Part shown: piece after piece, positions 1-64,000 of the stretch
How the letters are laid out: the number at the start of each line of letters is the position of its first letter
Position numbering within the stretch: position 1 is the stretch's first letter
From: Nitrospirota bacterium
Lineage (GTDB): Bacteria; Nitrospirota; UBA9217
Assembly (NCBI GenBank): GCA_963796285.1
Contig: CAWCKW010000012.1
Location: 1,184,001-1,248,000, forward strand
DNA: 64,000 nt
Direction: 5' to 3'
Notes under the pieces: generated by a model
What the model saw: the letters and a program-made list of their open reading frames with translations, nothing else
Databases searched by the model: none
What the model was told of the DNA's origin: nothing
Made by a program: the position numbers and the translations under genes

Positions 1-914
1 CCCGTTTGCCGAGATAATAAAGCGATACGCCGGTGCGGTACAGGGCGTCAGGACGGTCCGGCGAGTTCGGTTCTTTCTCCAGGAACTTTGTGAACGTCTC
101 AACTGCACTTTCATGCAGGCTGGCATGGAAAAGGTTCCTGCCGCGCTCGTACAGTTCAGCTGGGGCGAGTTCGGGGATTTCCACGCCGCTTCCCTTGAAC
201 AAGGTCAGCGCCGCTTCAACTTCCCGGTCATTCGGTTGACCGGGATACCTGACCCAGACGTCCTGGTAGGCACGCACAGCTTGAGCAAGATCAGCTTCCG
301 CTGTCAGCGCGCGTCCGAGTCCGAGACCGGCGGCGGGAGCAAACTCGGAACGCGGGTTGTCCTTCAGGAACGAAGCATACGCCTCTGCCGCCTGCCGGTA
401 TGCATAGGATTCGAAGAGGGCCTGAGCACGCTTAAATGCGGCGCGCACGATAAGGGAGCTCCGTGGATATTTCTCGATCACCTGCTCGTACAGGCGCGGC
501 TGCCTCGGAATACCGGGACTGTGTAATGTGATAGTCAGCCATCAGAAAGACAGCGTAGTCGGCAAGCTCCGGATATTCCGCCTGCACCCGGAGCATGGCC
601 TCGGCCGCCTCGGAGCTCCGGTCAAGCTGGATGAGCGCCTGCTCGGTCAGGAACAATGTGCGTTTGTACCAGGGAGTGTTCGGATAGAGGTCCAAGGTCC
701 GGCGGGCAATGACAAGTGTATTCTCGGCGTTTCCTGCTCGAAATGCAGCTCGTGCGGCCTTGAAACCTTGTTCAGCATCGGTATCTGGATTGCCGGTTCC
801 CTCCGATCGAAGAGACTGAGCGTCCGGGACAACGGGTGGGAGCGTCTTTTCACCAACACAAGCTGAAAGGATCAGAAGCACGGAAAATGACGCGATGTGT
901 ATTGAATAATTCAT
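1..914 (-). CDS. TPR-repeat lipoprotein (possibly the N-terminal part of a soluble lytic transglycosylase); runs off the window edge, frameshift near 490
   Basis: Lipobox-like LSAC. TPR-like helices continue in a second frame after ~490 (LYEQVIEKYPRSS...AYQDVWVRYP...DALYRTG) to the window start. Confidence 0.65.
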
Positions 915-1034
915 GTTTAGTCGAGGATAAAATAGAAGCGTATCGCATTAATCCACATAGTATAATATAGTCCCGTGATGTACAAGTCAATAGAAGTTAT
1001 GCTTGAGCCGGTAGATGATAACTTGCTGATAACG

Positions 1035-1730
1035 TTAGCTATGAAGAAGGAAGCGGGGCAATTGTTCCAAAGCGGTCTTGAGGCGCAGGATAAAACGTTC
1101 GTCAGGAGAGGTGATTGCGTCGGCATTCTCGGATGCAGGAACAGGCGGAGTGTCAGGACTGTAAACGAACATGTGGAACGCAACTGACGTCACTGGTTTA
1201 TCGGGCAGCGGCAGCAGTTCGATTTCATTCACGAACTCGATCCATCGGTCCGCCATCCGGATTTGCCGGGCAACATCCTGGGTCTTCAAATAATCGCCTA
1301 CTGTTCTTGCAGGCAGTGGCGCGAGACCGTGACAGATATTCCGTCCCGGCAGGACGAACCTGGACTGCATGCCGTCATACACGCGACCGATCGGAAAGAG
1401 CCTGCACGCCAGCGGCCGGGCCTTATAAATGCGGCACCCTTTCTCCGTCCAGAAGTGGCAGACAGGGTTTCGTGGCAGCATGACCAGAGGAAATCCGTTT
1501 GCCCGGTCCGTATCGACGAAATCGAGCAGGTCCTCATAGCTCATGGCGCTTTCGCGGCAAATGAGCGCGATCTCGTAGGGATTGAGGACGATAGGGGCGC
1601 TCGCCTTGCAGCAATTCGATTCGCAGCCGCTTAAACCGCACGACAACTGCAGCAGATCGGTTTCCTCAAGCACTGCCGCATCTGAGCCGGCGATCTTAAT
1701 GACAGGTGATGGATTGGTTGACATCTGCAT
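1035..1730 (-). CDS. YkgJ-family (CxxCxxCC) Zn/Fe-chelating cysteine cluster protein
   Basis: CGLSGCESNCC, CHFWTEKGCRIYKARPLACRLFP and CHGL motifs. Confidence 0.85.
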   Translation of the reverse strand: MQMSTNPSPVIKIAGSDAAVLEETDLLQLSCGLSGCESNCCKASAPIVLNPYEIALICRESAMSYEDLLDFVDTDRANGFPLVMLPRNPVCHFWTEKGCRIYKARPLACRLFPIGRVYDGMQSRFVLPGRNICHGLAPLPARTVGDYLKTQDVARQIRMADRWIEFVNEIELLPLPDKPVTSVAFHMFVYSPDTPPVPASENADAITSPDERFILRLKTALEQLPRFLLHS

Positions 1731-1865
1731 TGTTAGAACGGAAGGAAGTTAAGAAGGTGTAAAGGCAGGACAGGAATATAATAAAAAACGGTACCTGCAT
1801 GCCTTCTCACCCTCTACCCGTCCTGACCTCTTACTTTCTTAGTCTTCTCAACTTCCTGTTTCCGT

Positions 1866-2771
1866 TCACTTCGAGATCAGCCTTCCGCCCGTCTTTGCCT
1901 GCCACACGACCAGGATGGGGCTGGCGACGAATATCGACGAATAGGTCCCAACGATCACGCCCAACAGAAGCGCGATCGAGAAGTCGTGCAGCACTTCTCC
2001 GCCGAACAGGACAAGCGGAATGAGCACGATGACCACCGTGAGCGAGGTAATGATGGTACGGGACAGCACTTCGTTGATGCTGTTGTTCACCAGCTGAGGC
2101 AGCGTATCTTTCTTATTGCGCTTCAGATTTTCCCTGATCCGGTCGAAGACCACCACCGTGTCCGTGAGCGAATAGCCCGCAAGCGTGAGCAATGCCGTGA
2201 CGATCAGCAGGTTGATCTCCCAATTCATTGCGAAGAAGATACCCAGCACGGCAAGAACATCGTGAATGGTCGCAATGGCGGCCGCCACGCCGAACTTGAA
2301 CTCGAACCGGAACGCGATATAGATAATGATCGCGATCATCGAGACCGTGATGGCCACGAGCGCGTCGCGCTGGACTGCCTTGCCGATCACCGGCCCGATT
2401 TCCGTGATGCTGTCCACCTCAAAGGCATTGTTCGGGAGTTCCTGTTTGAATAGATTCTGGACCTTGTCCGACGTGCCTTCGGACTCCCGGAGCCTGATCA
2501 ATATCTTGTTTCCTTCACCAACCTGCTGGACCGAAGCACCCTGGAACCCGCTCTTATCGAGCGCGGTGCGCGCCTTTTCGACGGAAACCGGTTCCTTGAA
2601 ACTGAGCTGCATCGTGGTGCCGCCCACGAAATCAATGCCGAGATTTGCTTTGCCGCGACCGACCTGGATCAGACCAACGATGCCGAGTGCTATCAGCAGT
2701 CCGGAAATCGTGAACGAGATGTTCTTCCAACCCATGAAATTGATATTTGTCTTGTGCAATATTTGAAGCAT
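1866..2771 (-). CDS. secF: Protein translocase subunit SecF
   Basis: LGIDFVGG, GYSLTDTVVVFDRIREN and GTYSSIFVA motifs; GGAGGG RBS before ATG 2771. Confidence 0.97.
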   Translation of the reverse strand: MLQILHKTNINFMGWKNISFTISGLLIALGIVGLIQVGRGKANLGIDFVGGTTMQLSFKEPVSVEKARTALDKSGFQGASVQQVGEGNKILIRLRESEGTSDKVQNLFKQELPNNAFEVDSITEIGPVIGKAVQRDALVAITVSMIAIIIYIAFRFEFKFGVAAAIATIHDVLAVLGIFFAMNWEINLLIVTALLTLAGYSLTDTVVVFDRIRENLKRNKKDTLPQLVNNSINEVLSRTIITSLTVVIVLIPLVLFGGEVLHDFSIALLLGVIVGTYSSIFVASPILVVWQAKTGGRLISK

Positions 2772-2859
2772 CGTACCCTCCAAAAAGGCATTAACCACAG
2801 AGGTCACCGAGTTAACCTTTCGCTCCCTCTGCGTTCTCTGTGGTAGATTTTACTGATAG

Positions 2860-4434
2860 TTATATACTCAGCTTCTCCAGCTTCCACTTCGCATTGACGA
2901 TATCGAAGATCACCTTGGTGCCCACGAGGGCTGAATACAGGTTGATGATGATGCCGAGGCTGAGCGTCACGGCAAACCCCTTGATGGCCCCCGTTCCGAA
3001 CAGGAACAGCGCTGCCGCTGTGATAAGCGTGGTCACGTGCGAGTCAAGGATCGTCAGGAACGCCTTGTCATACCCCGAGTCGACCGCAGGCCTCGGCTGT
3101 TTGCCCGCGCGGATCTCTTCGCGGATGCGCTCGAACATCAGCACGTTCGAGTCCACGCCCATGCCGATCGTAAGGATGATGCCCGCGATTCCCGGCAACG
3201 TAAGCGTGGCATTCAGGAGCGCCATGGCACCCAGGAGCAGCACCATGTTCAGGACCACGGCATAGTCCGCGATGAGCCCCGACATGCGGTAGTAAACGAC
3301 CATGAATACGAGGACGAACATTCCGCCGAACAGCGCCGCTTTCACGCCCTTGTCGATGGAATCCTGGCCAAGCGACGGTCCAACGGTCACGTTCTGCACG
3401 ATCCTCATGGGAGCGGGAAGTGATTCGCGCAGCACGATCGCGAGCTTCGCCGCTTCATCGTGCGTGAAGTTCCCGGTGATCTGCGCATTGCCGCCGCTGA
3501 TCCGGTCCTGGATCCGCGGTGCGGAGTGAACCACGCCGTCCAGCACGATGGCGAGCTGCTTGCCCACGTTCTCGCCGGTAACGCGGTCGAAGATCTTGGC
3601 GCCTTCACTGTCGAAGGAGATGGAGATCGCCGGCTTGTTGTACTGGTCGATCCCGACCTTTGCCTCTTTCAGCCGATCGCCCGTCAAGAGTGTCTGTTTG
3701 TACACGAGGTAAGGCCGCTTGATGACCTTCCCGCTCTCATCAACGTCCTCGCCGTACAGCACCTCGCTGTCCGCGGGGACCGTGCCTGCAATCGCCTTCT
3801 GCAGGTCGGCCGTGGTGTTCAGGAGCTTGAACTCCAGCCTGCCGGCGGTCTTGATGAACGCGATCGCTTCCTGCGGGTTCTTCACGCCTGGAAGCTGAAG
3901 CGCGATCTGGTCGTGTTCCTGTTTGTAGATGGCAGGCTCGGCCACGCCGTATTTGTCGACCCTGCGGCGGGTGCGTTCGAGCGCCTGGGTCACGGCCCAT
4001 TCCTTAAGGCGCCTGGCCTCGGCCGGCGTTCATGGCATACACCTGCTCGCCCTTTGCCCGGTCCTTGATCGTCGATGATCTTATAGCTGTCCTTGACGAG
4101 TTTCTCTACTTTCTCGGCAAGCGGCTCTTCGAACTTTGCGGTAATGTCCTGGCCCGTCCTGGTGAAGGTCACGGCGAGCTTCTCTGCGTGCTGCCGAGGT
4201 CTGCAGGTCGGCCACGATATTGTCCACGGACGACTCCACCGCCTTGGCAGTATCAACCTCCATCACCAGGTGGCTGCCCCCCCTGAGGTCGAGTCCCAGC
4301 GATATCTTGGGCACGCTCTGCCTCCACCAGTCCGGCAGGCCGGCCGATAACGGCGTCGACGGCACGAACAAAAACAGCGCGATCGCGACCGAAAGGGCGA
4401 TGAGCGCCAGTCTCCATTGAATGCTCTTCTTCAT
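2860..4434 (-). CDS. secD: Protein translocase subunit SecD (two apparent frameshifts, ~4200 and ~4000-4050)
   Basis: LGLDLRGG, VGPSLGQDSI, LTLPGIAGIILTIGMGVDSNV and FERIREE spread over three ORF-track frames. Confidence 0.95.
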
Positions 4435-4561
4435 TTACTTGCCTCCTAACATGCAAAACAGGGATGAGCCGCGAGTGACACGAATGTCACGTCTGAAAAC
4501 CCGGCATTGTTTTTCTCGGTGACCGCTGTGCTCTCTGCGGCAATACTAGTTAAGACTCAGC

Positions 4562-4897
4562 TTACTTCTTTTCGCCCTCGGGTTTCACGACATCCCCCAC
4601 CGAACCGCGGGTGATCTTCACCTTGACGCCTTCGGCGATCTTGACGGTGAGCGTATCGGGGTTCACCCCATCGACCGTTCCGTAGATGCCGCCGGCCGTG
4701 ACGATCTCGTCGCCCTTCTTGATCGCTTCCAGCATCTTTTTGTGTTCTTTCATCTTCTTCTGCTGGGGACGGATCATGATGAAATAGAAGATGGCGAATA
4801 TCACGACCATCATGATGATGCCCTGGTACCCGCCGCCTCCCTGGGCCGCCTGATCGCCTCCCGGTGCTCCCATTGCGTAAGCTGTAGCGATAAACAT
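4562..4897 (-). CDS. yajC: Preprotein translocase subunit YajC
   Basis: FYFIMIRPQQKK and KGDEIVTAGGIYGTV; GAGGAGG RBS; tgt-yajC-secDF synteny. Confidence 0.97.
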   Translation of the reverse strand: MFIATAYAMGAPGGDQAAQGGGGYQGIIMMVVIFAIFYFIMIRPQQKKMKEHKKMLEAIKKGDEIVTAGGIYGTVDGVNPDTLTVKIAEGVKVKITRGSVGDVVKPEGEKK

Positions 4898-5009
4898 GTG
4901 TACCTCCTCACAATTAAATTTAAAATTTAAAAATCCAAAATTCAAAAATTATCAAAAGCTAAAATCCAATAGAATAGTTGGACGTTGATCTTTGATATTT
5001 GAACTTCTG

Positions 5010-6128
<1,119 letters not shown>

Positions 6129-6240
6129 GATATTTCAGATATCAGGAGTCATGCGGATTCAGATGTCAGACAAAACCTAAACGTGAGTATTTCTTTTTCC
6201 AGTCCGCATTCCGCAAGTCCGTCACTCCGTCATCTGAGAT

Positions 6241-7905
6241 TCACATTCTCTCCGGCGCATTCACACCCAGTATCTTGAGCGCGCTCTGGATCACCGTCTT
6301 CACCTGTTTCATAAGGAACAACTTAACGGCCGTACGCTTAAGATCCTCGGTAATGACCCGGTGTTTGAAATAATAGTTATGCAGCAGACCGGCGAGGTCC
6401 TGCAGATAGAATGTCAGCCGGTGCGGTTCGTATGCCAGTGCGGCCTCTTCGATGACCTCGGGATACTTCGCGAGCGCCTTGATGATGTTCTGTTCTTCCG
6501 GGAGATCGAGAAGCGAAAGATCAACAGCATCGCTCTTCGGGACGTTGATGCTTCTGGTCTCGGCCTCGCGGAACAGGCTCGCGAGCCGGGCGTGAGCGTA
6601 CTGCACGTAGTACACCGGGTTCTCCCGCGACTGTTCCTTGGCGATATCGAGGTCAAAATCCAGATGGCTGTCGGACCGGCGGGTAAGAAAAATATACCGC
6701 GCCGCGTCGCTGCCCACATCCTGCACCACGTCCCGGAGCGTAACGAAGTTCCCCGCCCGCTTCGACATGGGCACGGGCTGGCCGTGGCGAAGGATCGAGA
6801 CGAGCTGGACCAGCAGCACATGGAGCGAATCCTTTGGATGGCCGAAGGCCTGGATCACGGCCTGCACGCGCGGGATATAGCCGTGGTGGTCCGCTCCCCA
6901 GATGTTCACGAGCGTTGTGAACCCGCGCGCCAGTTTGTTCCGGTGGTAGGCGATGTCCGTGGCCAGATAGGTGTAGCTCTTGTCCTTTTTCGTCACCACA
7001 CGGTCTTTATCGTCACCGAAGGTGGTTGAGCGCAACCACAAAGCGCCGTCCTGCTCATAACAGTTCCTGCTTTCCAGCAGTTCATCGATGGACCGCTGCA
7101 CGGAGCCGTCCTTGAGCAGCGCTGCTTCGCTGAACCAGGTGTCGAACCGAACGCCAAAGGCCTCGAGGTCCGTCCTGATGTCGGCAAGCATGGCCTCTTT
7201 GCCGAAGTCTCCGAACTGCTGAACGCATTCCTCAAAAGGCACGTTCAGATATTTATTTCCGTGGAGCTTGATGAATCCCTGGGCGATCTCCTCGATATAG
7301 CTGCCGTGGTAGCCGTCTTCGGGAAACGGCACGTCATTATCGAGCGACTGCTGATACCGCGCATAGACAGACTGGGCGAGGAGACGGATCTGCCTGCCTG
7401 CGTCGTTGATATAGAACTCCCGGGTGACATCGTACCCTACCGCGGCAAGCAGGTTCGCCAGGGCATCGCCGATCGCCGCGCCCCTGCCGTGCCCTACGTG
7501 CAGAGGTCCGGTCGGGTTCGCGCTCACGAATTCCACGAGCACCCGTTCGCCTTTGCCGATGTTCTTCAGACCGTAAGCGGGGCCTTCTGAATCTATTTCA
7601 AAGAGCGTCTTTTTCCAGCGGTCCTGCTTGAAGGTAAAATTGATGAACCCCGGACCCGCGATCTCGGTCTTCGCGAGGACCCCGTCCTCGTCCTGGATAT
7701 TGGCGACAATGATCTCAGCGATCTTACGGGGTGGCTTGGACTCCGGTTTCGCCAGGGTCAAGGCAAGCGTGGTGGCGAGGTCTCCGTGGTTCTTTTCCCT
7801 CGGGGTGTCGAGCGTGATTGCCGGCTGCGTTTCGAGCTTCAGTTCACCATTATCTTTGGCCCGGGTAAGGGCCTGGAGCAGGATTTCAGTCAGGGTTTGT
7901 TTCAT
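6241..7905 (-). CDS. argS: Arginine--tRNA ligase
   Basis: VEFVSANPTGPLHVGHGR, GADHHGY, MSKRAG and YVQYAHAR. Confidence 0.98.
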   Translation of the reverse strand: MKQTLTEILLQALTRAKDNGELKLETQPAITLDTPREKNHGDLATTLALTLAKPESKPPRKIAEIIVANIQDEDGVLAKTEIAGPGFINFTFKQDRWKKTLFEIDSEGPAYGLKNIGKGERVLVEFVSANPTGPLHVGHGRGAAIGDALANLLAAVGYDVTREFYINDAGRQIRLLAQSVYARYQQSLDNDVPFPEDGYHGSYIEEIAQGFIKLHGNKYLNVPFEECVQQFGDFGKEAMLADIRTDLEAFGVRFDTWFSEAALLKDGSVQRSIDELLESRNCYEQDGALWLRSTTFGDDKDRVVTKKDKSYTYLATDIAYHRNKLARGFTTLVNIWGADHHGYIPRVQAVIQAFGHPKDSLHVLLVQLVSILRHGQPVPMSKRAGNFVTLRDVVQDVGSDAARYIFLTRRSDSHLDFDLDIAKEQSRENPVYYVQYAHARLASLFREAETRSINVPKSDAVDLSLLDLPEEQNIIKALAKYPEVIEEAALAYEPHRLTFYLQDLAGLLHNYYFKHRVITEDLKRTAVKLFLMKQVKTVIQSALKILGVNAPERM

Positions 7906-8034
7906 CGATGGTCAACATTTTCCTCGCTGTTTACAAGTGTGAAAGTATATCGTATCTTCAAGAAAAGTCAATAAAATAATCCCTTTACTTAGCAAAATCG
8001 GTGTGGTATTTTATAATAAGAGGTGCGAACGTAC

Positions 8035-8490
8035 ATGTGGGTCCAGATGAACGTAAATACCATCCTTTTCGACAGCCGGAACAGCAGTTACATCGTCGTA
8101 CTGAAGGATGAAACAGGAAAAAAGATCCTGCCCATCTGGATCGGGGCCGCGGAGGGTAACTCCATAGCCTTGGCCATGAGCAATGTCAAACCTGCCCGTC
8201 CCCTCACCCATGACCTGATCACCAGCATCTTCGACCGCCTGGAGGTCGAGATCGCCCGCGTGGTCATCAGCGACCTGATCGACAATACGTTCTTCGCTTC
8301 GCTCTACCTTCTGCACAACAACAAGGAGTTCCATATCGATTCCCGTCCCAGCGACGCAATCGCCATCGCCATGCGGATCGGTGCGCCCGTTTTTGTGGAA
8401 GAGGACGTGATCGCCAAGCAGGACTCTTCTACGCTCGATACATGGATGAAGAACCTCGGCGAGAGCGGCGGTACCGAATTCAACGCATAA
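8035..8490 (+). CDS. Bifunctional nuclease family protein (DUF151)
   Basis: LPIWIG, RPLTHDL and IDSRPSDAIAIA. Confidence 0.92.
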   Translation: MWVQMNVNTILFDSRNSSYIVVLKDETGKKILPIWIGAAEGNSIALAMSNVKPARPLTHDLITSIFDRLEVEIARVVISDLIDNTFFASLYLLHNNKEFHIDSRPSDAIAIAMRIGAPVFVEEDVIAKQDSSTLDTWMKNLGESGGTEFNA

Positions 8491-8646
8491 TCGGTCAGAA
8501 TCGAAACTGATCTCTGACCGTTATTGGAAATTGATGATTGGAAATTTGAAAGTGGAAATTTTCAAACTTCGTGCCCTTTAAATCCGCATTCCACCTGTCC
8601 CGGCGTTTTCGCAAGAGCCGGGGCAAACCACATTCCGCAATTTAGA

Positions 8647-9246
8647 TCATATCCCCCACCTCGGCGACAGATCGTTCTCGACCCCCATGCTGTCCAGCAC
8701 CCGTCCCGCGATGAAGTCCACCATGTCCGAAATGTGTTTGGGATGATGATAGAACGCCGGCATGGCCGGGATAATATGGCACCCGACCTCGGCAAGGGTA
8801 AGCATGTTCCTGAGGTGGATGGCAGAGAGCGGCGTCTCGCGCGGCACAAGGACGAGCTTCCGTTTCTCCTTGATCATGACGTCCGCTGCGCGCTCTATGA
8901 GGTTCGAGGCGAAGCCGTTGGCAATGGACGCCAGTGTCTTCATGGAGCAGGGCACTACGACCATGGCGTCGATCTTGACCGACCCGCTCGCGATGGTCGC
9001 GTACATGTAATTCTCATCATAGTACGTGATCTGGCCTTCTTGGGCCTTGAAATGCTGTTCAAGCGCAAACTGGATGTCCGTTTCCGAGCCTTTGAGCTTG
9101 AGCTCCGTCTCATCGTTCAGGATGGACAGCCCTTCTCCGGAAATACATAGGTAGATAGTGTGGCCGTTTTTGATGAGCGTATTAAGCACCCGGTAGGCGT
9201 AGGGTGCTCCACTTGCGCCTGATATCGCTACGGTATAGGTTGACAT
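8647..9246 (-). CDS. ubiX: Flavin prenyltransferase UbiX
   Basis: VAISGASG, IASGS, PCSMKTLA, LVPRETPL and PAMPAFYH. Confidence 0.95.
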   Translation of the reverse strand: MSTYTVAISGASGAPYAYRVLNTLIKNGHTIYLCISGEGLSILNDETELKLKGSETDIQFALEQHFKAQEGQITYYDENYMYATIASGSVKIDAMVVVPCSMKTLASIANGFASNLIERAADVMIKEKRKLVLVPRETPLSAIHLRNMLTLAEVGCHIIPAMPAFYHHPKHISDMVDFIAGRVLDSMGVENDLSPRWGI

Positions 9247-9334
9247 GGTTTTGTCCTTTCTTTCGTTCTTTACTTCAATCATCCCGGTGTGTTTTTATCG
9301 GGACTCTGACCCTGTCCTCTCTGTTCCAAAAAAC

Positions 9335-9363
9335 GGATTCCCGATGAAACCTTCGGGAATGAC
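9335..9363. repeat. REP-like hairpin GGATTCCCG...CGGGAATGAC
   Basis: Palindrome resembling the element at 33638-33709. Confidence 0.55.
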
Positions 9364-9400
9364 CTGTTTTTGAAAAACTCGGATGGTTTATATTCTCATC

Positions 9401-10630
9401 TCAGTTACTGTTAATGACTTCCAGCCTCTTGACCGCAAGCATCGACAGCATTACGCTCGCCAGCATCGCCAGAGACGCTCCCATGCCGAAGGCCGCTGCT
9501 GCACCAAATTTCTGCCACACCAGGCCGAAGAGCAACGATGCCGGAAGCGCGCCGATCCCCACGATCAGATGGTAGAGACCGAAAGAGGAGCCTCGCAGAT
9601 GCACGGGGGCGAAATCAGCCACGAGCGCCTTTTCGACCCCTTCGGTAAGACCGAAATATATCCCGTAAACCGCGAAGAGCGCCCAGGCATGCCACTGCCG
9701 GTTTGCCAAACCGAAGGCGGCGTATACAAGAGCGTACACAATCCAGCCGGCTACGATCACCTTCTTCCGACCGATACGGTCGGAAAGAATACCGCCCGGA
9801 ACAGAAAAGCCCATCTTGACCACATGGAGCACGACCCAGATCATGGGCAGGAGCGTCACGGACACGCCCAGCCGTTGAGCGCGGAGAAGCAGAAACGCGT
9901 CCGTTGAATTACCGAGCGTGAAAACGAGGATGATCAGAAGATATTTCCGGAAACCCGCGGGCATCTCAGCCCAGGCAGACCGAATGTTGAACGACGCTGA
10001 CGCGGCACGCGGGACTTCAGCCGGTTTTTCCTTGAGGCCGAAGAGAAGCATGAGCACCGCAAGCAGGCCGGGAACGAACGAGAGCAGGAAAATGGTCTTG
10101 AGGTCGTCGTGATAGATAAGCAGCAGTCCGGTCGCGGCGAGCGGGCCGACGATGGCCCCGCTGTGGTCCATCGCTCGGTGAAATCCGTAGGCCTTGCCCC
10201 GGAACTCGGCGGGTGTTGAATCCGCGATGATCGCGTCGCGCGGTGACGTTCGAAGACCTTTGCCCACCCGGTCCAGGAACCGGAGCGTTAGTACATGCAG
10301 CCATGAAGTGGAGAAGGCGATGAGCGGCCGGATCACGTTTGATATTGAATAGCCCGCGATGATCCAGCCCTTGCGACGCTTGACCCGGTCCGACAGATAT
10401 CCGGAGTAGAGCTTGAGCAGCGAGGCAGTGGCCTCGGCAATCCCCTCGATGATCCCGAGCGCAGCGGGCCCCGCGCCCAGCACGGCAGTAAGGAAGACCG
10501 GCAAGAGCGGGTAGATCATTTCCGACGCTCCGTCATTCAGGAGACTGACGAATCCGAGGACAATGACGTTTCTGGTAAGGCCCTTGCGCCAGCCGGATGG
10601 AGTTGATCTCGTTTCAGTTATTGCAGCCAT
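9401..10630 (-). CDS. MFS transporter
   Basis: About 12 hydrophobic segments; motif A GYLSDRVKRRK and GILSDRIGRKK. Confidence 0.93.
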   Translation of the reverse strand: MAAITETRSTPSGWRKGLTRNVIVLGFVSLLNDGASEMIYPLLPVFLTAVLGAGPAALGIIEGIAEATASLLKLYSGYLSDRVKRRKGWIIAGYSISNVIRPLIAFSTSWLHVLTLRFLDRVGKGLRTSPRDAIIADSTPAEFRGKAYGFHRAMDHSGAIVGPLAATGLLLIYHDDLKTIFLLSFVPGLLAVLMLLFGLKEKPAEVPRAASASFNIRSAWAEMPAGFRKYLLIILVFTLGNSTDAFLLLRAQRLGVSVTLLPMIWVVLHVVKMGFSVPGGILSDRIGRKKVIVAGWIVYALVYAAFGLANRQWHAWALFAVYGIYFGLTEGVEKALVADFAPVHLRGSSFGLYHLIVGIGALPASLLFGLVWQKFGAAAAFGMGASLAMLASVMLSMLAVKRLEVINSN

Positions 10631-10827
10631 AGTGAATGCTGACTTTACCTGATTTGAGTTTTTTTTTCAATAACCATGTTCGTCCTGGAGTACAACCAGG
10701 CATAGGAGGGCTGTCAAAGGCCATGCATCGTCATAATAAATCTTGCTTCTTTTATAAGTTGCTATAAACTAAAAAAGAATAATGGGTTCTCAACCATTCT
10801 ATTCTACTGATTGGGAGGAATACTGAA

Positions 10828-11277
10828 ATGCCGGAAGTAGTGCTGGTTTCCAATGTTGAGAATATGGACAAGCTCAAAGCTTATCTGCTGGATTCGTTCA
10901 AAAAAGCGCGGTATTCGGAGGTCACCCAGGCCATCGGGATGCACTCCCTTCTTATCGATCCTCAGCATACCATGAAAGACCAGGCCGGTCTGTATCATGG
11001 CATGTTGGACATGTTGAAAGAAAAGATCAGGAACATGAAAGGCAAGAATTACGGCGCCTGGTACTCAAGCTTCCCGAAGCTCATGGACGAACTGGTGTCA
11101 TCTGGCCAGGTGGTGATCGACAAGGCATCGCTCGACGTTATAGCCTCTCATCAAGAGGCGTACGGGTCCTTCAAGTCTGTTGACGATTTTTTCATCTGGG
11201 CCCTCGATGACCGGCGGCTGACCCTGGAGCAGATCGTTAAATATATTGAGAAGACCGCTGAGATGCGCGGGAAATAA
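10828..11277 (+). CDS. Hypothetical protein
   Basis: 149-aa ORF with GGGAGG RBS, filling an intergenic gap with host-like codon usage. Confidence 0.7.
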   Translation: MPEVVLVSNVENMDKLKAYLLDSFKKARYSEVTQAIGMHSLLIDPQHTMKDQAGLYHGMLDMLKEKIRNMKGKNYGAWYSSFPKLMDELVSSGQVVIDKASLDVIASHQEAYGSFKSVDDFFIWALDDRRLTLEQIVKYIEKTAEMRGK

Positions 11278-11383
11278 ACGCTGATCCCAAAAACCAAATC
11301 ACGAATCATCACCAATAGTCACGCACCAGGTTCCAAACGACCGGATATTGTTATATTGGTGATTGGATAGTATTTGGGATCTG

Positions 11384-12425
11384 TTATTTGAGATTTGAAA
11401 TTTGTCTCATCACTGCTTCGACCGTAATCCCCTCCATGCAGCGGACCCCGATCTCGCAGGTTCTCTTGAAACACGGAGAGCAGGCTATGCCTGTGCGTAC
11501 GACGATATGCGACGGCCCGTAAGGACCGGTCCTCCACGGCGCGGTCGGGCCGAACAGCGCCAGGACCTTTGCCCCCGCCGCTGCCGCAAGGTGCATGGGG
11601 CCCGTATCAGTGGTAATAAAGAGGGCGGACAGAGACGCGAGCGCGGCCAGTTCCTTGAGCGTGGTCTCCCCTGCCCAGTTCACCGCCGTTTCGCTTCATC
11701 ATTGAAATGATCCGCTCATTGACTGCGCGGTCCGCGGGACTCCCCGTAAAAATGACCACGGCTTTTTTCTCTTTCACCAGCCGGTCTGCCAGATCGGCAA
11801 AATTCTGTTCCAGCCATAGTTTGGTCTTCCATCGCGCTACAGGATTCACGACTACGAGCGGCCGTCCCTGCAAATGCATGCCGTCGATCTTCCTTCTGAT
11901 CGCGGAAACTTCACGCTCGATCGGAAGTGTGCATGAAGAAGACGGTTCATTCGCTCCGAGATGGCGGGCCACATCGAGATACCGATCAAGCGCGTGTTTC
12001 TCGATATCGTACGCCGGCAAACGCTCGTTCAAAAACAGATAGGAAAGCTCTCGCGTCTTGTCAAAACCGATCTTGCGCCCTGCGTGGGCAAGACCAATGA
12101 GCATGCCGCTCTTTGAGAGCCCCTGAAAGTCGATGGCGATGTCGTAGCGTTCGCTCCGAAGGTCTCTGATGAACCGGGTGATGCCCCTGACCCCCTTTGC
12201 CGCCTTCAACGGGTTCCGAAGCATCCCGAGCCATGCTCGTCTGCGCGAAACCAGCAGACGATCGATAAGCGGATGACCTTCGAGGATGCCTGCCGCGGCC
12301 TCTTCAACCACCCACGTGATCTCGCTGTCAGGATAGAGTTTTTTGATCGCCTCGAGCGCCGGCAGCGTCTGCACCACATCGCCGATGGCGGAGAGTTTTA
12401 TAATAAGTATTTTCATAGCCTTCAT
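11384..12425 (-). CDS. Glycosyltransferase family 9, LPS heptosyltransferase (WaaC/WaaF-like; frameshift ~11690)
   Basis: KILIIKLSAIGDVV, DFQGLSKS, TDTGPMHLAAA and ALFGPT. Confidence 0.9.
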
Positions 12426-12547
12426 GTGGCGACAATCATAATCCATCCTATTGATACAGTCAACCACGAAACGATCAAGATCATTGAAATACTACAGGTC
12501 GCCGCGAATATGACTCACCATCAACACAAGACGTTCGGAGCGCGCAT

Positions 12548-12590
12548 AAAAAAAGAAGCAACCTCTCATCAATGAGAGATTGCTTCTTTA
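12548..12590 (-). terminator. Rho-independent terminator downstream of the FadL-like gene
   Basis: AAAGAAGCAA-CCTCTCAT/TGAGAG-ATTGCTTCTTT hairpin with a T-tract on the minus strand. Confidence 0.75.
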
Positions 12591-12624
12591 TGTCTGGATC
12601 AGATGAATCAAAAACAGGAATACG

Positions 12625-14098
12625 CTAGAACCGGTAGCTGAGCATGACCTGCACGTTGGTCTGGCTGTGGGTCACCGTCGCCCCTTCAGGCGCGCCGGCC
12701 CCTGAGGTCTGCTTCACTTCCGGTGCGTACGTGAACGATGCGTCCACGGTGGCGGCGTTGCTGATCATGTAGCCAGCGCCCAGGGTAATATGGGTCTGTT
12801 CAATGGCCGGGAACAAGGCGTTCAAGTATGTATCCGGAATCGGGTTATTGGCATAATTCAACCCGGCGCGAAGCATCCAGTCAGGGCTGACCATATAACC
12901 GGCGCCGATCATGAAGACATGTTGGTCCTTCCAGTTCTGGATCAGCTCAGCATCGACGGCCTGACCACCTAAACCAAACGATGCTGCTGCCGCGTTACCC
13001 TGGTTTGCATCAGCCGTAAAGGTCATCTTGAAGCTTTTCATCACATCGGCCCAGTTGATCCATTTATAATCGAACACGAGAATCAGTTCAGGTGTTGCCT
13101 GATAAGCGACACCTGCCCCAATAGTCTGAGGCCATTGAAAATCTTTTACCTGAGATCTTACCAGTAACCGGTATCGTCGTATTGCACTTCGCCCCAGGTA
13201 GCAGGACCGACGACATTCATCGATCACCGTGGCGCCCTTCGTTTCCAGATCGCCCAACCAAGTCTTGCTGTGATAGGTAGCACCTATGGTGACGGCATCA
13301 TTAATCTTGTAGACGCCGCCGATCTTACCGGCAAATCCATCGCCCTTTGCTTCCCCGGTGAATGCGCTTTTATCGGAGAAATCAAACCGCGCCCAGTTTA
13401 AACCCGATAGGCATGGATCCGCCGCACCTGCCTGAAGGCGAAACCTAACAAACGTATTTACCATGGATCCGCTTGCAGTCCCATAGGTCTGATTGCCGCC
13501 AAAGGATGGACCCACCATATCACCAAACTGCTGAGCCATTAAGCGCCATCTTCAGATCCAAGCTTGCCCAGACGAAATCAGCCGTAGCGGCAATACTGAG
13601 GTCCTTGTTGATCTGATAGGCAAACGGTACAAGCACGCGGCCGACGCCCAGCTCGGTGCGGACCTTTTCACCCGATTTTTGGGCAAGGAATGAGTCCGCG
13701 GAGTATTCCGATCCCATCCCGCCTTGGGAAAACACACCAAGACCGTACGTCATCTGACCGGACTTTTGCACCCATCCTAATGCCGGCATGTAGTAGGCGT
13801 TCCCGGAAGATGTAGACGTCTCACCTGCAGCATCATCTTCGGCTTTGACGTGCGGCCCCAGGAAACCGAGCGCCACATCGAGCCGGTTGCCCTCGGGCAT
13901 GAGACCGAGCGTCGCGGGATTGTTCATCATCGCCGCGGTCCCGTTATCATATGCCATGGACGCGCCGCCCATGCCGGTTGCGACAGGACCATATCCCTCC
14001 ATGTTCATTCCGTTTGTTGCATACGCTGTTGTGGAAGCAATAAGTGAAACGATACCGAAGCACAACAGATACAACACACCGTACAAGCTCTTTTTCAT
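12625..14098 (-). CDS. FadL/OmpP1/TodX-family outer membrane transporter (frameshifts ~13530 and ~13200)
   Basis: Signal peptide, ATNG...GMGGA...NNPA hatch motif, C-terminal beta signal YRF. Confidence 0.9.
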
Positions 14099-14767
14099 TT
14101 GCTCCTCCTTTTTTTGTTATACTATTTTGAGTCTCTATCCTGCTAACGAAAAATAACGGAAACGAATAAAGCATACTCAAGAAATACAGAAGCGCAATTC
14201 ATGGCCATGATGAACCGAGGCACAATCCAAAGAGTGATCAGCACTACACAGCGACGAAGAATAACATCGAATATGACGATGAGGGCATTCGCTTCCTGAG
14301 AAAAGCCGATAAAGAAAGGTGTTGTAAGATAACTGATCAAAAATGAATCTGGCCGGAGATAGGAGGGCTTTCCGCGCCTTGCGTAACATATTGCAGGGAG
14401 CCGATATTTTGCGGATATTCATTTTTACTGCTGCAAGTATCATCGTTAAGATGATAATGCTGTTGAGCCTTGTAAAGAGATCGATCACGAAAATTACCAT
14501 GCAGCAAAATCCTCCGTGCAATCGACCCGATTATTTCACGTTTAAGCATTGCTGTCAAGCAAGGAACGCTGATTGACCATTTTTTTATTACCTTGCATTT
14601 TATCGTAGTTTTGCTACAATTTTTTTAAAGATCTCTAAAAAAGCGTTTTATGCTAATACTCCCTGGACGCGGGTCGGCAAATCGTTTCTTCTGCGAACAA
14701 GGTTATACGAGTTAAAACAAGAATGATGTTCCCCTATAAAGATGTTTTAATAAATGGAGGAGGTTTC

Positions 14768-15317
14768 ATGCCGAATAAAAGCAAAGAATAAAGCCACAGC
14801 AAAAAAATCCGCTTCCCGAAAACCCGTTAAAAAAACAGCACCAAAAAAGACCATCAGGAAAAAGTCAGCCGTAAAAAAAGTCATGAAAAAGAAGGCGGTA
14901 AAGAAAAAAACCGTCGTCAAGAAGAAAGCACTCGGGGAAAAACCTTTTAAAAAAACCGTTAAAAAATCCGCAGTAAAAACCAAACGAGCGGCCCCATCAA
15001 AATCGTTCGCCATCGAACCCGGCCCTCCGCCCCAAGGCTTACCGCCCGTGGAAGAGCCCTCCCAGCATGAAGAGGCCATCGGCATTGTGTCACATTATTA
15101 CAGCCATCTTGGCGTGGCCATTGTCCAGATCAACAAAGGCAAGCTCAAAACAGGCGACACGGTCCACATTAAAGGTCACACCGCGGATTTCACCCAACCG
15201 GTGGAGTCCATGGAGTACGAGCACCAGCATATCGACCAGGCCGAGGCCGGTCAGAACATCGGACTGCGGGTGAAAGACCCTACGCGAGAGCACGATATTG
15301 TATATCTGGTAAAGTAG
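14768..15317 (+). CDS. Lys/Ala-rich (histone H1-like) N-terminus fused to a translation-factor-like beta-barrel (EF-Tu domain II / U32 C-terminal-like)
   Basis: GGAGGAGG RBS before ATG 14768 (one homopolymer indel needed); ~75-aa KK-rich tract; C-terminal IGIVSHYYSHLGVA...GDTVHIKG...FTQPVESM...G.NIG..V..RE.D.VY. Confidence 0.75.
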
Positions 15318-15347
15318 TCTGGCGTGCTGCTGTTTATGCTACAATGA

Positions 15348-15383
15348 ATACAGCGCAGGTACGCGTGCCTGCGCTGTATTTTA
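15348..15383 (+). terminator. Strong hairpin plus T-tract between the H1-like gene and hflX
   Basis: ATACAGCGCAGG-loop-CCTGCGCTGTAT followed by TTT. Confidence 0.7.
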
Positions 15384-15427
15384 TCCTTTCCGATCAACCA
15401 CGACAACGCAGAGACAGGAAGGTCATC

Positions 15428-17083
15428 ATCCCTACCATTTACGGCAACACAACCGGCCTCAAGCCCGCTGAAATGAAGACGCTCGAGCGCCTCTACCGCC
15501 GGAAGATGCAGTCCGGGACCGTCATCACGCCCGAGGCCGCCCGCGCGCTCTCCGAAGCCTCCGCCGAGATCGGCAGACAGGTCGGGCTCATTATCGACCG
15601 CTCCGGCAGCATCCGGAACGTGCTCGTGGGCACAAACCATGACATCCTCATCCCCGATCTTTCGGAGCACCGGCTCGGCGCCAGGCGTCTTCGCGGCGTC
15701 CGGTTCATTCATACGCACCTGAAGGACCAGCCCCTGAACCATGAAGACCTCACTGACCTGGCGCTCCTGAGATTGGACATGATCGCCGCCCTTGCCGTGC
15801 GCCCCGATGGGCTGCCCGGGAACATCTCGATCGCCTATCTTATTCCGCCGAATCCCGAGGAGAAGCTCTATGAGGTCCTCCCCCCTCAGTCCGTGCATGG
15901 GGTGGAGATTAATGCCGCTGAATTCATCGCCGACATTGAACGCCAGATGGAGCGGGCACAGACCGCCGTCGAGGTCGCGAAGAAGGACCGGGCCATCCTG
16001 GTGAGCGTTTCGAAGAAGAGCAGGCATGAACAGGAAGAATCCATTGAAGAGCTCAGGGAACTTGCTCGCTCCGACGGCATCACGGTCCTGGACACCGTGA
16101 TCCAACGGCCGCACGACATAAACCCAAAGTATCTTCTCGGCGAAGGCAAGCTCAAGGAGCTCATCATCCGTTCCCAGCAGCTCGGCGCGGACCTGATCGT
16201 CTTCGACCAGGACCTCACCCCTGCGCAGGTCAAGTCCATCGGCGACATCACCGAGATGCGCGTCATCGACCGCACCCAGCTCATCCTCGACATCTTCGCG
16301 CGCCGGGCGCACAGCGGCGACGGCAAGGTGCAGGTGGAACTTGCCCAGCTCAAGTATCGCCTGCCCAGATTGTCGGAACGCTCCACCGCCCTCTCGCGGC
16401 TTACCGGAGGCATCGGCGGAAGAGGGCCGGGCGAGACCAGGCTTGAGGTCGACATGCGCCGCTCGCGTGACAAGATACGGAGGCTGGAGAAGCAGCTTGA
16501 CGCCCTCGGAAAGGCCAGGGACCAGCGACGGGAACGGCGCATCAAGAGCGATATTCCCATCGTCTCGATCGCCGGGTACACGAACGCGGGCAAGTCAACG
16601 CTTTTTAATGCCCTCACGCGATCAGAGGTAAAGGCCGAGGACCTGCTCTTTGCCACGCTCGACACCGCCACGCGCAGGCTGCGCTTCCCCCGCGACCGCG
16701 AGGTGGTCATCACCGATACGGTGGGGTTCATCAAGGACCTGCCGAAGGACCTGCTCGGAGCTTTCCGCGCTACACTTGATGAGATGCAGGACGCGGACCT
16801 GATCCTCCACGTCGCGGACATCAGCAATCCGCGGTTTGAGCAGCAGATGGAATCCGTCAACAAGCTCTTGACGGAGATCGGCCTGGATGAGATCCCTCAA
16901 CTTATCGTGTTGAACAAGGTCGACCTCGTAAACAGCATCTGGGCCAGGGCCATTGCAGCGCGTTTTAAAGGCGTGGTCTGTTCAGCGATCCGGCCGGAGA
17001 CCTTTAGCGATTTGCTGAAAGAGATCGAGGAAAGAGTGTGGGCAGAAGAAAAGATGCAGGAGGCAGTGACGAAAGAGCCCTAA
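15428..17083 (+). CDS. hflX: GTPase HflX, long form with N-terminal extension; probable non-AUG start
   Basis: LILDIFARRA, GIGGRGPGE, GYTNAGKS, LFATLD, DTVGF and NKVD. Confidence 0.95.
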   Translation: MPTIYGNTTGLKPAEMKTLERLYRRKMQSGTVITPEAARALSEASAEIGRQVGLIIDRSGSIRNVLVGTNHDILIPDLSEHRLGARRLRGVRFIHTHLKDQPLNHEDLTDLALLRLDMIAALAVRPDGLPGNISIAYLIPPNPEEKLYEVLPPQSVHGVEINAAEFIADIERQMERAQTAVEVAKKDRAILVSVSKKSRHEQEESIEELRELARSDGITVLDTVIQRPHDINPKYLLGEGKLKELIIRSQQLGADLIVFDQDLTPAQVKSIGDITEMRVIDRTQLILDIFARRAHSGDGKVQVELAQLKYRLPRLSERSTALSRLTGGIGGRGPGETRLEVDMRRSRDKIRRLEKQLDALGKARDQRRERRIKSDIPIVSIAGYTNAGKSTLFNALTRSEVKAEDLLFATLDTATRRLRFPRDREVVITDTVGFIKDLPKDLLGAFRATLDEMQDADLILHVADISNPRFEQQMESVNKLLTEIGLDEIPQLIVLNKVDLVNSIWARAIAARFKGVVCSAIRPETFSDLLKEIEERVWAEEKMQEAVTKEP

Positions 17084-17531
17084 GATGAGAATTACACCTA
17101 CAAACCTGTATTTTCAGGACGTGTAAGTCATTGTCGGCTACTGATTGTACTATGCACTCAATAGCGTCGAGCGAGTGGAACGCTATGAAGATGATTCTTC
17201 TCTCAAGTTTGATGTCATATGGAGACTGGCTACGGAATCGAACCGAAGACAAACCATGCACGGTTGCCCAACGGGGTTGAAGCCCGCGGCCGGCGCCAGC
17301 CAACTCAGCCAGTCAGTCCGATACTATATACAAACTGTTGAGTCAATACAAGAGCATATTTTTCGAAATTCGAATGGAGATAATATGGGCAAACAGTAAA
17401 GAACACAGGTTGATACTTTAAGTGTTGCAAAGAATGGAACCTCAACTGCTTCAGGAAGATTCTGTGACTGTGAACTTCAAACCGGGATTCCATGTTACTT
17501 CGATGATCCTGGCTACAACCTATAGATAATT

Positions 17532-17858
17532 TCATAGTCCTTCAAGTAGCTTGTAATACTCCTTGATGGTTCGAATGGATTCCCTCGTGGCTTGGAACAA
17601 TATCCAACTGAGAACTAGAATCCCTATGGTGAGTCCGATTTTCCATGCCCGCGTCGTTTGTGGACGCCACCAAATCAGAGGCAACGCCAGAGGCCCCACA
17701 GAGCAGACTACGATGATGATAAAGGATTTTCTGAAATACCATGGAATCTTTTCTTCTACAAAGCGTGTGCGGGTGGAGGTATCCAGAAACTCACCGCAGT
17801 GTCTACACTTTATCGCGTCGTCTTGAATATCTTCAGCGCAGAATGGACACTTTTTCAT
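17532..17858 (-). CDS. Zinc-ribbon (UPF0547-like) membrane protein
   Basis: MKKCPFCAEDIQDDAIKCRHCG plus two hydrophobic segments. Confidence 0.8.
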   Translation of the reverse strand: MKKCPFCAEDIQDDAIKCRHCGEFLDTSTRTRFVEEKIPWYFRKSFIIIVVCSVGPLALPLIWWRPQTTRAWKIGLTIGILVLSWILFQATRESIRTIKEYYKLLEGL

Positions 17859-18097
17859 TTCATCTCTCTTGATAAAACCATTTATTGAGCAGACCCCTGG
17901 ACAACATCACAAGTCCGAAGTTATCTAATTTAGCAATGAACATGCACTATCATTCGCCTTACATTTTTGACGAATATATGCCTGATTCATAGCTATGTCA
18001 ACGATAACGATGGGATATTTTAAGGAGATTCAACTAATACTGAATGTAACCTGATATGCTTCTAAGAAATACAAATACAACGAGTACAGGAAAAAAT

Positions 18098-19436
18098 CTA
18101 CTTCCCACCGATCGACAGTTCCTTTACCCGGAGCGACGGGCTTCCTATCCTGCCGGAAAAGCGGAGGTCGCTGCCGACGGCATCGATGTTCTTCATCAGG
18201 TCCAGGATATTGCCCGCGATCGTGATCTCGCGCACGGGGTAGGCCTTCTTGCCCTTCTCGATCCAGAAGCCTGTTGCGCCTACGGAGAAATCGCCGGAAA
18301 TATGGTTCGCGGTATGCGCTCCCATAACCTCAGTGACGTAGAGCCCGCTGCCTGTCGAGTTGATCAGCTCCTCAAGCGAATGGGTCCCCGGTTCGATATA
18401 CAGATTCGTCACGCCCACGCCGGGCATGCCCTTGAACCCTCCGCGCATGCCGTTCCCCGTCGACACGGTCTTGTCCTTGTTCGCCGTATACGTATTGTAC
18501 AGGAACATGGCAAGCCTGCCCTTGTCGATCACCGTTTTCTTCTTCATCGGGACGGTCTCGTCGTCCGAGGGGGCGCTTCCGAGCCCTTCTGCGAGTAATC
18601 CGTCGTCATACACCGTGATGAGCGGCGCTGCTACCTCTGCTGCCGAGCTTGTTGATAAAGAGCGACCGTTTCTTCTGCACACCCTCCGCCGAGAAACCGG
18701 AGGCCATGATCGACAGGAAGTCATTGGCCACGTCCGCGTCGAGGATGACTGCGGTCTTCACCGAATCAAGATGCCGGGCGCCAAGAAGGTCGAGTGCCTT
18801 TCTCGCGGCCCTTCTCCCTACTTCCTCGATCTCCAGTTTGCGGTAATACCGCTTCACGTCGAAATCGGACCCTGCCTGCGATTCGCCCTTGTCCTCGGCA
18901 ACGACCTCGATGCTCGACATTGCCGCGGTGCCGCGGTACGAGACCTCGGCGCCGTGAGAATTCATGATCAGGGTTTCCGACTCCGAGAAGCTCGCGGAGG
19001 CCTTTCGAATGCGCTTGATCCGCTGGTCCACGCCAAAGGCCTCGCGTTCCATGGCCATGACACGGTCGATCTTTTCCTTCTCGGTCAAGGCGACCAGCTC
19101 CGGGTCATACATCGTTATGGTTTGATAATCAGCAGCAGCCTTTTCCGGGATGGAATGGAACGGATCCGGCTCGATGATCTGCGCGTTCGTCAGTGCCGAC
19201 CGTGCAAGAGTAGCGAGGGCATGGTCCGAAAGGTCGGTCGTATAAGCAAACCCCATCCTTCCGCCGACGAGCACCCGGAGGCCCGCGCCGATGTCCCTGG
19301 CGCGGTCAAAGGCATCGACCTTCTGTGCTTTGACCTCGATGCTGGTGGATGATGATGAGCGGATAAAGGCCTCGGCAGCGTCTGCCTTGAGGTCCTTCGC
19401 GAGTGAGAGGATTTTTTCGGCGATGTGTTTGTGCAT
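18098..19436 (-). CDS. pmbA: TldD/PmbA family protein (PmbA-like; frameshift ~18640)
   Basis: DDE, STGNG.RG, SGDFSVG, EITIAGN and SPSL motifs. Confidence 0.88.
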
Positions 19437-19590
19437 AATTAACATGAAAAACCCATACCGCAAAGGCGCGAAGAGCGCGAAGGGTTATATTCATTTTACA
19501 CCTAGTCACCTGCATTTCTTTGCGACCTTGGCGGCTTCGCGGTTAAGAAGATTTTCTCTGTGTGCTCTGTGTCAGGGATAAAAGAGGTTT

Positions 19591-19959
19591 CTAATCGAAA
19601 TAACTCGCGGACGCCGTGTCCGACTCCCACACTGTAACACTTGCGACCTCGAGGTTCTCGTTATTGATCTTCTTGGTCATGGTGTCGTAGATCCACTTGG
19701 CAAGGTTCTCGGACGAGGGGTTGATCTCGGTGAAAGGGAAAATATCGTTCAGAAAGGTGTGCTCGAGCTGGTCCAGCACATCGCGAAGAGACTTTTTGAG
19801 GTCGTGAAAGTCCATGGCCAGGCCGATATCGTCCAGGCGTTCCGCGGTCACGGCAACGGTCACGCGCCAGTTGTGTCCGTGAAGCCTCTCGCATTTTCCC
19901 TTATACCCGCGCAGTTGATGGGCCGCGGCGAATTTCGATTCAACCATGAGTTCATACAT
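19591..19959 (-). CDS. queD: 6-carboxytetrahydropterin synthase QueD
   Basis: FAAAHQL, CERLHGHNW, NPSSENLA and VWES. Confidence 0.95.
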   Translation of the reverse strand: MYELMVESKFAAAHQLRGYKGKCERLHGHNWRVTVAVTAERLDDIGLAMDFHDLKKSLRDVLDQLEHTFLNDIFPFTEINPSSENLAKWIYDTMTKKINNENLEVASVTVWESDTASASYFD

Positions 19960-20061
19960 AGGATTGGATAATATGGCATGCCCCCTCAAAAGTCAATAAC
20001 GAATATCGCGCGTGCGAAAAATTTCTTGCAAATATCCGCAATTTCAGATATGATTTTTTTA

Positions 20062-20541
20062 ATGGAAGTAACGAAAGAAGACCCAAGGCAAGCCATCGAA
20101 CCGCAGTTCCTCTCGCAGGCCCAGGCAAGCGGCATCACACTCCGTATCGGTCAGATGAACAAAACCGAACATGAAGGGACCATCCGCGACATCGGCCGCT
20201 ATGAGATCAATCTTGAAGAGAACGGCAGGACCGTCACCATCCTGAAGCAGGAGATGTCCTATGTCACCGCTCCCCGTCCCGTCCTCATTCTTCCCATGCC
20301 GCAGCAGTCATCCGCTTCAGCCGCACAGACCCCTGCCGATGCACCGTCAGGCAGACCCAATATCCAGCATGAGTTCCTCGACAAGGCCATAAAGGAGAAC
20401 CAGCTCCTCACGCTCTATCTTATCAACGGCCAGCGGATCAAGGCAAATATCGAGGCCTATGACAGCTTCACCATCCTGCTCAAAGAGGGCGGCAAACAGC
20501 ACCTCTACTATAAACACTCGATCACCACGATCAATCGCTAG
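20062..20541 (+). CDS. hfq: Tandem two-domain Hfq/Sm-like protein
   Basis: C-terminal canonical domain NIQHEFL...YLING...YDSFTILL...YYKHSITTI; N-terminal degenerate Sm domain; Pro/Ala/Gln linker. Confidence 0.85.
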   Translation: MEVTKEDPRQAIEPQFLSQAQASGITLRIGQMNKTEHEGTIRDIGRYEINLEENGRTVTILKQEMSYVTAPRPVLILPMPQQSSASAAQTPADAPSGRPNIQHEFLDKAIKENQLLTLYLINGQRIKANIEAYDSFTILLKEGGKQHLYYKHSITTINR

Positions 20542-20552
20542 AGGTACTTCCC

Positions 20553-20950
20553 ATGGAAACAAATCTTCTCGATAGAATGCTGGATGCGTACCAGACGGGG
20601 CATACTCCCGTGACCGTTACCCTCCAGAACAAGATCCGCGTTTCCGGAAGGATCAAGTGCGTTCGACAGCTACGTCATTATCATGGAAGGCCATAAACAG
20701 GAGATCCTGTACCGCCATGCGATCTCGTGCCTTTGCCCGCTTGCACAGGAGGAGCATAAGCGCCAGCCTGCCGCGAGCCGGCCGGCAATGACAAAGACAG
20801 TCCACCCGGGACCCGCAAAGAGCGCTTCGTCACGTAAACCCAGGCAAGCAGCAGCCTCAGACGGTGCCCCTATCCGCGACCGAGAGCCTCAACAACAACA
20901 TGAAGGACGGACTGCTCAAATGGATGCAGGAACAGAAGGCTGCAAAGTAG
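20553..20950 (+). CDS. Second Hfq-like protein with C-terminal tail (frameshift ~20658, probably another ~20860)
   Basis: Manual translation METNLLDRML...VTVTLQNKIRVSGRIK/AFDSYVIIMEGHKQEILYRHAISCL; GAGG RBS; N-terminal half missed by the ORF track. Confidence 0.8.
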
Positions 20951-20951
20951 C

Positions 20952-22499
20952 ATGAATCTCAGGGTCGCCGCGCTCGCTGCATTCTCCGGGATTCTTCTTG
21001 CCGTCGCATTCCCCACACTCGACCTCCACTACCTCGCCTGGATCGCCCTGCTGCCGCTGTTCTTCGCGCTCAAGGGACAGAGTGTCAAGAACGGATTCTG
21101 GCTCGGCGGAATCGCCGGGATCGTGTATTTTGCCGGCACCGTCCACTGGGTCACGAACTCCGTGCACTTTTACGGCGGCATTCCGATCGTACCGGCATCG
21201 CTCATCACCCTGCTCCTCTGCGCCTACCTGGCGCTCTACCCCGCGGTCTTCGGCGCCGCTGCCGTGCATATCAGGAAAAACCACCCCTCGCTGTTTTTTG
21301 TCGCCGCTCCCGCGCTCTGGACCACGCTCGAGCTCGCGCGCACCTACGTGTTCAGCGGCTTCCCCTGGTCGCTGCTCGGCTACTCGCAATATCTTGCCCT
21401 GCCCGTGATCCAGATAGCGGACATCACCGGCGTGTATGGCATCTCATTCCTGATCGTGCTGGTAAATGCCGTTCTCGCGGAATTCATCATGAACAGAAAA
21501 AACTATGTCGGCTTGATTACCGCCGTGGTTGCATTGATGCTCGTGCTGGGTTACGGGTTCGTGAAATTACGGACACCGGAGCAGAGGTCCGGAATGAAGG
21601 TATCGGTGGTGCAGGGAAACATCGAGCAGGACAAAAAATGGGACCCCGCATATCAGGCGGAAACGCTGGCGGTGTACACGCGGTTGACCCGGGAAGCGCT
21701 CTTGGAGCAGCCGGACCTCGTGATCTGGCCCGAAACCGCCGTACCGTTCTACTTTAGCGGTAGTGCGCCGGCAGACCAGGCCATGACCGCGGATCTCGCC
21801 GCTTTCGTGAAACAGAACAGGGTCCCGCTCCTCTTCGGCAGCCCAACCTATGAAGTAAAACCGAACAGACAGATCATCGGCCGGAACTCGGCGTTCCTGC
21901 TCTCTGCTGACGGACTGGTTGCGGCGACCTATCACAAGATCCACCTGGTGCCTTTCGGTGAGTACGTGCCTCTCAAGAATGTCCTGTTCTTTGTCGGAAA
22001 GATGGTCCAGGCGATCGGGGACTTTCAGGCCGGCGATGAGTACACGGTGATGACAGTCCCTGTTCAGGGAAATGGTGCGCATGCCGGCGCCAAGCTGAGC
22101 ACCGTCATCTGCTATGAGATCATCTTCCCCGATCTGGTCAGGCGATTTGTGGACAAGGGGGCGAACGTGATCACCACTATCACGAACGACGCATGGTTCG
22201 GCAGGACCGCTGCCCCGTACCAGCACTTCTCCATGGCGGTCTTTCGGGCTGTTGAAAACCGCGTGCCCGTGGCCCGCGCGGCGAACACCGGCATCTCGGG
22301 TTTCATTGACGCACAAGGCCACATCCTGGCCGAGTCGGGGATCTTCACCCAGGCGCACCTGACACATACGATCGTCCCGGGCACTGAAAAGACCTTTTAT
22401 ACCCGCTACGGAGACGTTTTCTCCTACCTCTGCGTGCTTGCGAGCATCGGGCTGATCATAATAAGAGGGTCCCGTCGGACAGATAAGTCTGTGCGATAA
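20952..22499 (+). CDS. lnt: Apolipoprotein N-acyltransferase
   Basis: GFPW, VQGNI, WPETA, KIHLVPFGEY, ICYE, TNDAWF and RAANTGIS. Confidence 0.97.
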   Translation: MNLRVAALAAFSGILLAVAFPTLDLHYLAWIALLPLFFALKGQSVKNGFWLGGIAGIVYFAGTVHWVTNSVHFYGGIPIVPASLITLLLCAYLALYPAVFGAAAVHIRKNHPSLFFVAAPALWTTLELARTYVFSGFPWSLLGYSQYLALPVIQIADITGVYGISFLIVLVNAVLAEFIMNRKNYVGLITAVVALMLVLGYGFVKLRTPEQRSGMKVSVVQGNIEQDKKWDPAYQAETLAVYTRLTREALLEQPDLVIWPETAVPFYFSGSAPADQAMTADLAAFVKQNRVPLLFGSPTYEVKPNRQIIGRNSAFLLSADGLVAATYHKIHLVPFGEYVPLKNVLFFVGKMVQAIGDFQAGDEYTVMTVPVQGNGAHAGAKLSTVICYEIIFPDLVRRFVDKGANVITTITNDAWFGRTAAPYQHFSMAVFRAVENRVPVARAANTGISGFIDAQGHILAESGIFTQAHLTHTIVPGTEKTFYTRYGDVFSYLCVLASIGLIIIRGSRRTDKSVR

Positions 22500-22770
22500 T
22501 CAGAGAGAAGTGCAAATTTTAAATCAATATTTCATTGAGGAACTGATGTTTGAAGTGATAACCTTCGAATCGTATTATCCCCTTCTCCGCTTGACAGTGA
22601 ACGTAAATAATAACAGACTACTTCTTGTACTCTTGGAGTATCTGTTCTTTGCAAGAATCTCATTTTCAACTTGTATTCTTCAATCAATAGCTACCCCTCT
22701 ATAACCGCACGACATCCGCCTATGACGCCGCCGTTCCGTTGTTTACTAAAAGATGGTGTGATGACTAATT

Positions 22771-23715
22771 TTATGTTTCTACTGTCGTGGCCGTCTGTCG
22801 CAAACTCGTGATATCCCGTAACGGCGGTGCACCGAACATGCGGCCGTACTCGCGGCTGAATTGAGAAGGGCTCTCATAGCCTACCTGAAACGCCGCGGTT
22901 GTTGCATCCTGCTTTTCAGCGAGCATTAGCCGCCGCGCTTCGTTCAAACGCAGCCATTTCTGGTACTGCAGCGGGCTCATTGCCGTCACCTGCCGGAAGT
23001 GATGGTGGAAGGTCGAGGTGCTCATATTGACCTGCGCTGCGAGGTCATCGATGCGCAGCGTCTTCGTAAAGTTCCCCTTCAGCCAATCAATCGCACGCGC
23101 TATCTGATTGCTCTGGCTTCCCGTTGCTGCGATCTGTCGCAGACGCGCTCCCTGATCGCCTGTAAGCAAACGGTAGAAAATTTCGCGCTCGATGACCGGA
23201 GCAAGGATCGGGATATCCTTCGGCTCATTAAGCAGGTCGATTAGCCTTTGAAAGGCGGCTAGCAGCGGCAGCGTGACTTCGCCCGTCGCCATGCCGCGGC
23301 TCGATTGCTGGGGTCGCGGCGGTGGAAGGTTGCTGTCAACCATGAGTTGTGAAATCTCTCGCTGGTCGATGTTCAGCACGAGGCCCAGGTACGGCTTTTC
23401 CGGGCTCGCTTTGATGACTTGTACGAACGTGGGCAGATCCACGGATGTAAGCAGGAAATGGTGCGCGTCATACACATACGCGTCGTCTCCGAGATGCACG
23501 CGTTTGGCCCCTTGCGCGATCACACAGATGCGCGGTTCGTACAGGATGCTTATAGGCTCGCTCGGTTCGTCCCGTCGAGCAAGTATCAATCCCGGGATAG
23601 CGGTCTCGACCCGGTCGCTTGAACCGGTCCATCGGGCAATGCTCTTCCCCAAAACTTCGAGCGCATTTTCCATTCCATTGTTCTCATTTTTCTGCTTCAT
23701 TGAGCGCTTTATCAT
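22771..23715 (-). CDS. AraC-family regulator (AraC_N/YqhC-like)
   Basis: YEPRICVIAQGAK N-domain; SPLQYQK.LRL and VGYESPSQFSREY HTH. Confidence 0.93.
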   Translation of the reverse strand: MIKRSMKQKNENNGMENALEVLGKSIARWTGSSDRVETAIPGLILARRDEPSEPISILYEPRICVIAQGAKRVHLGDDAYVYDAHHFLLTSVDLPTFVQVIKASPEKPYLGLVLNIDQREISQLMVDSNLPPPRPQQSSRGMATGEVTLPLLAAFQRLIDLLNEPKDIPILAPVIEREIFYRLLTGDQGARLRQIAATGSQSNQIARAIDWLKGNFTKTLRIDDLAAQVNMSTSTFHHHFRQVTAMSPLQYQKWLRLNEARRLMLAEKQDATTAAFQVGYESPSQFSREYGRMFGAPPLRDITSLRQTATTVET

Positions 23716-23863
23716 GGATGCCTCCTGACTCTATACTACCAAACGCAACTTATCTGTCAACCCAATTATGGAAGATTTCGGACGATTAGGCAAGAAAAGA
23801 GCAGGATTGGTCTACCAACCTCTGCTCTTTCAGAGGTAGGATATGATCGTTAATAGGAACTCG

Positions 23864-23956
23864 CTCTCCTTCAAAGAGAGGGCTGGGGTGAGGATGGGTT
23901 AGCGCCTCGTTCCGTAACGATCCATCCCCACCTTGATCTTCCCCTTGAAGGGGAGG
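23864..23956. repeat. REP doublet: two inverted copies of CCCCTTGAAGGGGAGGG..GGGGTG.GGATGG
   Basis: ctctccttcaaagagagggctggggtgaggatgg versus ccatccccaccttgatcttccccttgaaggggagg. Confidence 0.7.
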
Positions 23957-23973
23957 CAGCTTTGATAAAATAG

Positions 23974-25391
<1,418 letters not shown>

Positions 25392-25418
25392 TTGAAAAGC
25401 CCTGACCGACAGACCACT

Positions 25419-26505
25419 ATGCGATATACTAAGATCAGGGACAAAGAGCTGCAAGGAGGCAGCTTGCCTAGTCGGATATTAACACTGCTCTGGGTCGGGA
25501 TCTCCATCTCATTTGTCACTGGTCGAGATATCACTGCTCAAGAGACCAAGGAACGCCCTATGACACCTTACAGCACGACAACAGCATCGAAAGATCATGG
25601 AAGCTATGACCATATAACAACCCATGATACCGTGCGCGACATCGTGAACCATCCGGCATTTAAAGGCTTTAGCCAGCTCATCCTTCCGAAGGATAATAAC
25701 GCCTATTACTATGACACGCCGCTCAGTAATGTTCGTGCGCTCATGCCTTATCACAGCCATGTGGACCCCGACATTGTAGTGGCTGCGCTTAACCACATGA
25801 TTGATGAAGTCAAAGACGGCAAAACCATATTCTACGATTTCTACACTGAGCAGCAAAAGCAGGAGGATCCCGCCAAAGAAGAACACAGGACTCTTCTACT
25901 TCCGGGGAGAACCGGGAGCCCCGTTTGCCATTGTGTGCCCTGGCGGAGGATTTTCCTACGTCGGCTCCCTGCATGAAGGTTTTCCGCTCGCTTTGGAGAT
26001 AAGTAAGAAGAAATATAACGCTTTTGTCATACGGTATCGCATAGGGAGCGAGCAAAGTGCGACAGCGGATCTGGCGGCGGCGATAGCCTACATTTTCAGG
26101 AACGCTGAAGCACTCAGGGTAAGCACTGAAGATTACTCTTTATGGGGAGGTTCTGCCGGCGCCAGGATAGTGGGCAATATTGCTTTACGCGGAGTTGCAA
26201 CTTACGCGGGCGGCAATCTGCCGAAACCATCTATAGCGGTTATAGGGAATACCGGTCAATCAAGCTATTCAAAATATTTTCTTTGTCCTACTTTTATTCG
26301 GTGAGCGAAAATGATCTTATAGCGAATATTGCGGCCGTTGACAAGCGCGTCGAAAATCTGAGAAATGCCGGAGTAGCGGTCGAATATCGTAGATATAGAA
26401 TCTGCCGGTCACGGCTTCGGGTTTGGAACAGGCACCGATGCCGAAGGATGGTTAGACCACGCCGTTCGGTTTTGGGAAAAGCATTTGTCCAAGGGAGCAA
26501 AATGA
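25419..26505 (+). CDS. Alpha/beta hydrolase (several frameshifts)
   Basis: CPGGGF oxyanion motif, WGGSAGA nucleophile elbow and GHGFG. Confidence 0.8.
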
Positions 26506-26609
26506 CACTATGAGCAACCATTCCATTCGTAAGGTGGCCGAACAATAATATGAGGTTACTCCGTTGGAAGATGTACAATTTGTTTATGGCACATGAGAGG
26601 AGATAAACC

Positions 26610-27628
26610 ATGCGAGGAGCTGTTCTCTACGGGCCGCGCGACGTGCGTTTCGAGGAGCGCGAAGACCCGAAGATCATCAAGCCGACCGATGCCATCATCA
26701 GGATCTCGGCCACCTGCGTGTGCGGGTCCGATCTGTGGCCTTACCGCGGCATCAACCCGATCACCCAGCCGACACCGATGGGGCACGAGTACTGCGGCAT
26801 CGTCGAGGAGGTCGGGAGCGCGGTCACCACGGTCAAGCGCGGCCAGTTCGTGATCGGTTCGTTCTTCGCCTCCGACAACACCTGCCCCACCTGCCAGATC
26901 GGCTATCAGTCGTCCTGCCAGCATCGCGAACTTATGGGCGGTGCGCAGGCGCCCTTTCTGCGCGTCCCGCACGCGGACGGCACCCTGGTGGCGACTCCGG
27001 AGGTTCCCTCGGACGACCTGATCCCGAGCCTGCTGACGCTCTCCGACGTCATGGGCACCGGCTGGTTCGCCGCCGACGCGGCGCAACGTAAAGCCGGGCA
27101 AGACGGTCGTGGTCGTCGGCGACGGCGCGGTCGGACTGCTCGGCGTGCTTTCCGCAAAGCAGATGGGTGCCGAGCGGATCATCGCGATGAGCCGCCATGA
27201 GTCGCGGACAGAAGCTCGCCCGCGAGTTCGGCGCGACCGACATCGTGACCGAGCGCGGTGACGAGGGCGTGGCCCGGATCAAGGAGATGACCAACGGAAT
27301 CGGCGCTGACTCGGTGCTGGAGTGCGTCGGCACCCAGGAGTCGATGATGCAGGCGATCCATTCCACCCGCCCGGGCGGATACGTGGGCTACGTCGGCGTC
27401 CCGCACGGGGTCGAGCTCAACGGCCAGGAGCTGTTCTTCGCCCACGTCCATCTCCACGGCGGCCCCGCGCCGGTGCGCCGCTACCTGCCCGATCTGATCG
27501 GTCTTGTGCTGAAGGGGAAGATCGACCCCGGCAAGGTATTCGACCTGACGCTGCCCCTCGACCAGGTGGCCGAGGGCTACCGCGCGATGGACGAGCGCCG
27601 CGCGATCAAGACGCTGCTGCGGCCATAA
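26610..27628 (+). CDS. Zinc-dependent alcohol dehydrogenase family (frameshifts ~27090, ~27205)
   Basis: CVCGSDL, GHE, GDGAVG in the middle frame and RAIKTLL. Confidence 0.9.
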
Positions 27629-27656
27629 AAATTAAACTAGGCAAAGGAGAATACAC

Positions 27657-27982
27657 ATGTCAGACAGCGATGTAAAAAAAGCGACAGATGAGTTGAAGGA
27701 CTAGCGCCGGATTATGCGCAATTGACACAGGATTTGCTTTTCGGTGATGTTTGGAAGACGTCCGCCGCTCTCGCAGCGCGATAAAAGCCTGATCACGGTG
27801 GCACTGTTTGGTTGCGCTGAATCAGAATCGAGCAGGTCGAATTCCACCTGAAGAAGGCTATGGAAAACGGCCTTACGAAGGAAGAGCTCGTGGCCGCGAT
27901 CACGCATATTGCGTTTTATGCCGGATGGCCGACAGCGGCGTCGGGCCTTAATCACCTGAAAAAAGTGATCGATCAGAAATAA
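27657..27982 (+). CDS. Carboxymuconolactone decarboxylase family protein (frameshifted; absent from the ORF track)
   Basis: Manual reading LLFGDVW.RP.LSQRDKSLITVA...FHLKKAMENGLTKEEL...HIAFYAGWP; AGGAG RBS. Confidence 0.85.
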
Positions 27983-27999
27983 GTGAGGAGTATTTAATT

Positions 28000-28539
28000 A
28001 TGAATTTATCTAGTAAAAAATGCCTGATAGCTTATTTTTCCCGGAAGGGGCAAAATTATGTCAGTGGGAGGCTTGTCGATCTAAAAGTCGGCAATACCGA
28101 AGTTGTCGCAAACATGATCCAGAAAATAGCGGGCGGCGTTCTGTTTCATATTGAATCCGTCACAGCCTATCCCAACGATTATAAGGAAGCTACGGAAGTA
28201 GCCAAGAATGAACTGCGTGCCAAAGCCAGGCCGAAGCTGACAGGACAGGTTGAGAACATGGGGGCATATGATGTGATCTTTTTGGGATATCCGAATTGGT
28301 GGGGAACGATGCCCATGCCGGTCTTCTCGTTCCTGGAAAGCTATGACTTTTCCGGAAAGACAATTGTACCATTTTGCACCCACGAGGGCAGCGGAATGGC
28401 CCATAGCGAGAAGGATATTGCCAAAGCATGTCCCAAAGCCACTGTGCTGAAGGGAATCGCTATTCATGGAACCAATGCAGGTTCCGCGAATTCAGATGTG
28501 TCGAAATGGATTGATGGGCTGAGTATTTCCTTATTTTGA
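28000..28539 (+). CDS. Flavodoxin (Flavodoxin_4 type)
   Basis: AYFSR.G..GNT, GYPNWWG and PFCTHEGSG. Confidence 0.92.
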   Translation: MNLSSKKCLIAYFSRKGQNYVSGRLVDLKVGNTEVVANMIQKIAGGVLFHIESVTAYPNDYKEATEVAKNELRAKARPKLTGQVENMGAYDVIFLGYPNWWGTMPMPVFSFLESYDFSGKTIVPFCTHEGSGMAHSEKDIAKACPKATVLKGIAIHGTNAGSANSDVSKWIDGLSISLF

Positions 28540-28609
28540 CAGCAGATAGGAAAAAGGAGATCGCAATGAACCTCCGTGGTATAAACTCTTAATGACATCT
28601 GCATCAATT

Positions 28610-29368
28610 CTACCCGGGCAGAGAGCAGACCGACTTGAGGAACACCGTTGACTTGAGCCGCTTGCCGAGGATGTTGAAGGTGTGTGCCGAGAATGCCTGG
28701 TCGAGCTCCTGCATGATCGTGGGAGAGGGTTTGAGCCTGCAGACCTTGTCCATGTCCATCCTGAGCGCCTGGTAATAGAACCCCACGGAACCCTGGGATA
28801 GCCGTATCTGCGGATCGCCGGACGATACCATGCAATCCGGGCAGAGCATGCCGCCCTTCATGCCGAGAAAGATAACATCCCCTTTCGGTTGCACGCCGCA
28901 GGAAAGGCAGTGGTCAAGCTTGGGCTGGTAGCCCAGGAGCGACAGGAACTTTATCTCGAAGATCCGGAGGAGGAAGTGCGGGTCCTCACCCTCGTCGAGA
29001 AGGTGGAGGACATGGGAAAGAAGCAGAAAGGCAGGCGCGTTGCGTTCGCCGAGCGGCGCCATCTCCCGCACCAGTTCGAGCATCACCGCGCCGACGGCGG
29101 CACGGCCCAGATCGCAGCCGATGGATGAGTGCTGTTCGATAATGTCCGTGGACTCGATCCGCGCGAGTTCCTGGTGCTCACGCTCGTGGAGGTGCAGCCT
29201 GGATATGGTAAAAGACTCGAGCCCTGCCCCGAAGCGGCGAAAGGACTTCCGCGCGTTCTTGGCAACGCCCTTCAGCATGCCCCGGTCGAGCGAGAAGAAC
29301 GTAACGAGTTTGTCCGCCTCGCCAAGGTTCATGCTGCTGATGATGATCGCTTCTGTCTTGGATTTCAT
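28610..29368 (-). CDS. recO: DNA repair protein RecO
   Basis: GEADK, VAKNARKSFRRF, GYQP and Zn motif C..C...C..C. Confidence 0.95.
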   Translation of the reverse strand: MKSKTEAIIISSMNLGEADKLVTFFSLDRGMLKGVAKNARKSFRRFGAGLESFTISRLHLHEREHQELARIESTDIIEQHSSIGCDLGRAAVGAVMLELVREMAPLGERNAPAFLLLSHVLHLLDEGEDPHFLLRIFEIKFLSLLGYQPKLDHCLSCGVQPKGDVIFLGMKGGMLCPDCMVSSGDPQIRLSQGSVGFYYQALRMDMDKVCRLKPSPTIMQELDQAFSAHTFNILGKRLKSTVFLKSVCSLPG

Positions 29369-29645
29369 GGCCGTTCCTCACTGCTGGATGATGTAGTATA
29401 CACTGAGGGAGGTCCGGATAAAAGAAGGAATTGAGACGAGAAAAAGCCGACGACCTGCTTAGCTTCATGGACGCTGACGGTCAGGATAGACGGAACATGC
29501 ACTTGCTCCGGTATGCTTAATGAGAAGGCAACCCCGATGCCTGCCCGGAGGAAGCATGATCCTTACTCTCCAGACGCGTCTTTGCCATATTTCTTGTGGT
29601 GCGACCTGGTGTTTCGAATTAATTGCATTGCACGAACCAAGCCTA

Positions 29646-30383
29646 TTATAGGGACAGCCCCTGCGAGATCTGTTTTTTTATGTACTCCCGAATAAACGCC
29701 CTGTCTTTCTCATCGATCTGGACGAACTTCATTCCCATCCCCGGTCGTTGGTCCTTCCCTCCGGTTTTCTGTGAGATGTACAGCACAATAGCCGTTGCAT
29801 TGATCACCTTGTCTTCGATATTCAGCGTGAGGGGAACAACTGTCTTCATTGGATCGGGCGTGAGTGTCCTTATGTAGAGACCGCCATCTGACAGCTCAAT
29901 GACGGTTTCCTGCCTCACTGATCCTCCCGGTGCTTTCTTGTCGCCCACCTCAACCTTGAAGGCCGTTTCGATCCTCACCGTATGTCTTGGTGAAGATTCA
30001 AGCGCGGCCTGGATGGTCGTATACAGCTCTTCAATTTCTACCGGCTTCTTGAAATATGCCGTGCAGCCCGCGGTCATGCATTGCTCCCTTATTCCCGGGC
30101 CGTCATCGGCGCTCTGAATGACAACGGGAACGGTCTTCAGGCGCTGGTCCTGCTTCATCGTCGTGAGCAGGCCGATACCGTTCATCTCGGGGAGCGCAAA
30201 CTCCGTTATTACGAGCGAAGGCAGAATATCGGCCATTACTTTTACGGCATCCTCCGCCGAGGCGGCGCTATGGACCGCATATTCGAGCCTTCTGAGCATC
30301 GTCCCCAGGTAAAAGCGATGGGAGGCGCTGCTGTCGACAATCAGGAGAGTGCGATTTTCTCGGTCCATTCCAGCCTCCTCCAC
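29646..30383 (-). CDS. Receiver domain plus PilZ-like domain protein
   Basis: Atypical REC (phosphosite Asp replaced by Glu, ITEFALP); RHTVR, ELSDGGL and GMGMKF PilZ motifs. Confidence 0.8.
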   Translation of the reverse strand: MEEAGMDRENRTLLIVDSSASHRFYLGTMLRRLEYAVHSAASAEDAVKVMADILPSLVITEFALPEMNGIGLLTTMKQDQRLKTVPVVIQSADDGPGIREQCMTAGCTAYFKKPVEIEELYTTIQAALESSPRHTVRIETAFKVEVGDKKAPGGSVRQETVIELSDGGLYIRTLTPDPMKTVVPLTLNIEDKVINATAIVLYISQKTGGKDQRPGMGMKFVQIDEKDRAFIREYIKKQISQGLSL

Positions 30384-30629
30384 GCCGTTGCATGTTCAAG
30401 CAGGGCCATGCAAAAAACGCTGCTGCGGCAAAATACAATCATTGAAAACGTTGGCCCGTCCGTTTCATTAATAAAATGGATACGGCAGCACTCAATAGCA
30501 GTAAATCGGTATCGAATATGAAACTGTCGTGGCAGCCAATAATGGCTTGCCTCTGCACTCTTGCCGGCGAATCGATGAACCCTGACCGCCTGCCATGAGA
30601 GATCCTGTTGAATGCCGGCTAGTTGCTCT

Positions 30630-31252
30630 TCAATCCACGCTTTTGGCTAGCTGCTGTTTCTTCTTTTTATGCGCCCTGACGTAGACGATGATGATTACGA
30701 TGCTCGCGATCACCACGCCGATCAAGGCCTGGTGCGAATACTTCATGATCAGTTCCTGGTTCGCGCCTATGACGTATCCGATGCAGGTGAGGATGGTCAC
30801 CCAGATGCCCGCGCCGAGCAGCGTATAGAGAGAGAATTTCATGTGGTTCATGCCCACCAGCCCTGCGGGAAGCGAGATAAGGTGCCGCACCACGGGGAGA
30901 GAGCCTGCCGATAAAGGTCGATACTTCGCCGTGGTCGTTGAAGAACTGCTCGACTTTCGCGAACTTCTCCTCCGTGATCCAGACATACTTGCCGTATTTC
31001 ACAGCAGCGGCCTGCCCAGATAATGCGCCGCATAGTAGTTCACGTAGGCGCCCACGAGGCTGCCGGCGGCGCCGCAAAGGATGGCGAGCGCCAAATGTTC
31101 ATCTGTCCCTGCTGCGCCAGATACCCTGCCGGCGGCATGATCAGCTCGCTCGGGACCGGGATGACCGAGCTCTCCATGGCCATGAGCAGAAAGATGCCGG
31201 GATAGCCCAGCGTCCCGATGGTCACGAGCAGCCAGATTATCAGTTCATGCAT
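30630..31252 (-). CDS. DedA family membrane protein (frameshifted)
   Basis: ESSVIPVPSE, FIGR.LPVVRHLISLPAG. Confidence 0.9.
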
Positions 31253-31395
31253 AGTGGAATTTCTCCAAGTCTCGAAATCTCAAGTTCCAAGTCCTAAACA
31301 AGTTTCAAGTCTCGATGTTCTCATACGTTTCGAACGTTCGGGTTTCGACTTGATTCAATTATTTGAAATAAGAAACTGCGAATCTCGCTTTATCT

Positions 31396-32297
31396 TTACT
31401 CTTCTCCCAGTATCCCGAAGTTCTTCAGCATGCGCTCGTCCTCGCGCCAGCCCTTTTTCACCTTCACCAAGAGTTTCAGAAAGATCTTCGTCCCGAGCAG
31501 TTTCTCCGCATCCAGGCGGGCGAGCGTGCCGATCTGCTTTCAGCATGCCCCCGCCCTTGCCGATCAGGATGCCCTTCTGCGAGTCGCGTTCCACGTAGAT
31601 GACAGCGGGATCCGCGTGATGTCCGGGCTCTTCCTTCATTTCCTCGATGACCACCGCCGTGGAATAAGGGATCTCCTCCTTCGTAAGCTCAAAGATCTTT
31701 TCCCGGACAAGCTCGGACACAATGAACCGCTCAGGCTGGTCCGTCAGCTGGTCGTCGGGAAAGTACTTCGGGCCCTGGGGCAAACGTTTCAGGATCGTCT
31801 CGACAAGACCGCCAAGGTCGTTCTTGAGCGCTGACACGGGGATGATCTCGGCAAACTTGTAGAGTCGTGCTGTATTCCTGCATCAGCGGCAGAAGCGCTT
31901 CCTTTTTTATAAGGTCCACTTTATTGATCAGAAGAAATACGGGGGTCTTCACTGCAGAAAGGGTTTCGACGATGAACCGGTCTCCCCCGCCGGGCTGCTC
32001 CTGGGCCTCGACGAGCATGAGGATCACGTCCACCTCATTGTAGGTCTGGAGCGCGGTCTTGACCATGACCTCGTTCATCTTGTGCATGGGTTTGTGGATG
32101 CCCGGCGTGTCCAGGAATACGAACTGCGCGCCCGGCTGGTTCACGATGCCGAGGATGCGGTTCCGGGTGGTCTGCGGCTTGCTTGAGACGATGGCGATCT
32201 TCTCGCCGAGCAGGACGTTCAGGAGCGTGGATTTCCCTACGTTCGGCCTGCCGATGATGGAGATGAAGCCTGATTTGAACTTTTCGTTGTCTGTCAT
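31396..32297 (-). CDS. era: GTPase Era (frameshifted)
   Basis: GRPNVGKS, QTTR, DTPG, NKVD, EEIPY and KH motif SQKGILIGKGG. Confidence 0.95.
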
Positions 32298-32484
32298 GGT
32301 AGGTAGAATACTCGAAATCAGCGGCCTGCGCAATAGAAAAGCCCGAAACTGGGTCCGCCACGACGTCCTAAGACGCAAAGGACTTCTTCTTACTGTCTTA
32401 TCTGGTGTCTTCGTCCCTTTGTCGCAAGGATGATCAAATTCCATTTGACAACTCACTCCGATTATCTGTATTATCACTCTACCT

Positions 32485-33481
32485 ATGACTACCGAAAAGA
32501 CCGACATCAATGCCCTCCGCGATAAGATCCTGAAGCTCAAAAAAGACCTGAACGCCATCATCCTCGCGCACAATTACCAGCGTCCGGAGGTGCAGGACAT
32601 CGCCGACATCACCGGAGATTCGCTCGAGCTTTCGCGCGCTGCGGCGAAAACAGACTACGACGTTATCGTGTTCTGCGGCGTGCACTTCATGGCCGAAAGC
32701 GCCTCGATCCTCTCCCCTGACAAGACCGTGCTGCTCCCCGAGATCGGCGCGGGATGTCCCATGGCCGACATGGTCACGGTCAAGGGACCGCGCAAGACGC
32801 GGCGGGATTTCTACACCGACAAGCTCGGCATCGCCTTCGAGTTCGCCGACGATTTCACGCTTCTGGACATGAAGAAGAAATACCCCGGCGTGCCGGTTGT
32901 GGCGTACGTGAACACCTCGGCCGCGGTCAAGGCGGAGAGCGACATCTGCTGCACCTCATCGAACGTCGTGAAGGTCGTTGAATCGTTGAAGGAAGATACC
33001 ATCATCTGCATCCCGGACCGGAACCTCTCCGCCTATGCCGCCAAAAGGACAAAGAAGAAGATCATTTCCTGGGACGGGTTCTGCAACGTCCATCAAGGCC
33101 ACCTCGATATCGAGGACGTGAAAAAGGCCAGGGCCGACCACCCCGATGCAGTCCTCGTTGTCCACCCCGAATGCCCTCCCGAGGTGCAGGACATGGCGGA
33201 CCAGATCACGAGCACCTCGGGCATGCTCCGCTTTTGCAGGGAATCGAACCAGAAGGAATTCATCATCGGCACAGAGGAAGGCCTGCTCCACCGCCTGAGA
33301 AAAGAGAACCCGGGCAAGCACTTCTATGTCGCTGAACAATGAGATGGTCTGCCCCAACATGAAGCGGACAAAGCTCGAAAGCGTGCTCACGGCCATGGAA
33401 AAGATGCAGTATGTCATCAAGGTTCCCGAGGACATCCGCGTCCCGGCAAAGCGGGCGCTGGACAGGATGCTCGCCCTGTAA
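32485..33481 (+). CDS. nadA: Quinolinate synthase (frameshift ~33330)
   Basis: [31 protein letters not shown] and CPNMK. Confidence 0.96.
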
Positions 33482-33600
33482 GGGCAAGCGCCAAATATCA
33501 AATAAAATTTTCAAATAATATCCAAATTCCAAGTTCGAATAATGAAAAAGTCCTGTCTCACACGAAGCCACGAAGTCACAAAGAGAAAAACCCTTCTTAA

Positions 33601-33737
33601 TTAGAGCTTGTATTTTAATAGCCGCTTCACTTAAGATCGTCATTCCTGCGAAGGCAGGAATCCAGTCTTTTCAGCAAACTCTGGATGCCGGATCAAGTCC
33701 GGCATGACGAAAAAGAACATTTAAATACAGACTCAAA
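33601..33737. mobile_element. Putative MITE with imperfect TIRs enclosing a REP doublet
   Basis: TTAGAGCTTGTATTTTAA versus reverse complement TTTGAGTCTGTATTTAAA; inner GTCATTCCTGCGAAGGCAGGAATCCAG...CTGGATGCCGGATCAAGTCCGGCATGAC (33638-33709). Confidence 0.55.
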
Positions 33738-33881
33738 TTAACGGGATTTACTTCGTGTCTTTGTGGCTTCGTGTGAAAAATTTAGACTTTTTATAAAATC
33801 ATCAATATTCGTCTGTTTGATATTTCAGTGCTTGGGATTTGAGCTTTCGACTTCGATGCCCGACATAAGTCTGATAATACT

Positions 33882-34984
33882 ATGAACATAGCCATCCTCA
33901 TACTCCTTGCAGCAGTCGTCCTGGTCCTCCTCTGGCTCGTGCTCCAGTCCCGGAAGAAGACCGTTGACCCCGCCATGACCCTCATGCAGCAGGAAGTGCA
34001 GTCGCTCCGCGGCCAGTTGACCGATTCCATGCTCAAGAGCCAGGAGTCGATGAACCAGCAGCTCAGCCAGGTCACGCTCCAGGTGAACGCTCAGCTGAAC
34101 CAGGTCACCCAGCAGCTCCAGAAATCCACGGGAGATCTGAACAGCAGGCTGGACAACGCCGCACGCGTGGTGCAGGAAGTGAGCAAGGGACTCGGCGGCC
34201 TGAGCGAGGCGACCAAGAAGGTGTTCGACGTCGGCAAGGACATCGCGAGCCTGCAGGAGATCCTGCGCTCGCCCAAACTGCGCGGCGGCCTGGGCGAGCT
34301 TTTTCTCGGCGACCTCCTGGCCCAGATCTTTCCGCCGGCCCATTACACGCTCCAGCACCGGTTCAAGAGCGGAGAGGCTGTGGACGCCGTCATTAAGGAT
34401 CGGACCGAACCTCGTGCCGGTGGACGCAAAATTCCCGCTCGAGAATTTCAAACGCGTTGTCGAGACCGCGACAGAGGACGAACGCAGGATCGCCAAGAAG
34501 AAGTTCATCGCCGACGTCAAAAAGCATATCGACGCGATCGCCGGCAAGTACATTCTTGCCCGATGAAGGGACCTTCGACTTCGCGCTCATGTATATCCCT
34601 GCGGAAAATGTGTACTATGAGCTCATCATCAGGGACGAGGCCGTTGATACCGATAAGGGGCTTTTGAACTACTCCTTTTCCAAACGGGTCATCCCGGTCT
34701 CACCGAACAGCTTCTACGCCTACCTCCAGACCATCCTCCTGGGCCTCAAAGGCCTGCACATCGAGGAGCAGGCGCAGGAGATCCTTCGCAGCCTGGCAAG
34801 GCTTTCGGGTGACTTCAGAAAATTTCAGGAGGAATTCGAACTGGTGGGAAAGCATCTGACAAACACGAAGATGCGATATGACGAATCGGACAAACGGCTT
34901 GCGAAATTCGGAGACAAGCTCCAGTCGCTGACCGGGACTGAAGGGGGTCATGTATTCGAGGAAACGAGGAAGCTGCCGCTATAG
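33882..34984 (+). CDS. rmuC: DNA recombination protein RmuC (frameshifts ~34400, ~34560)
   Basis: N-terminal TM plus coiled coil; KLRGGLGE, VDAKFP, FALMYIPAE and VSP. Confidence 0.92.
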
Positions 34985-35020
34985 TTGAAAACCGCCGGGT
35001 ACTTTCAAATTTCTAAGGCT

Positions 35021-35356
35021 TCAATGGTGCCCCTGTTCCGATTCTGAATGCCCCCCTGAAATAACATAGACGGCATTGATCGTGCCCGGATTTTCGGCGC
35101 GACACATCTGCTCACCCTCAAGATGGATCGCCTGTCCCTGCTTGAGCATTCCCGTATAATGACCGGACAACTGAAGGTCGCCCGCGATCGCAAGGACGAT
35201 CTCTTCATGCCCCTTGCCGGGCTTCAACTCCCTTCCCTTCTCCCCGGGTTTCAATACTCCGTAGATCAGATAACAGGCATGGCTGCCGGTTTCTCGCGCA
35301 CCGAGGACATACTCGCCTGAGCCTTCCACCTTGGTGACCACATCGAATGACTTCAC
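35021..35356 (-). CDS. Hypothetical cupin-like protein
   Basis: GAGGAGGG RBS; beta-rich sequence with H.EE and GGH. Confidence 0.6.
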   Translation of the reverse strand: MKSFDVVTKVEGSGEYVLGARETGSHACYLIYGVLKPGEKGRELKPGKGHEEIVLAIAGDLQLSGHYTGMLKQGQAIHLEGEQMCRAENPGTINAVYVISGGHSESEQGHH

Positions 35357-35430
35357 TTTCCCTCCTCAGTTAGAAAAGGATAAAATTCTAATCGAAATGA
35401 ACAGGATTCAGACGAAAGCTTAAACCTGTC

Positions 35431-35537
35431 TCTCGCAAAGACGCAAAGGCCGCAAAGAAAAGCAAAAACAAAATGGATTATTATTTAAATTCAAGATGTA
35501 CATGCATTTCTTTGCGCGCCTTTGCGTCTTTGCGAGA
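35431..35537. repeat. Near-perfect 30-bp inverted repeat built from CGCAAAG(A/G) units
   Basis: TCTCGCAAAGACGCAAAGGCCGCAAAGAAA versus TTTCTTTGCGCGCCTTTGCGTCTTTGCGAGA. Confidence 0.85.
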
Positions 35538-35593
35538 AAATGCTTTGCTTTGTTCCGGCTTGTCCGGGTTAGATAATACGCTTCCATCGTCCA

Positions 35594-37410
35594 CTACATC
35601 TCCACCCGCGTGACCACACCGTGGAGCTTGTTGTACGGGAGCTTGTAGAACTGAACGATGTTCGGGGTAAGCCGCTTGATGATCGAGAAGATCTGCCAGA
35701 TGATGTTGCTCGGCAGGATGTCCTCTACCCCGTAGAAGATGGTCTTCTCGTTGATCCCCGCCTCGCGCAGGATCTCCTCCACATCCGGCACCTCCATGTA
35801 GCCCGTCTGGATCTCGAAGGACCTGAGCCCGGGCGCCAGTTCTTCTTTAAAGAACCCCGTGGTGCCGAAGGGGTCCTCGCGTTTGACGATGGAGATGATG
35901 ATATTGTCCTCGTAAATGATGTTGTTCTTGAATATGGTATGGACCATGTAAGGAGGGACCTCTTTCGCGTCCCGCGCGAAAAAGAGCGCCGTCCCTTTGA
36001 TCTTGCTCATGTTCTGATAGATCTGGTTGTAGCTCGGCAGGAAGACGTCGATCGGCAGCGGCTGAAGCGCGATGTAGAGCTTCCGCTGCCCCCTTCGGTA
36101 GAGGAGAATGATCAGGAACGGGATCATCGCGATGATGATGGACCAGTATCCGCCATGAGGGATCTTATAGGTGTTGGACAGGAGGAACGTCAGGCAGACA
36201 AAGGTCACGACCAGCGAGAGCGCCGACCTGCCGAACTTCCTCTTGAGATAGAAGATCCAGGTCATGAAGATGCCGGTAAGGGTCATGGTGCCGGTCACCG
36301 CGAGGCCATACGCCGCGGCAAGATTGCTCGACTCCTGGAACTCGACCATGATGAAGATGACGGCGAACAGCAGGAACCAGTTGACGAACCCGATATAGAT
36401 CTGGGAATGCCGCTCCTCGGAGGTATATTCCACCTTGAACATGGGCATGATGCGCGTGGTGATGCCCTGGTACACGATCGAGAACATGCCGCTGATCATG
36501 GCCTGCGAGGCGATGACCGTGGCGATGATCGAGAGGAGCAGGAACGGGATGTACAGGAACTGCGCCTGGTGATAGACCATCTCGAACAGCACGTTCTTGG
36601 CCTCGGGATGCTGGATAAGGAACGCGCCCTGTCCGAGATAGTTGAGCACGAGGGCAAAGAACACGAAGTACCAGGCCCGCACGATCGGTTCGCGGCCCAG
36701 GTGCCCCATGTCGGCGTAGAGCGCCTCGCCGCCAGTAGCGCACAGGATGACCTCGGAAAGACAAAGAATCCGGTCGATGCCGTTTTCGTATCAAAAACCG
36801 GAAGGCATAGTACGGGTTCACTGCCTTGACCACGTACGGGACCTGGACGATCGAGGCCACGCCGGAGAGCGTCAAGACGGCGAACCAGACGACCATGAGC
36901 GGACCGAAGGCCCCGGCGACCCGCTCGGTACCCTTCTTCTGGATCGAGAAGAGCAGGATGGCGATCGCGCCGGCGATCACGACAAGGGACGTCTGGTTCA
37001 TTCCCTCAAACCCCCTGATCAGGAGCATACCTTCCACGGCGCTCAGGATACTGATGGCCGGCGTGATGACTCCGTCGCCGATGATGAGCGAGATGCCGAT
37101 GAAGGAGAGCATGGTGACGACCGTGGCTTGTCTGCTCGATTTGAGGAGCGGGACCAGGAGTTCGCGGAGCACGATGGTGCCGCCTTCGCCGCGTTTGCCG
37201 AGGCTCATGGCCAGCCAGGCGTACTCCACGGTAACGAGGATGATGAGCGTCCAGACGATGAGCGAGAGCACGCCGACGACGTTGTCACTCTGTCGGCTTG
37301 GTCAGCAGGAAGATGACGGTGAGCGTATAGATCGGGCTCGTGCCGATATCGCCGAACACAAGACCGAGTGACTTTATGATTCCTTTGGCTGGGGATGTTT
37401 TGTCGGGCAT
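35594..37410 (-). CDS. kup: KUP/HAK/KT potassium transporter (frameshifts ~37290, ~36780)
   Basis: LGLVFGDIGTSPIY, GEGG, GDGVITPAISILSAVEG, GHLGR, ASQAMISG and AAYGLAV. Confidence 0.95.
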
Positions 37411-37555
37411 AAGTAAGATGAGGTTACATGAACAGGCGGCATTGCAGGGTTACTGCTGATAAAATCATAGTATAGTTTAAATAAAAAAGCAAGGTGAATA
37501 AATATTTGCAACCGGCTCGTTCACTGCCTTCAGCGTCCTGACTTCCGGCTTAATG

Positions 37556-37870
37556 CTATGCCAGTTCAAAAACCGTAACCATGGCTATGAACGAGAGCAG
37601 GAACAAACCAACGAGAAAAAAAATGTCCGCTATCTTTTCATACATTACCCCCCGCTTAGACGAACGCATGGAGGCATACGACAATACGCTTGCAATGAGA
37701 AAGATCAGGATCGCTATCCCATCAGCTTTGTCGACGACCTCCACGACCTTGCCGCCCTTCCAGATCTTTTTGAGGTTCAGGATCAAGAAGCACAATCCAA
37801 GCAGATTTGCTGCCGTCGGCAAAATATGAGCCGATATGTTCTTTTTATCGTTGGTTGTCGCAGCCATCAT
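37556..37870 (-). CDS. Small 3-TM hypothetical membrane protein
   Basis: HILPTAANLLGLC plus hydrophobic helices; GAGGA RBS. Confidence 0.75.
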   Translation of the reverse strand: MMAATTNDKKNISAHILPTAANLLGLCFLILNLKKIWKGGKVVEVVDKADGIAILIFLIASVLSYASMRSSKRGVMYEKIADIFFLVGLFLLSFIAMVTVFELA

Positions 37871-37905
37871 TCATCCTCTCCGGCGAGCTTTCTCATCCCG
37901 GACGC

Positions 37906-40458
37906 TTAAGCCTGATAAATTCCGTCCAAAAAATTCCTTGCATAGCGCTTTACCGCATGGTCATCCTGGAGCACGGCATCCAGCTGACGGGTATAGGAGA
38001 TCAGCCTGCCAAGCTGATCGAGGATGGTTACCGCCTCCTCCCTGTCGATGTTCGCGAGCCGGGCAACGATCAGATCGCCTTTTGTCTTGATGTTGAAACC
38101 GTACTCGCCGAGGATCTCAGCGATGAGCTGCAGCCTCCTCGAACGCTTGGTCATGTCGGTGGCGCCGCCGGTGAACCGGAAATAAATGTGGTTGTTTCTT
38201 GTGTTCTCGCTGCAAAAGCAGTCCAGGACGATGAAATGATAGCCGAACTTCAGGCTGATGTTCGCATATTCCCGGGAAATGACGGCCATGTTCGATTCCA
38301 CGCGGCCGCCGCTGTCGGACATGATATCGGGCATACGCAGCATACTCGACATAAAATCATTGACGTTCAACGGGACTGCGTCGGAGCGCCAGATGCCGGG
38401 GCGGGTCATTCCCGTGATCAGCGCCCGAAGCGGCAGCGAAGCGATTTGCTCGGCGGTGACATGGCCGCTGGGCGAGGAATTGTCCAAGCCTCCGCCGATA
38501 TCGATGACCATGATGCCGGCGGGGATCGACAGATCCAGGTTGACGGCACCGGCCTTCACGCCGGACTGCGCGGTCTCGATAAGCTCGGCGACCGATTTCT
38601 CATGGATGAAGCGCAGAATATCATGCATGGTCTTGCATGCCTGCGGCGTAAACTCATCCCGCAGAGGATCGACCAGGTTCAGCGGCGCGATGTAGCGCAG
38701 GAGATACCTTTTTTTGCGGAACTCCAGGAGTTCTTCCATCCTTGCGGAATCGTTTCGCGCGTGCTCCACGATCTGCCTGACCAGTCCCCTCGGTAGATGG
38801 TCGCCCCTTCGTTCTCCACCTGGATGGTGATCTCCTGGCCGTGGGCAAGCAAATGCGTTGCATTGCCCGCGTTCACGACCGTTGGGATCCTGAACTCCCT
38901 GCACAAGCGCGGCCATATGGCTCGTCGGCGTTCCCGTGTCGGTGACGATCGCGGACACGTCGGTCATCACGCGGACGAAGTGGGAGGAATCGTGCCGCGC
39001 AACGAGGATAGCGCCCTTGGGGATGGAATCAAGTTCATTGATGTTCTTCAGGATGAAGACCCGGCCCGCTGCCACGCCGTTCTGCACGGCAAGCCCGCTG
39101 TTCTTCGCGAGGACCTTCGCGTCAGGCGCGCCCGGGCCCGCGGCACGAGTGCGGGTGTCATCGCCTGACAGTCTGAGCGGCCGCGACTGGAGGATGAACG
39201 CCCTCCCCTGGCTGTCGAAGGCCCACTCGATGTCCTGGGGCCTGCGAAAGTGCTTTTCGATCAGCAGCGCCAGCCGGACGAGCTCAGCGACCTGCCCTGG
39301 ATCAAGGCTCGATCGTGTTCGTTTTTCCTCCGGCGTCGCGACCGCCGTCACACCGCCTTGTTTCATCCCGATGACCATCGAGCCCTTCGTGCCGATCCTC
39401 GTCTCGACGATCTCCCGGTTGCCGGTCTTATTCACCCTGTAAAAATCAGCATCGGTCTGGCCTTCCACAACGGAAGTGCCAAGCCCCCACGTAGCATTGA
39501 TGATAAGCGTGTCACGGTTTCCCTGTTGATCGATCGAATACAGGACGCCGCTCGTATCGGCATCCACCATCACCACGCAGCCCACGGCCATTTTCATGTC
39601 ACTGAGGTCGTACCCCAGTCTTTTCTGATACATCGACGACTTTTCAGAGAATAGACTGGCGAGCACCTTCCGGTACGCCTTTTCAACTGCAGCGGTTTCG
39701 AGTGGCACATTCAGAACGGTTTCGAACTGTCCTGCGAACGAGAAGTCTCCATCCTCCTCCCCTGCACTGCTCCGCACAGCGAAGGAACACTTCCCTTTGC
39801 ACCGCGAACTGATCTTGTTGACGGCCTTGTCGATGGCGCGGTGAAGGTCGGGCGGCATCTCTCCATGCAGAATAAGCTCATGCACTTCATGCAGGGACGC
39901 CGACGGGACCGTGGCATTGTTCTGCGGTAGCCGTATCTTTTCAAAGATCCGGTTATGGCCCATGAAGGCGTCGAAGGCCCGGGTCGTTACCGCAAAGGCA
40001 TCGGGCACGTTCAGCTTCAGCGCGTTTTTGATCTCCGCGAGGTTGGAGTTCTTACCGCCGATGTCCCGCACCATATCGCCGGTAACGTGCTCATAGAAAA
40101 CGACGAGATCCTTTGCCGGGATAACGGTTTCATCGATGACATGCCTGATCCCTTCGTCGATTTCCCGGGACTTCTCTCGGAGCTGTGGATACCGGCCGTG
40201 CGTTAGCAGGTCAAAATCGCGGAGGGAGTCGTCTACGGCGGCGTGAAGGTCGGCATAGGATCGTTTGACGTACTGAATGTCGAACAGATAGTCCCCGCCA
40301 AGGGTATCACCCATGTCCGTAATGATCTCGAGCGCCCTGTTGTTATCGTCGAGGACCTCGCGGAACCGGGAAAAAAGCAGCTCGAACGAATCCCGGTTGC
40401 GGCGAACGCGCCAGAGGGTCCGGTACAGAGAGTTCAGTTTTCCGGCAAAGTTTGTCAT
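37906..40458 (-). CDS. PEP/pyruvate-binding (PPDK_N) plus phospho-His swivel domain protein (compensating frameshifts ~38790-38905)
   Basis: GGK..NL, AVRSSA..ED..SFAGQF, PQDIEWA, LQSRP and TSHMA; no C-terminal PEP-binding TIM barrel recognised. Confidence 0.85.
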   Translation of the reverse strand: MTNFAGKLNSLYRTLWRVRRNRDSFELLFSRFREVLDDNNRALEIITDMGDTLGGDYLFDIQYVKRSYADLHAAVDDSLRDFDLLTHGRYPQLREKSREIDEGIRHVIDETVIPAKDLVVFYEHVTGDMVRDIGGKNSNLAEIKNALKLNVPDAFAVTTRAFDAFMGHNRIFEKIRLPQNNATVPSASLHEVHELILHGEMPPDLHRAIDKAVNKISSRCKGKCSFAVRSSAGEEDGDFSFAGQFETVLNVPLETAAVEKAYRKVLASLFSEKSSMYQKRLGYDLSDMKMAVGCVVMVDADTSGVLYSIDQQGNRDTLIINATWGLGTSVVEGQTDADFYRVNKTGNREIVETRIGTKGSMVIGMKQGGVTAVATPEEKRTRSSLDPGQVAELVRLALLIEKHFRRPQDIEWAFDSQGRAFILQSRPLRLSGDDTRTRAAGPGAPDAKVLAKNSGLAVQNGVAAGRVFILKNINELDSIPKGAILVARHDSSHFVRVMTDVSAIVTDTGTPTSHMAALVQGVQDPNGRERGQCNAFACPRPGDHHPGGERRGDHLPRGLVRQIVEHARNDSARMEELLEFRKKRYLLRYIAPLNLVDPLRDEFTPQACKTMHDILRFIHEKSVAELIETAQSGVKAGAVNLDLSIPAGIMVIDIGGGLDNSSPSGHVTAEQIASLPLRALITGMTRPGIWRSDAVPLNVNDFMSSMLRMPDIMSDSGGRVESNMAVISREYANISLKFGYHFIVLDCFCSENTRNNHIYFRFTGGATDMTKRSRRLQLIAEILGEYGFNIKTKGDLIVARLANIDREEAVTILDQLGRLISYTRQLDAVLQDDHAVKRYARNFLDGIYQA

Positions 40459-40463
40459 GACCT

Positions 40464-40835
40464 TTAGGGCTGCTTTTCCAGCGCCCGTTTGATGGAAGCC
40501 TTCAATTCCTTTATCTTTACGGGTTTCGGGAAAAAGTCATGCACGTCCCTTCGGAGCGCCTCAATGGCCGCATCGAGGTTGGCGAAGGCCGTGATCATGA
40601 TGACCTGTGTCGCGGGATACAGGTCTTTCACGGTCTTCAGCACCTCCATCCCGTCGATCCCTTTCATTTTGTAGTCCGTTACGACAACGTCAAATTTTTC
40701 TTCCTTCAACCGCTTCAGCGCCGGCTCGGCGTTCAGAAAGGTTTCAACAATATAGCCTTCCTGCTCGAGGGACAGTTTTGACATGTCGCCCACGATCTTT
40801 TCATCGTCAATGACCATGATCTTGTGACTATTCAT
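40464..40835 (-). CDS. Single-domain response regulator
   Basis: IDDE, TDYKM, ITAF and KP. Confidence 0.93.
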   Translation of the reverse strand: MNSHKIMVIDDEKIVGDMSKLSLEQEGYIVETFLNAEPALKRLKEEKFDVVVTDYKMKGIDGMEVLKTVKDLYPATQVIMITAFANLDAAIEALRRDVHDFFPKPVKIKELKASIKRALEKQP

Positions 40836-42240
40836 TGTTCTTCTCCTCTTTATTGTACTGGGGCAGCTCTATGGTAAAGGTCGTTCCTACACCGGCCATG
40901 CTGTCCACCCTGATCTCTCCATGATGATTCTTGATGATCCCGTAACTGACCGAGAGCCCGAGTCCGGTCCCCCCCTCCCCCTTGGTGCTGAAAAAGGGAT
41001 CGAAAATATGGGGAAGAAACTCGGGCGCAATGCCCTTGCCCGTATCCGCAACGCCGATCTCGACGGAATTTCCCTTCTTTCCCGGCCGTGATGAAAGAAC
41101 GAGCCTGCCGCCGGAGGTCATGGCCTGGACCGCATTCGTGATCAGGTTCACCAGCACCTGCTGGATCTGGTGCTCATCCACGAATACATGCGGCAGGCTG
41201 TCGGCGAGGTGGATCGATGTCTCGATATTCGACACATCGATCATGTTCTGCACCAGGGTGAGCGTCTTCTGCACCACCACGTTGATGTCCGCCTCGTTCG
41301 GGTTCGCGTCCTTGGGTTTTGAAAAATCGAGCAGGTTCTTGACGATCTTCCGTATCCGCTCCGTCTCAGCATCGACCTTATTCATGAACTCGATCCGGTC
41401 ATGTTCGCCGAGTTGTGGGTAGAGTTCCGCGTAGGTCTGTGCGATCATCGATATATTGTTGAGCGGATTGGTGAGTTCATGTGCCACGCCGGCCGTCAGG
41501 ATGCCGAGGGAGGCAAGTTTCTTTGACTGGATCAGTTCTTCCTCGCGGTGGCCGAGCTCCTCTGACATGGAATTGATCGCCGTGATAACCGCACCGAGCT
41601 CATCATTGGACCGAAATCCCGCTATCTTGTTGAAGTTCCCTTCGGATATCGATTTTGCCAGCTTCTCGATCTCTCGCAGAGACCTGAGGATCTTTTGAGA
41701 AATAAAATGCCCGATAACGAGCGCGGAAAGCAGAATTACCCAGAAGGAGAAGATCAGGATGCGCTTCGAATTCAGGATAATATCGTTCACGCGGGTGCGT
41801 TCGAGGTGTGTGATGGAATCAGAATACTCCTTCAATTTCTTTCCTGCCGCGCGAATCCTCGTTTCCAGGTCAGGGTCCTGAGGATCCTTCGTGCTCGCCA
41901 CCTGGATGACGGCCGAGTAGATCTTGAGATGGGATACCAGTTTCCTGAGATCTTCCTCCCCGATCGCCCGGATAATGTCATCGCTCTCGGCCTCGATCGT
42001 TGTCATCGTCAATGCTATCTTTTCCCGGATATCCTTGAGTGCCATCCTGTCGTGGTACAGGAAAAAGTTCTTTTCCGAAAGCCGCATCTCGAGAAAGGAC
42101 GCGTTCAGGTCGTCGGCGATCTCGACGAACTTGAGTTTGGTAAGCACGAGGCTCATGTTCTGAAAGGCGAAAAAGCCGATCAGGATGATGAAGGCGCCGT
42201 TGATGGTGTTCGAGAGAATGAGTTTACGTTCAATTTTCAT
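40828..42240 (-). CDS. HAMP sensor histidine kinase (NtrB-like)
   Basis: 2 TM, HAMP, AHELTNPL, N box, DTGKG, FFSTK and GTGLGL. Confidence 0.95.
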   Translation of the reverse strand: MKIERKLILSNTINGAFIILIGFFAFQNMSLVLTKLKFVEIADDLNASFLEMRLSEKNFFLYHDRMALKDIREKIALTMTTIEAESDDIIRAIGEEDLRKLVSHLKIYSAVIQVASTKDPQDPDLETRIRAAGKKLKEYSDSITHLERTRVNDIILNSKRILIFSFWVILLSALVIGHFISQKILRSLREIEKLAKSISEGNFNKIAGFRSNDELGAVITAINSMSEELGHREEELIQSKKLASLGILTAGVAHELTNPLNNISMIAQTYAELYPQLGEHDRIEFMNKVDAETERIRKIVKNLLDFSKPKDANPNEADINVVVQKTLTLVQNMIDVSNIETSIHLADSLPHVFVDEHQIQQVLVNLITNAVQAMTSGGRLVLSSRPGKKGNSVEIGVADTGKGIAPEFLPHIFDPFFSTKGEGGTGLGLSVSYGIIKNHHGEIRVDSMAGVGTTFTIELPQYNKEEKNNE

Positions 42241-42263
42241 TTCAATTATTATACTCTATAATA

Positions 42264-43058
42264 TCATTCCATTTCCAGCGAAAACCTGTCGGCCGCAGCT
42301 TCGTTCCCAAAACCCTTTTTTCCAGACATCCCGCGTTCGCTGTTTTCCATCAATGGAGAAAGTAATGAAGATGCTTGAGCAGGTAAATTTATTCTTATCG
42401 TTGTGGAGGGTGTAACCAGCCGGTTTCCCCAATGACTCTTAACCTCTGCGTCGTAAAAGGGTTGGATCACTTCCGTTCCGGTCCGATTAATCAACCTTAT
42501 AAATTCATCGGCAAGAATGGGCGATATTGCATATTGTCTATTTTCAGCTATACGAATGAATAGTAAGTTTTTGGGTTCCTTAAAAGTATCCACAAAACTA
42601 TAAAACCTGACAGCTCCAAATCTTTCCAAGGTACACGTGCCGAGCTGTGCCACAGGATAAACTATTTGCGGTGCTTCTCTGAAATAAGAAAATAAATTTT
42701 TCTTTTGTGGCACAAGCGTTTCATTCGCCAGGCTTGTCATCTCTTTAATGTCGGAAAATTTAATTTCATCGTGCAACATAAACGAGCGTATCGTTAAGCT
42801 ATCCGCTGTGATATCGTAGCAAAGCTTCTTGAAAAAAATAATCAGGTACAAATGATAAAAGATCATGAGCGAAAGAACAAGGCTACATGACAAGGTCACC
42901 GTTTTCTTGATAAAGGACATGCTGTCCAGCTGTAGAGTAAACAGTAAAATAGACAAAATGAAAAAAATAAATAAAACCGCAGTCCTCCAGACAAATAACT
43001 CAACCCCTGGCCGGTTGTTTGCAATATCGTCTTGATAAGGCTTAATGTGTGAGCTCAT
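42264..43058 (-). CDS. Membrane protein with bacterial PH-like domain
   Basis: 2 TM, then Y.IT...L.I...I.F.DI...YAISP pattern; AT-rich. Confidence 0.55.
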   Translation of the reverse strand: MSSHIKPYQDDIANNRPGVELFVWRTAVLFIFFILSILLFTLQLDSMSFIKKTVTLSCSLVLSLMIFYHLYLIIFFKKLCYDITADSLTIRSFMLHDEIKFSDIKEMTSLANETLVPQKKNLFSYFREAPQIVYPVAQLGTCTLERFGAVRFYSFVDTFKEPKNLLFIRIAENRQYAISPILADEFIRLINRTGTEVIQPFYDAEVKSHWGNRLVTPSTTIRINLPAQASSLLSPLMENSERGMSGKKGFGNEAAADRFSLEME

Positions 43059-43062
43059 AGAC

Positions 43063-43362
43063 TTAAGACCCCCACAAAAAAAGCCCAAAAAGAATGAATG
43101 ACCACACTACGCACCAGAAAAAAACATCGGACATAATCACATACCTTCTGGCGGTTTTAATTGCATCTGTGCCGTAGAGCGGTTGTCTGAGGGAATCCAG
43201 GAGTGAGCCGCCCCGATTCGGGCCGGAGAAGACGTCAGGCGGAGGCCATTGTTTTGCTTCCATCACTTTTCTTGCCATCTCGATTGCCATTAATTTGGAG
43301 CTAAATGCGTACGTCACAAGAATCAGATAAAAGATCAACCAAGTAGTTATTTCGGATTTCAT
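43063..43362 (-). CDS. Hypothetical 2-TM protein
   Basis: GGGAG RBS; hydrophobic N- and C-termini; abuts the downstream gene. Confidence 0.55.
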   Translation of the reverse strand: MKSEITTWLIFYLILVTYAFSSKLMAIEMARKVMEAKQWPPPDVFSGPNRGGSLLDSLRQPLYGTDAIKTARRYVIMSDVFFWCVVWSFILFGLFLWGS

Positions 43363-43839
43363 GAAATCACTCCCATTGAGGAAACAAGCGCCCCCCGCAA
43401 TTTCCGAAAAACCGGTAATATTTGGGTGAAAACATTATACTTCACGCGCGAATGTACAGAAGTGCAATGAGAAATCTCACCCGCCAAGTACGAAGTTTCG
43501 GATTTGGAGGGATAAAAATTGTATAGCTTTCACGTAAACGAGTATATTTTACGAGCTACAGACGTGTCAAGGTAAAGTTATTAACGTCGTGAGGCGAGCA
43601 TCTTTGAATAGTCCTCGTCATCGCCCTGTGTGATAATTCGCTGACGCACATTCTTTTCTTCGCAAGCTCGCGCCTTCGCCTGTTCCCGGCGAAAAAATCG
43701 GCGTGTTATCGTCTCCATCAAGCAGATACTGCATAGATTACATTGCAGTGCAAGATATTTCTTGCTGCAAAAAAACGGTCCGCCTCTGCATCAAAATAAT
43801 ATTTTCATAGATAACAGTCGTTTAGCAACAATAACAATA

Positions 43840-43855
43840 TGGCATGGCTATTGCT
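43840..43855 (+). promoter_or_regulatory. Sigma54 -24/-12 promoter
   Basis: TGGCATGGCTATTGCT with exact GG-N10-GC spacing, ~50 nt before the MFS start; upstream palindrome GCAAGA...TCTTGC at ~43750-43766. Confidence 0.85.
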
Positions 43856-43906
43856 ATAGGCATAGTCTAGACAGGATATACAAATCTTAAATATTCAGGT
43901 GCACCA

Positions 43907-45634
43907 ATGAAACCTAAAGTAGAAGCAATACGCAAAAGCATTCAGGAACGTCCCGGCTGGAGGTGGTTTCTGCTTTTCACCGTCCTGCTGGGCGCCACCA
44001 TGTCGGCCCTCGATGTCAGCATCGTCAACGTGGCTATGCCGACGCTGAAGAACACGTTCGGGGTTTCGATGGCCGTCATAGAATGGGTGGCAATGGCGTA
44101 TATGCTTACGCTGATCATTTTTCTTCCGCTGTTCGGAAGACTCGCCGATATATTCGGCAGGTCAAAGCTCTATACTATCGGCTTTGTGGTTTTCTCCGCA
44201 GGTTCGTTGTTTTGCGGCATGTCGCCCACGGCGGGATTCATGATCGCAGCCCGCATTATCCAGGCTGTCGGGGCCGGGCTTCTGCAGGCCAACTCCGTTG
44301 CCCTTATTACGCAGGCATTTCCGGCAAACGAACGGGGTAAAGCTATCGGCATCCAGGCAGCTGTCCAGGCGATAGCGATGTCAGCAGGTCCTTTTATCGG
44401 AGGCATCCTCATAGCCACGATAGGCTGGCAGGCGATCTTCTATGTGAATATCCCCATCGGGATAGTAGGGACGGTTGCCGCCCTGTTCATTCTTCCGCGC
44501 GACCGGAGAGTCGATAAGAAGGAGAACGTTGATTACCTTGGGGCAACGCTATTTGCCTCAGGGCTGGCATGTATCGTGCTGGCCTTCAACGGGGGAGTAA
44601 AGCTCGAGTCAGGCTCTTTCACGACCATCGTATTATTCATTCATGCCTGCATTCTGCTCGGCCTTTTCATCCTCACGGAATTGCGGGTTGAAAATCCTCT
44701 GATCGACCTCAAACTGTTCCGGAACCGCACGTTCCTCATCGGCAACCTGACCGGTATGCTGTCCTATTTTGTCCTGTTCGCGATCATGTTCCTGATGCCC
44801 TTTTATCTTGAAAAAGCGCTGGGCTACAGTGTCGCTCTCACCGGCTCCCTGCTGACCCCCCTTCTCCTTGCGATGGCGGTAGTGGCCCCGTTCTCAGGCC
44901 ACATCTCGGATAAATACGGTCCGAGGATAATCACAACTTCCGGGATGCTTCTTTCCGCCCTGGCATGTTTCTCGATAATGTTGATGGGAGTGTCCGTGCA
45001 CCTGCCCTTGCTGGCCGCAGTTTTGATACTCCTCGGGGTCGGCATGGGGATGTTTATTACGCCGAACAACAGCGCAGTCATAGGATCAGCCCCTCAGGAG
45101 AAACTGGGGATGGCCGGAGGAGTCCTGAACATGATGCGGTCCCTCGGGCTTATCTTCGGGGTGAACATTTCAGGACTGATATTTACTACCCTGGAGCGCA
45201 GGTACCTGTCCGACAACGGGTATCCGAATATTCAACACATATTCGGCAACACCGGCATTCCTGTGCCTGTTAAAGCCGACGCATTTATGCACGGGTTCAT
45301 GATGGTAATTATGGTCCTTATGGCAGTTACTATTTTATCGGCGCTCCTTTCGTCTGTCAGGAAAGTCAAAACAGTCGCCATTATAGATCATGAAGCAGCT
45401 GAAACGGCGCTTGTTTCATCAGGGTTCTTTAACGGCTTCAGCAGGGAAAGAAGGGGAATGTCTTTATTTATAATGCTCCTTCTCTTTGCAGGCGTCACAG
45501 GAGCTTTCGCCTCTTCCCGGTTAACGAGTGAGACCTTTGCCGCTTCGAAGACTGTGCAGAGCTTGCCTCTGACTACGGGCAATAGCTCAGACGGGCAAGG
45601 ACAAAAAGCCGGCATGCGCGAGCTGGGCCTTTGA
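43907..45634 (+). CDS. DHA2 (EmrB/QacA) 14-TM MFS transporter with extra C-terminal segment
   Basis: LDVSIVNVAMP, GRLADIFGR, WQAIFYVNIPIG and E...PLIDL.LF. Confidence 0.92.
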   Translation: MKPKVEAIRKSIQERPGWRWFLLFTVLLGATMSALDVSIVNVAMPTLKNTFGVSMAVIEWVAMAYMLTLIIFLPLFGRLADIFGRSKLYTIGFVVFSAGSLFCGMSPTAGFMIAARIIQAVGAGLLQANSVALITQAFPANERGKAIGIQAAVQAIAMSAGPFIGGILIATIGWQAIFYVNIPIGIVGTVAALFILPRDRRVDKKENVDYLGATLFASGLACIVLAFNGGVKLESGSFTTIVLFIHACILLGLFILTELRVENPLIDLKLFRNRTFLIGNLTGMLSYFVLFAIMFLMPFYLEKALGYSVALTGSLLTPLLLAMAVVAPFSGHISDKYGPRIITTSGMLLSALACFSIMLMGVSVHLPLLAAVLILLGVGMGMFITPNNSAVIGSAPQEKLGMAGGVLNMMRSLGLIFGVNISGLIFTTLERRYLSDNGYPNIQHIFGNTGIPVPVKADAFMHGFMMVIMVLMAVTILSALLSSVRKVKTVAIIDHEAAETALVSSGFFNGFSRERRGMSLFIMLLLFAGVTGAFASSRLTSETFAASKTVQSLPLTTGNSSDGQGQKAGMRELGL

Positions 45635-45899
45635 TCTTTTCACCAATGTCAATTAAGGAAATAGGATTCAAGTCTCTAAAATTACATACAACAGGAGGTT
45701 ATCTGATAATGAGCAGTTCATAGTTACCTTATCCGTTATTTTCTTTGCATCCGTTTCTTTTCGGGATAGACACAAATCGCTTCGTTACTCCGTTATGCAT
45801 CAGGCGCAACGGTTCAGTTCCGGGTGCGAGCGCTTCAAATCGGCTTTGCCGAGTACTATTTGAATCACAAATTAAAAATTATTCCATGGAGGTGGAGTT

Positions 45900-46670
45900 A
45901 TGGCAGCAAGCTGGCTGTTTTTACTGACCTGTAGCTTAAGCGGTGCTTTTTTATCGAGTCTTTTGGGAATAGGGGGCGCCATATTCATTATCCCTATTAT
46001 CCTGTTTTTTCAAAAGAGCGTAGGTTTGAATCTTGAAATGCATCAAATAAGCTCTCTTACCACTCTTTTCGTCTTTGTCGCGGGCGTCGTCGGTTTTTGG
46101 GCCCATGGCAGGCACTATAAGATAGAAAAAAAGCTTGTCCTCATAACCGGCAGTTGCGCGTCCATCGGGGCGCTCGCAGGAGGGATGGTGCAATTCTATC
46201 TGCCGCATAATGTGATTTTAATAACCTTCGTCGCTCTGTTGTTCCTTATCGGCGGTTTGATGATTTGGCCCATCAAGAATGAGAATACAGAGATGCCCGA
46301 TTATTCATTGATGAAAGCGGCTTTGGGTTGTGTGACTGGAGGGTTTTTGGCGGGCATGGTGGGCATAGGGGGAGGCACGATACTTGTTCCCTTTATGATC
46401 GTTTTTCTTCGTATTCCCACCAGGCCGGCCATCTCGACCGGTCTGGCCCTGGTGATGCTCGCAGGCCTTTTTGGCTTGATCGGCCGGCTGGGACATGCTT
46501 CCTCCGTACCCTGGACTTTAGGCATCCCCCTGGTGCTCGGCATTCTGCCGGGCAGTCTGCTGGGGACCTATACCAACAAGCGGATGCCTACGGCCGTTTT
46601 ACGCAAGAGTTTTGCCGTAATGATTCTGATGCTGGCTGTCCAGCAAGTCGTAAGTATTTTCACGGCATAA
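45900..46670 (+). CDS. TauE/SafE (TSUP) family exporter
   Basis: Duplicated G.GGG..I.P motifs; ~8 TM. Confidence 0.88.
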   Translation: MAASWLFLLTCSLSGAFLSSLLGIGGAIFIIPIILFFQKSVGLNLEMHQISSLTTLFVFVAGVVGFWAHGRHYKIEKKLVLITGSCASIGALAGGMVQFYLPHNVILITFVALLFLIGGLMIWPIKNENTEMPDYSLMKAALGCVTGGFLAGMVGIGGGTILVPFMIVFLRIPTRPAISTGLALVMLAGLFGLIGRLGHASSVPWTLGIPLVLGILPGSLLGTYTNKRMPTAVLRKSFAVMILMLAVQQVVSIFTA

Positions 46671-46715
46671 GTTCATTAGTATTGTTTTATAATCTCTCAG
46701 GAGCTATTTGAATAA

Positions 46716-48329
46716 ATGTTAACGAACAGAAGGACTGTGACAAGACCTAACAGGATAAAAAAATTATTGGAGCATTGGCATGATTTCCGCCTGAAGCTTA
46801 TTCTTGAAGGTATTTTAACCGGGGCTCTTGCCGGCTTGGTCGTAGTTTGTTTCAGACTTATGCTGGGTTGGACGGGTGCGGAACTGCCTAAGCTGTTTTC
46901 CTTTCTGAAGTCAAGCGCCTTCGGCTGGACCGCGTTATGGTTTGCTTGCCTTATTGTTAGCGGCATGATTTTGGCCTGGCTGATCAAGATGGTCCCCATG
47001 TCCACCGGCAGCGGCATCCCCCAGGTAAAGGGCATTCTGGCGGGATTTTGGGGATTTGATTGGCTTAAAGTAATCGGGGCAAAGTTCGTCGGCGGTCTCT
47101 TGGGAATTGGGGCCGGCCTTTCCCTGGGCCGGGAAGGTCCTTCGGTGCAATTGGGGGCGGCCGCGGGTCAGGGGATCAGCCGGATTTTGAGACGCAGCAG
47201 CATGGAGGAAAAGTATTTACTTACCAGCGGGGCCAGCGCCGGGCTGTCGGCAGCCTTTAACGCCCCCCTGGCCGGGGTGATGTTTGCCCTGGAGGAACTG
47301 CATAAAAACTTTTCCCCGGTGGTGCTGGCCTCTGCCGTGGCCGCCTCGGTTACAGCGGATTTTGTCAGCCGCGTTGTTTTCGGGCAAAGCGCGGTATTTG
47401 ACTTTCACAATATTCCCGTGATGCCCTTTCATTATTACGTGTATGTTGTGGTCCTGGGTCTTATCGTCGGTGCTTTTGGGGTAGTGTTCAACTCGAGCCT
47501 GGTTAAATTTCAGATTTTTTACGAAAAACTGCCCTTGCTGCCGCAAAAATTAAAGCCGGCCATTCCTTTGGTAGTGGCCGGATTCCTGGGATTTGTCCTG
47601 CCCCAGGTGCTGGGCGGAGGCGACGGGTTGATTAATTCGTTGCCGCAAATGCATTACGCTCTCACCATGCTGCTGGTCATCCTTGTAGGTAAATTTTTAT
47701 TTACCATGTTAAGCTACGGCACCGGCGTCCCGGGCGGCATTTTTATGCCGCTTTTAGCAATCGGCGCTTTAAGCGGCAATGTGTACGGCGCACTTGTGGC
47801 CCGATATCTTCATGTCGACCCCATGTATGTCAGCAACTTCATCATCCTGGCCATGGCCGCATACTTCAGCGCCATTGTCAAGGCGCCCATTACCGGCAGC
47901 ATCTTGATCATGGAAATGACCGGCAACATGGAGCAGCTTTTACCGTTAATTACCGTCTGCATGTCCGCCTATATTGCCAGTGATGTGTTCAACGGCAAGC
48001 CTGTTTATGATGTTTTGATGAACCGGATGTTGGCGAAACGAAGACCGGCCCACAAGCCAAGCCCTCAGGAACATGATGAGGAAAAGCATATTTTAGAAAA
48101 AGTGGTCAGCCTGGGGGCGCCGGTTTGTAACAGAAAAATATGCGATATTGATTGGCCTGAGAACAGTCTTTTGGTGGGTATCAGGCGCGGGGACTCGGAG
48201 TTGATCCCGGCCCAGGACACCATTATTTATCCCGGGGATTACTTGATTGTGCTGTCCGGGACAGCGGTGTTTTCCCATGTGCACTCCACTATTGAGGAAC
48301 TGACCGGTGGAGAGAAAGTCTGTGCATAA
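46716..48329 (+). CDS. ClC H+/Cl- exchanger with C-terminal TrkA-C (RCK) domain
   Basis: GSGIP, GREGP, FNAP, FALEE, GIFMP and IRRG...P...I.PGD. Confidence 0.93.
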   Translation: MLTNRRTVTRPNRIKKLLEHWHDFRLKLILEGILTGALAGLVVVCFRLMLGWTGAELPKLFSFLKSSAFGWTALWFACLIVSGMILAWLIKMVPMSTGSGIPQVKGILAGFWGFDWLKVIGAKFVGGLLGIGAGLSLGREGPSVQLGAAAGQGISRILRRSSMEEKYLLTSGASAGLSAAFNAPLAGVMFALEELHKNFSPVVLASAVAASVTADFVSRVVFGQSAVFDFHNIPVMPFHYYVYVVVLGLIVGAFGVVFNSSLVKFQIFYEKLPLLPQKLKPAIPLVVAGFLGFVLPQVLGGGDGLINSLPQMHYALTMLLVILVGKFLFTMLSYGTGVPGGIFMPLLAIGALSGNVYGALVARYLHVDPMYVSNFIILAMAAYFSAIVKAPITGSILIMEMTGNMEQLLPLITVCMSAYIASDVFNGKPVYDVLMNRMLAKRRPAHKPSPQEHDEEKHILEKVVSLGAPVCNRKICDIDWPENSLLVGIRRGDSELIPAQDTIIYPGDYLIVLSGTAVFSHVHSTIEELTGGEKVCA

Positions 48330-48347
48330 ATTGATGAACACCCTATC

Positions 48348-48382
48348 CTTCCAACCCCATCCTTAAGCGGTGGGGTTGGAAG
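48348..48382. terminator. Hairpin after the ClC gene (terminator or REP)
   Basis: CTTCCAACCCCA-loop-TGGGGTTGGAAG. Confidence 0.55.
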
Positions 48383-48451
48383 TGCGTTTTAAATAACAAT
48401 GTGCGGACATGCACTAAATAATAATTATAGAACGTAACCCGAAAGGCAAAG

Positions 48452-48976
48452 ATGCCTGAAACAAGTGTACGTGACATCATGATAGCTATTGACAGCTATA
48501 GCACGGTGAATGACGACGCGGACCTGGAGGAAGCGGTAAAAGTACTGCATAAATCTTTTTACCGGGACGACAAAGGGCTTATTTACGGGCACAGGTCCGT
48601 TTTGGTGATCAACAAGGCCGGGGAATTAACAGGCATACTTACCATCCAGAGCATATTGAAGGCTATAGACAGGGAATTGCCGGGCCTGGGCCTGCCCTTT
48701 GACGGCCTCCTTAGTGAGCTTACCCTAAGGCACGGGATGCTGGCTCATATACCGGTGCGGGAGGTCATGAGTCCGTTTGTGAAGACGGCAGTGAAAGACG
48801 ACGAAACCGCCGGCCAGGCCATCCACAAACTAGTGAAAAGCGAGGTCAATATTTTACCGGTGACCAGCGGGGGTAAAGTTGTTGGTATATTAAGGGCCAT
48901 TGACTTTTTGCAAAGTGTCGGCGATATATTGAGCGAAAAACAAAGAGTAATTCTTAGTTTTTTAACAGTGTCATAA
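48452..48976 (+). CDS. CBS-domain pair protein
   Basis: VRDIM...GILT and VREVM...LPV...VVGIL. Confidence 0.9.
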   Translation: MPETSVRDIMIAIDSYSTVNDDADLEEAVKVLHKSFYRDDKGLIYGHRSVLVINKAGELTGILTIQSILKAIDRELPGLGLPFDGLLSELTLRHGMLAHIPVREVMSPFVKTAVKDDETAGQAIHKLVKSEVNILPVTSGGKVVGILRAIDFLQSVGDILSEKQRVILSFLTVS

Positions 48977-49248
48977 TAATATTTGCAGATTCCTCGCTTT
49001 ATCCGTCATGTCCGAGGTAACATTGTCCGCAACCGTGCCTCGCCCTCCTCTCTGATTGCTTTTAGCCTTCAGATTACAGCCAAAAAAAAGACGAAGTCAA
49101 CTTATAACTACATTTATGTCTCGGATCCACCTCTGAAAGATGGTTGCTGTGACGGCCTTCTTTGGGTTATAATAAAAAAGTTCGTCGGATTTAGTGTGTT
49201 CCGTATAGAACGGTTTTCGAGAACTCTTCAGCAGACACCGGGAGCAAC

Positions 49249-50859
49249 ATGGGCGGTATAATAAAACAGGGCGGACCATCGCTTACAGCAAAGTTTATGT
49301 TTGGATTGGGCATTATACTTCTGTGCGTCATTGCCATTCTTTCCTGGCTCACCTATGATTATCTGAAAACAATGTTCATCAATGAAGCCTATGAGAAAAC
49401 AGATATCGTGCTCGGTCATATTGATGCCACTATGGAGTATGCCCGGGATGAGCTCCGTCCCCAGATATTCCATGCCCTGCCCGGAGATGTCTTCATCAAG
49501 CAGGTCATGTCCAGCACCTTTATGAACATAGGGATCATGAAGAGGTTCAAACAGAGGTTTCCCCGCTACATTTACAAAAGGGTCTCCGTTGATCCCATGA
49601 ATCCCGCGAATAAAGCCGATGCCTTTGAAGAGAGCTATATCAGACAGTTCCAGAATGACCCGGCTTCGAAGAAAGAGTGGAAGGGCCTGGTTTCCAGGAA
49701 CGGCGAGGATTACTTTCTCCATCTTAAAGCTGTTGTCGCGGAAGAAGAGTGCCTGCTCTGTCACGGAGATCCCGCTTTATCGCCGGAGTCCATTACCCGG
49801 CATTACGGAACGGTGCATGCCCGTCACTGGAAAGTAGGCAACGTAGTGGGCCTGGAGTCGATCGCCGCGCCGGTGAGCGGCACCTTGCGCGAGTTGCGGA
49901 ATACCACTTTTTTCTTTTTCCTCATCCGAGTCACGGTCATCGGTCTGTTTTTTGTTATTATGACTTATTTTCATTACCGTATGGCGGTTAAGCCCCTGAG
50001 ACGGGTGAGCTCTTTCTTCAAGGATGTTGTGAACCGGCACCGGGGCCTTGACCTTCATTTAGACGCGCAGGACTACGGTGAAGTTTCAGACCTTGCTGAA
50101 TCCTTTAACAGGATGATGGTGCATTTGAAAAAATCGGAGGACGAAAAGGAGAAGATGGAGGAACGGGTGCTGCAGGCGGACAAACTCGCTTCCATAGGCC
50201 GGCTTGGCGCAGGTGTGGCCCACGAGATAAACAATCCGCTCAGCCTGATCCTGGGTTATACGAATATGCTGCGCAAGGAATGCCCGGATACGGGGCAGGC
50301 AAGGAAAGACCTCGATATTGTCTACAACAACGCGCAGTTGTGCAAGAAGATCGTCGAAGATCTTCTCTATTTTTCTCGCCAGACCAAGACCGACCTCATC
50401 CCTACCGACATCAATGCCGCTGTCGAATCGGTGTTGGTACCGATGGAGGAAACAATGAACTGCGGAGGGATCACCGTTATCCGCGATTATGATCCCGCGC
50501 TGCCTCATCTGCCGGCTGACGAGGATAAGCTAAAACGAATTTTCACGAACCTTCTGCTGAACGCCTTTCAGGCCATGCAGCCCGGAGGGCGCCTTACTGT
50601 CAGTACTTCGTATGACAAAGAGAGAAACGGCGTGAGGATTGTTTTTTCAGACACGGGCAGCGGCATTCCGGAGGAGATCAGGGACAAAATATTCGAACCT
50701 TTCTTTACTACAAAGCAGCCAGGAGAGGGAACAGGACTGGGCCTTGCGGTAAGCTACGGGATAGTGAAGGAGCACAAGGGGGAGCTTTCGGTCACAAGCG
50801 AGGAGGGGAAGGGCTCGTCCTTTACGCTTTGGTTCCCTCTTGCCGGAGACAAAGCATGA
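49249..50859 (+). CDS. Sensor histidine kinase with DUF3365 (Tll0287-like) c-type heme domain and HAMP
   Basis: Periplasmic RVS..P.NP.N.AD.FE and CLLCHG; AHEINNPL; GTGLGL. Confidence 0.9.
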
Positions 50860-52262
50860 AACAGAAGATTCTTATTGTTGACGACAACCCGGATATGACC
50901 CGATTGCTTGAGCGGTTGATCGGAAACGCCCTGCCTGTGGCGACCCTTGCCGCGGGCAGCGCTAAGGCAGCCCTGCAGATTCTCAAGGAAGATGAAGTGC
51001 ACTGCCTTCTCGTCGACATGAAGATGCCGGGCATGGACGGCATGGAGCTCATGCGGCACATCAAGGAAAAAGACACCTCGCTCCCGGTGATAATAATGAC
51101 GGCCTACGGCGCCATCGAAACAGCCGTGGCGGCCATGAAAGACGGGGCCTATGACTTCATAACCAAGCCGTTCGAGGAGGAGCGGCTACTGCATACGGTG
51201 CGGAGGGCGTTGGAACATCAGCACCTTCTCCGAAGGAACCTGGACCTCGAAAGAAGGATCAGGGAAAAAGAGAAGGAGACGTTCTTTGTCGGAGAGTCGC
51301 CCCGGATGAAGGAACTCGTCGATACAATCAGGCTGGTTGCCGGGACGGACGTGACCGTGCTCATCACGGGCGAAACCGGGACCGGCAAGGAACTTGCGGC
51401 CCGCATGATCCACAATCTCAGCAACCGGACCGGCAAACCTTTTGTGGCGGTCAACTGTCCGGCGATCCCTGAAAACATCCTGGAAAGCGAGCTTTTCGGT
51501 TATCGCAAAGGCGCTTTTACCGGCGCCACTTCTGACCGGGAAGGGCTTTTTCAGGCGGCCCAGGGCGGGACCTTGCTCTTGGACGAGATAGGCGATATCT
51601 CCTCCTCTCTGCAGGCAAAACTCCTGAGGGTGCTGCAGGAAAGAGAACTGAAGCCGCTTGGCGATACCACAACCCGGAGGGTGGATGTAAGGGTCATAGC
51701 CGCCACAAACAGGGACCTGGAGGGCAACGTTGCCGCGGGCCTTTTCAGGTCTGACCTTTACTATCGGCTTAATGTCGTTTCGGTCAATACACCGCCGCTC
51801 AGGGACATACCGGAAGATATACCCCTCATCGCCTACCACTTTCTATCCCTGTTTTGCGACGAGCTTGGATTAGACCAGAAGAGGTTGACGGAAGAAGCGA
51901 TACAGTTGCTTGTTTCCCGCCAGTGGAAAGGCAATGCACGGGAACTTCAGAACGAGATAAAACGGGCGGTGATCTTCTCAAAAAGCGACCTGCTTGCACC
52001 GGCGGACTTCGGAAACAGCGCGGAACTGTGCACCTCACTGAACAGCGCCATTGAAACCGAAAACCTCGATTATCGGGAAGCAAAGCAAAAGGTACTCGCT
52101 GCATTTAATATTGAATATATATCAAACCTGCTGCGCCGCACGGAGGGAAATGTTTCCTTAGCCGCCCAGTCTGCCGGCGTAGAGCGCCAATCTCTCCAGC
52201 ACCTTATGAGGAAGTATGGTATTGCTTCAGCCCTGTTCAGAAAAGATGAAGAAAATAAATAA
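50856..52262 (+). CDS. Sigma54-dependent response regulator (NtrC family)
   Basis: REC, GETGTGKE, GAFTGA, LDEIG and C-terminal HTH. Confidence 0.96.
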   Translation: MKQKILIVDDNPDMTRLLERLIGNALPVATLAAGSAKAALQILKEDEVHCLLVDMKMPGMDGMELMRHIKEKDTSLPVIIMTAYGAIETAVAAMKDGAYDFITKPFEEERLLHTVRRALEHQHLLRRNLDLERRIREKEKETFFVGESPRMKELVDTIRLVAGTDVTVLITGETGTGKELAARMIHNLSNRTGKPFVAVNCPAIPENILESELFGYRKGAFTGATSDREGLFQAAQGGTLLLDEIGDISSSLQAKLLRVLQERELKPLGDTTTRRVDVRVIAATNRDLEGNVAAGLFRSDLYYRLNVVSVNTPPLRDIPEDIPLIAYHFLSLFCDELGLDQKRLTEEAIQLLVSRQWKGNARELQNEIKRAVIFSKSDLLAPADFGNSAELCTSLNSAIETENLDYREAKQKVLAAFNIEYISNLLRRTEGNVSLAAQSAGVERQSLQHLMRKYGIASALFRKDEENK

Positions 52263-52474
52263 CAACAGCCATGAGCCGATCTCGGCTGCTCAGAACTGTA
52301 AATAGTTTACGTCATAGACCTTTTTTACAACTTGCCTTCCACGGATTTTCACGGAACAATCAAAAGACTCTTCTTTACTCTCTTAACAAATTCCCCATTA
52401 TCGCTTCCGTGATATTCCGTGGCCTATTCTGTGGTAAAGGCGCAAATTTTTTCTCTATTCAAAATTGTGTTACC

Positions 52475-53726
52475 TTACTCGGGATAGGCAATCCCTCTCG
52501 GGATTTCAGCCTGTTCCTTCCGCACGGGCCAATACCACAGCGTTCCGTCGATCACCAGGAGAAATCCGGCCGCAATAAGCCAAAGATTGAACGACGTCAG
52601 GAGGCCGAAACCGAAATAGCTTATAATGCCGATTCCTATGCTCAGGAACGAAATACCAGTGCGGATAAAGGCCAGCCCGGTCCGGGCACGGGCGTAAATG
52701 GTGCGGTAACACGCGGCGATCGTCCGCTGGGCCGCCAGGACGTTTCGTTCGCGGGCGAACACGGTCCGCACTTTGCTCGAGGGCGACGGGTACAGATAGG
52801 TACTGTAGTCCGAAAGAAAATCTCCCATTCGGGCAAGCATCGTCCCTTGGGTTTCCCTCTTGATTCCCGTGTTTTCCAGAAAATGATAATTCTCAAGGAA
52901 TTGGATAGTTGTTGCGGTAACCTCCACCAGCGTCTGGTGGCCCGGAGGCGCCATTCGGGATTTTCGAACATTCAAATATTGTGGGAAGTCCATAAAAGAA
53001 AATGACAATCCCGACTGCCAGCACCGAGAAATACAAAAAGGGGGAACTGCTCGCGTTTTTCGTCTGGAGCAGGGTATTGGAGAGCGCAATCGTGCCCAAG
53101 CCCCATCTCAGGAAAGCAAGACCGGTACGGGCACCCGCGAGGTCGGTCCGGTAGCAGGCGAGCCTCGTCCTCCAGTGGGCCATGGTATTGCGCCAGTACG
53201 CAAGTCCCGTCCGTTCCGTGCCTATCAATAAACCCGGCTTGGCATGAAGATAGTCCTGAATAAACCACTGTATATCGAAATCAAGGGTGACCCGGTACTC
53301 ATATCGTTCGGCCTTGACGTATTTTTTTATATCTTCCTTCATGGTGGGACTATCGGGGTGTCTCGCCGCGATGACCACCGTGCCGGTGTCTTCTTTGATG
53401 ACAGGCATCCACTGGTTCGTTGAAAGCGCATCAGCGCTGAGACCGGTCAGAAGCTCGGGCGGTATGGGTAGACGTTCATCATATTCAATGAATGGGCATT
53501 GATAATAGGCGGCAAGCGCCTCAAGCAACCGGTATTTGGGCACACCATATTCCGCAAGCAGAATTTTTTCGAGGTCGATCCCCCGCGCCCGAGCGACGAA
53601 CGTCGCCCCGTCAAGCGTTTGTTGGTCTAAAATCCCGCGCTCAACGAGAAAGGAGAACTCCGGGCCTTTTCGCACGCCGGCATTGGTCAGATCATTATTA
53701 TTCATGTTTAAAAGTTCACGACTCAT
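52475..53726 (-). CDS. GspE-N-like domain plus two DUF202-like membrane repeats (frameshift ~52980)
   Basis: LVERGIL...YGVP...LA.YY.CPF head; two RT.LA..RT.LA..RTGLAF.R.G + 2-TM repeats. Confidence 0.75.
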
Positions 53727-55362
53727 CTTGACTAAAAACGACCGTTCCCCATTTGTTCGTCGGTACACCGTAATCGGGAAGGGTTATCTCCATATCACCG
53801 TAGCAATAGGGAAATTGCGCTCTCATTTTTTCAGTCGGAACGATCCAATAGTACCCATCGGCGATCAACGCAAGACCGACGAAGATCATCACCGCATTAA
53901 AGAGCGTCCAGCCGACCGATGCCGTGCCGAAGTACACCATGAGGCCCGCACCGACAGAGGTAATGCTCATGCCCGTCCGGACAAATGCCAGACCTGTTCG
54001 TGTCACAGCCATAACCGAGCGCAGCCTGGCCATCACGCATCGCCGGTCCGCGAGAACGGTCCGTTCAAGAGCAAGCCCGGTGGTGGCCCATATGCCCGGC
54101 AAGTGAGATGCGCGGACCGGAGGACCGGCCTTGTCCTGTTGGGGACCGGTACGATTGTGCCGGAGCGGAAAAACCTTGTCCCATATGCTTTCCTTATTGA
54201 CAGCGTCAATCACAGACTTAAGGCTTTCTATGCCGGACCGTCTGCCGCCGAAATACCAGTAGAATCCTTCCGCAGACATCAATAGCCCAGCGACGATGAG
54301 CGATATATCGAGAATCGTCCACTTGCCGGCGTGAAACTGCCGGAGCAATCCGACGCCTAGGCCGATGAAAGCAATTCCCGTCCGCGTAAAGGCAAGCCCC
54401 GTCCGGGCACGCGCCAGCTTCGTCCTGTGGCCCGCCAGAGAGGTCCGTTCCTCTGCCATGTCCGTCCTGTCGGAGGCGAGAAACCTTCGTCTCATGACCG
54501 GAGAAAGATACTCCCACCCTGCCCGAAGCGCTTCTGCGCCCTTGACTACACCGCTGCGGTTGAAAACGGGATGCCCTTCTGCGGACATCGACTCCTCCAG
54601 CACGCATGCGCCCCAGGAAGGCTCAGTGCAAATGGAATCGATCGGTTTTTTTGCTATCCTTCGCGCCGGGAAATACCATTTGAGTCCGTCATAGGACATG
54701 ATAATGCCGACGATAAGGAGCGGCGCCTCGAAGACGGTAAAAAGTCCTATACCGAACACTCTCAGGAACAAAAGGGCAATAACGATGAAGGACACGCCGG
54801 TCCTGATAAAGGCAAGACCGGTCCTTCCCTTGGCGAATAACGTCCTATAATGAGCATAGGTTGATCGCCGGTATGCGAAATAGGTCCTCACACGCGCAAG
54901 GGGCGTTCTTCCTCCTGAGAAGGAAAACGAGGGGTTTACATCGAAATTGTGCTCGATGATGCGGATGAGATCAGCGGGAAGGGCAACGATAAAATCAATA
55001 TGGCCAACTCCGAGGGTCTTTTTTATATCGTCGATTACCCGTGGATCGTCGGGGCGGCACGCAATCACTTCGGCCCGGTCCTCTCTGATCGATCGCGGAA
55101 ACCAGAGATGCTTTTTCAGCTTCTCCATGTCCAAACGGATGATCAGGAGATAGGCAGTTATAACGCTTTCATCATATTCTACGAAGGGCAGCCCGTAGTA
55201 TTCGGACAGGCAGAAAAGGAGCTCGTGCTTGGGAACCCCGTTCTCTATCAGCTTCTCTTCAAGCAGGGAACCCGATGTTGCGGATTCACGAATGAGCCGA
55301 TCCAGCTCATCGCCGGAGAGAATGCCTCTTTTTATCAGCCTTTCAAATTTTTTGCGTTCCAT
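53716..55362 (-). CDS. GspE-N-like domain plus three DUF202-like membrane repeats
   Basis: LIKRGIL...GVP...LSEYYGLPFV head; three RTGLAF.RTG + 2-TM repeats. Confidence 0.78.
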   Translation of the reverse strand: MERKKFERLIKRGILSGDELDRLIRESATSGSLLEEKLIENGVPKHELLFCLSEYYGLPFVEYDESVITAYLLIIRLDMEKLKKHLWFPRSIREDRAEVIACRPDDPRVIDDIKKTLGVGHIDFIVALPADLIRIIEHNFDVNPSFSFSGGRTPLARVRTYFAYRRSTYAHYRTLFAKGRTGLAFIRTGVSFIVIALLFLRVFGIGLFTVFEAPLLIVGIIMSYDGLKWYFPARRIAKKPIDSICTEPSWGACVLEESMSAEGHPVFNRSGVVKGAEALRAGWEYLSPVMRRRFLASDRTDMAEERTSLAGHRTKLARARTGLAFTRTGIAFIGLGVGLLRQFHAGKWTILDISLIVAGLLMSAEGFYWYFGGRRSGIESLKSVIDAVNKESIWDKVFPLRHNRTGPQQDKAGPPVRASHLPGIWATTGLALERTVLADRRCVMARLRSVMAVTRTGLAFVRTGMSITSVGAGLMVYFGTASVGWTLFNAVMIFVGLALIADGYYWIVPTEKMRAQFPYCYGDMEITLPDYGVPTNKWGTVVFSQDES

Positions 55363-55603
55363 AGGGTTATCATACCATGCGGAGGGAAACAGCCTGACGG
55401 GAACAGCATTTACATGACCGGGTTCAAGAGCAAAAAGTGATGGAGGCGTTTTACGCCTCCATCACAAGCACAACACGGGGATATATGACAAAACGTCTCA
55501 TTCATCTTCCGGCAATTTATGCTTCGAGTTTTTCCTCGTGATGGACCTTCATCCTTTTGATCCACTGTTCCCTTCCCTGCGTTTCTCCAAATATCCGTGC
55601 GGA

Positions 55604-55786
55604 TCAAACTTTTGCTTTTTCTTTTCGGTCCTGCTCAATATTGCCGGGTTTGTCTTGCAAGCCCTCTTTAAATCCCCGGATCGCTTTTCCAAGACCTTCC
55701 CCGAGCGCGGGAAGCCTGTTGGGCCCGAAGATCACAAGGGCAATGATCAGAATGACCACCATTTCGGGAAATCCAAGTCCACCCAT
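55604..55786 (-). CDS. tatA: Twin-arginine translocase TatA/E subunit
   Basis: GLGFPE..IL.IAL.IFGP.RLP.LG..LGK.IRGFK; AGGAG RBS. Confidence 0.93.
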   Translation of the reverse strand: MGGLGFPEMVVILIIALVIFGPNRLPALGEGLGKAIRGFKEGLQDKPGNIEQDRKEKAKV

Positions 55787-55860
55787 CTTTTTCTCCTTTT
55801 CATACGGAAATAAACGACGTGGTGGATTTTACACTAATCCGCTCCGCGCTTCAAGCGTTT

Positions 55861-56283
55861 TTATACATTCACTACGTACACGGGACAGGGCGCCAGGTTA
55901 ATGACCTTTTCGACAATATGGTCCCCGAACAGCCTGCTCAAGATGCCCTTTTTCTTTTTCGACCCCATGATGATGAGGTCGCACCGTTCCTCTTCCGCTA
56001 CCTCAACGATCCTCTGCGAGACATCACCCTGTTCCAGTCTCGTCTTGATCAGCGCGCCTTCGGCCTTCGCCATTTCGCCAATCTCTGAAACAGCCTTTGC
56101 CCCGCCGTCATCCAGGACATCATTGAGGTTCTTGATCCCGGTCAGGTCGAGATCGCCGTCGAACGGACGGAGGACCTTCACGACCGTGATCCAGGTCTTT
56201 TCATCCTTGGCCAGTTTGATCCCCTGTTCGAGAACTTCTTTGTGCCCATTCAAGGCAATAAGGATTTTTCTATACCCTTTCAT
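55861..56283 (-). CDS. Universal stress protein
   Basis: YRKILIA, DLIIMG and APCPVYVV. Confidence 0.9.
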   Translation of the reverse strand: MKGYRKILIALNGHKEVLEQGIKLAKDEKTWITVVKVLRPFDGDLDLTGIKNLNDVLDDGGAKAVSEIGEMAKAEGALIKTRLEQGDVSQRIVEVAEEERCDLIIMGSKKKKGILSRLFGDHIVEKVINLAPCPVYVVNV

Positions 56284-56422
56284 GTCGCTACGCTCCATTG
56301 ATAATTGAAAATTGGAAATTATAAATTTGAGATTGAAAATTGAGAGATGCATTTGAGATAATTTTACATTTTCCAATTTCCATTCTTCAATTTCCAATTC
56401 GACAGCTCCTCTGTCGCACGCA

Positions 56423-57289
56423 CTACCTTACTATCAGTATCGGACGGGCGGCGCTGGCTATGATCCGCTCTGCCGTGCTGCCCATGATCGCCTTGTTCAT
56501 GCCGCGCCAGCCGTGGGTCCCCATGATGATCAGATCGTTCTTGAACTTGTCGGCGATCTCCACGATCTTCTCGCTCGCGTGGCCTTCCTGGACCACTGCC
56601 TTGATCTGCACTCCCTGTTCAGCGGCCAACTTCTTCGCGGCATCGGCGATCTTTTCGGCCTCCTGGAACAGGCTCTTGGTGATGGACTCGGTCTTGTAAA
56701 AGTCCACCATCTCCTCGTAGCGCGGGATCACGTAGAGGACGGTTATCTCGCCTCCATCGAGCTTTGACAGTTCGCAGGCGCGCATCAGCGCTTTTTTACT
56801 GGAGTCTGACCCGTCAAACGGGACCAGAAGGGAGCTGTATGTTCCCGTGCATCTGGTGCACTCCTTGTTCACCACCAGCACATCGCAGGGCGAGTTCAGG
56901 ATGACCTGCGAAGTCACACTGCCCATGAGCAGCCGCTTGAGCCCTTTTCTGCCGTAGGTGCCCAGGGCGATCAGGTCTGCCTTGTTGGTTTCAGCCGTTT
57001 CAACGATGACCTCGGGCGGCTCGCCCTCGCAGATCATCGACTCAACACTGCCGTTCAGTCCGAACTCATCATGAGATCTTCTTTTTTGCATCAAGGCAGA
57101 CGGCATGTGCCGAACTCGAACCGCTTTTCCATCTGCGATGGCAGGATGGCGAACTCTTCCTGGTCGAAATATACCGCATGGATCAGGAAGAGTCTTCCCC
57201 CCGTGCACTTTCACCCATCGGGAAGCCTCTTTCAGCGCGGCCTTGCTCGATAGCGACTCGTCATAGCCTACAACAATGGAGTTATACAT
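56423..57289 (-). CDS. Tandem universal stress protein (compensating frameshifts ~57070-57200)
   Basis: Two USP domains: G..G..G...GSVT...CDVLVV and GTHG..G...GS.AE. Confidence 0.92.
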   Translation of the reverse strand: MYNSIVVGYDESLSSKAALKEASRWVKVHGGKTLPDPCGIFRPGRVRHPAIADGKAVRVRHMPSALMQKRRSHDEFGLNGSVESMICEGEPPEVIVETAETNKADLIALGTYGRKGLKRLLMGSVTSQVILNSPCDVLVVNKECTRCTGTYSSLLVPFDGSDSSKKALMRACELSKLDGGEITVLYVIPRYEEMVDFYKTESITKSLFQEAEKIADAAKKLAAEQGVQIKAVVQEGHASEKIVEIADKFKNDLIIMGTHGWRGMNKAIMGSTAERIIASAARPILIVR

Positions 57290-58096
57290 CAGTGAGAGCC
57301 TCCGCCTTTTTTGAACACCATGCTTACGCCGAAACCCGCGCCAAGCGCGACCCCGATGGAGAGAAAACCGTAGATCGCCGGGCTGTTCTTTGCCATGGTT
57401 GCCAGGGTCTTGACCATGCCGACCTGCTCAACGTTGACCTTTGACTGGGCCTGTTCCACGACCTTATTGTCCTTCACGGCATAGACCGAGACAAGGTAAT
57501 CTCCCGGCTGGGCCTGGTAGGGCCAATCGGTGAGGATGATAGTATTCCTGTTGTCCTTCGGCGTTCATGGTCGTCTCGATCTTCCCGGATGACGTCGTGT
57601 ATACTTTGGACGATTCCTTGTACTTGACGAACTCATCGAACCATTTCGCCTTCTCTTCCTCGTTCGCGACCGGGGTTATCTCCACATGTTTCGCAAGCGC
57701 GGGATAGCCGATCACATACTTCTCCATCTCTTCACGGCTCAGGATGTCTTCCACCTTCTTCGTGCTGAAGACCTCGTAGAAGTTGGGGGTCTGCTCGAAC
57801 TTCAGCTGGCCCACATTCATCCAGAGCACTCCCCCGACCTTGCCCTTCTGCTTCAATACCTGGTGCCCTTCGGGCGACGTTATCTTGATGATCAGGTCCG
57901 CGCCGGGATCCGATATGCCCCGCACGCTCACGGTGCTGCCGTGATAAAAAAAGTCGATGGTGATATGGTCGTGATTCGCCTTGGCAGTGAGCATCGCAAA
58001 AGCGTTATTGGAAATTGCAAATTGGAAAATGCAAATTGCAAAGGTGAAAGCGAGAAAAATATTGAACTTTGAACTTTGAACTTTGAACTTTTTCAT
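57289..58096 (-). CDS. TIGR02186-like exported/membrane protein partnering a TSUP transporter (frameshift ~57540)
   Basis: Signal peptide, I.IDFFYHG, KGKVGGVLWMN and C-terminal TM YG..SI.VAL.AG. Confidence 0.8.
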
Positions 58097-58098
58097 TA

Positions 58099-59026
58099 TT
58101 AATGTCCTCCGACCTGGCTGAGAAGTAATGACGGGGTCAACGTGACCTCGAAAACGATCTTGACGGTCACGACGAGCACGATCACCGCGAGAAGGATCTT
58201 GAGCTGCTCGGCCTTGAGCTTCCTGCCGAACACGGCGCCGATCTGCGCCCCAACGGTCGAACCCAGGAGCAGGAGCACGGCGAGCAGGAAGTCCACGCTG
58301 TGATTGGTGTATGCCTGGAGGAACGTGACCTCGATGCAGGTGAACAGGATCTGGAACAGGCTCGTTCCGACCACCACGTGCATCGGCATCCTGAGCATGT
58401 ACACCATGATCGGCACCATCAGGAACCCGCCGCCCACGCCCATGATGGCGGCAAGAATGCCGACAAACCCGCCAAGTACGATCGGGACGAACACGGAATG
58501 GGTGATGCCCGACTTCTCGAAGCGGGTCTGGAGCGGCAGGGACTTCAGGAACCTGCCCATTGCCGACTCCTTTTCTTCCTTCGCTTCTTCTCCCGGCCGC
58601 ATTCTTTTTCTTCCTCATGCTCTGGAGGCTCTCGATGAACATGTAGACGCCGACGATGCCGAGCATGAGGATATAGGTAATCTTGATCACGAAATCGGCA
58701 TTGCCCATGGCATGGAGCAGCTTGATTGCCTGGACGCCGACGATGCCGCCGATAAATCCGCCGACAAGGAGATACAGTCCCATCTTGAAGTCCACGTTGC
58801 CGACCTTCCAGTGGGCATAGGTGCCGGACGTGGATGCCGCCACGATCTGGTTGGAATCAGTTGCCGCGGCAACCGTCGACGGGATGCCGAACATGATGAG
58901 AAGCGGCGTCAAAAGAAATCCGCCGCCTACGCCGAAGAGACCGGAAAGCAGTCCCACGGCCAGCCCGAGCCCCACGGGGATCAGGATGTTGATGCTGGTC
59001 AATGCTACAGGTAGATACAGGTACAT
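58099..59026 (-). CDS. TauE/SafE (TSUP) family transporter (frameshift ~58600)
   Basis: MYLYLPVA start, GVGGGFL twice and VVVGTSLFQ. Confidence 0.9.
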
Positions 59027-59124
59027 TACTGGCACTCCTTTTCATTTATTATTTTTTACGCAACGTTCACGGAGGTTTAAAGCTTGACTCATTAACCTTT
59101 AACTTTTATTGTTTGAATGTTTTT

Positions 59125-59622
59125 TTAAGCAACTGCACAGGCCTGCCTGGTCATTGTCACGATCGGACGCGATGCAGTGCGTACAAGCCGGTTCAGGTCC
59201 TTGGAAGTAACATTACCCGCTTCGGTGATCGCGGGACTCAACACGACTTTATCGATGCCGGTATGCTCCTTGAGGAATTTTCGAATGCCTGATATCGCAT
59301 CCAAGCCCATGGAATGGACCTGCACCTGAATGCCTTCCTGGAAACATTTTTTCACAACAGTGTTGAGCTCCTTTTCGAAGACCTCCTGCCTGCCCTGAGA
59401 GCCCTCGGTCATGATCTGTTGCGCCGTGTCGTGCTCGCCTGCTTCGGCAAAACTGACTGCCGTCATGAGGTTTTCGAACTTGGCCATCAGGCGGCTCTGC
59501 TTATGGACGAACAGGAGCGTGATGTCCTCATACATAGCCTTTGCAAGCTCGATGGCGTACGAAACCCCTTCTTCCAGATTTTCATCCCTATAGGTGACGA
59601 ACAACAATTGTCTCTTTCCCAT
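59125..59622 (-). CDS. Hypothetical protein (degenerate USP-like), first gene of a sigma54 operon
   Basis: YAIELAK and AVSFAEAGEH motif; GAAGGAGG RBS. Confidence 0.7.
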   Translation of the reverse strand: MGKRQLLFVTYRDENLEEGVSYAIELAKAMYEDITLLFVHKQSRLMAKFENLMTAVSFAEAGEHDTAQQIMTEGSQGRQEVFEKELNTVVKKCFQEGIQVQVHSMGLDAISGIRKFLKEHTGIDKVVLSPAITEAGNVTSKDLNRLVRTASRPIVTMTRQACAVA

Positions 59623-59665
59623 TCTAAAACCCTCCTTCGTATGTGCACTGTGTTGCTTACTATAA

Positions 59666-59681
59666 TGCAACCACAGTGCCA
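59666..59681 (-). promoter_or_regulatory. Sigma54 -24/-12 promoter
   Basis: TGGCACTGTGGTTGCA on the minus strand, a consensus match ~45 nt before ATG 59622. Confidence 0.9.
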
Positions 59682-60042
59682 TTACGGATGTTATTGTTTT
59701 GTTAGAGTTTTGTTGATTTTAACGAAAATCTATGCGTTTCAGATATGAACGGTGGCGAACAGTATGCTACGAACCAGGGTTGGAAATTAGGAGAGGAGCG
59801 ATGATATAGAGTTTTGTTTTCAGGCCTTAAATCAAGGAAGTCTATTTTTTTAGAGAAAATTTATATGAAGTGGATGTATGCGGAGATGTGTTTAAATATG
59901 GAACGCGTCAGGGATGCTAGCAGACTATTGAAGAATTAAGAGTTGGGGTGGGGGGCTTCACAGCACCTCTCTCTGATGACTGTTTAAACGGGCAGCGCGT
60001 GCTCCCGGCAGTCCTCCTGTTGATGCGCATTAACCTTGGTTG

Positions 60043-61617
60043 TTAGAGAGATGACAGAACAGCCTCCACCGCCCTTATCGCATCGGCAGCGGAACTCGTT
60101 ATCCCACCTGTATAGCCGGAACCTTCACCTATGGGATAAAGGTTCTTGATGTTCACTGATTCAAATTTTTTGCTGCGCGTGATCCTGAGAGGAGCCGACG
60201 TTCTTGTTTCAGCACCCATCAATATGGCATGAGGGGAAACAAATGACGGATACGTCTTTTCCCAGGTCGTAAAGGCCGCCACGAGCGCATCGTTGACAAA
60301 CGCGGGAAACATCTCATGCAGATCCGCCGCAACTGTTCCCGTGGCACACGAATTTTTATTTAAACTGCCCGAGACCTTCCTGCTCAAAAAATCCTGCAAA
60401 TTCTGAGCAGGGACCTCCCATTTCCCTCCTCCTGCATGAAATGCCTTTCGCTCGATATCCTTTTGGAACTCGACCCCGGCCAGGGGATGGGCTGAGCAAT
60501 AATCACCGGTTTGGCAGGTTACCACGATGGCCGCATTAGAAAATTTCGACGACCTGCTGGAGTAGCTCATGCCGTTTACGACCAGCATGCCGTGTTCGGA
60601 GGAAGCGTTCATCACCTCGCCGCCCGGACACATGCAGAAGGTATACACGCCCCTTCGTATTTTTCGATCAGTGTAGTTCAGAGAATACGTGGCAGCTCCG
60701 ATGCCGGAGAAGTCCCTATATTTTGCGCCATATCGCATGAGATTGATGATCTCCACCGGGTGCTCCACTCTCACCCCGACGGAGATCGGCTTTTGCTCAA
60801 GGATAATGCCTTTTTTATAGAGCATCTCAAAGGTATCGCGCGCGGAATGTCCCACGGCAAGATAGATGCTTGAGCACTGATATTCCTTTTCTCCGTTTAC
60901 GACGACGCCGACGACCGCATTGTCCGACAGAAGCATGTCCGTCATTTTTGAGCTGTAATGTATCTCGCCACCCTGTTCGAGGACATAGTTCCTTATATTG
61001 CGGACGATCTTGCACAGCACGTCCGTTCCCAGATGGGGCTTGCTGACATACCCTATTTCTTCAGGCGCGCCGAATTTAATGAACGTATCCAGCACCTTGT
61101 TGATATATTCCGTGTTCATTTTCCGGGAAAACAGCTTCCCGTCGGAATATGAACCCGCGCCGCCTTCGCCGAACTGGATATTCGATTCCGGGTCAAGCAC
61201 CTTTTCTTTCACGAATTTTTGAACATCAATGGTCCGCTCTTCCAGCTTTTTACCCCGTTCGAATATGATCGGTTTGAGCCCATAGGCAATAAGCTCAAGA
61301 GCGGCGAACATGCCGGCAGGACCGAAACCTATGACGACCGGCCTCTCTGCGCTGTTTTTTGATTCTCTTGCTTTGGCTATTTTCTCGGTGTATACAGGAA
61401 GGTTTTCTTTGTTTTCAAAGCTGTCGGAGGTATTGACCACGAGCGATATTTCGTAGGTGAACTGCTCTTGATTGCCGGCATCAAGCGATTTGCTCAGCAT
61501 TTTGATGATGTGGATGGCTGTTTCAGGAACGTTCAATTTTTGCGCAGCTGCCTTTAGATAGCCATCCCTCCCGTCTTTTTCAACGGGTATGCGCAAATTG
61601 TTCAGTATTAAATTCAA
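60043..61617 (-). CDS. FAD-dependent oxidoreductase (COG2509-like)
   Basis: GFGPAG, FGEGGAGSYSDGKL, PHLGTD, FCMCPGG, ETRTS and GEGSGY.GGI.S. Confidence 0.92.
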   Translation of the reverse strand: MNLILNNLRIPVEKDGRDGYLKAAAQKLNVPETAIHIIKMLSKSLDAGNQEQFTYEISLVVNTSDSFENKENLPVYTEKIAKARESKNSAERPVVIGFGPAGMFAALELIAYGLKPIIFERGKKLEERTIDVQKFVKEKVLDPESNIQFGEGGAGSYSDGKLFSRKMNTEYINKVLDTFIKFGAPEEIGYVSKPHLGTDVLCKIVRNIRNYVLEQGGEIHYSSKMTDMLLSDNAVVGVVVNGEKEYQCSSIYLAVGHSARDTFEMLYKKGIILEQKPISVGVRVEHPVEIINLMRYGAKYRDFSGIGAATYSLNYTDRKIRRGVYTFCMCPGGEVMNASSEHGMLVVNGMSYSSRSSKFSNAAIVVTCQTGDYCSAHPLAGVEFQKDIERKAFHAGGGKWEVPAQNLQDFLSRKVSGSLNKNSCATGTVAADLHEMFPAFVNDALVAAFTTWEKTYPSFVSPHAILMGAETRTSAPLRITRSKKFESVNIKNLYPIGEGSGYTGGITSSAADAIRAVEAVLSSL

Positions 61618-61670
61618 GAATCCCCGTTTCCTTCATCATTCCCAGAGCCTTGACAACGCTCCGATGCGGA

Positions 61671-63002
61671 CTATTCTGATTTCAAAATCCTCCACAAGCT
61701 TGTCCGCGAGATTCCCAGGACCTCCGCGGCTTTTGACTTGTTGTCACCATACATTTCGAGTATCTTCTCTGCATAATCTTTATTGAGTTCCTCGATAGTC
61801 CTGACCTTGTCCGGCTCGATCGTTTCTATCTGGAACATCTTGATGTTCTGGGGCAGGCTGGCCGGCGTTATCACGTCACCCTTCTCGAGGATGATCGCCC
61901 TTTCCACGATGTTCTCCAGTTCCCGCACATTGCCCGGGTAACTGTAATGCATGAGTACTTCGAGCGCATCTTTCGTGAAACCCGTGATCTTCTTGCGGGA
62001 ACTGAGGACATGCTTTTCCAGGAAATAGGAGCAGAGCGGCAGGATGTCGTCCCGGCGGTCACGGAGCGGAGAGATGGAGATCTCCATGATGTTCAGCCGG
62101 TAGTACAGGTCCTCCCGGAAGCGTCCCTCGGCAATGATGGACCGTACGTTCTGATTGGTGGCCGCGATGAAACGAACGTCGACCTTGACCGGCTTGATTC
62201 CGCCCACGCGGTAGAACTCCCCTTCTTCAATCACCTTGAGCAGCTTGGCCTGGAGACCAGAGGCCATTTCGGCTATCTCGTCCAGAAACAGCGTGCCCGT
62301 GTCGGCAATCTCGACGAGCCCCTGCTTGGTCTTGACCGCACCGGTAAAGGCACCCTTTTCGTGGCCGAAGAGCTCGCTCGCAAGCAGTTCCTCGGTCAGC
62401 GTAGCGCAATTGATGGAAAGAAACGGCATGCCCTGCCGCCGGCTCGTGAAATGGATGATCTTTGCCAGGAGGCTCTTACCCACACCCGTTTCACCGGTCA
62501 AGAGCACGTTGCAGTCCGAGTCTTTCATCCCCTCGATCGTGCCGAGGATGTTGCTCATGCTTGCGCTCCTGGCGATGATCGAGACCTTTTTGTCCATGCC
62601 CGCATAGGCCTTCAGTGCGATATTCTCCTTCTTCAGGATCTTCTGATCGCGGATTTTATTAACCTTCAGGACCAGTTCGTCCAGGTCGAAAGGCTTGGTA
62701 ACATACTCGATGGCGCCCTTTTTCATAGCCTCGATCGCAGAACCGATGCTGCCGAAGCCCGTGATGATGATCACCTCGACCTCGATCTGTTTCACTTTGA
62801 TCTTTTCGAGCAGTTCAATGCCCGTGAGCCCCGGCATCTTAATGTCCGCGATCAAGAGGTCAAAGGAATCCGACTCGATCTTCGCGAGGGCATCGAGCCC
62901 GTTCAGTGTACTCGTGACCAAGTAACCTTCAGCCTTGAGCGTGTTCACGAGGTGCTTTACGGTAATCTCTTCGTCTTCCGCGATAAGTATTTTGAATGCC
63001 AT
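61671..63002 (-). CDS. Sigma54-dependent response regulator (AtoC/NtrC family)
   Basis: REC, GETGVGKS, GAFTGA, PGNVRELEN and LGISRTSLWR. Confidence 0.96.
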   Translation of the reverse strand: MAFKILIAEDEEITVKHLVNTLKAEGYLVTSTLNGLDALAKIESDSFDLLIADIKMPGLTGIELLEKIKVKQIEVEVIIITGFGSIGSAIEAMKKGAIEYVTKPFDLDELVLKVNKIRDQKILKKENIALKAYAGMDKKVSIIARSASMSNILGTIEGMKDSDCNVLLTGETGVGKSLLAKIIHFTSRRQGMPFLSINCATLTEELLASELFGHEKGAFTGAVKTKQGLVEIADTGTLFLDEIAEMASGLQAKLLKVIEEGEFYRVGGIKPVKVDVRFIAATNQNVRSIIAEGRFREDLYYRLNIMEISISPLRDRRDDILPLCSYFLEKHVLSSRKKITGFTKDALEVLMHYSYPGNVRELENIVERAIILEKGDVITPASLPQNIKMFQIETIEPDKVRTIEELNKDYAEKILEMYGDNKSKAAEVLGISRTSLWRILKSE

Positions 63003-63245
63003 GGCGCTCCTTTTGCCTCTCTTGTCGTAATGAAGTAATGCAATATTTTACCACAGAGCACTCAGAGAATACATTTAACTTCTAAATCGAATTTAACCAG
63101 GCGCAGAGAACGCAGAGGAGAATATTGATAAATCATTAGCGAATTTCTCGGCGTCTCTGTTTATGGCCGCGCCTTCGTAGCCTGCTGTTGCCATATCGCG
63201 GCCACAGGCAAGAGCAGGCTATGTCTGCGCGGCAGCTTATGACTT

Positions 63246-64000
63246 TTACAAAGCCCTGGGCATGGTGATCGTAAAGACCGTACCCTTCCCTTCATCGCTG
63301 GTCACGCTGATATCTCCATAGTGCTTCCTGACGATGTTGAATACGATGGCCAGCCCCAGTCCTGTGCCCTTGTCCTTTGTGGTGAAAAAGGGCTCGAAGA
63401 CCTTTTCCTGAGACGCCTTCGGCATGCCCTTGCCACTGTCGGAAACAGTAATGGTAATGGCCTCGCCAACGGTCCTGATCCTCACCGCCAGCGTTCCTCC
63501 ATCCGGCATAGCCTCCACTGCATTGGTGAAAAGATTGATGAAGACCTGTTCCATCAACTCCGGGTCCGCCATCAGGATGGAGTCGAGTGGTCCGGCATCC
63601 AGCGCAAAGTGTGCCTGGGACGTATCCGCGGTCAGTTTTTTGTAGACATGGTCGATCAATTCGGCCAGATTAATCCTCTGCAGGCGGGGCTCACGTCCCC
63701 GGGCGAACTCCAGGAGATCTCCCACGATCCGTTTCACCCTGACTGTCTGGCCCAGGATGTCCGATACCGCTTCATGCAGGACCGGAGAACCGCTTTCACC
63801 GGCCTGCTTCGCAAGCACTTGGGCCGAGAGATGAATGTTGTTCAGGGGGTTGTTCAACTCGTGGGCAACCCCGGCGGCGAGCGTTCCGATGGCGGCCAGC
63901 TTTTTGGTTTGGATCAGCTCCTTGTTCTTGCGTTCCAGCTCCGCTTCCCGCAAGGAAAGTTCGTCCTCCATCGTATTGAACTTTTCGATCAGCACTCCCA
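63246..64000 (-). CDS. Sensor histidine kinase, 5' part outside the window
   Basis: AHELNNPL, NLFTNA, DSGKG, FFTTK and GTGLGL. Confidence 0.93.
   Translation of the reverse strand, partial: GVLIEKFNTMEDELSLREAELERKNKELIQTKKLAAIGTLAAGVAHELNNPLNNIHLSAQVLAKQAGESGSPVLHEAVSDILGQTVRVKRIVGDLLEFARGREPRLQRINLAELIDHVYKKLTADTSQAHFALDAGPLDSILMADPELMEQVFINLFTNAVEAMPDGGTLAVRIRTVGEAITITVSDSGKGMPKASQEKVFEPFFTTKDKGTGLGLAIVFNIVRKHYGDISVTSDEGKGTVFTITMPRAL

Follow-up and report, generated by a model that had tools for sequence, protein, structure and literature searches.

To our knowledge, the pore of the eukaryotic polyphosphate polymerase is the sole member of the large DUF202 family with a known job, and we know of no function assigned to the bacterial members. 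In the available parts of the sources, the membrane domain of this polymerase, the VTC complex, is given as PF02656 (PMC12526157), and the complex is described as a 3:1:1 pentamer with three membrane helices per subunit, in which five TM1 helices form the pore and K24 and R31 of Vtc1 line it, R31 at the constriction (PMC9911596). Escherichia coli YidH was a candidate in a D-alanine export screen, with no export in the transport assay according to the available portion of that report (PMC10299036). For the MshEN domain, binding of c-di-GMP is defined by RLG...Q motifs in the available part of PMC5013675, where the legend of figure 2 calls XpsE-N a non-binder. No combination of DUF202 or PF02656 with MshEN, T2SSE_N, GSPII, or PF05157 was found in the literature searched; the "DUF202" of PMC10434189 proved to be DUF2023 and DUF2027 and is irrelevant.

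Two overlapping genes with MshEN-like heads and DUF202 units

The window (the whole 64,000-nucleotide stretch of DNA that was analysed) belongs to an uncultured Nitrospirota bacterium of the sulfur cycle and contains two overlapping genes for partner membrane proteins, here called A and B, with the following features:

53716..55362, minus strand: gene A, an open reading frame of 548 aa encoding an MshEN-like head and then three DUF202 hairpin units
54928..55362, minus strand: A head, residues 1-145, an MshEN/GSPII fold without RLG c-di-GMP motifs
54652..54909, minus strand: A unit 1, residues 152-237; rungs R152, 159, 166, 173, 180, 187 (plus R201); helices 152-203 and 209-237
54196..54489, minus strand: A unit 2, residues 292-389; rungs R292, 299, 306, 313, 320, 327 (plus R341); helices 288-342 and 349-389
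53815..54084, minus strand: A unit 3, residues 427-516; rungs R434, 441, 448, 455, 462; helices 422-478 and 483-516
52475..53726, minus strand: gene B, encoding an MshEN-like head and then two DUF202 units; in two frames in the assembly, 416 aa when intact (P0121)
53241..53726, minus strand: B head, residues 1-162; Pfam MshEN 39.5 bits, fold match to 5htl_B
52961..53213, minus strand: B unit 1, residues 172-255 of the intact form; rungs R172, 179, 186, 193, 200, 207; holds the extra base
52508..52768, minus strand: B unit 2, residues 320-406 of the intact form; rungs R320, 327, 334, 341, 348, 355
52983..52985, no strand assigned: GGG run (CCC on the gene strand) with one extra base that splits B, from public-run contigs and comparison with P0121

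Gene B starts at an ATG at 53726-53724 and the stop of gene A ends at 53716, giving the 11-nt overlap that a sequence-only reading had reported for this paralogous pair, with coordinates and anatomy correct. Both Pfam families named in that reading, MshEN (PF05157, cut-off 23.1 bits) and DUF202 (PF02656, cut-off 23.4 bits), were recovered above their curated cut-offs. Gene A scored 41.5 bits for MshEN (residues 56-141) and 61.3 bits for DUF202 in three stretches, the best of which (313-371) is unit 2. The 291-aa ORF that contains the first piece of B scored 39.5 bits for MshEN and a sub-cut-off 14.0 bits for DUF202, and the 204-aa ORF that contains the second scored 21.3 bits for DUF202, below the cut-off on its own; the intact, near-identical protein P0121 exceeded both cut-offs (MshEN 39.3 bits; DUF202 31.4 bits in two stretches), so that the description of three repeats in one protein and two in the other is correct. 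No ATPase family was matched by A or B in Pfam, the C-terminal T2SSE ATPase domain is missing, and the match to the PilB model TIGR02538 (17.5 bits; cut-off 675) is confined to the head.

In the assembly, B runs in one frame from 53726 to the GGG run at 52983-52985 and in another from there to the stop at 52475-52477, which confirms the frameshift implied when the pair was earlier called "frameshift-corrected". The split is probably an assembly error, because the contigs of all three covering public runs, from two studies, leave out the extra base at 52983 (contig depth 20.6 in X1, 9.8 in X3, and 4.7 in X4) and an intact 416-aa copy exists, P0121, to which the window pieces align with one mismatch in 247 residues and none in 168. 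None of the public runs listed as holding this DNA was an RNA run. The two frames could instead mark B as a pseudogene in a pair that is decaying in this organism, a reading we hold to be extremely improbable given the contigs without the base (the best of these runs may come from the sample that yielded the window), the single-residue difference from an intact protein, and the similar splitting of other window genes (kup, FadL, and TauE/Alph_Pro_TM), which fits an indel-prone assembly.

Both heads take the fold of the MshE N-domain (5htl_B), with VIA Z scores of 14.7 for A (rmsd 3.1, 138 aligned) and 15.0 for B (model residues 20-160), and Foldseek matched the A head to the PilF GSPII-B domain (E 3.1e-5); a T2SSE_N/MshEN-like head without an ATPase, as first described, is therefore well founded. 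The MshE domain matched is the c-di-GMP-bound form and the genome has 23 GGDEF matches, in line with a c-di-GMP-gated device whose heads bind the nucleotide as MshE does. However, RLG is missing by reading at both motif places from A, from B, and from the consensus of 96 + 109 homologues, where the available part of PMC5013675 sets RLG...Q as the binding motif; the NCBIfam c-di-GMP_motif model (NF053729) reached only 15.4 and 13.2 bits (cut-off 38), and the two lowest of the nine MshEN scores in the genome belong to A and B. Such gating is thus very improbable, and the degeneracy of the RLG motif, already seen from the letters, holds at both places.

The arginine ladder and the conservation of the pair

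In both models (AlphaFold2 for A, pLDDT 80.9, pTM 0.69; pLDDT 73.0 for B), each unit is a single helix of 52-57 residues, in which the ladder is continuous with membrane helix 1, followed by a return helix; there are thus two membrane helices per unit, compared with three in Vtc1 and YidH-type proteins. The units carry 6, 6, 5, 6, and 6 rungs, or 29 arginines at heptad position a; the strict seven-residue spacing described earlier stands, but not its four to five repeats per unit. All 29 are 100% conserved in the alignments (96 A and 109 B sequences), and there is also conservation at positions b (Thr), d (Leu/Met/Phe), and e (Ala). The outward positions c, f, and g are conserved too, so that conservation extends over the whole stalk heptad, which implies further contacts of the stalk that a conduit model does not explain. 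Together, the five 35-residue stalks hold 35 K+R versus 8 D+E. The DUF202 signature R-x-x-L-A-x-x-R-T-x-L-A-x-x-R-T opens membrane helix 1 in all five units and is invariant in homologues. As the sequence-only reading had it, RTGLAF.R(T/W)G terminates the ladder in every unit and the hairpin usually closes with G..WY: the closure [DE]G..W[YI] is present in four of five units, B unit 1 having YGLPQYL instead. Conserved arginines also occur in membrane helix 1, either inside it or at its distal end (R187, R201, R327, R341), and the periplasmic loops are only ∼5-10 residues long.

More than 900 homologues were found for A and for B each, with strict positional conservation, which places both well beyond chance. 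Unit counts at 80 loci were 3+2 at 73 and 3+3+2 at four, while one locus had a broken second A and two were cut by contig ends; A alone or B alone occurred at none of the 80, and all 11 intact relatives had the 3+2 count. B directly follows A in each of the 13 A-bearing genomes among the 41 searched. The nearest B ATG overlaps the A stop by 4-17 nt in 51 of the 73 3+2 loci and lies within 16 nt past it in another 20. The proposed 3+2 count therefore predominates and neither gene stands singly; the second A in four or five of the 80 loci, on the other hand, touches the variable repeat totals that had been named as contrary evidence. The four 3+3+2 loci keep both A copies (A, A', B; eight units), so the encoded total is not always five. 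In a tree of the units, the five positions fall into five separate groups, which indicates that the five arose long ago as a set and that every position has become specialised. A search for fused A-B proteins of at least 960 aa had no hit, weak evidence in either direction. P0273, P0277, P0290, and P0293, considered as a separate single-repeat MshEN architecture, were read as truncated or frameshifted A fragments.

Promoters and conserved neighbours

The following signals and neighbouring genes were located around the pair:

55369..55377, minus strand: TGgTATGAT, an extended -10-like element 6 nt before the A ATG; candidate local promoter
55437..55465, minus strand: strong terminator-like hairpin after tatA (13 pairs, 8 G-C, T tail)
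59666..59681, minus strand: sigma-54 -24/-12 exact consensus TGGCAC-N5-TTGCA, heading a cluster that in relatives continues into A-B
35594-37271: kup, split in two ORFs
45900-46670 and within 57464-59035: TauE
46716-48329: ClC
55861-56397 and 56423-57289: USP

With TGgTATGAT only 6 nt from the ATG, an mRNA started from it would be leaderless. A -10-like hexamer occurs at this position in 15 of the 68 loci examined and the extended form in one, and the element is thus not conserved. The hairpin sets A-B apart from the upstream USP genes in this genome. The sigma-54 site is the sole exact match in the window and recurs at the same place in 20 of the 55 loci having at least 5 kb upstream; matches with up to two mismatches were rejected as evidence, being no commoner than chance (24 found, 29.8 expected). 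Of the claim that the pair has its own extended -10, the presence of the motif survives, but the motif is unconserved and the pair of the relatives lies inside the sigma-54-headed cluster.

The neighbours named earlier (kup, ClC, TauE, and USP) are all real. The conserved company comprises TauE, Alph_Pro_TM, USP proteins, a histidine kinase, a receiver, and a PEP-synthase-like dikinase, together with the sigma-54 promoter, and points to an oxyanion or a phosphorylated product under stress control. The histidine kinase adjoins the pair in 51 of 80 loci and the receiver in 43, and the dikinase is downstream in 50; its C-terminal 330 residues match nothing solved.

A putative five-unit conduit and its relation to VTC

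The canonical DUF202 protein of the genome (137 aa, with an extra C-terminal hydrophobic stretch past the aligned part) aligns both to VTC and to the A/B units. Its five PDB matches are all Vtc1 or Vtc4 chains, although weak (E 0.29-1.7), and it covers Vtc1 residues 23-49; against the A/B repeat profile, hhalign gave a probability of 85% (E 5.9e-6). This alignment of the signature, with PF02656 above its cut-off, upholds the assignment of the repeat motif to DUF202. Through the canonical protein, Vtc1 K24 falls on rung 4 and R31 on rung 5, the Vtc1 step being weak (E ∼0.3). The view of the VTC channel as a DUF202 pentamer with a basic pore helix was also borne out, as far as the available parts of PMC12526157 and PMC9911596 describe it. 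Repeat profile A3 recovered no VTC chain from the PDB at E up to 10, its sole match being a TetR regulator (E 0.064), and no VTC structure was among the 50 matches listed by Foldseek or VIA for the A and B models.

Other membrane proteins offer parallels: in TehA/SLAC1, a single chain with five helical hairpins in tandem encloses an anion pore, and in CorA, five two-helix subunits assemble and the pore helix of each runs on into the cytoplasm as a long stalk. The anion channel homologue TehA (3m71_A) matched the three A-model hairpins with three of its own five (Z 7.4, rmsd 3.8, 164 residues), below the noise level of helical folds, and 7wnq_A and 8gw6_A matched over three hairpins with Z 7.1 and 6.9, below the chance level for such folds; CorA was not among the fold matches listed. 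The membrane part of A also matched segments of designed circular repeat proteins and helical barrels (8e0o_B, Z 12.5; 8qai_B, Z 10.4), likewise under the helical noise level; modelled singly, B adopts the packing of an ordinary four-helix bundle.

Our tentative proposal is a positively charged conduit of five units, similar to that of VTC and built from A and B; we place this reading just short of an even chance. It builds on what was observed: the identities of the domains, the number of units, the invariance of the ladder, the pairing, the continuity of the helices, and the VTC register match. A and B would be the two subunits of one inner-membrane complex, presumably assembled 1:1, with five DUF202 hairpins in total, each made of a long inner helix (cytoplasmic Arg stalk plus membrane helix 1) and an outer return helix. 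By analogy with VTC, the five inner helices may stand side by side round a central axis, and the 29 position-a arginines, flanked by conserved Thr, Leu/Met/Phe, and Ala, would face it, producing a positively charged tube ∼40-50 Å long that leads to a narrow membrane pore; with two membrane helices per unit rather than the three of VTC, the ring would contain 10 helices, not 15. Such a device may bind or conduct an anionic cargo, while the two heads and three inter-unit linkers at the cytoplasmic mouth could serve in docking or gating, and would not be canonical c-di-GMP receptors.

The same features might instead belong to a membrane-anchored sensor or scaffold, one that uses its arginine stalks either to bind an anionic ligand or as docking sites for partner proteins (the kinase, receiver, or dikinase, for example) and that relays a signal while nothing crosses the membrane. 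The histidine kinase and receiver beside the pair would suit this, as would the single-unit ladder protein P0269, which is fused to a receiver, and the P0346 record, which continues into a dikinase (PPDK_N-type enzyme); MshEN/GSPII heads dock partners in solved complexes (PilB-N/PilZ, 7lkm/7lko; EpsE-N/EpsL, 2bh1), the outward stalk positions are conserved as well, and the short periplasmic loops leave little exposed outside. We nevertheless consider it unlikely, because in the only relatives of the module with solved structures these same residues line a pore, as described in the available part of PMC9911596, and arginines in or at the far end of membrane helix 1 would be needless for a purely cytoplasmic scaffold. 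Less likely still is a different assembly, in which A and B form separate oligomers or complexes of more than five units (ten in A2B2, or A+A'+B) and 3+2 = 5 is coincidental; loci with two A and one B encode eight units, the single-unit ladder proteins must homo-oligomerise in some number, and no oligomeric state for bacterial DUF202 proteins was found in the literature searched, but neither gene occurs alone at any locus or in any genome, their frames strictly overlap or abut, the five unit types are distinct and positionally conserved, and a natural single chain with exactly five units exists (P0348, 476 aa, five signature plus two-helix units; Atlas matches to DUF202 clusters only, scores 0.77-0.79).

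If the five-unit conduit is accepted, its cargo is probably not PPK-made polyphosphate. Neither PPK1 (PF02503) nor PPK2 (PF03976) was found in the 13 A/B-bearing genomes (1 and 3, respectively, of all 41 searched), the pair's own genome (96% complete) had no match to PPK1, PPK2, PF13090, or the VTC catalytic domain PF09359, and the one Ppx-GppA gene of that genome is far from the pair; the polyphosphate cargo suggested by the sequence-only reading is disfavoured on these grounds. A bacterial VTC-like channel that passes polyphosphate across the inner membrane would account for the Pfam module shared with the VTC pore, for the presence of five units, and for the match in register between the ladder and the VTC pore residues, and a long Arg-lined tube suits a linear polyanion; the dikinase, with its unknown C-terminal domain, could in principle make a phosphorylated polymer, which is speculation, and is linked to ladder-bearing DUF202 proteins in other lineages (P0269, P0346). 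Set against the missing kinases and catalytic domain, the lone, distant Ppx-GppA gene, and the lack of Pfam matches to SPX or TTM in A or B, this channel appears improbable. A related proposal, which we regard as a long shot, would make A and B the translocation half of a bacterial VTC counterpart, in which the two-component-controlled dikinase makes an anionic phosphorylated product, possibly a polymer, that is fed into the Arg stalk for export; it would amount to a new route by which organisms with neither PPK1 nor PPK2 produce and transport a phosphate-rich polyanion.

A and B represent a bacterial form of DUF202 whose gene structure (3+2) sets how many modules there are, with the counterparts of the pore-lining basic residues multiplied to 29 invariant arginines and with genes for partners nearby, among them sensor kinases and a dikinase-like enzyme. 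Should the five-unit conduit prove correct, five-fold assembly would date back to the ancestor of DUF202, the pair would provide a tractable prokaryotic model of anion passage through VTC-type pores, and it would uncover an anionic cargo in sulfur-cycling Nitrospirota; MshEN-type heads without c-di-GMP binding would gain a second output besides secretion ATPases and glycosyltransferases.

Among known systems, TehA/SLAC1 and CorA are taken as possible parallels in design rather than as homologues, and show no sequence relation to A/B. The MshEN/GSPII domains of MshE, PilB, PilF, and GspE/XpsE have the same fold as the A/B heads (Z 13-15, ∼138 residues); a secretion ATPase follows the head in the MshE/PilB/GspE family, whereas the A/B heads have none, and both of their 24-residue c-di-GMP motifs are without RLG, thereby resembling XpsE-N. 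Bacterial DUF202/YidH proteins (∼115-140 aa) have the signature and first two helices in common with the A/B units but are headless single units with three helices and two to three rungs. The long-ladder single-unit proteins P0262, P0267, P0288, and P0269 run an R-T-x-L-A-x-x heptad into a DUF202 hairpin, like A/B, but with one unit per chain, many more rungs (∼17 read in P0262), and no MshEN head. VTC (three Vtc1, Vtc3 or Vtc2, and Vtc4; PDB 7ytj, 8i6v, 9umg) shares PF02656 with A/B, and its basic residues at i and i+7 (K24, R31) are in the register of A/B rungs 4 and 5. Its channel has five modules whose first helix lines the pore, and A and B together supply five modules for what may be a comparable assembly, in two chains (3+2) rather than five and with two membrane helices per module rather than three. 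A/B carry MshEN heads and no catalytic domain where VTC has SPX and TTM, and their inner helix extends by three to four further Arg rungs beyond that of VTC into a cytoplasmic stalk.

Domain content of genes A and B and the split in gene B

Genes A and B had been described in a sequence-only reading as two overlapping MshEN/DUF202 genes without an ATPase, and the analysis confirmed both the domains, by Pfam searches, and the 11-nt overlap. The product of A scored above the cut-offs for PF05157 (MshEN, 41.5 bits vs. 23.1) and PF02656 (DUF202, 61.3 bits vs. 23.4, in three stretches); B, as split in the window, gave MshEN at 39.5 bits plus two weaker DUF202 stretches, and no ATPase domain was found by Pfam in either gene. 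No description of the A/B family was found in the searchable literature.

55362 to 53716, minus strand: gene A, 548 aa
start ATG at 53726, minus strand: gene B, starting 11 nt inside A, encoding MshEN and two DUF202 stretches
12625-14098: FadL in two ORFs, single frame change
35594-37271: kup in two ORFs, single frame change
57464-59035: TauE fused out of frame to Alph_Pro_TM, single frame change

Gene B occupies two frames in the window, caused by one extra base in a GGG run at 52983-52985 (plus strand). One letter is absent from this run in contigs of all three public metagenome runs that cover it (two studies; one of the three may be the window's own sample), and P0121, an intact and near-identical B protein of 416 aa, has one mismatch in 247 residues to the first piece of B and none in 168 to the second. 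The same kind of split affects kup, FadL, and TauE/Alph_Pro_TM, and the window assembly looks indel-prone. On these sequence comparisons, we read the break as a probable assembly error and take the intact form of B to be 416 aa long. The two frames might instead mark a pseudogene decaying in the organism, a reading that is extremely improbable given both the contigs that lack the extra base and the intact P0121. Elsewhere in the window, TGT, NadA, and an aldo-keto reductase are shorter than their profiles.

Distribution, pairing, and unit number

Of the candidates scored, 950 for A and 1329 for B were homologs at E <= 0.001; the top 120 for each gene, which bore no names other than "DUF202" or "YidH", were 62-99% (A) and 66-91% (B) identical and nearly constant in length. 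Full A was present in 13 of 41 related genomes, in one of them (G004) broken, and B directly followed A in all 13; within the genus, the pair was found in five of nine genomes. More widely, 223 stretches encoding a relative were obtained from one genome per species (185,579 species), and the best 80 of these loci were from MAGs labeled Nitrospirota, Thermodesulfovibrionales, Sulfobium, or Dissulfurispiraceae, except for seven labeled Desulfocapsaceae, delta- or betaproteobacteria.

A conserved count of three units in A and two in B (3+2), expected from the sequence-only reading, held at 73 of these best 80 loci when units were counted with our own single-unit profile, but not at four 3+3+2 loci, a subclade with two A-type genes before one B (L062, L063, L072, and L086), nor at L060, where the second A is broken; two others were ended by a contig edge. 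Each of the two A copies at a 3+3+2 locus has its ortholog at the other three, and the copies share 68-71% identity with one another, which points to a single old duplication after which both were kept. Of the 73 loci with 3+2, 51 had the nearest ATG of B overlapping the A stop codon by 4-17 nt, and 20 others had it <=16 nt downstream. A tree built from 56 single units resolved the five positions into five groups, each on one side of a branch, with support of at least 100/99 for A2, A3, and B1, 84/98 for A1, and 56/50 for B2.

The single-unit profile recruited 2756 matches at E <= 0.001 from 1.84 billion representatives, 31 of them at E <= 1e-30; judged by our own definition of a complete unit, the top 150 of the 2756 comprised 13 proteins with three units, 11 with two, 97 with one, and 29 with none. 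One homologous protein, P0348 (476 aa), is a single chain of five units, each made of the signature and two helices, and ends just past the fifth; P0371 appears to be a fragment of a protein of this kind. Others (P0262, P0267, and P0288) have one DUF202 unit behind a very long R-T-x-L-A-x-x ladder, a type that is fused to a receiver domain in P0269 and runs on into a PPDK_N/PEP-utilizers enzyme in P0346; the tie to this enzyme family therefore recurs outside the A/B clade.

Arginine ladders, heads, and gene neighborhood

Each of the five units has a heptad ladder R-T-x-(L/M/F)-A-x-x leading into RTGLAF.R(T/W)G and then two hydrophobic helices. Across 96 A and 109 B homologs, Arg at heptad position a is invariant at 6+6+5 rungs in A and 6+6 in B (29 in total), with Thr (b), Leu/Met/Phe (d), and Ala (e) likewise conserved; A1 and A2 have an extra Arg two heptads further (R201, conserved in 100%, and R341, in 98%). 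From heptad geometry, positions a, e, b, and d would lie within about 160 degrees on a helical wheel, and the conserved face would therefore be centered on Arg; the five stalks, of 35 residues each, contain 35 Lys+Arg vs. 8 Asp+Glu. In AlphaFold2 models of A (pLDDT 80.9, pTM 0.69) and B (pLDDT 73.0, pTM 0.53), ladder and first membrane helix run together as one unbroken helix of 52-57 residues, and a return helix of 27-41 residues comes after it.

The heads of A and B both have the MshEN/GSPII fold, aligning with the c-di-GMP-bound MshE domain 5htl_B at Z 14.7 (A) and 15.0 (B) and with XpsE-N at Z 13-13.6 (VIA); the match to PilF GSPII-B was at E 3e-5 (Foldseek). Two 24-residue c-di-GMP binding motifs are defined in PMC5013675; read against these, A, B, and the family consensus lack RLG at both places, in agreement with the degenerate motif noted from the sequence, and the NCBIfam motif model, whose cut-off is 38 bits, scored 15.4 and 13.2. 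Among 23 GGDEF and nine MshEN matches in the genome, A and B are the weakest two of the latter. Gating of an A-B device by c-di-GMP thus appears very improbable, despite the shared fold.

37906-40458, minus strand: PEP-synthase-like protein, with ATP-grasp and a swivel His domain
40464-40835 and 40828-42240: stand-alone receiver and HAMP histidine kinase, adjoining the PEP-synthase-like gene
55377-55369, minus strand: TGgTATGAT, -10-like, 6 nt before the ATG of A
55437-55465, minus strand: strong terminator-like hairpin after tatA
55604-55786, minus strand: tatA, between the USP genes and A
59666-59681, minus strand: exact sigma-54 -24/-12 consensus, the sole exact match in the window
29646-30383, minus strand: receiver-PilZ protein, probably an effector of c-di-GMP

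Relatives arrange their genes as follows: an unknown of 165 aa, then TauE, Alph_Pro_TM, double USP, and USP; next A and B; and then a HAMP histidine kinase, a receiver, and a PEP-synthase-like protein (~860 aa). Beyond these there is often a kinase of the Tll0287 type and an activator for sigma-54. All of the genes from the unknown to the PEP-synthase-like one also occur in the window. The kinase, receiver, and PEP-synthase-like genes directly follow B in most relatives and are ~10 kb off in the window, where bPH, MFS, TauE, ClC, CBS, kinase, and activator genes intervene. The PEP synthase match of this enzyme is confined to residues 116-520, and its C-terminal 330 residues matched nothing solved or curated. 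The extended -10 previously assigned to A is present in the window, but the site is not conserved. In the window tatA and its terminator are inserted between the USP genes and A; in relatives such as L049, A starts 14 nt after a USP gene. The sigma-54 site lies just ahead of the first ORF (165-185 aa) of the TauE/Alph_Pro_TM/USP/USP cluster, and among the 55 related loci that extended far enough upstream, 20 had an equivalent.

Candidate cargo and relation to VTC

The best-supported mechanism, which we hold tentatively on the analysis as a whole, is a five-unit, Arg-lined, VTC-like conduit, in which the proposed key step would be that A joins B in one ring; judging from its gene neighbors, the cargo may be an oxyanion or some phosphorylated product. 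The VTC-like polyphosphate channel proposed earlier shares this architecture, but PPK1 and PPK2 were found in none of the 13 A/B-bearing genomes (in all 41 searched, PPK1 in one and PPK2 in three), and PP_kinase_C and the VTC catalytic domain are absent from the organism's own genome (96% complete), which has one Ppx-GppA gene, outside the window. Ordinary polyphosphate is therefore unlikely, and a true polyphosphate channel is accordingly judged improbable. A non-conducting A-B sensor or scaffold, with the same heads and kinase and receiver neighbors, is unlikely, and an assembly of A and B with another stoichiometry, which the few 3+3+2 loci could favor, is somewhat less likely still.

For the five-unit conduit, VTC is among the closest known systems, and its membrane domain is PF02656 according to PMC12526157. 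PMC9911596 describes VTC as a 3:1:1 pentamer with 15 helices in all; five TM1 helices form its pore, the lining residues are Vtc1 K24 and R31 with their equivalents, and the constriction is at R31. Neither A nor B matched VTC chains directly in a profile search or, among the matches listed, in fold searches. A canonical single-unit DUF202 protein of 137 aa is encoded far from the window (G000:C12:466926-467168, L101 319-732, minus strand; 77.6 bits); all five of its PDB matches were Vtc1 or Vtc4 chains, at weak E values of 0.29-1.7, and it aligned to Vtc1 residues 23-49. The repeat profile aligned in turn to this protein with an hhalign probability of 85% (E 5.9e-6). Through these two alignments, of which the Vtc1 step is the weak one, K24 corresponds to rung 4, R31 to rung 5 (the RTGLAF Arg), and N38 to rung 6; the ladder would therefore represent the register known to line the pore, with three to four rungs added on its cytoplasmic side. 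VTC, however, has three helices per module, whereas the A/B units have two.
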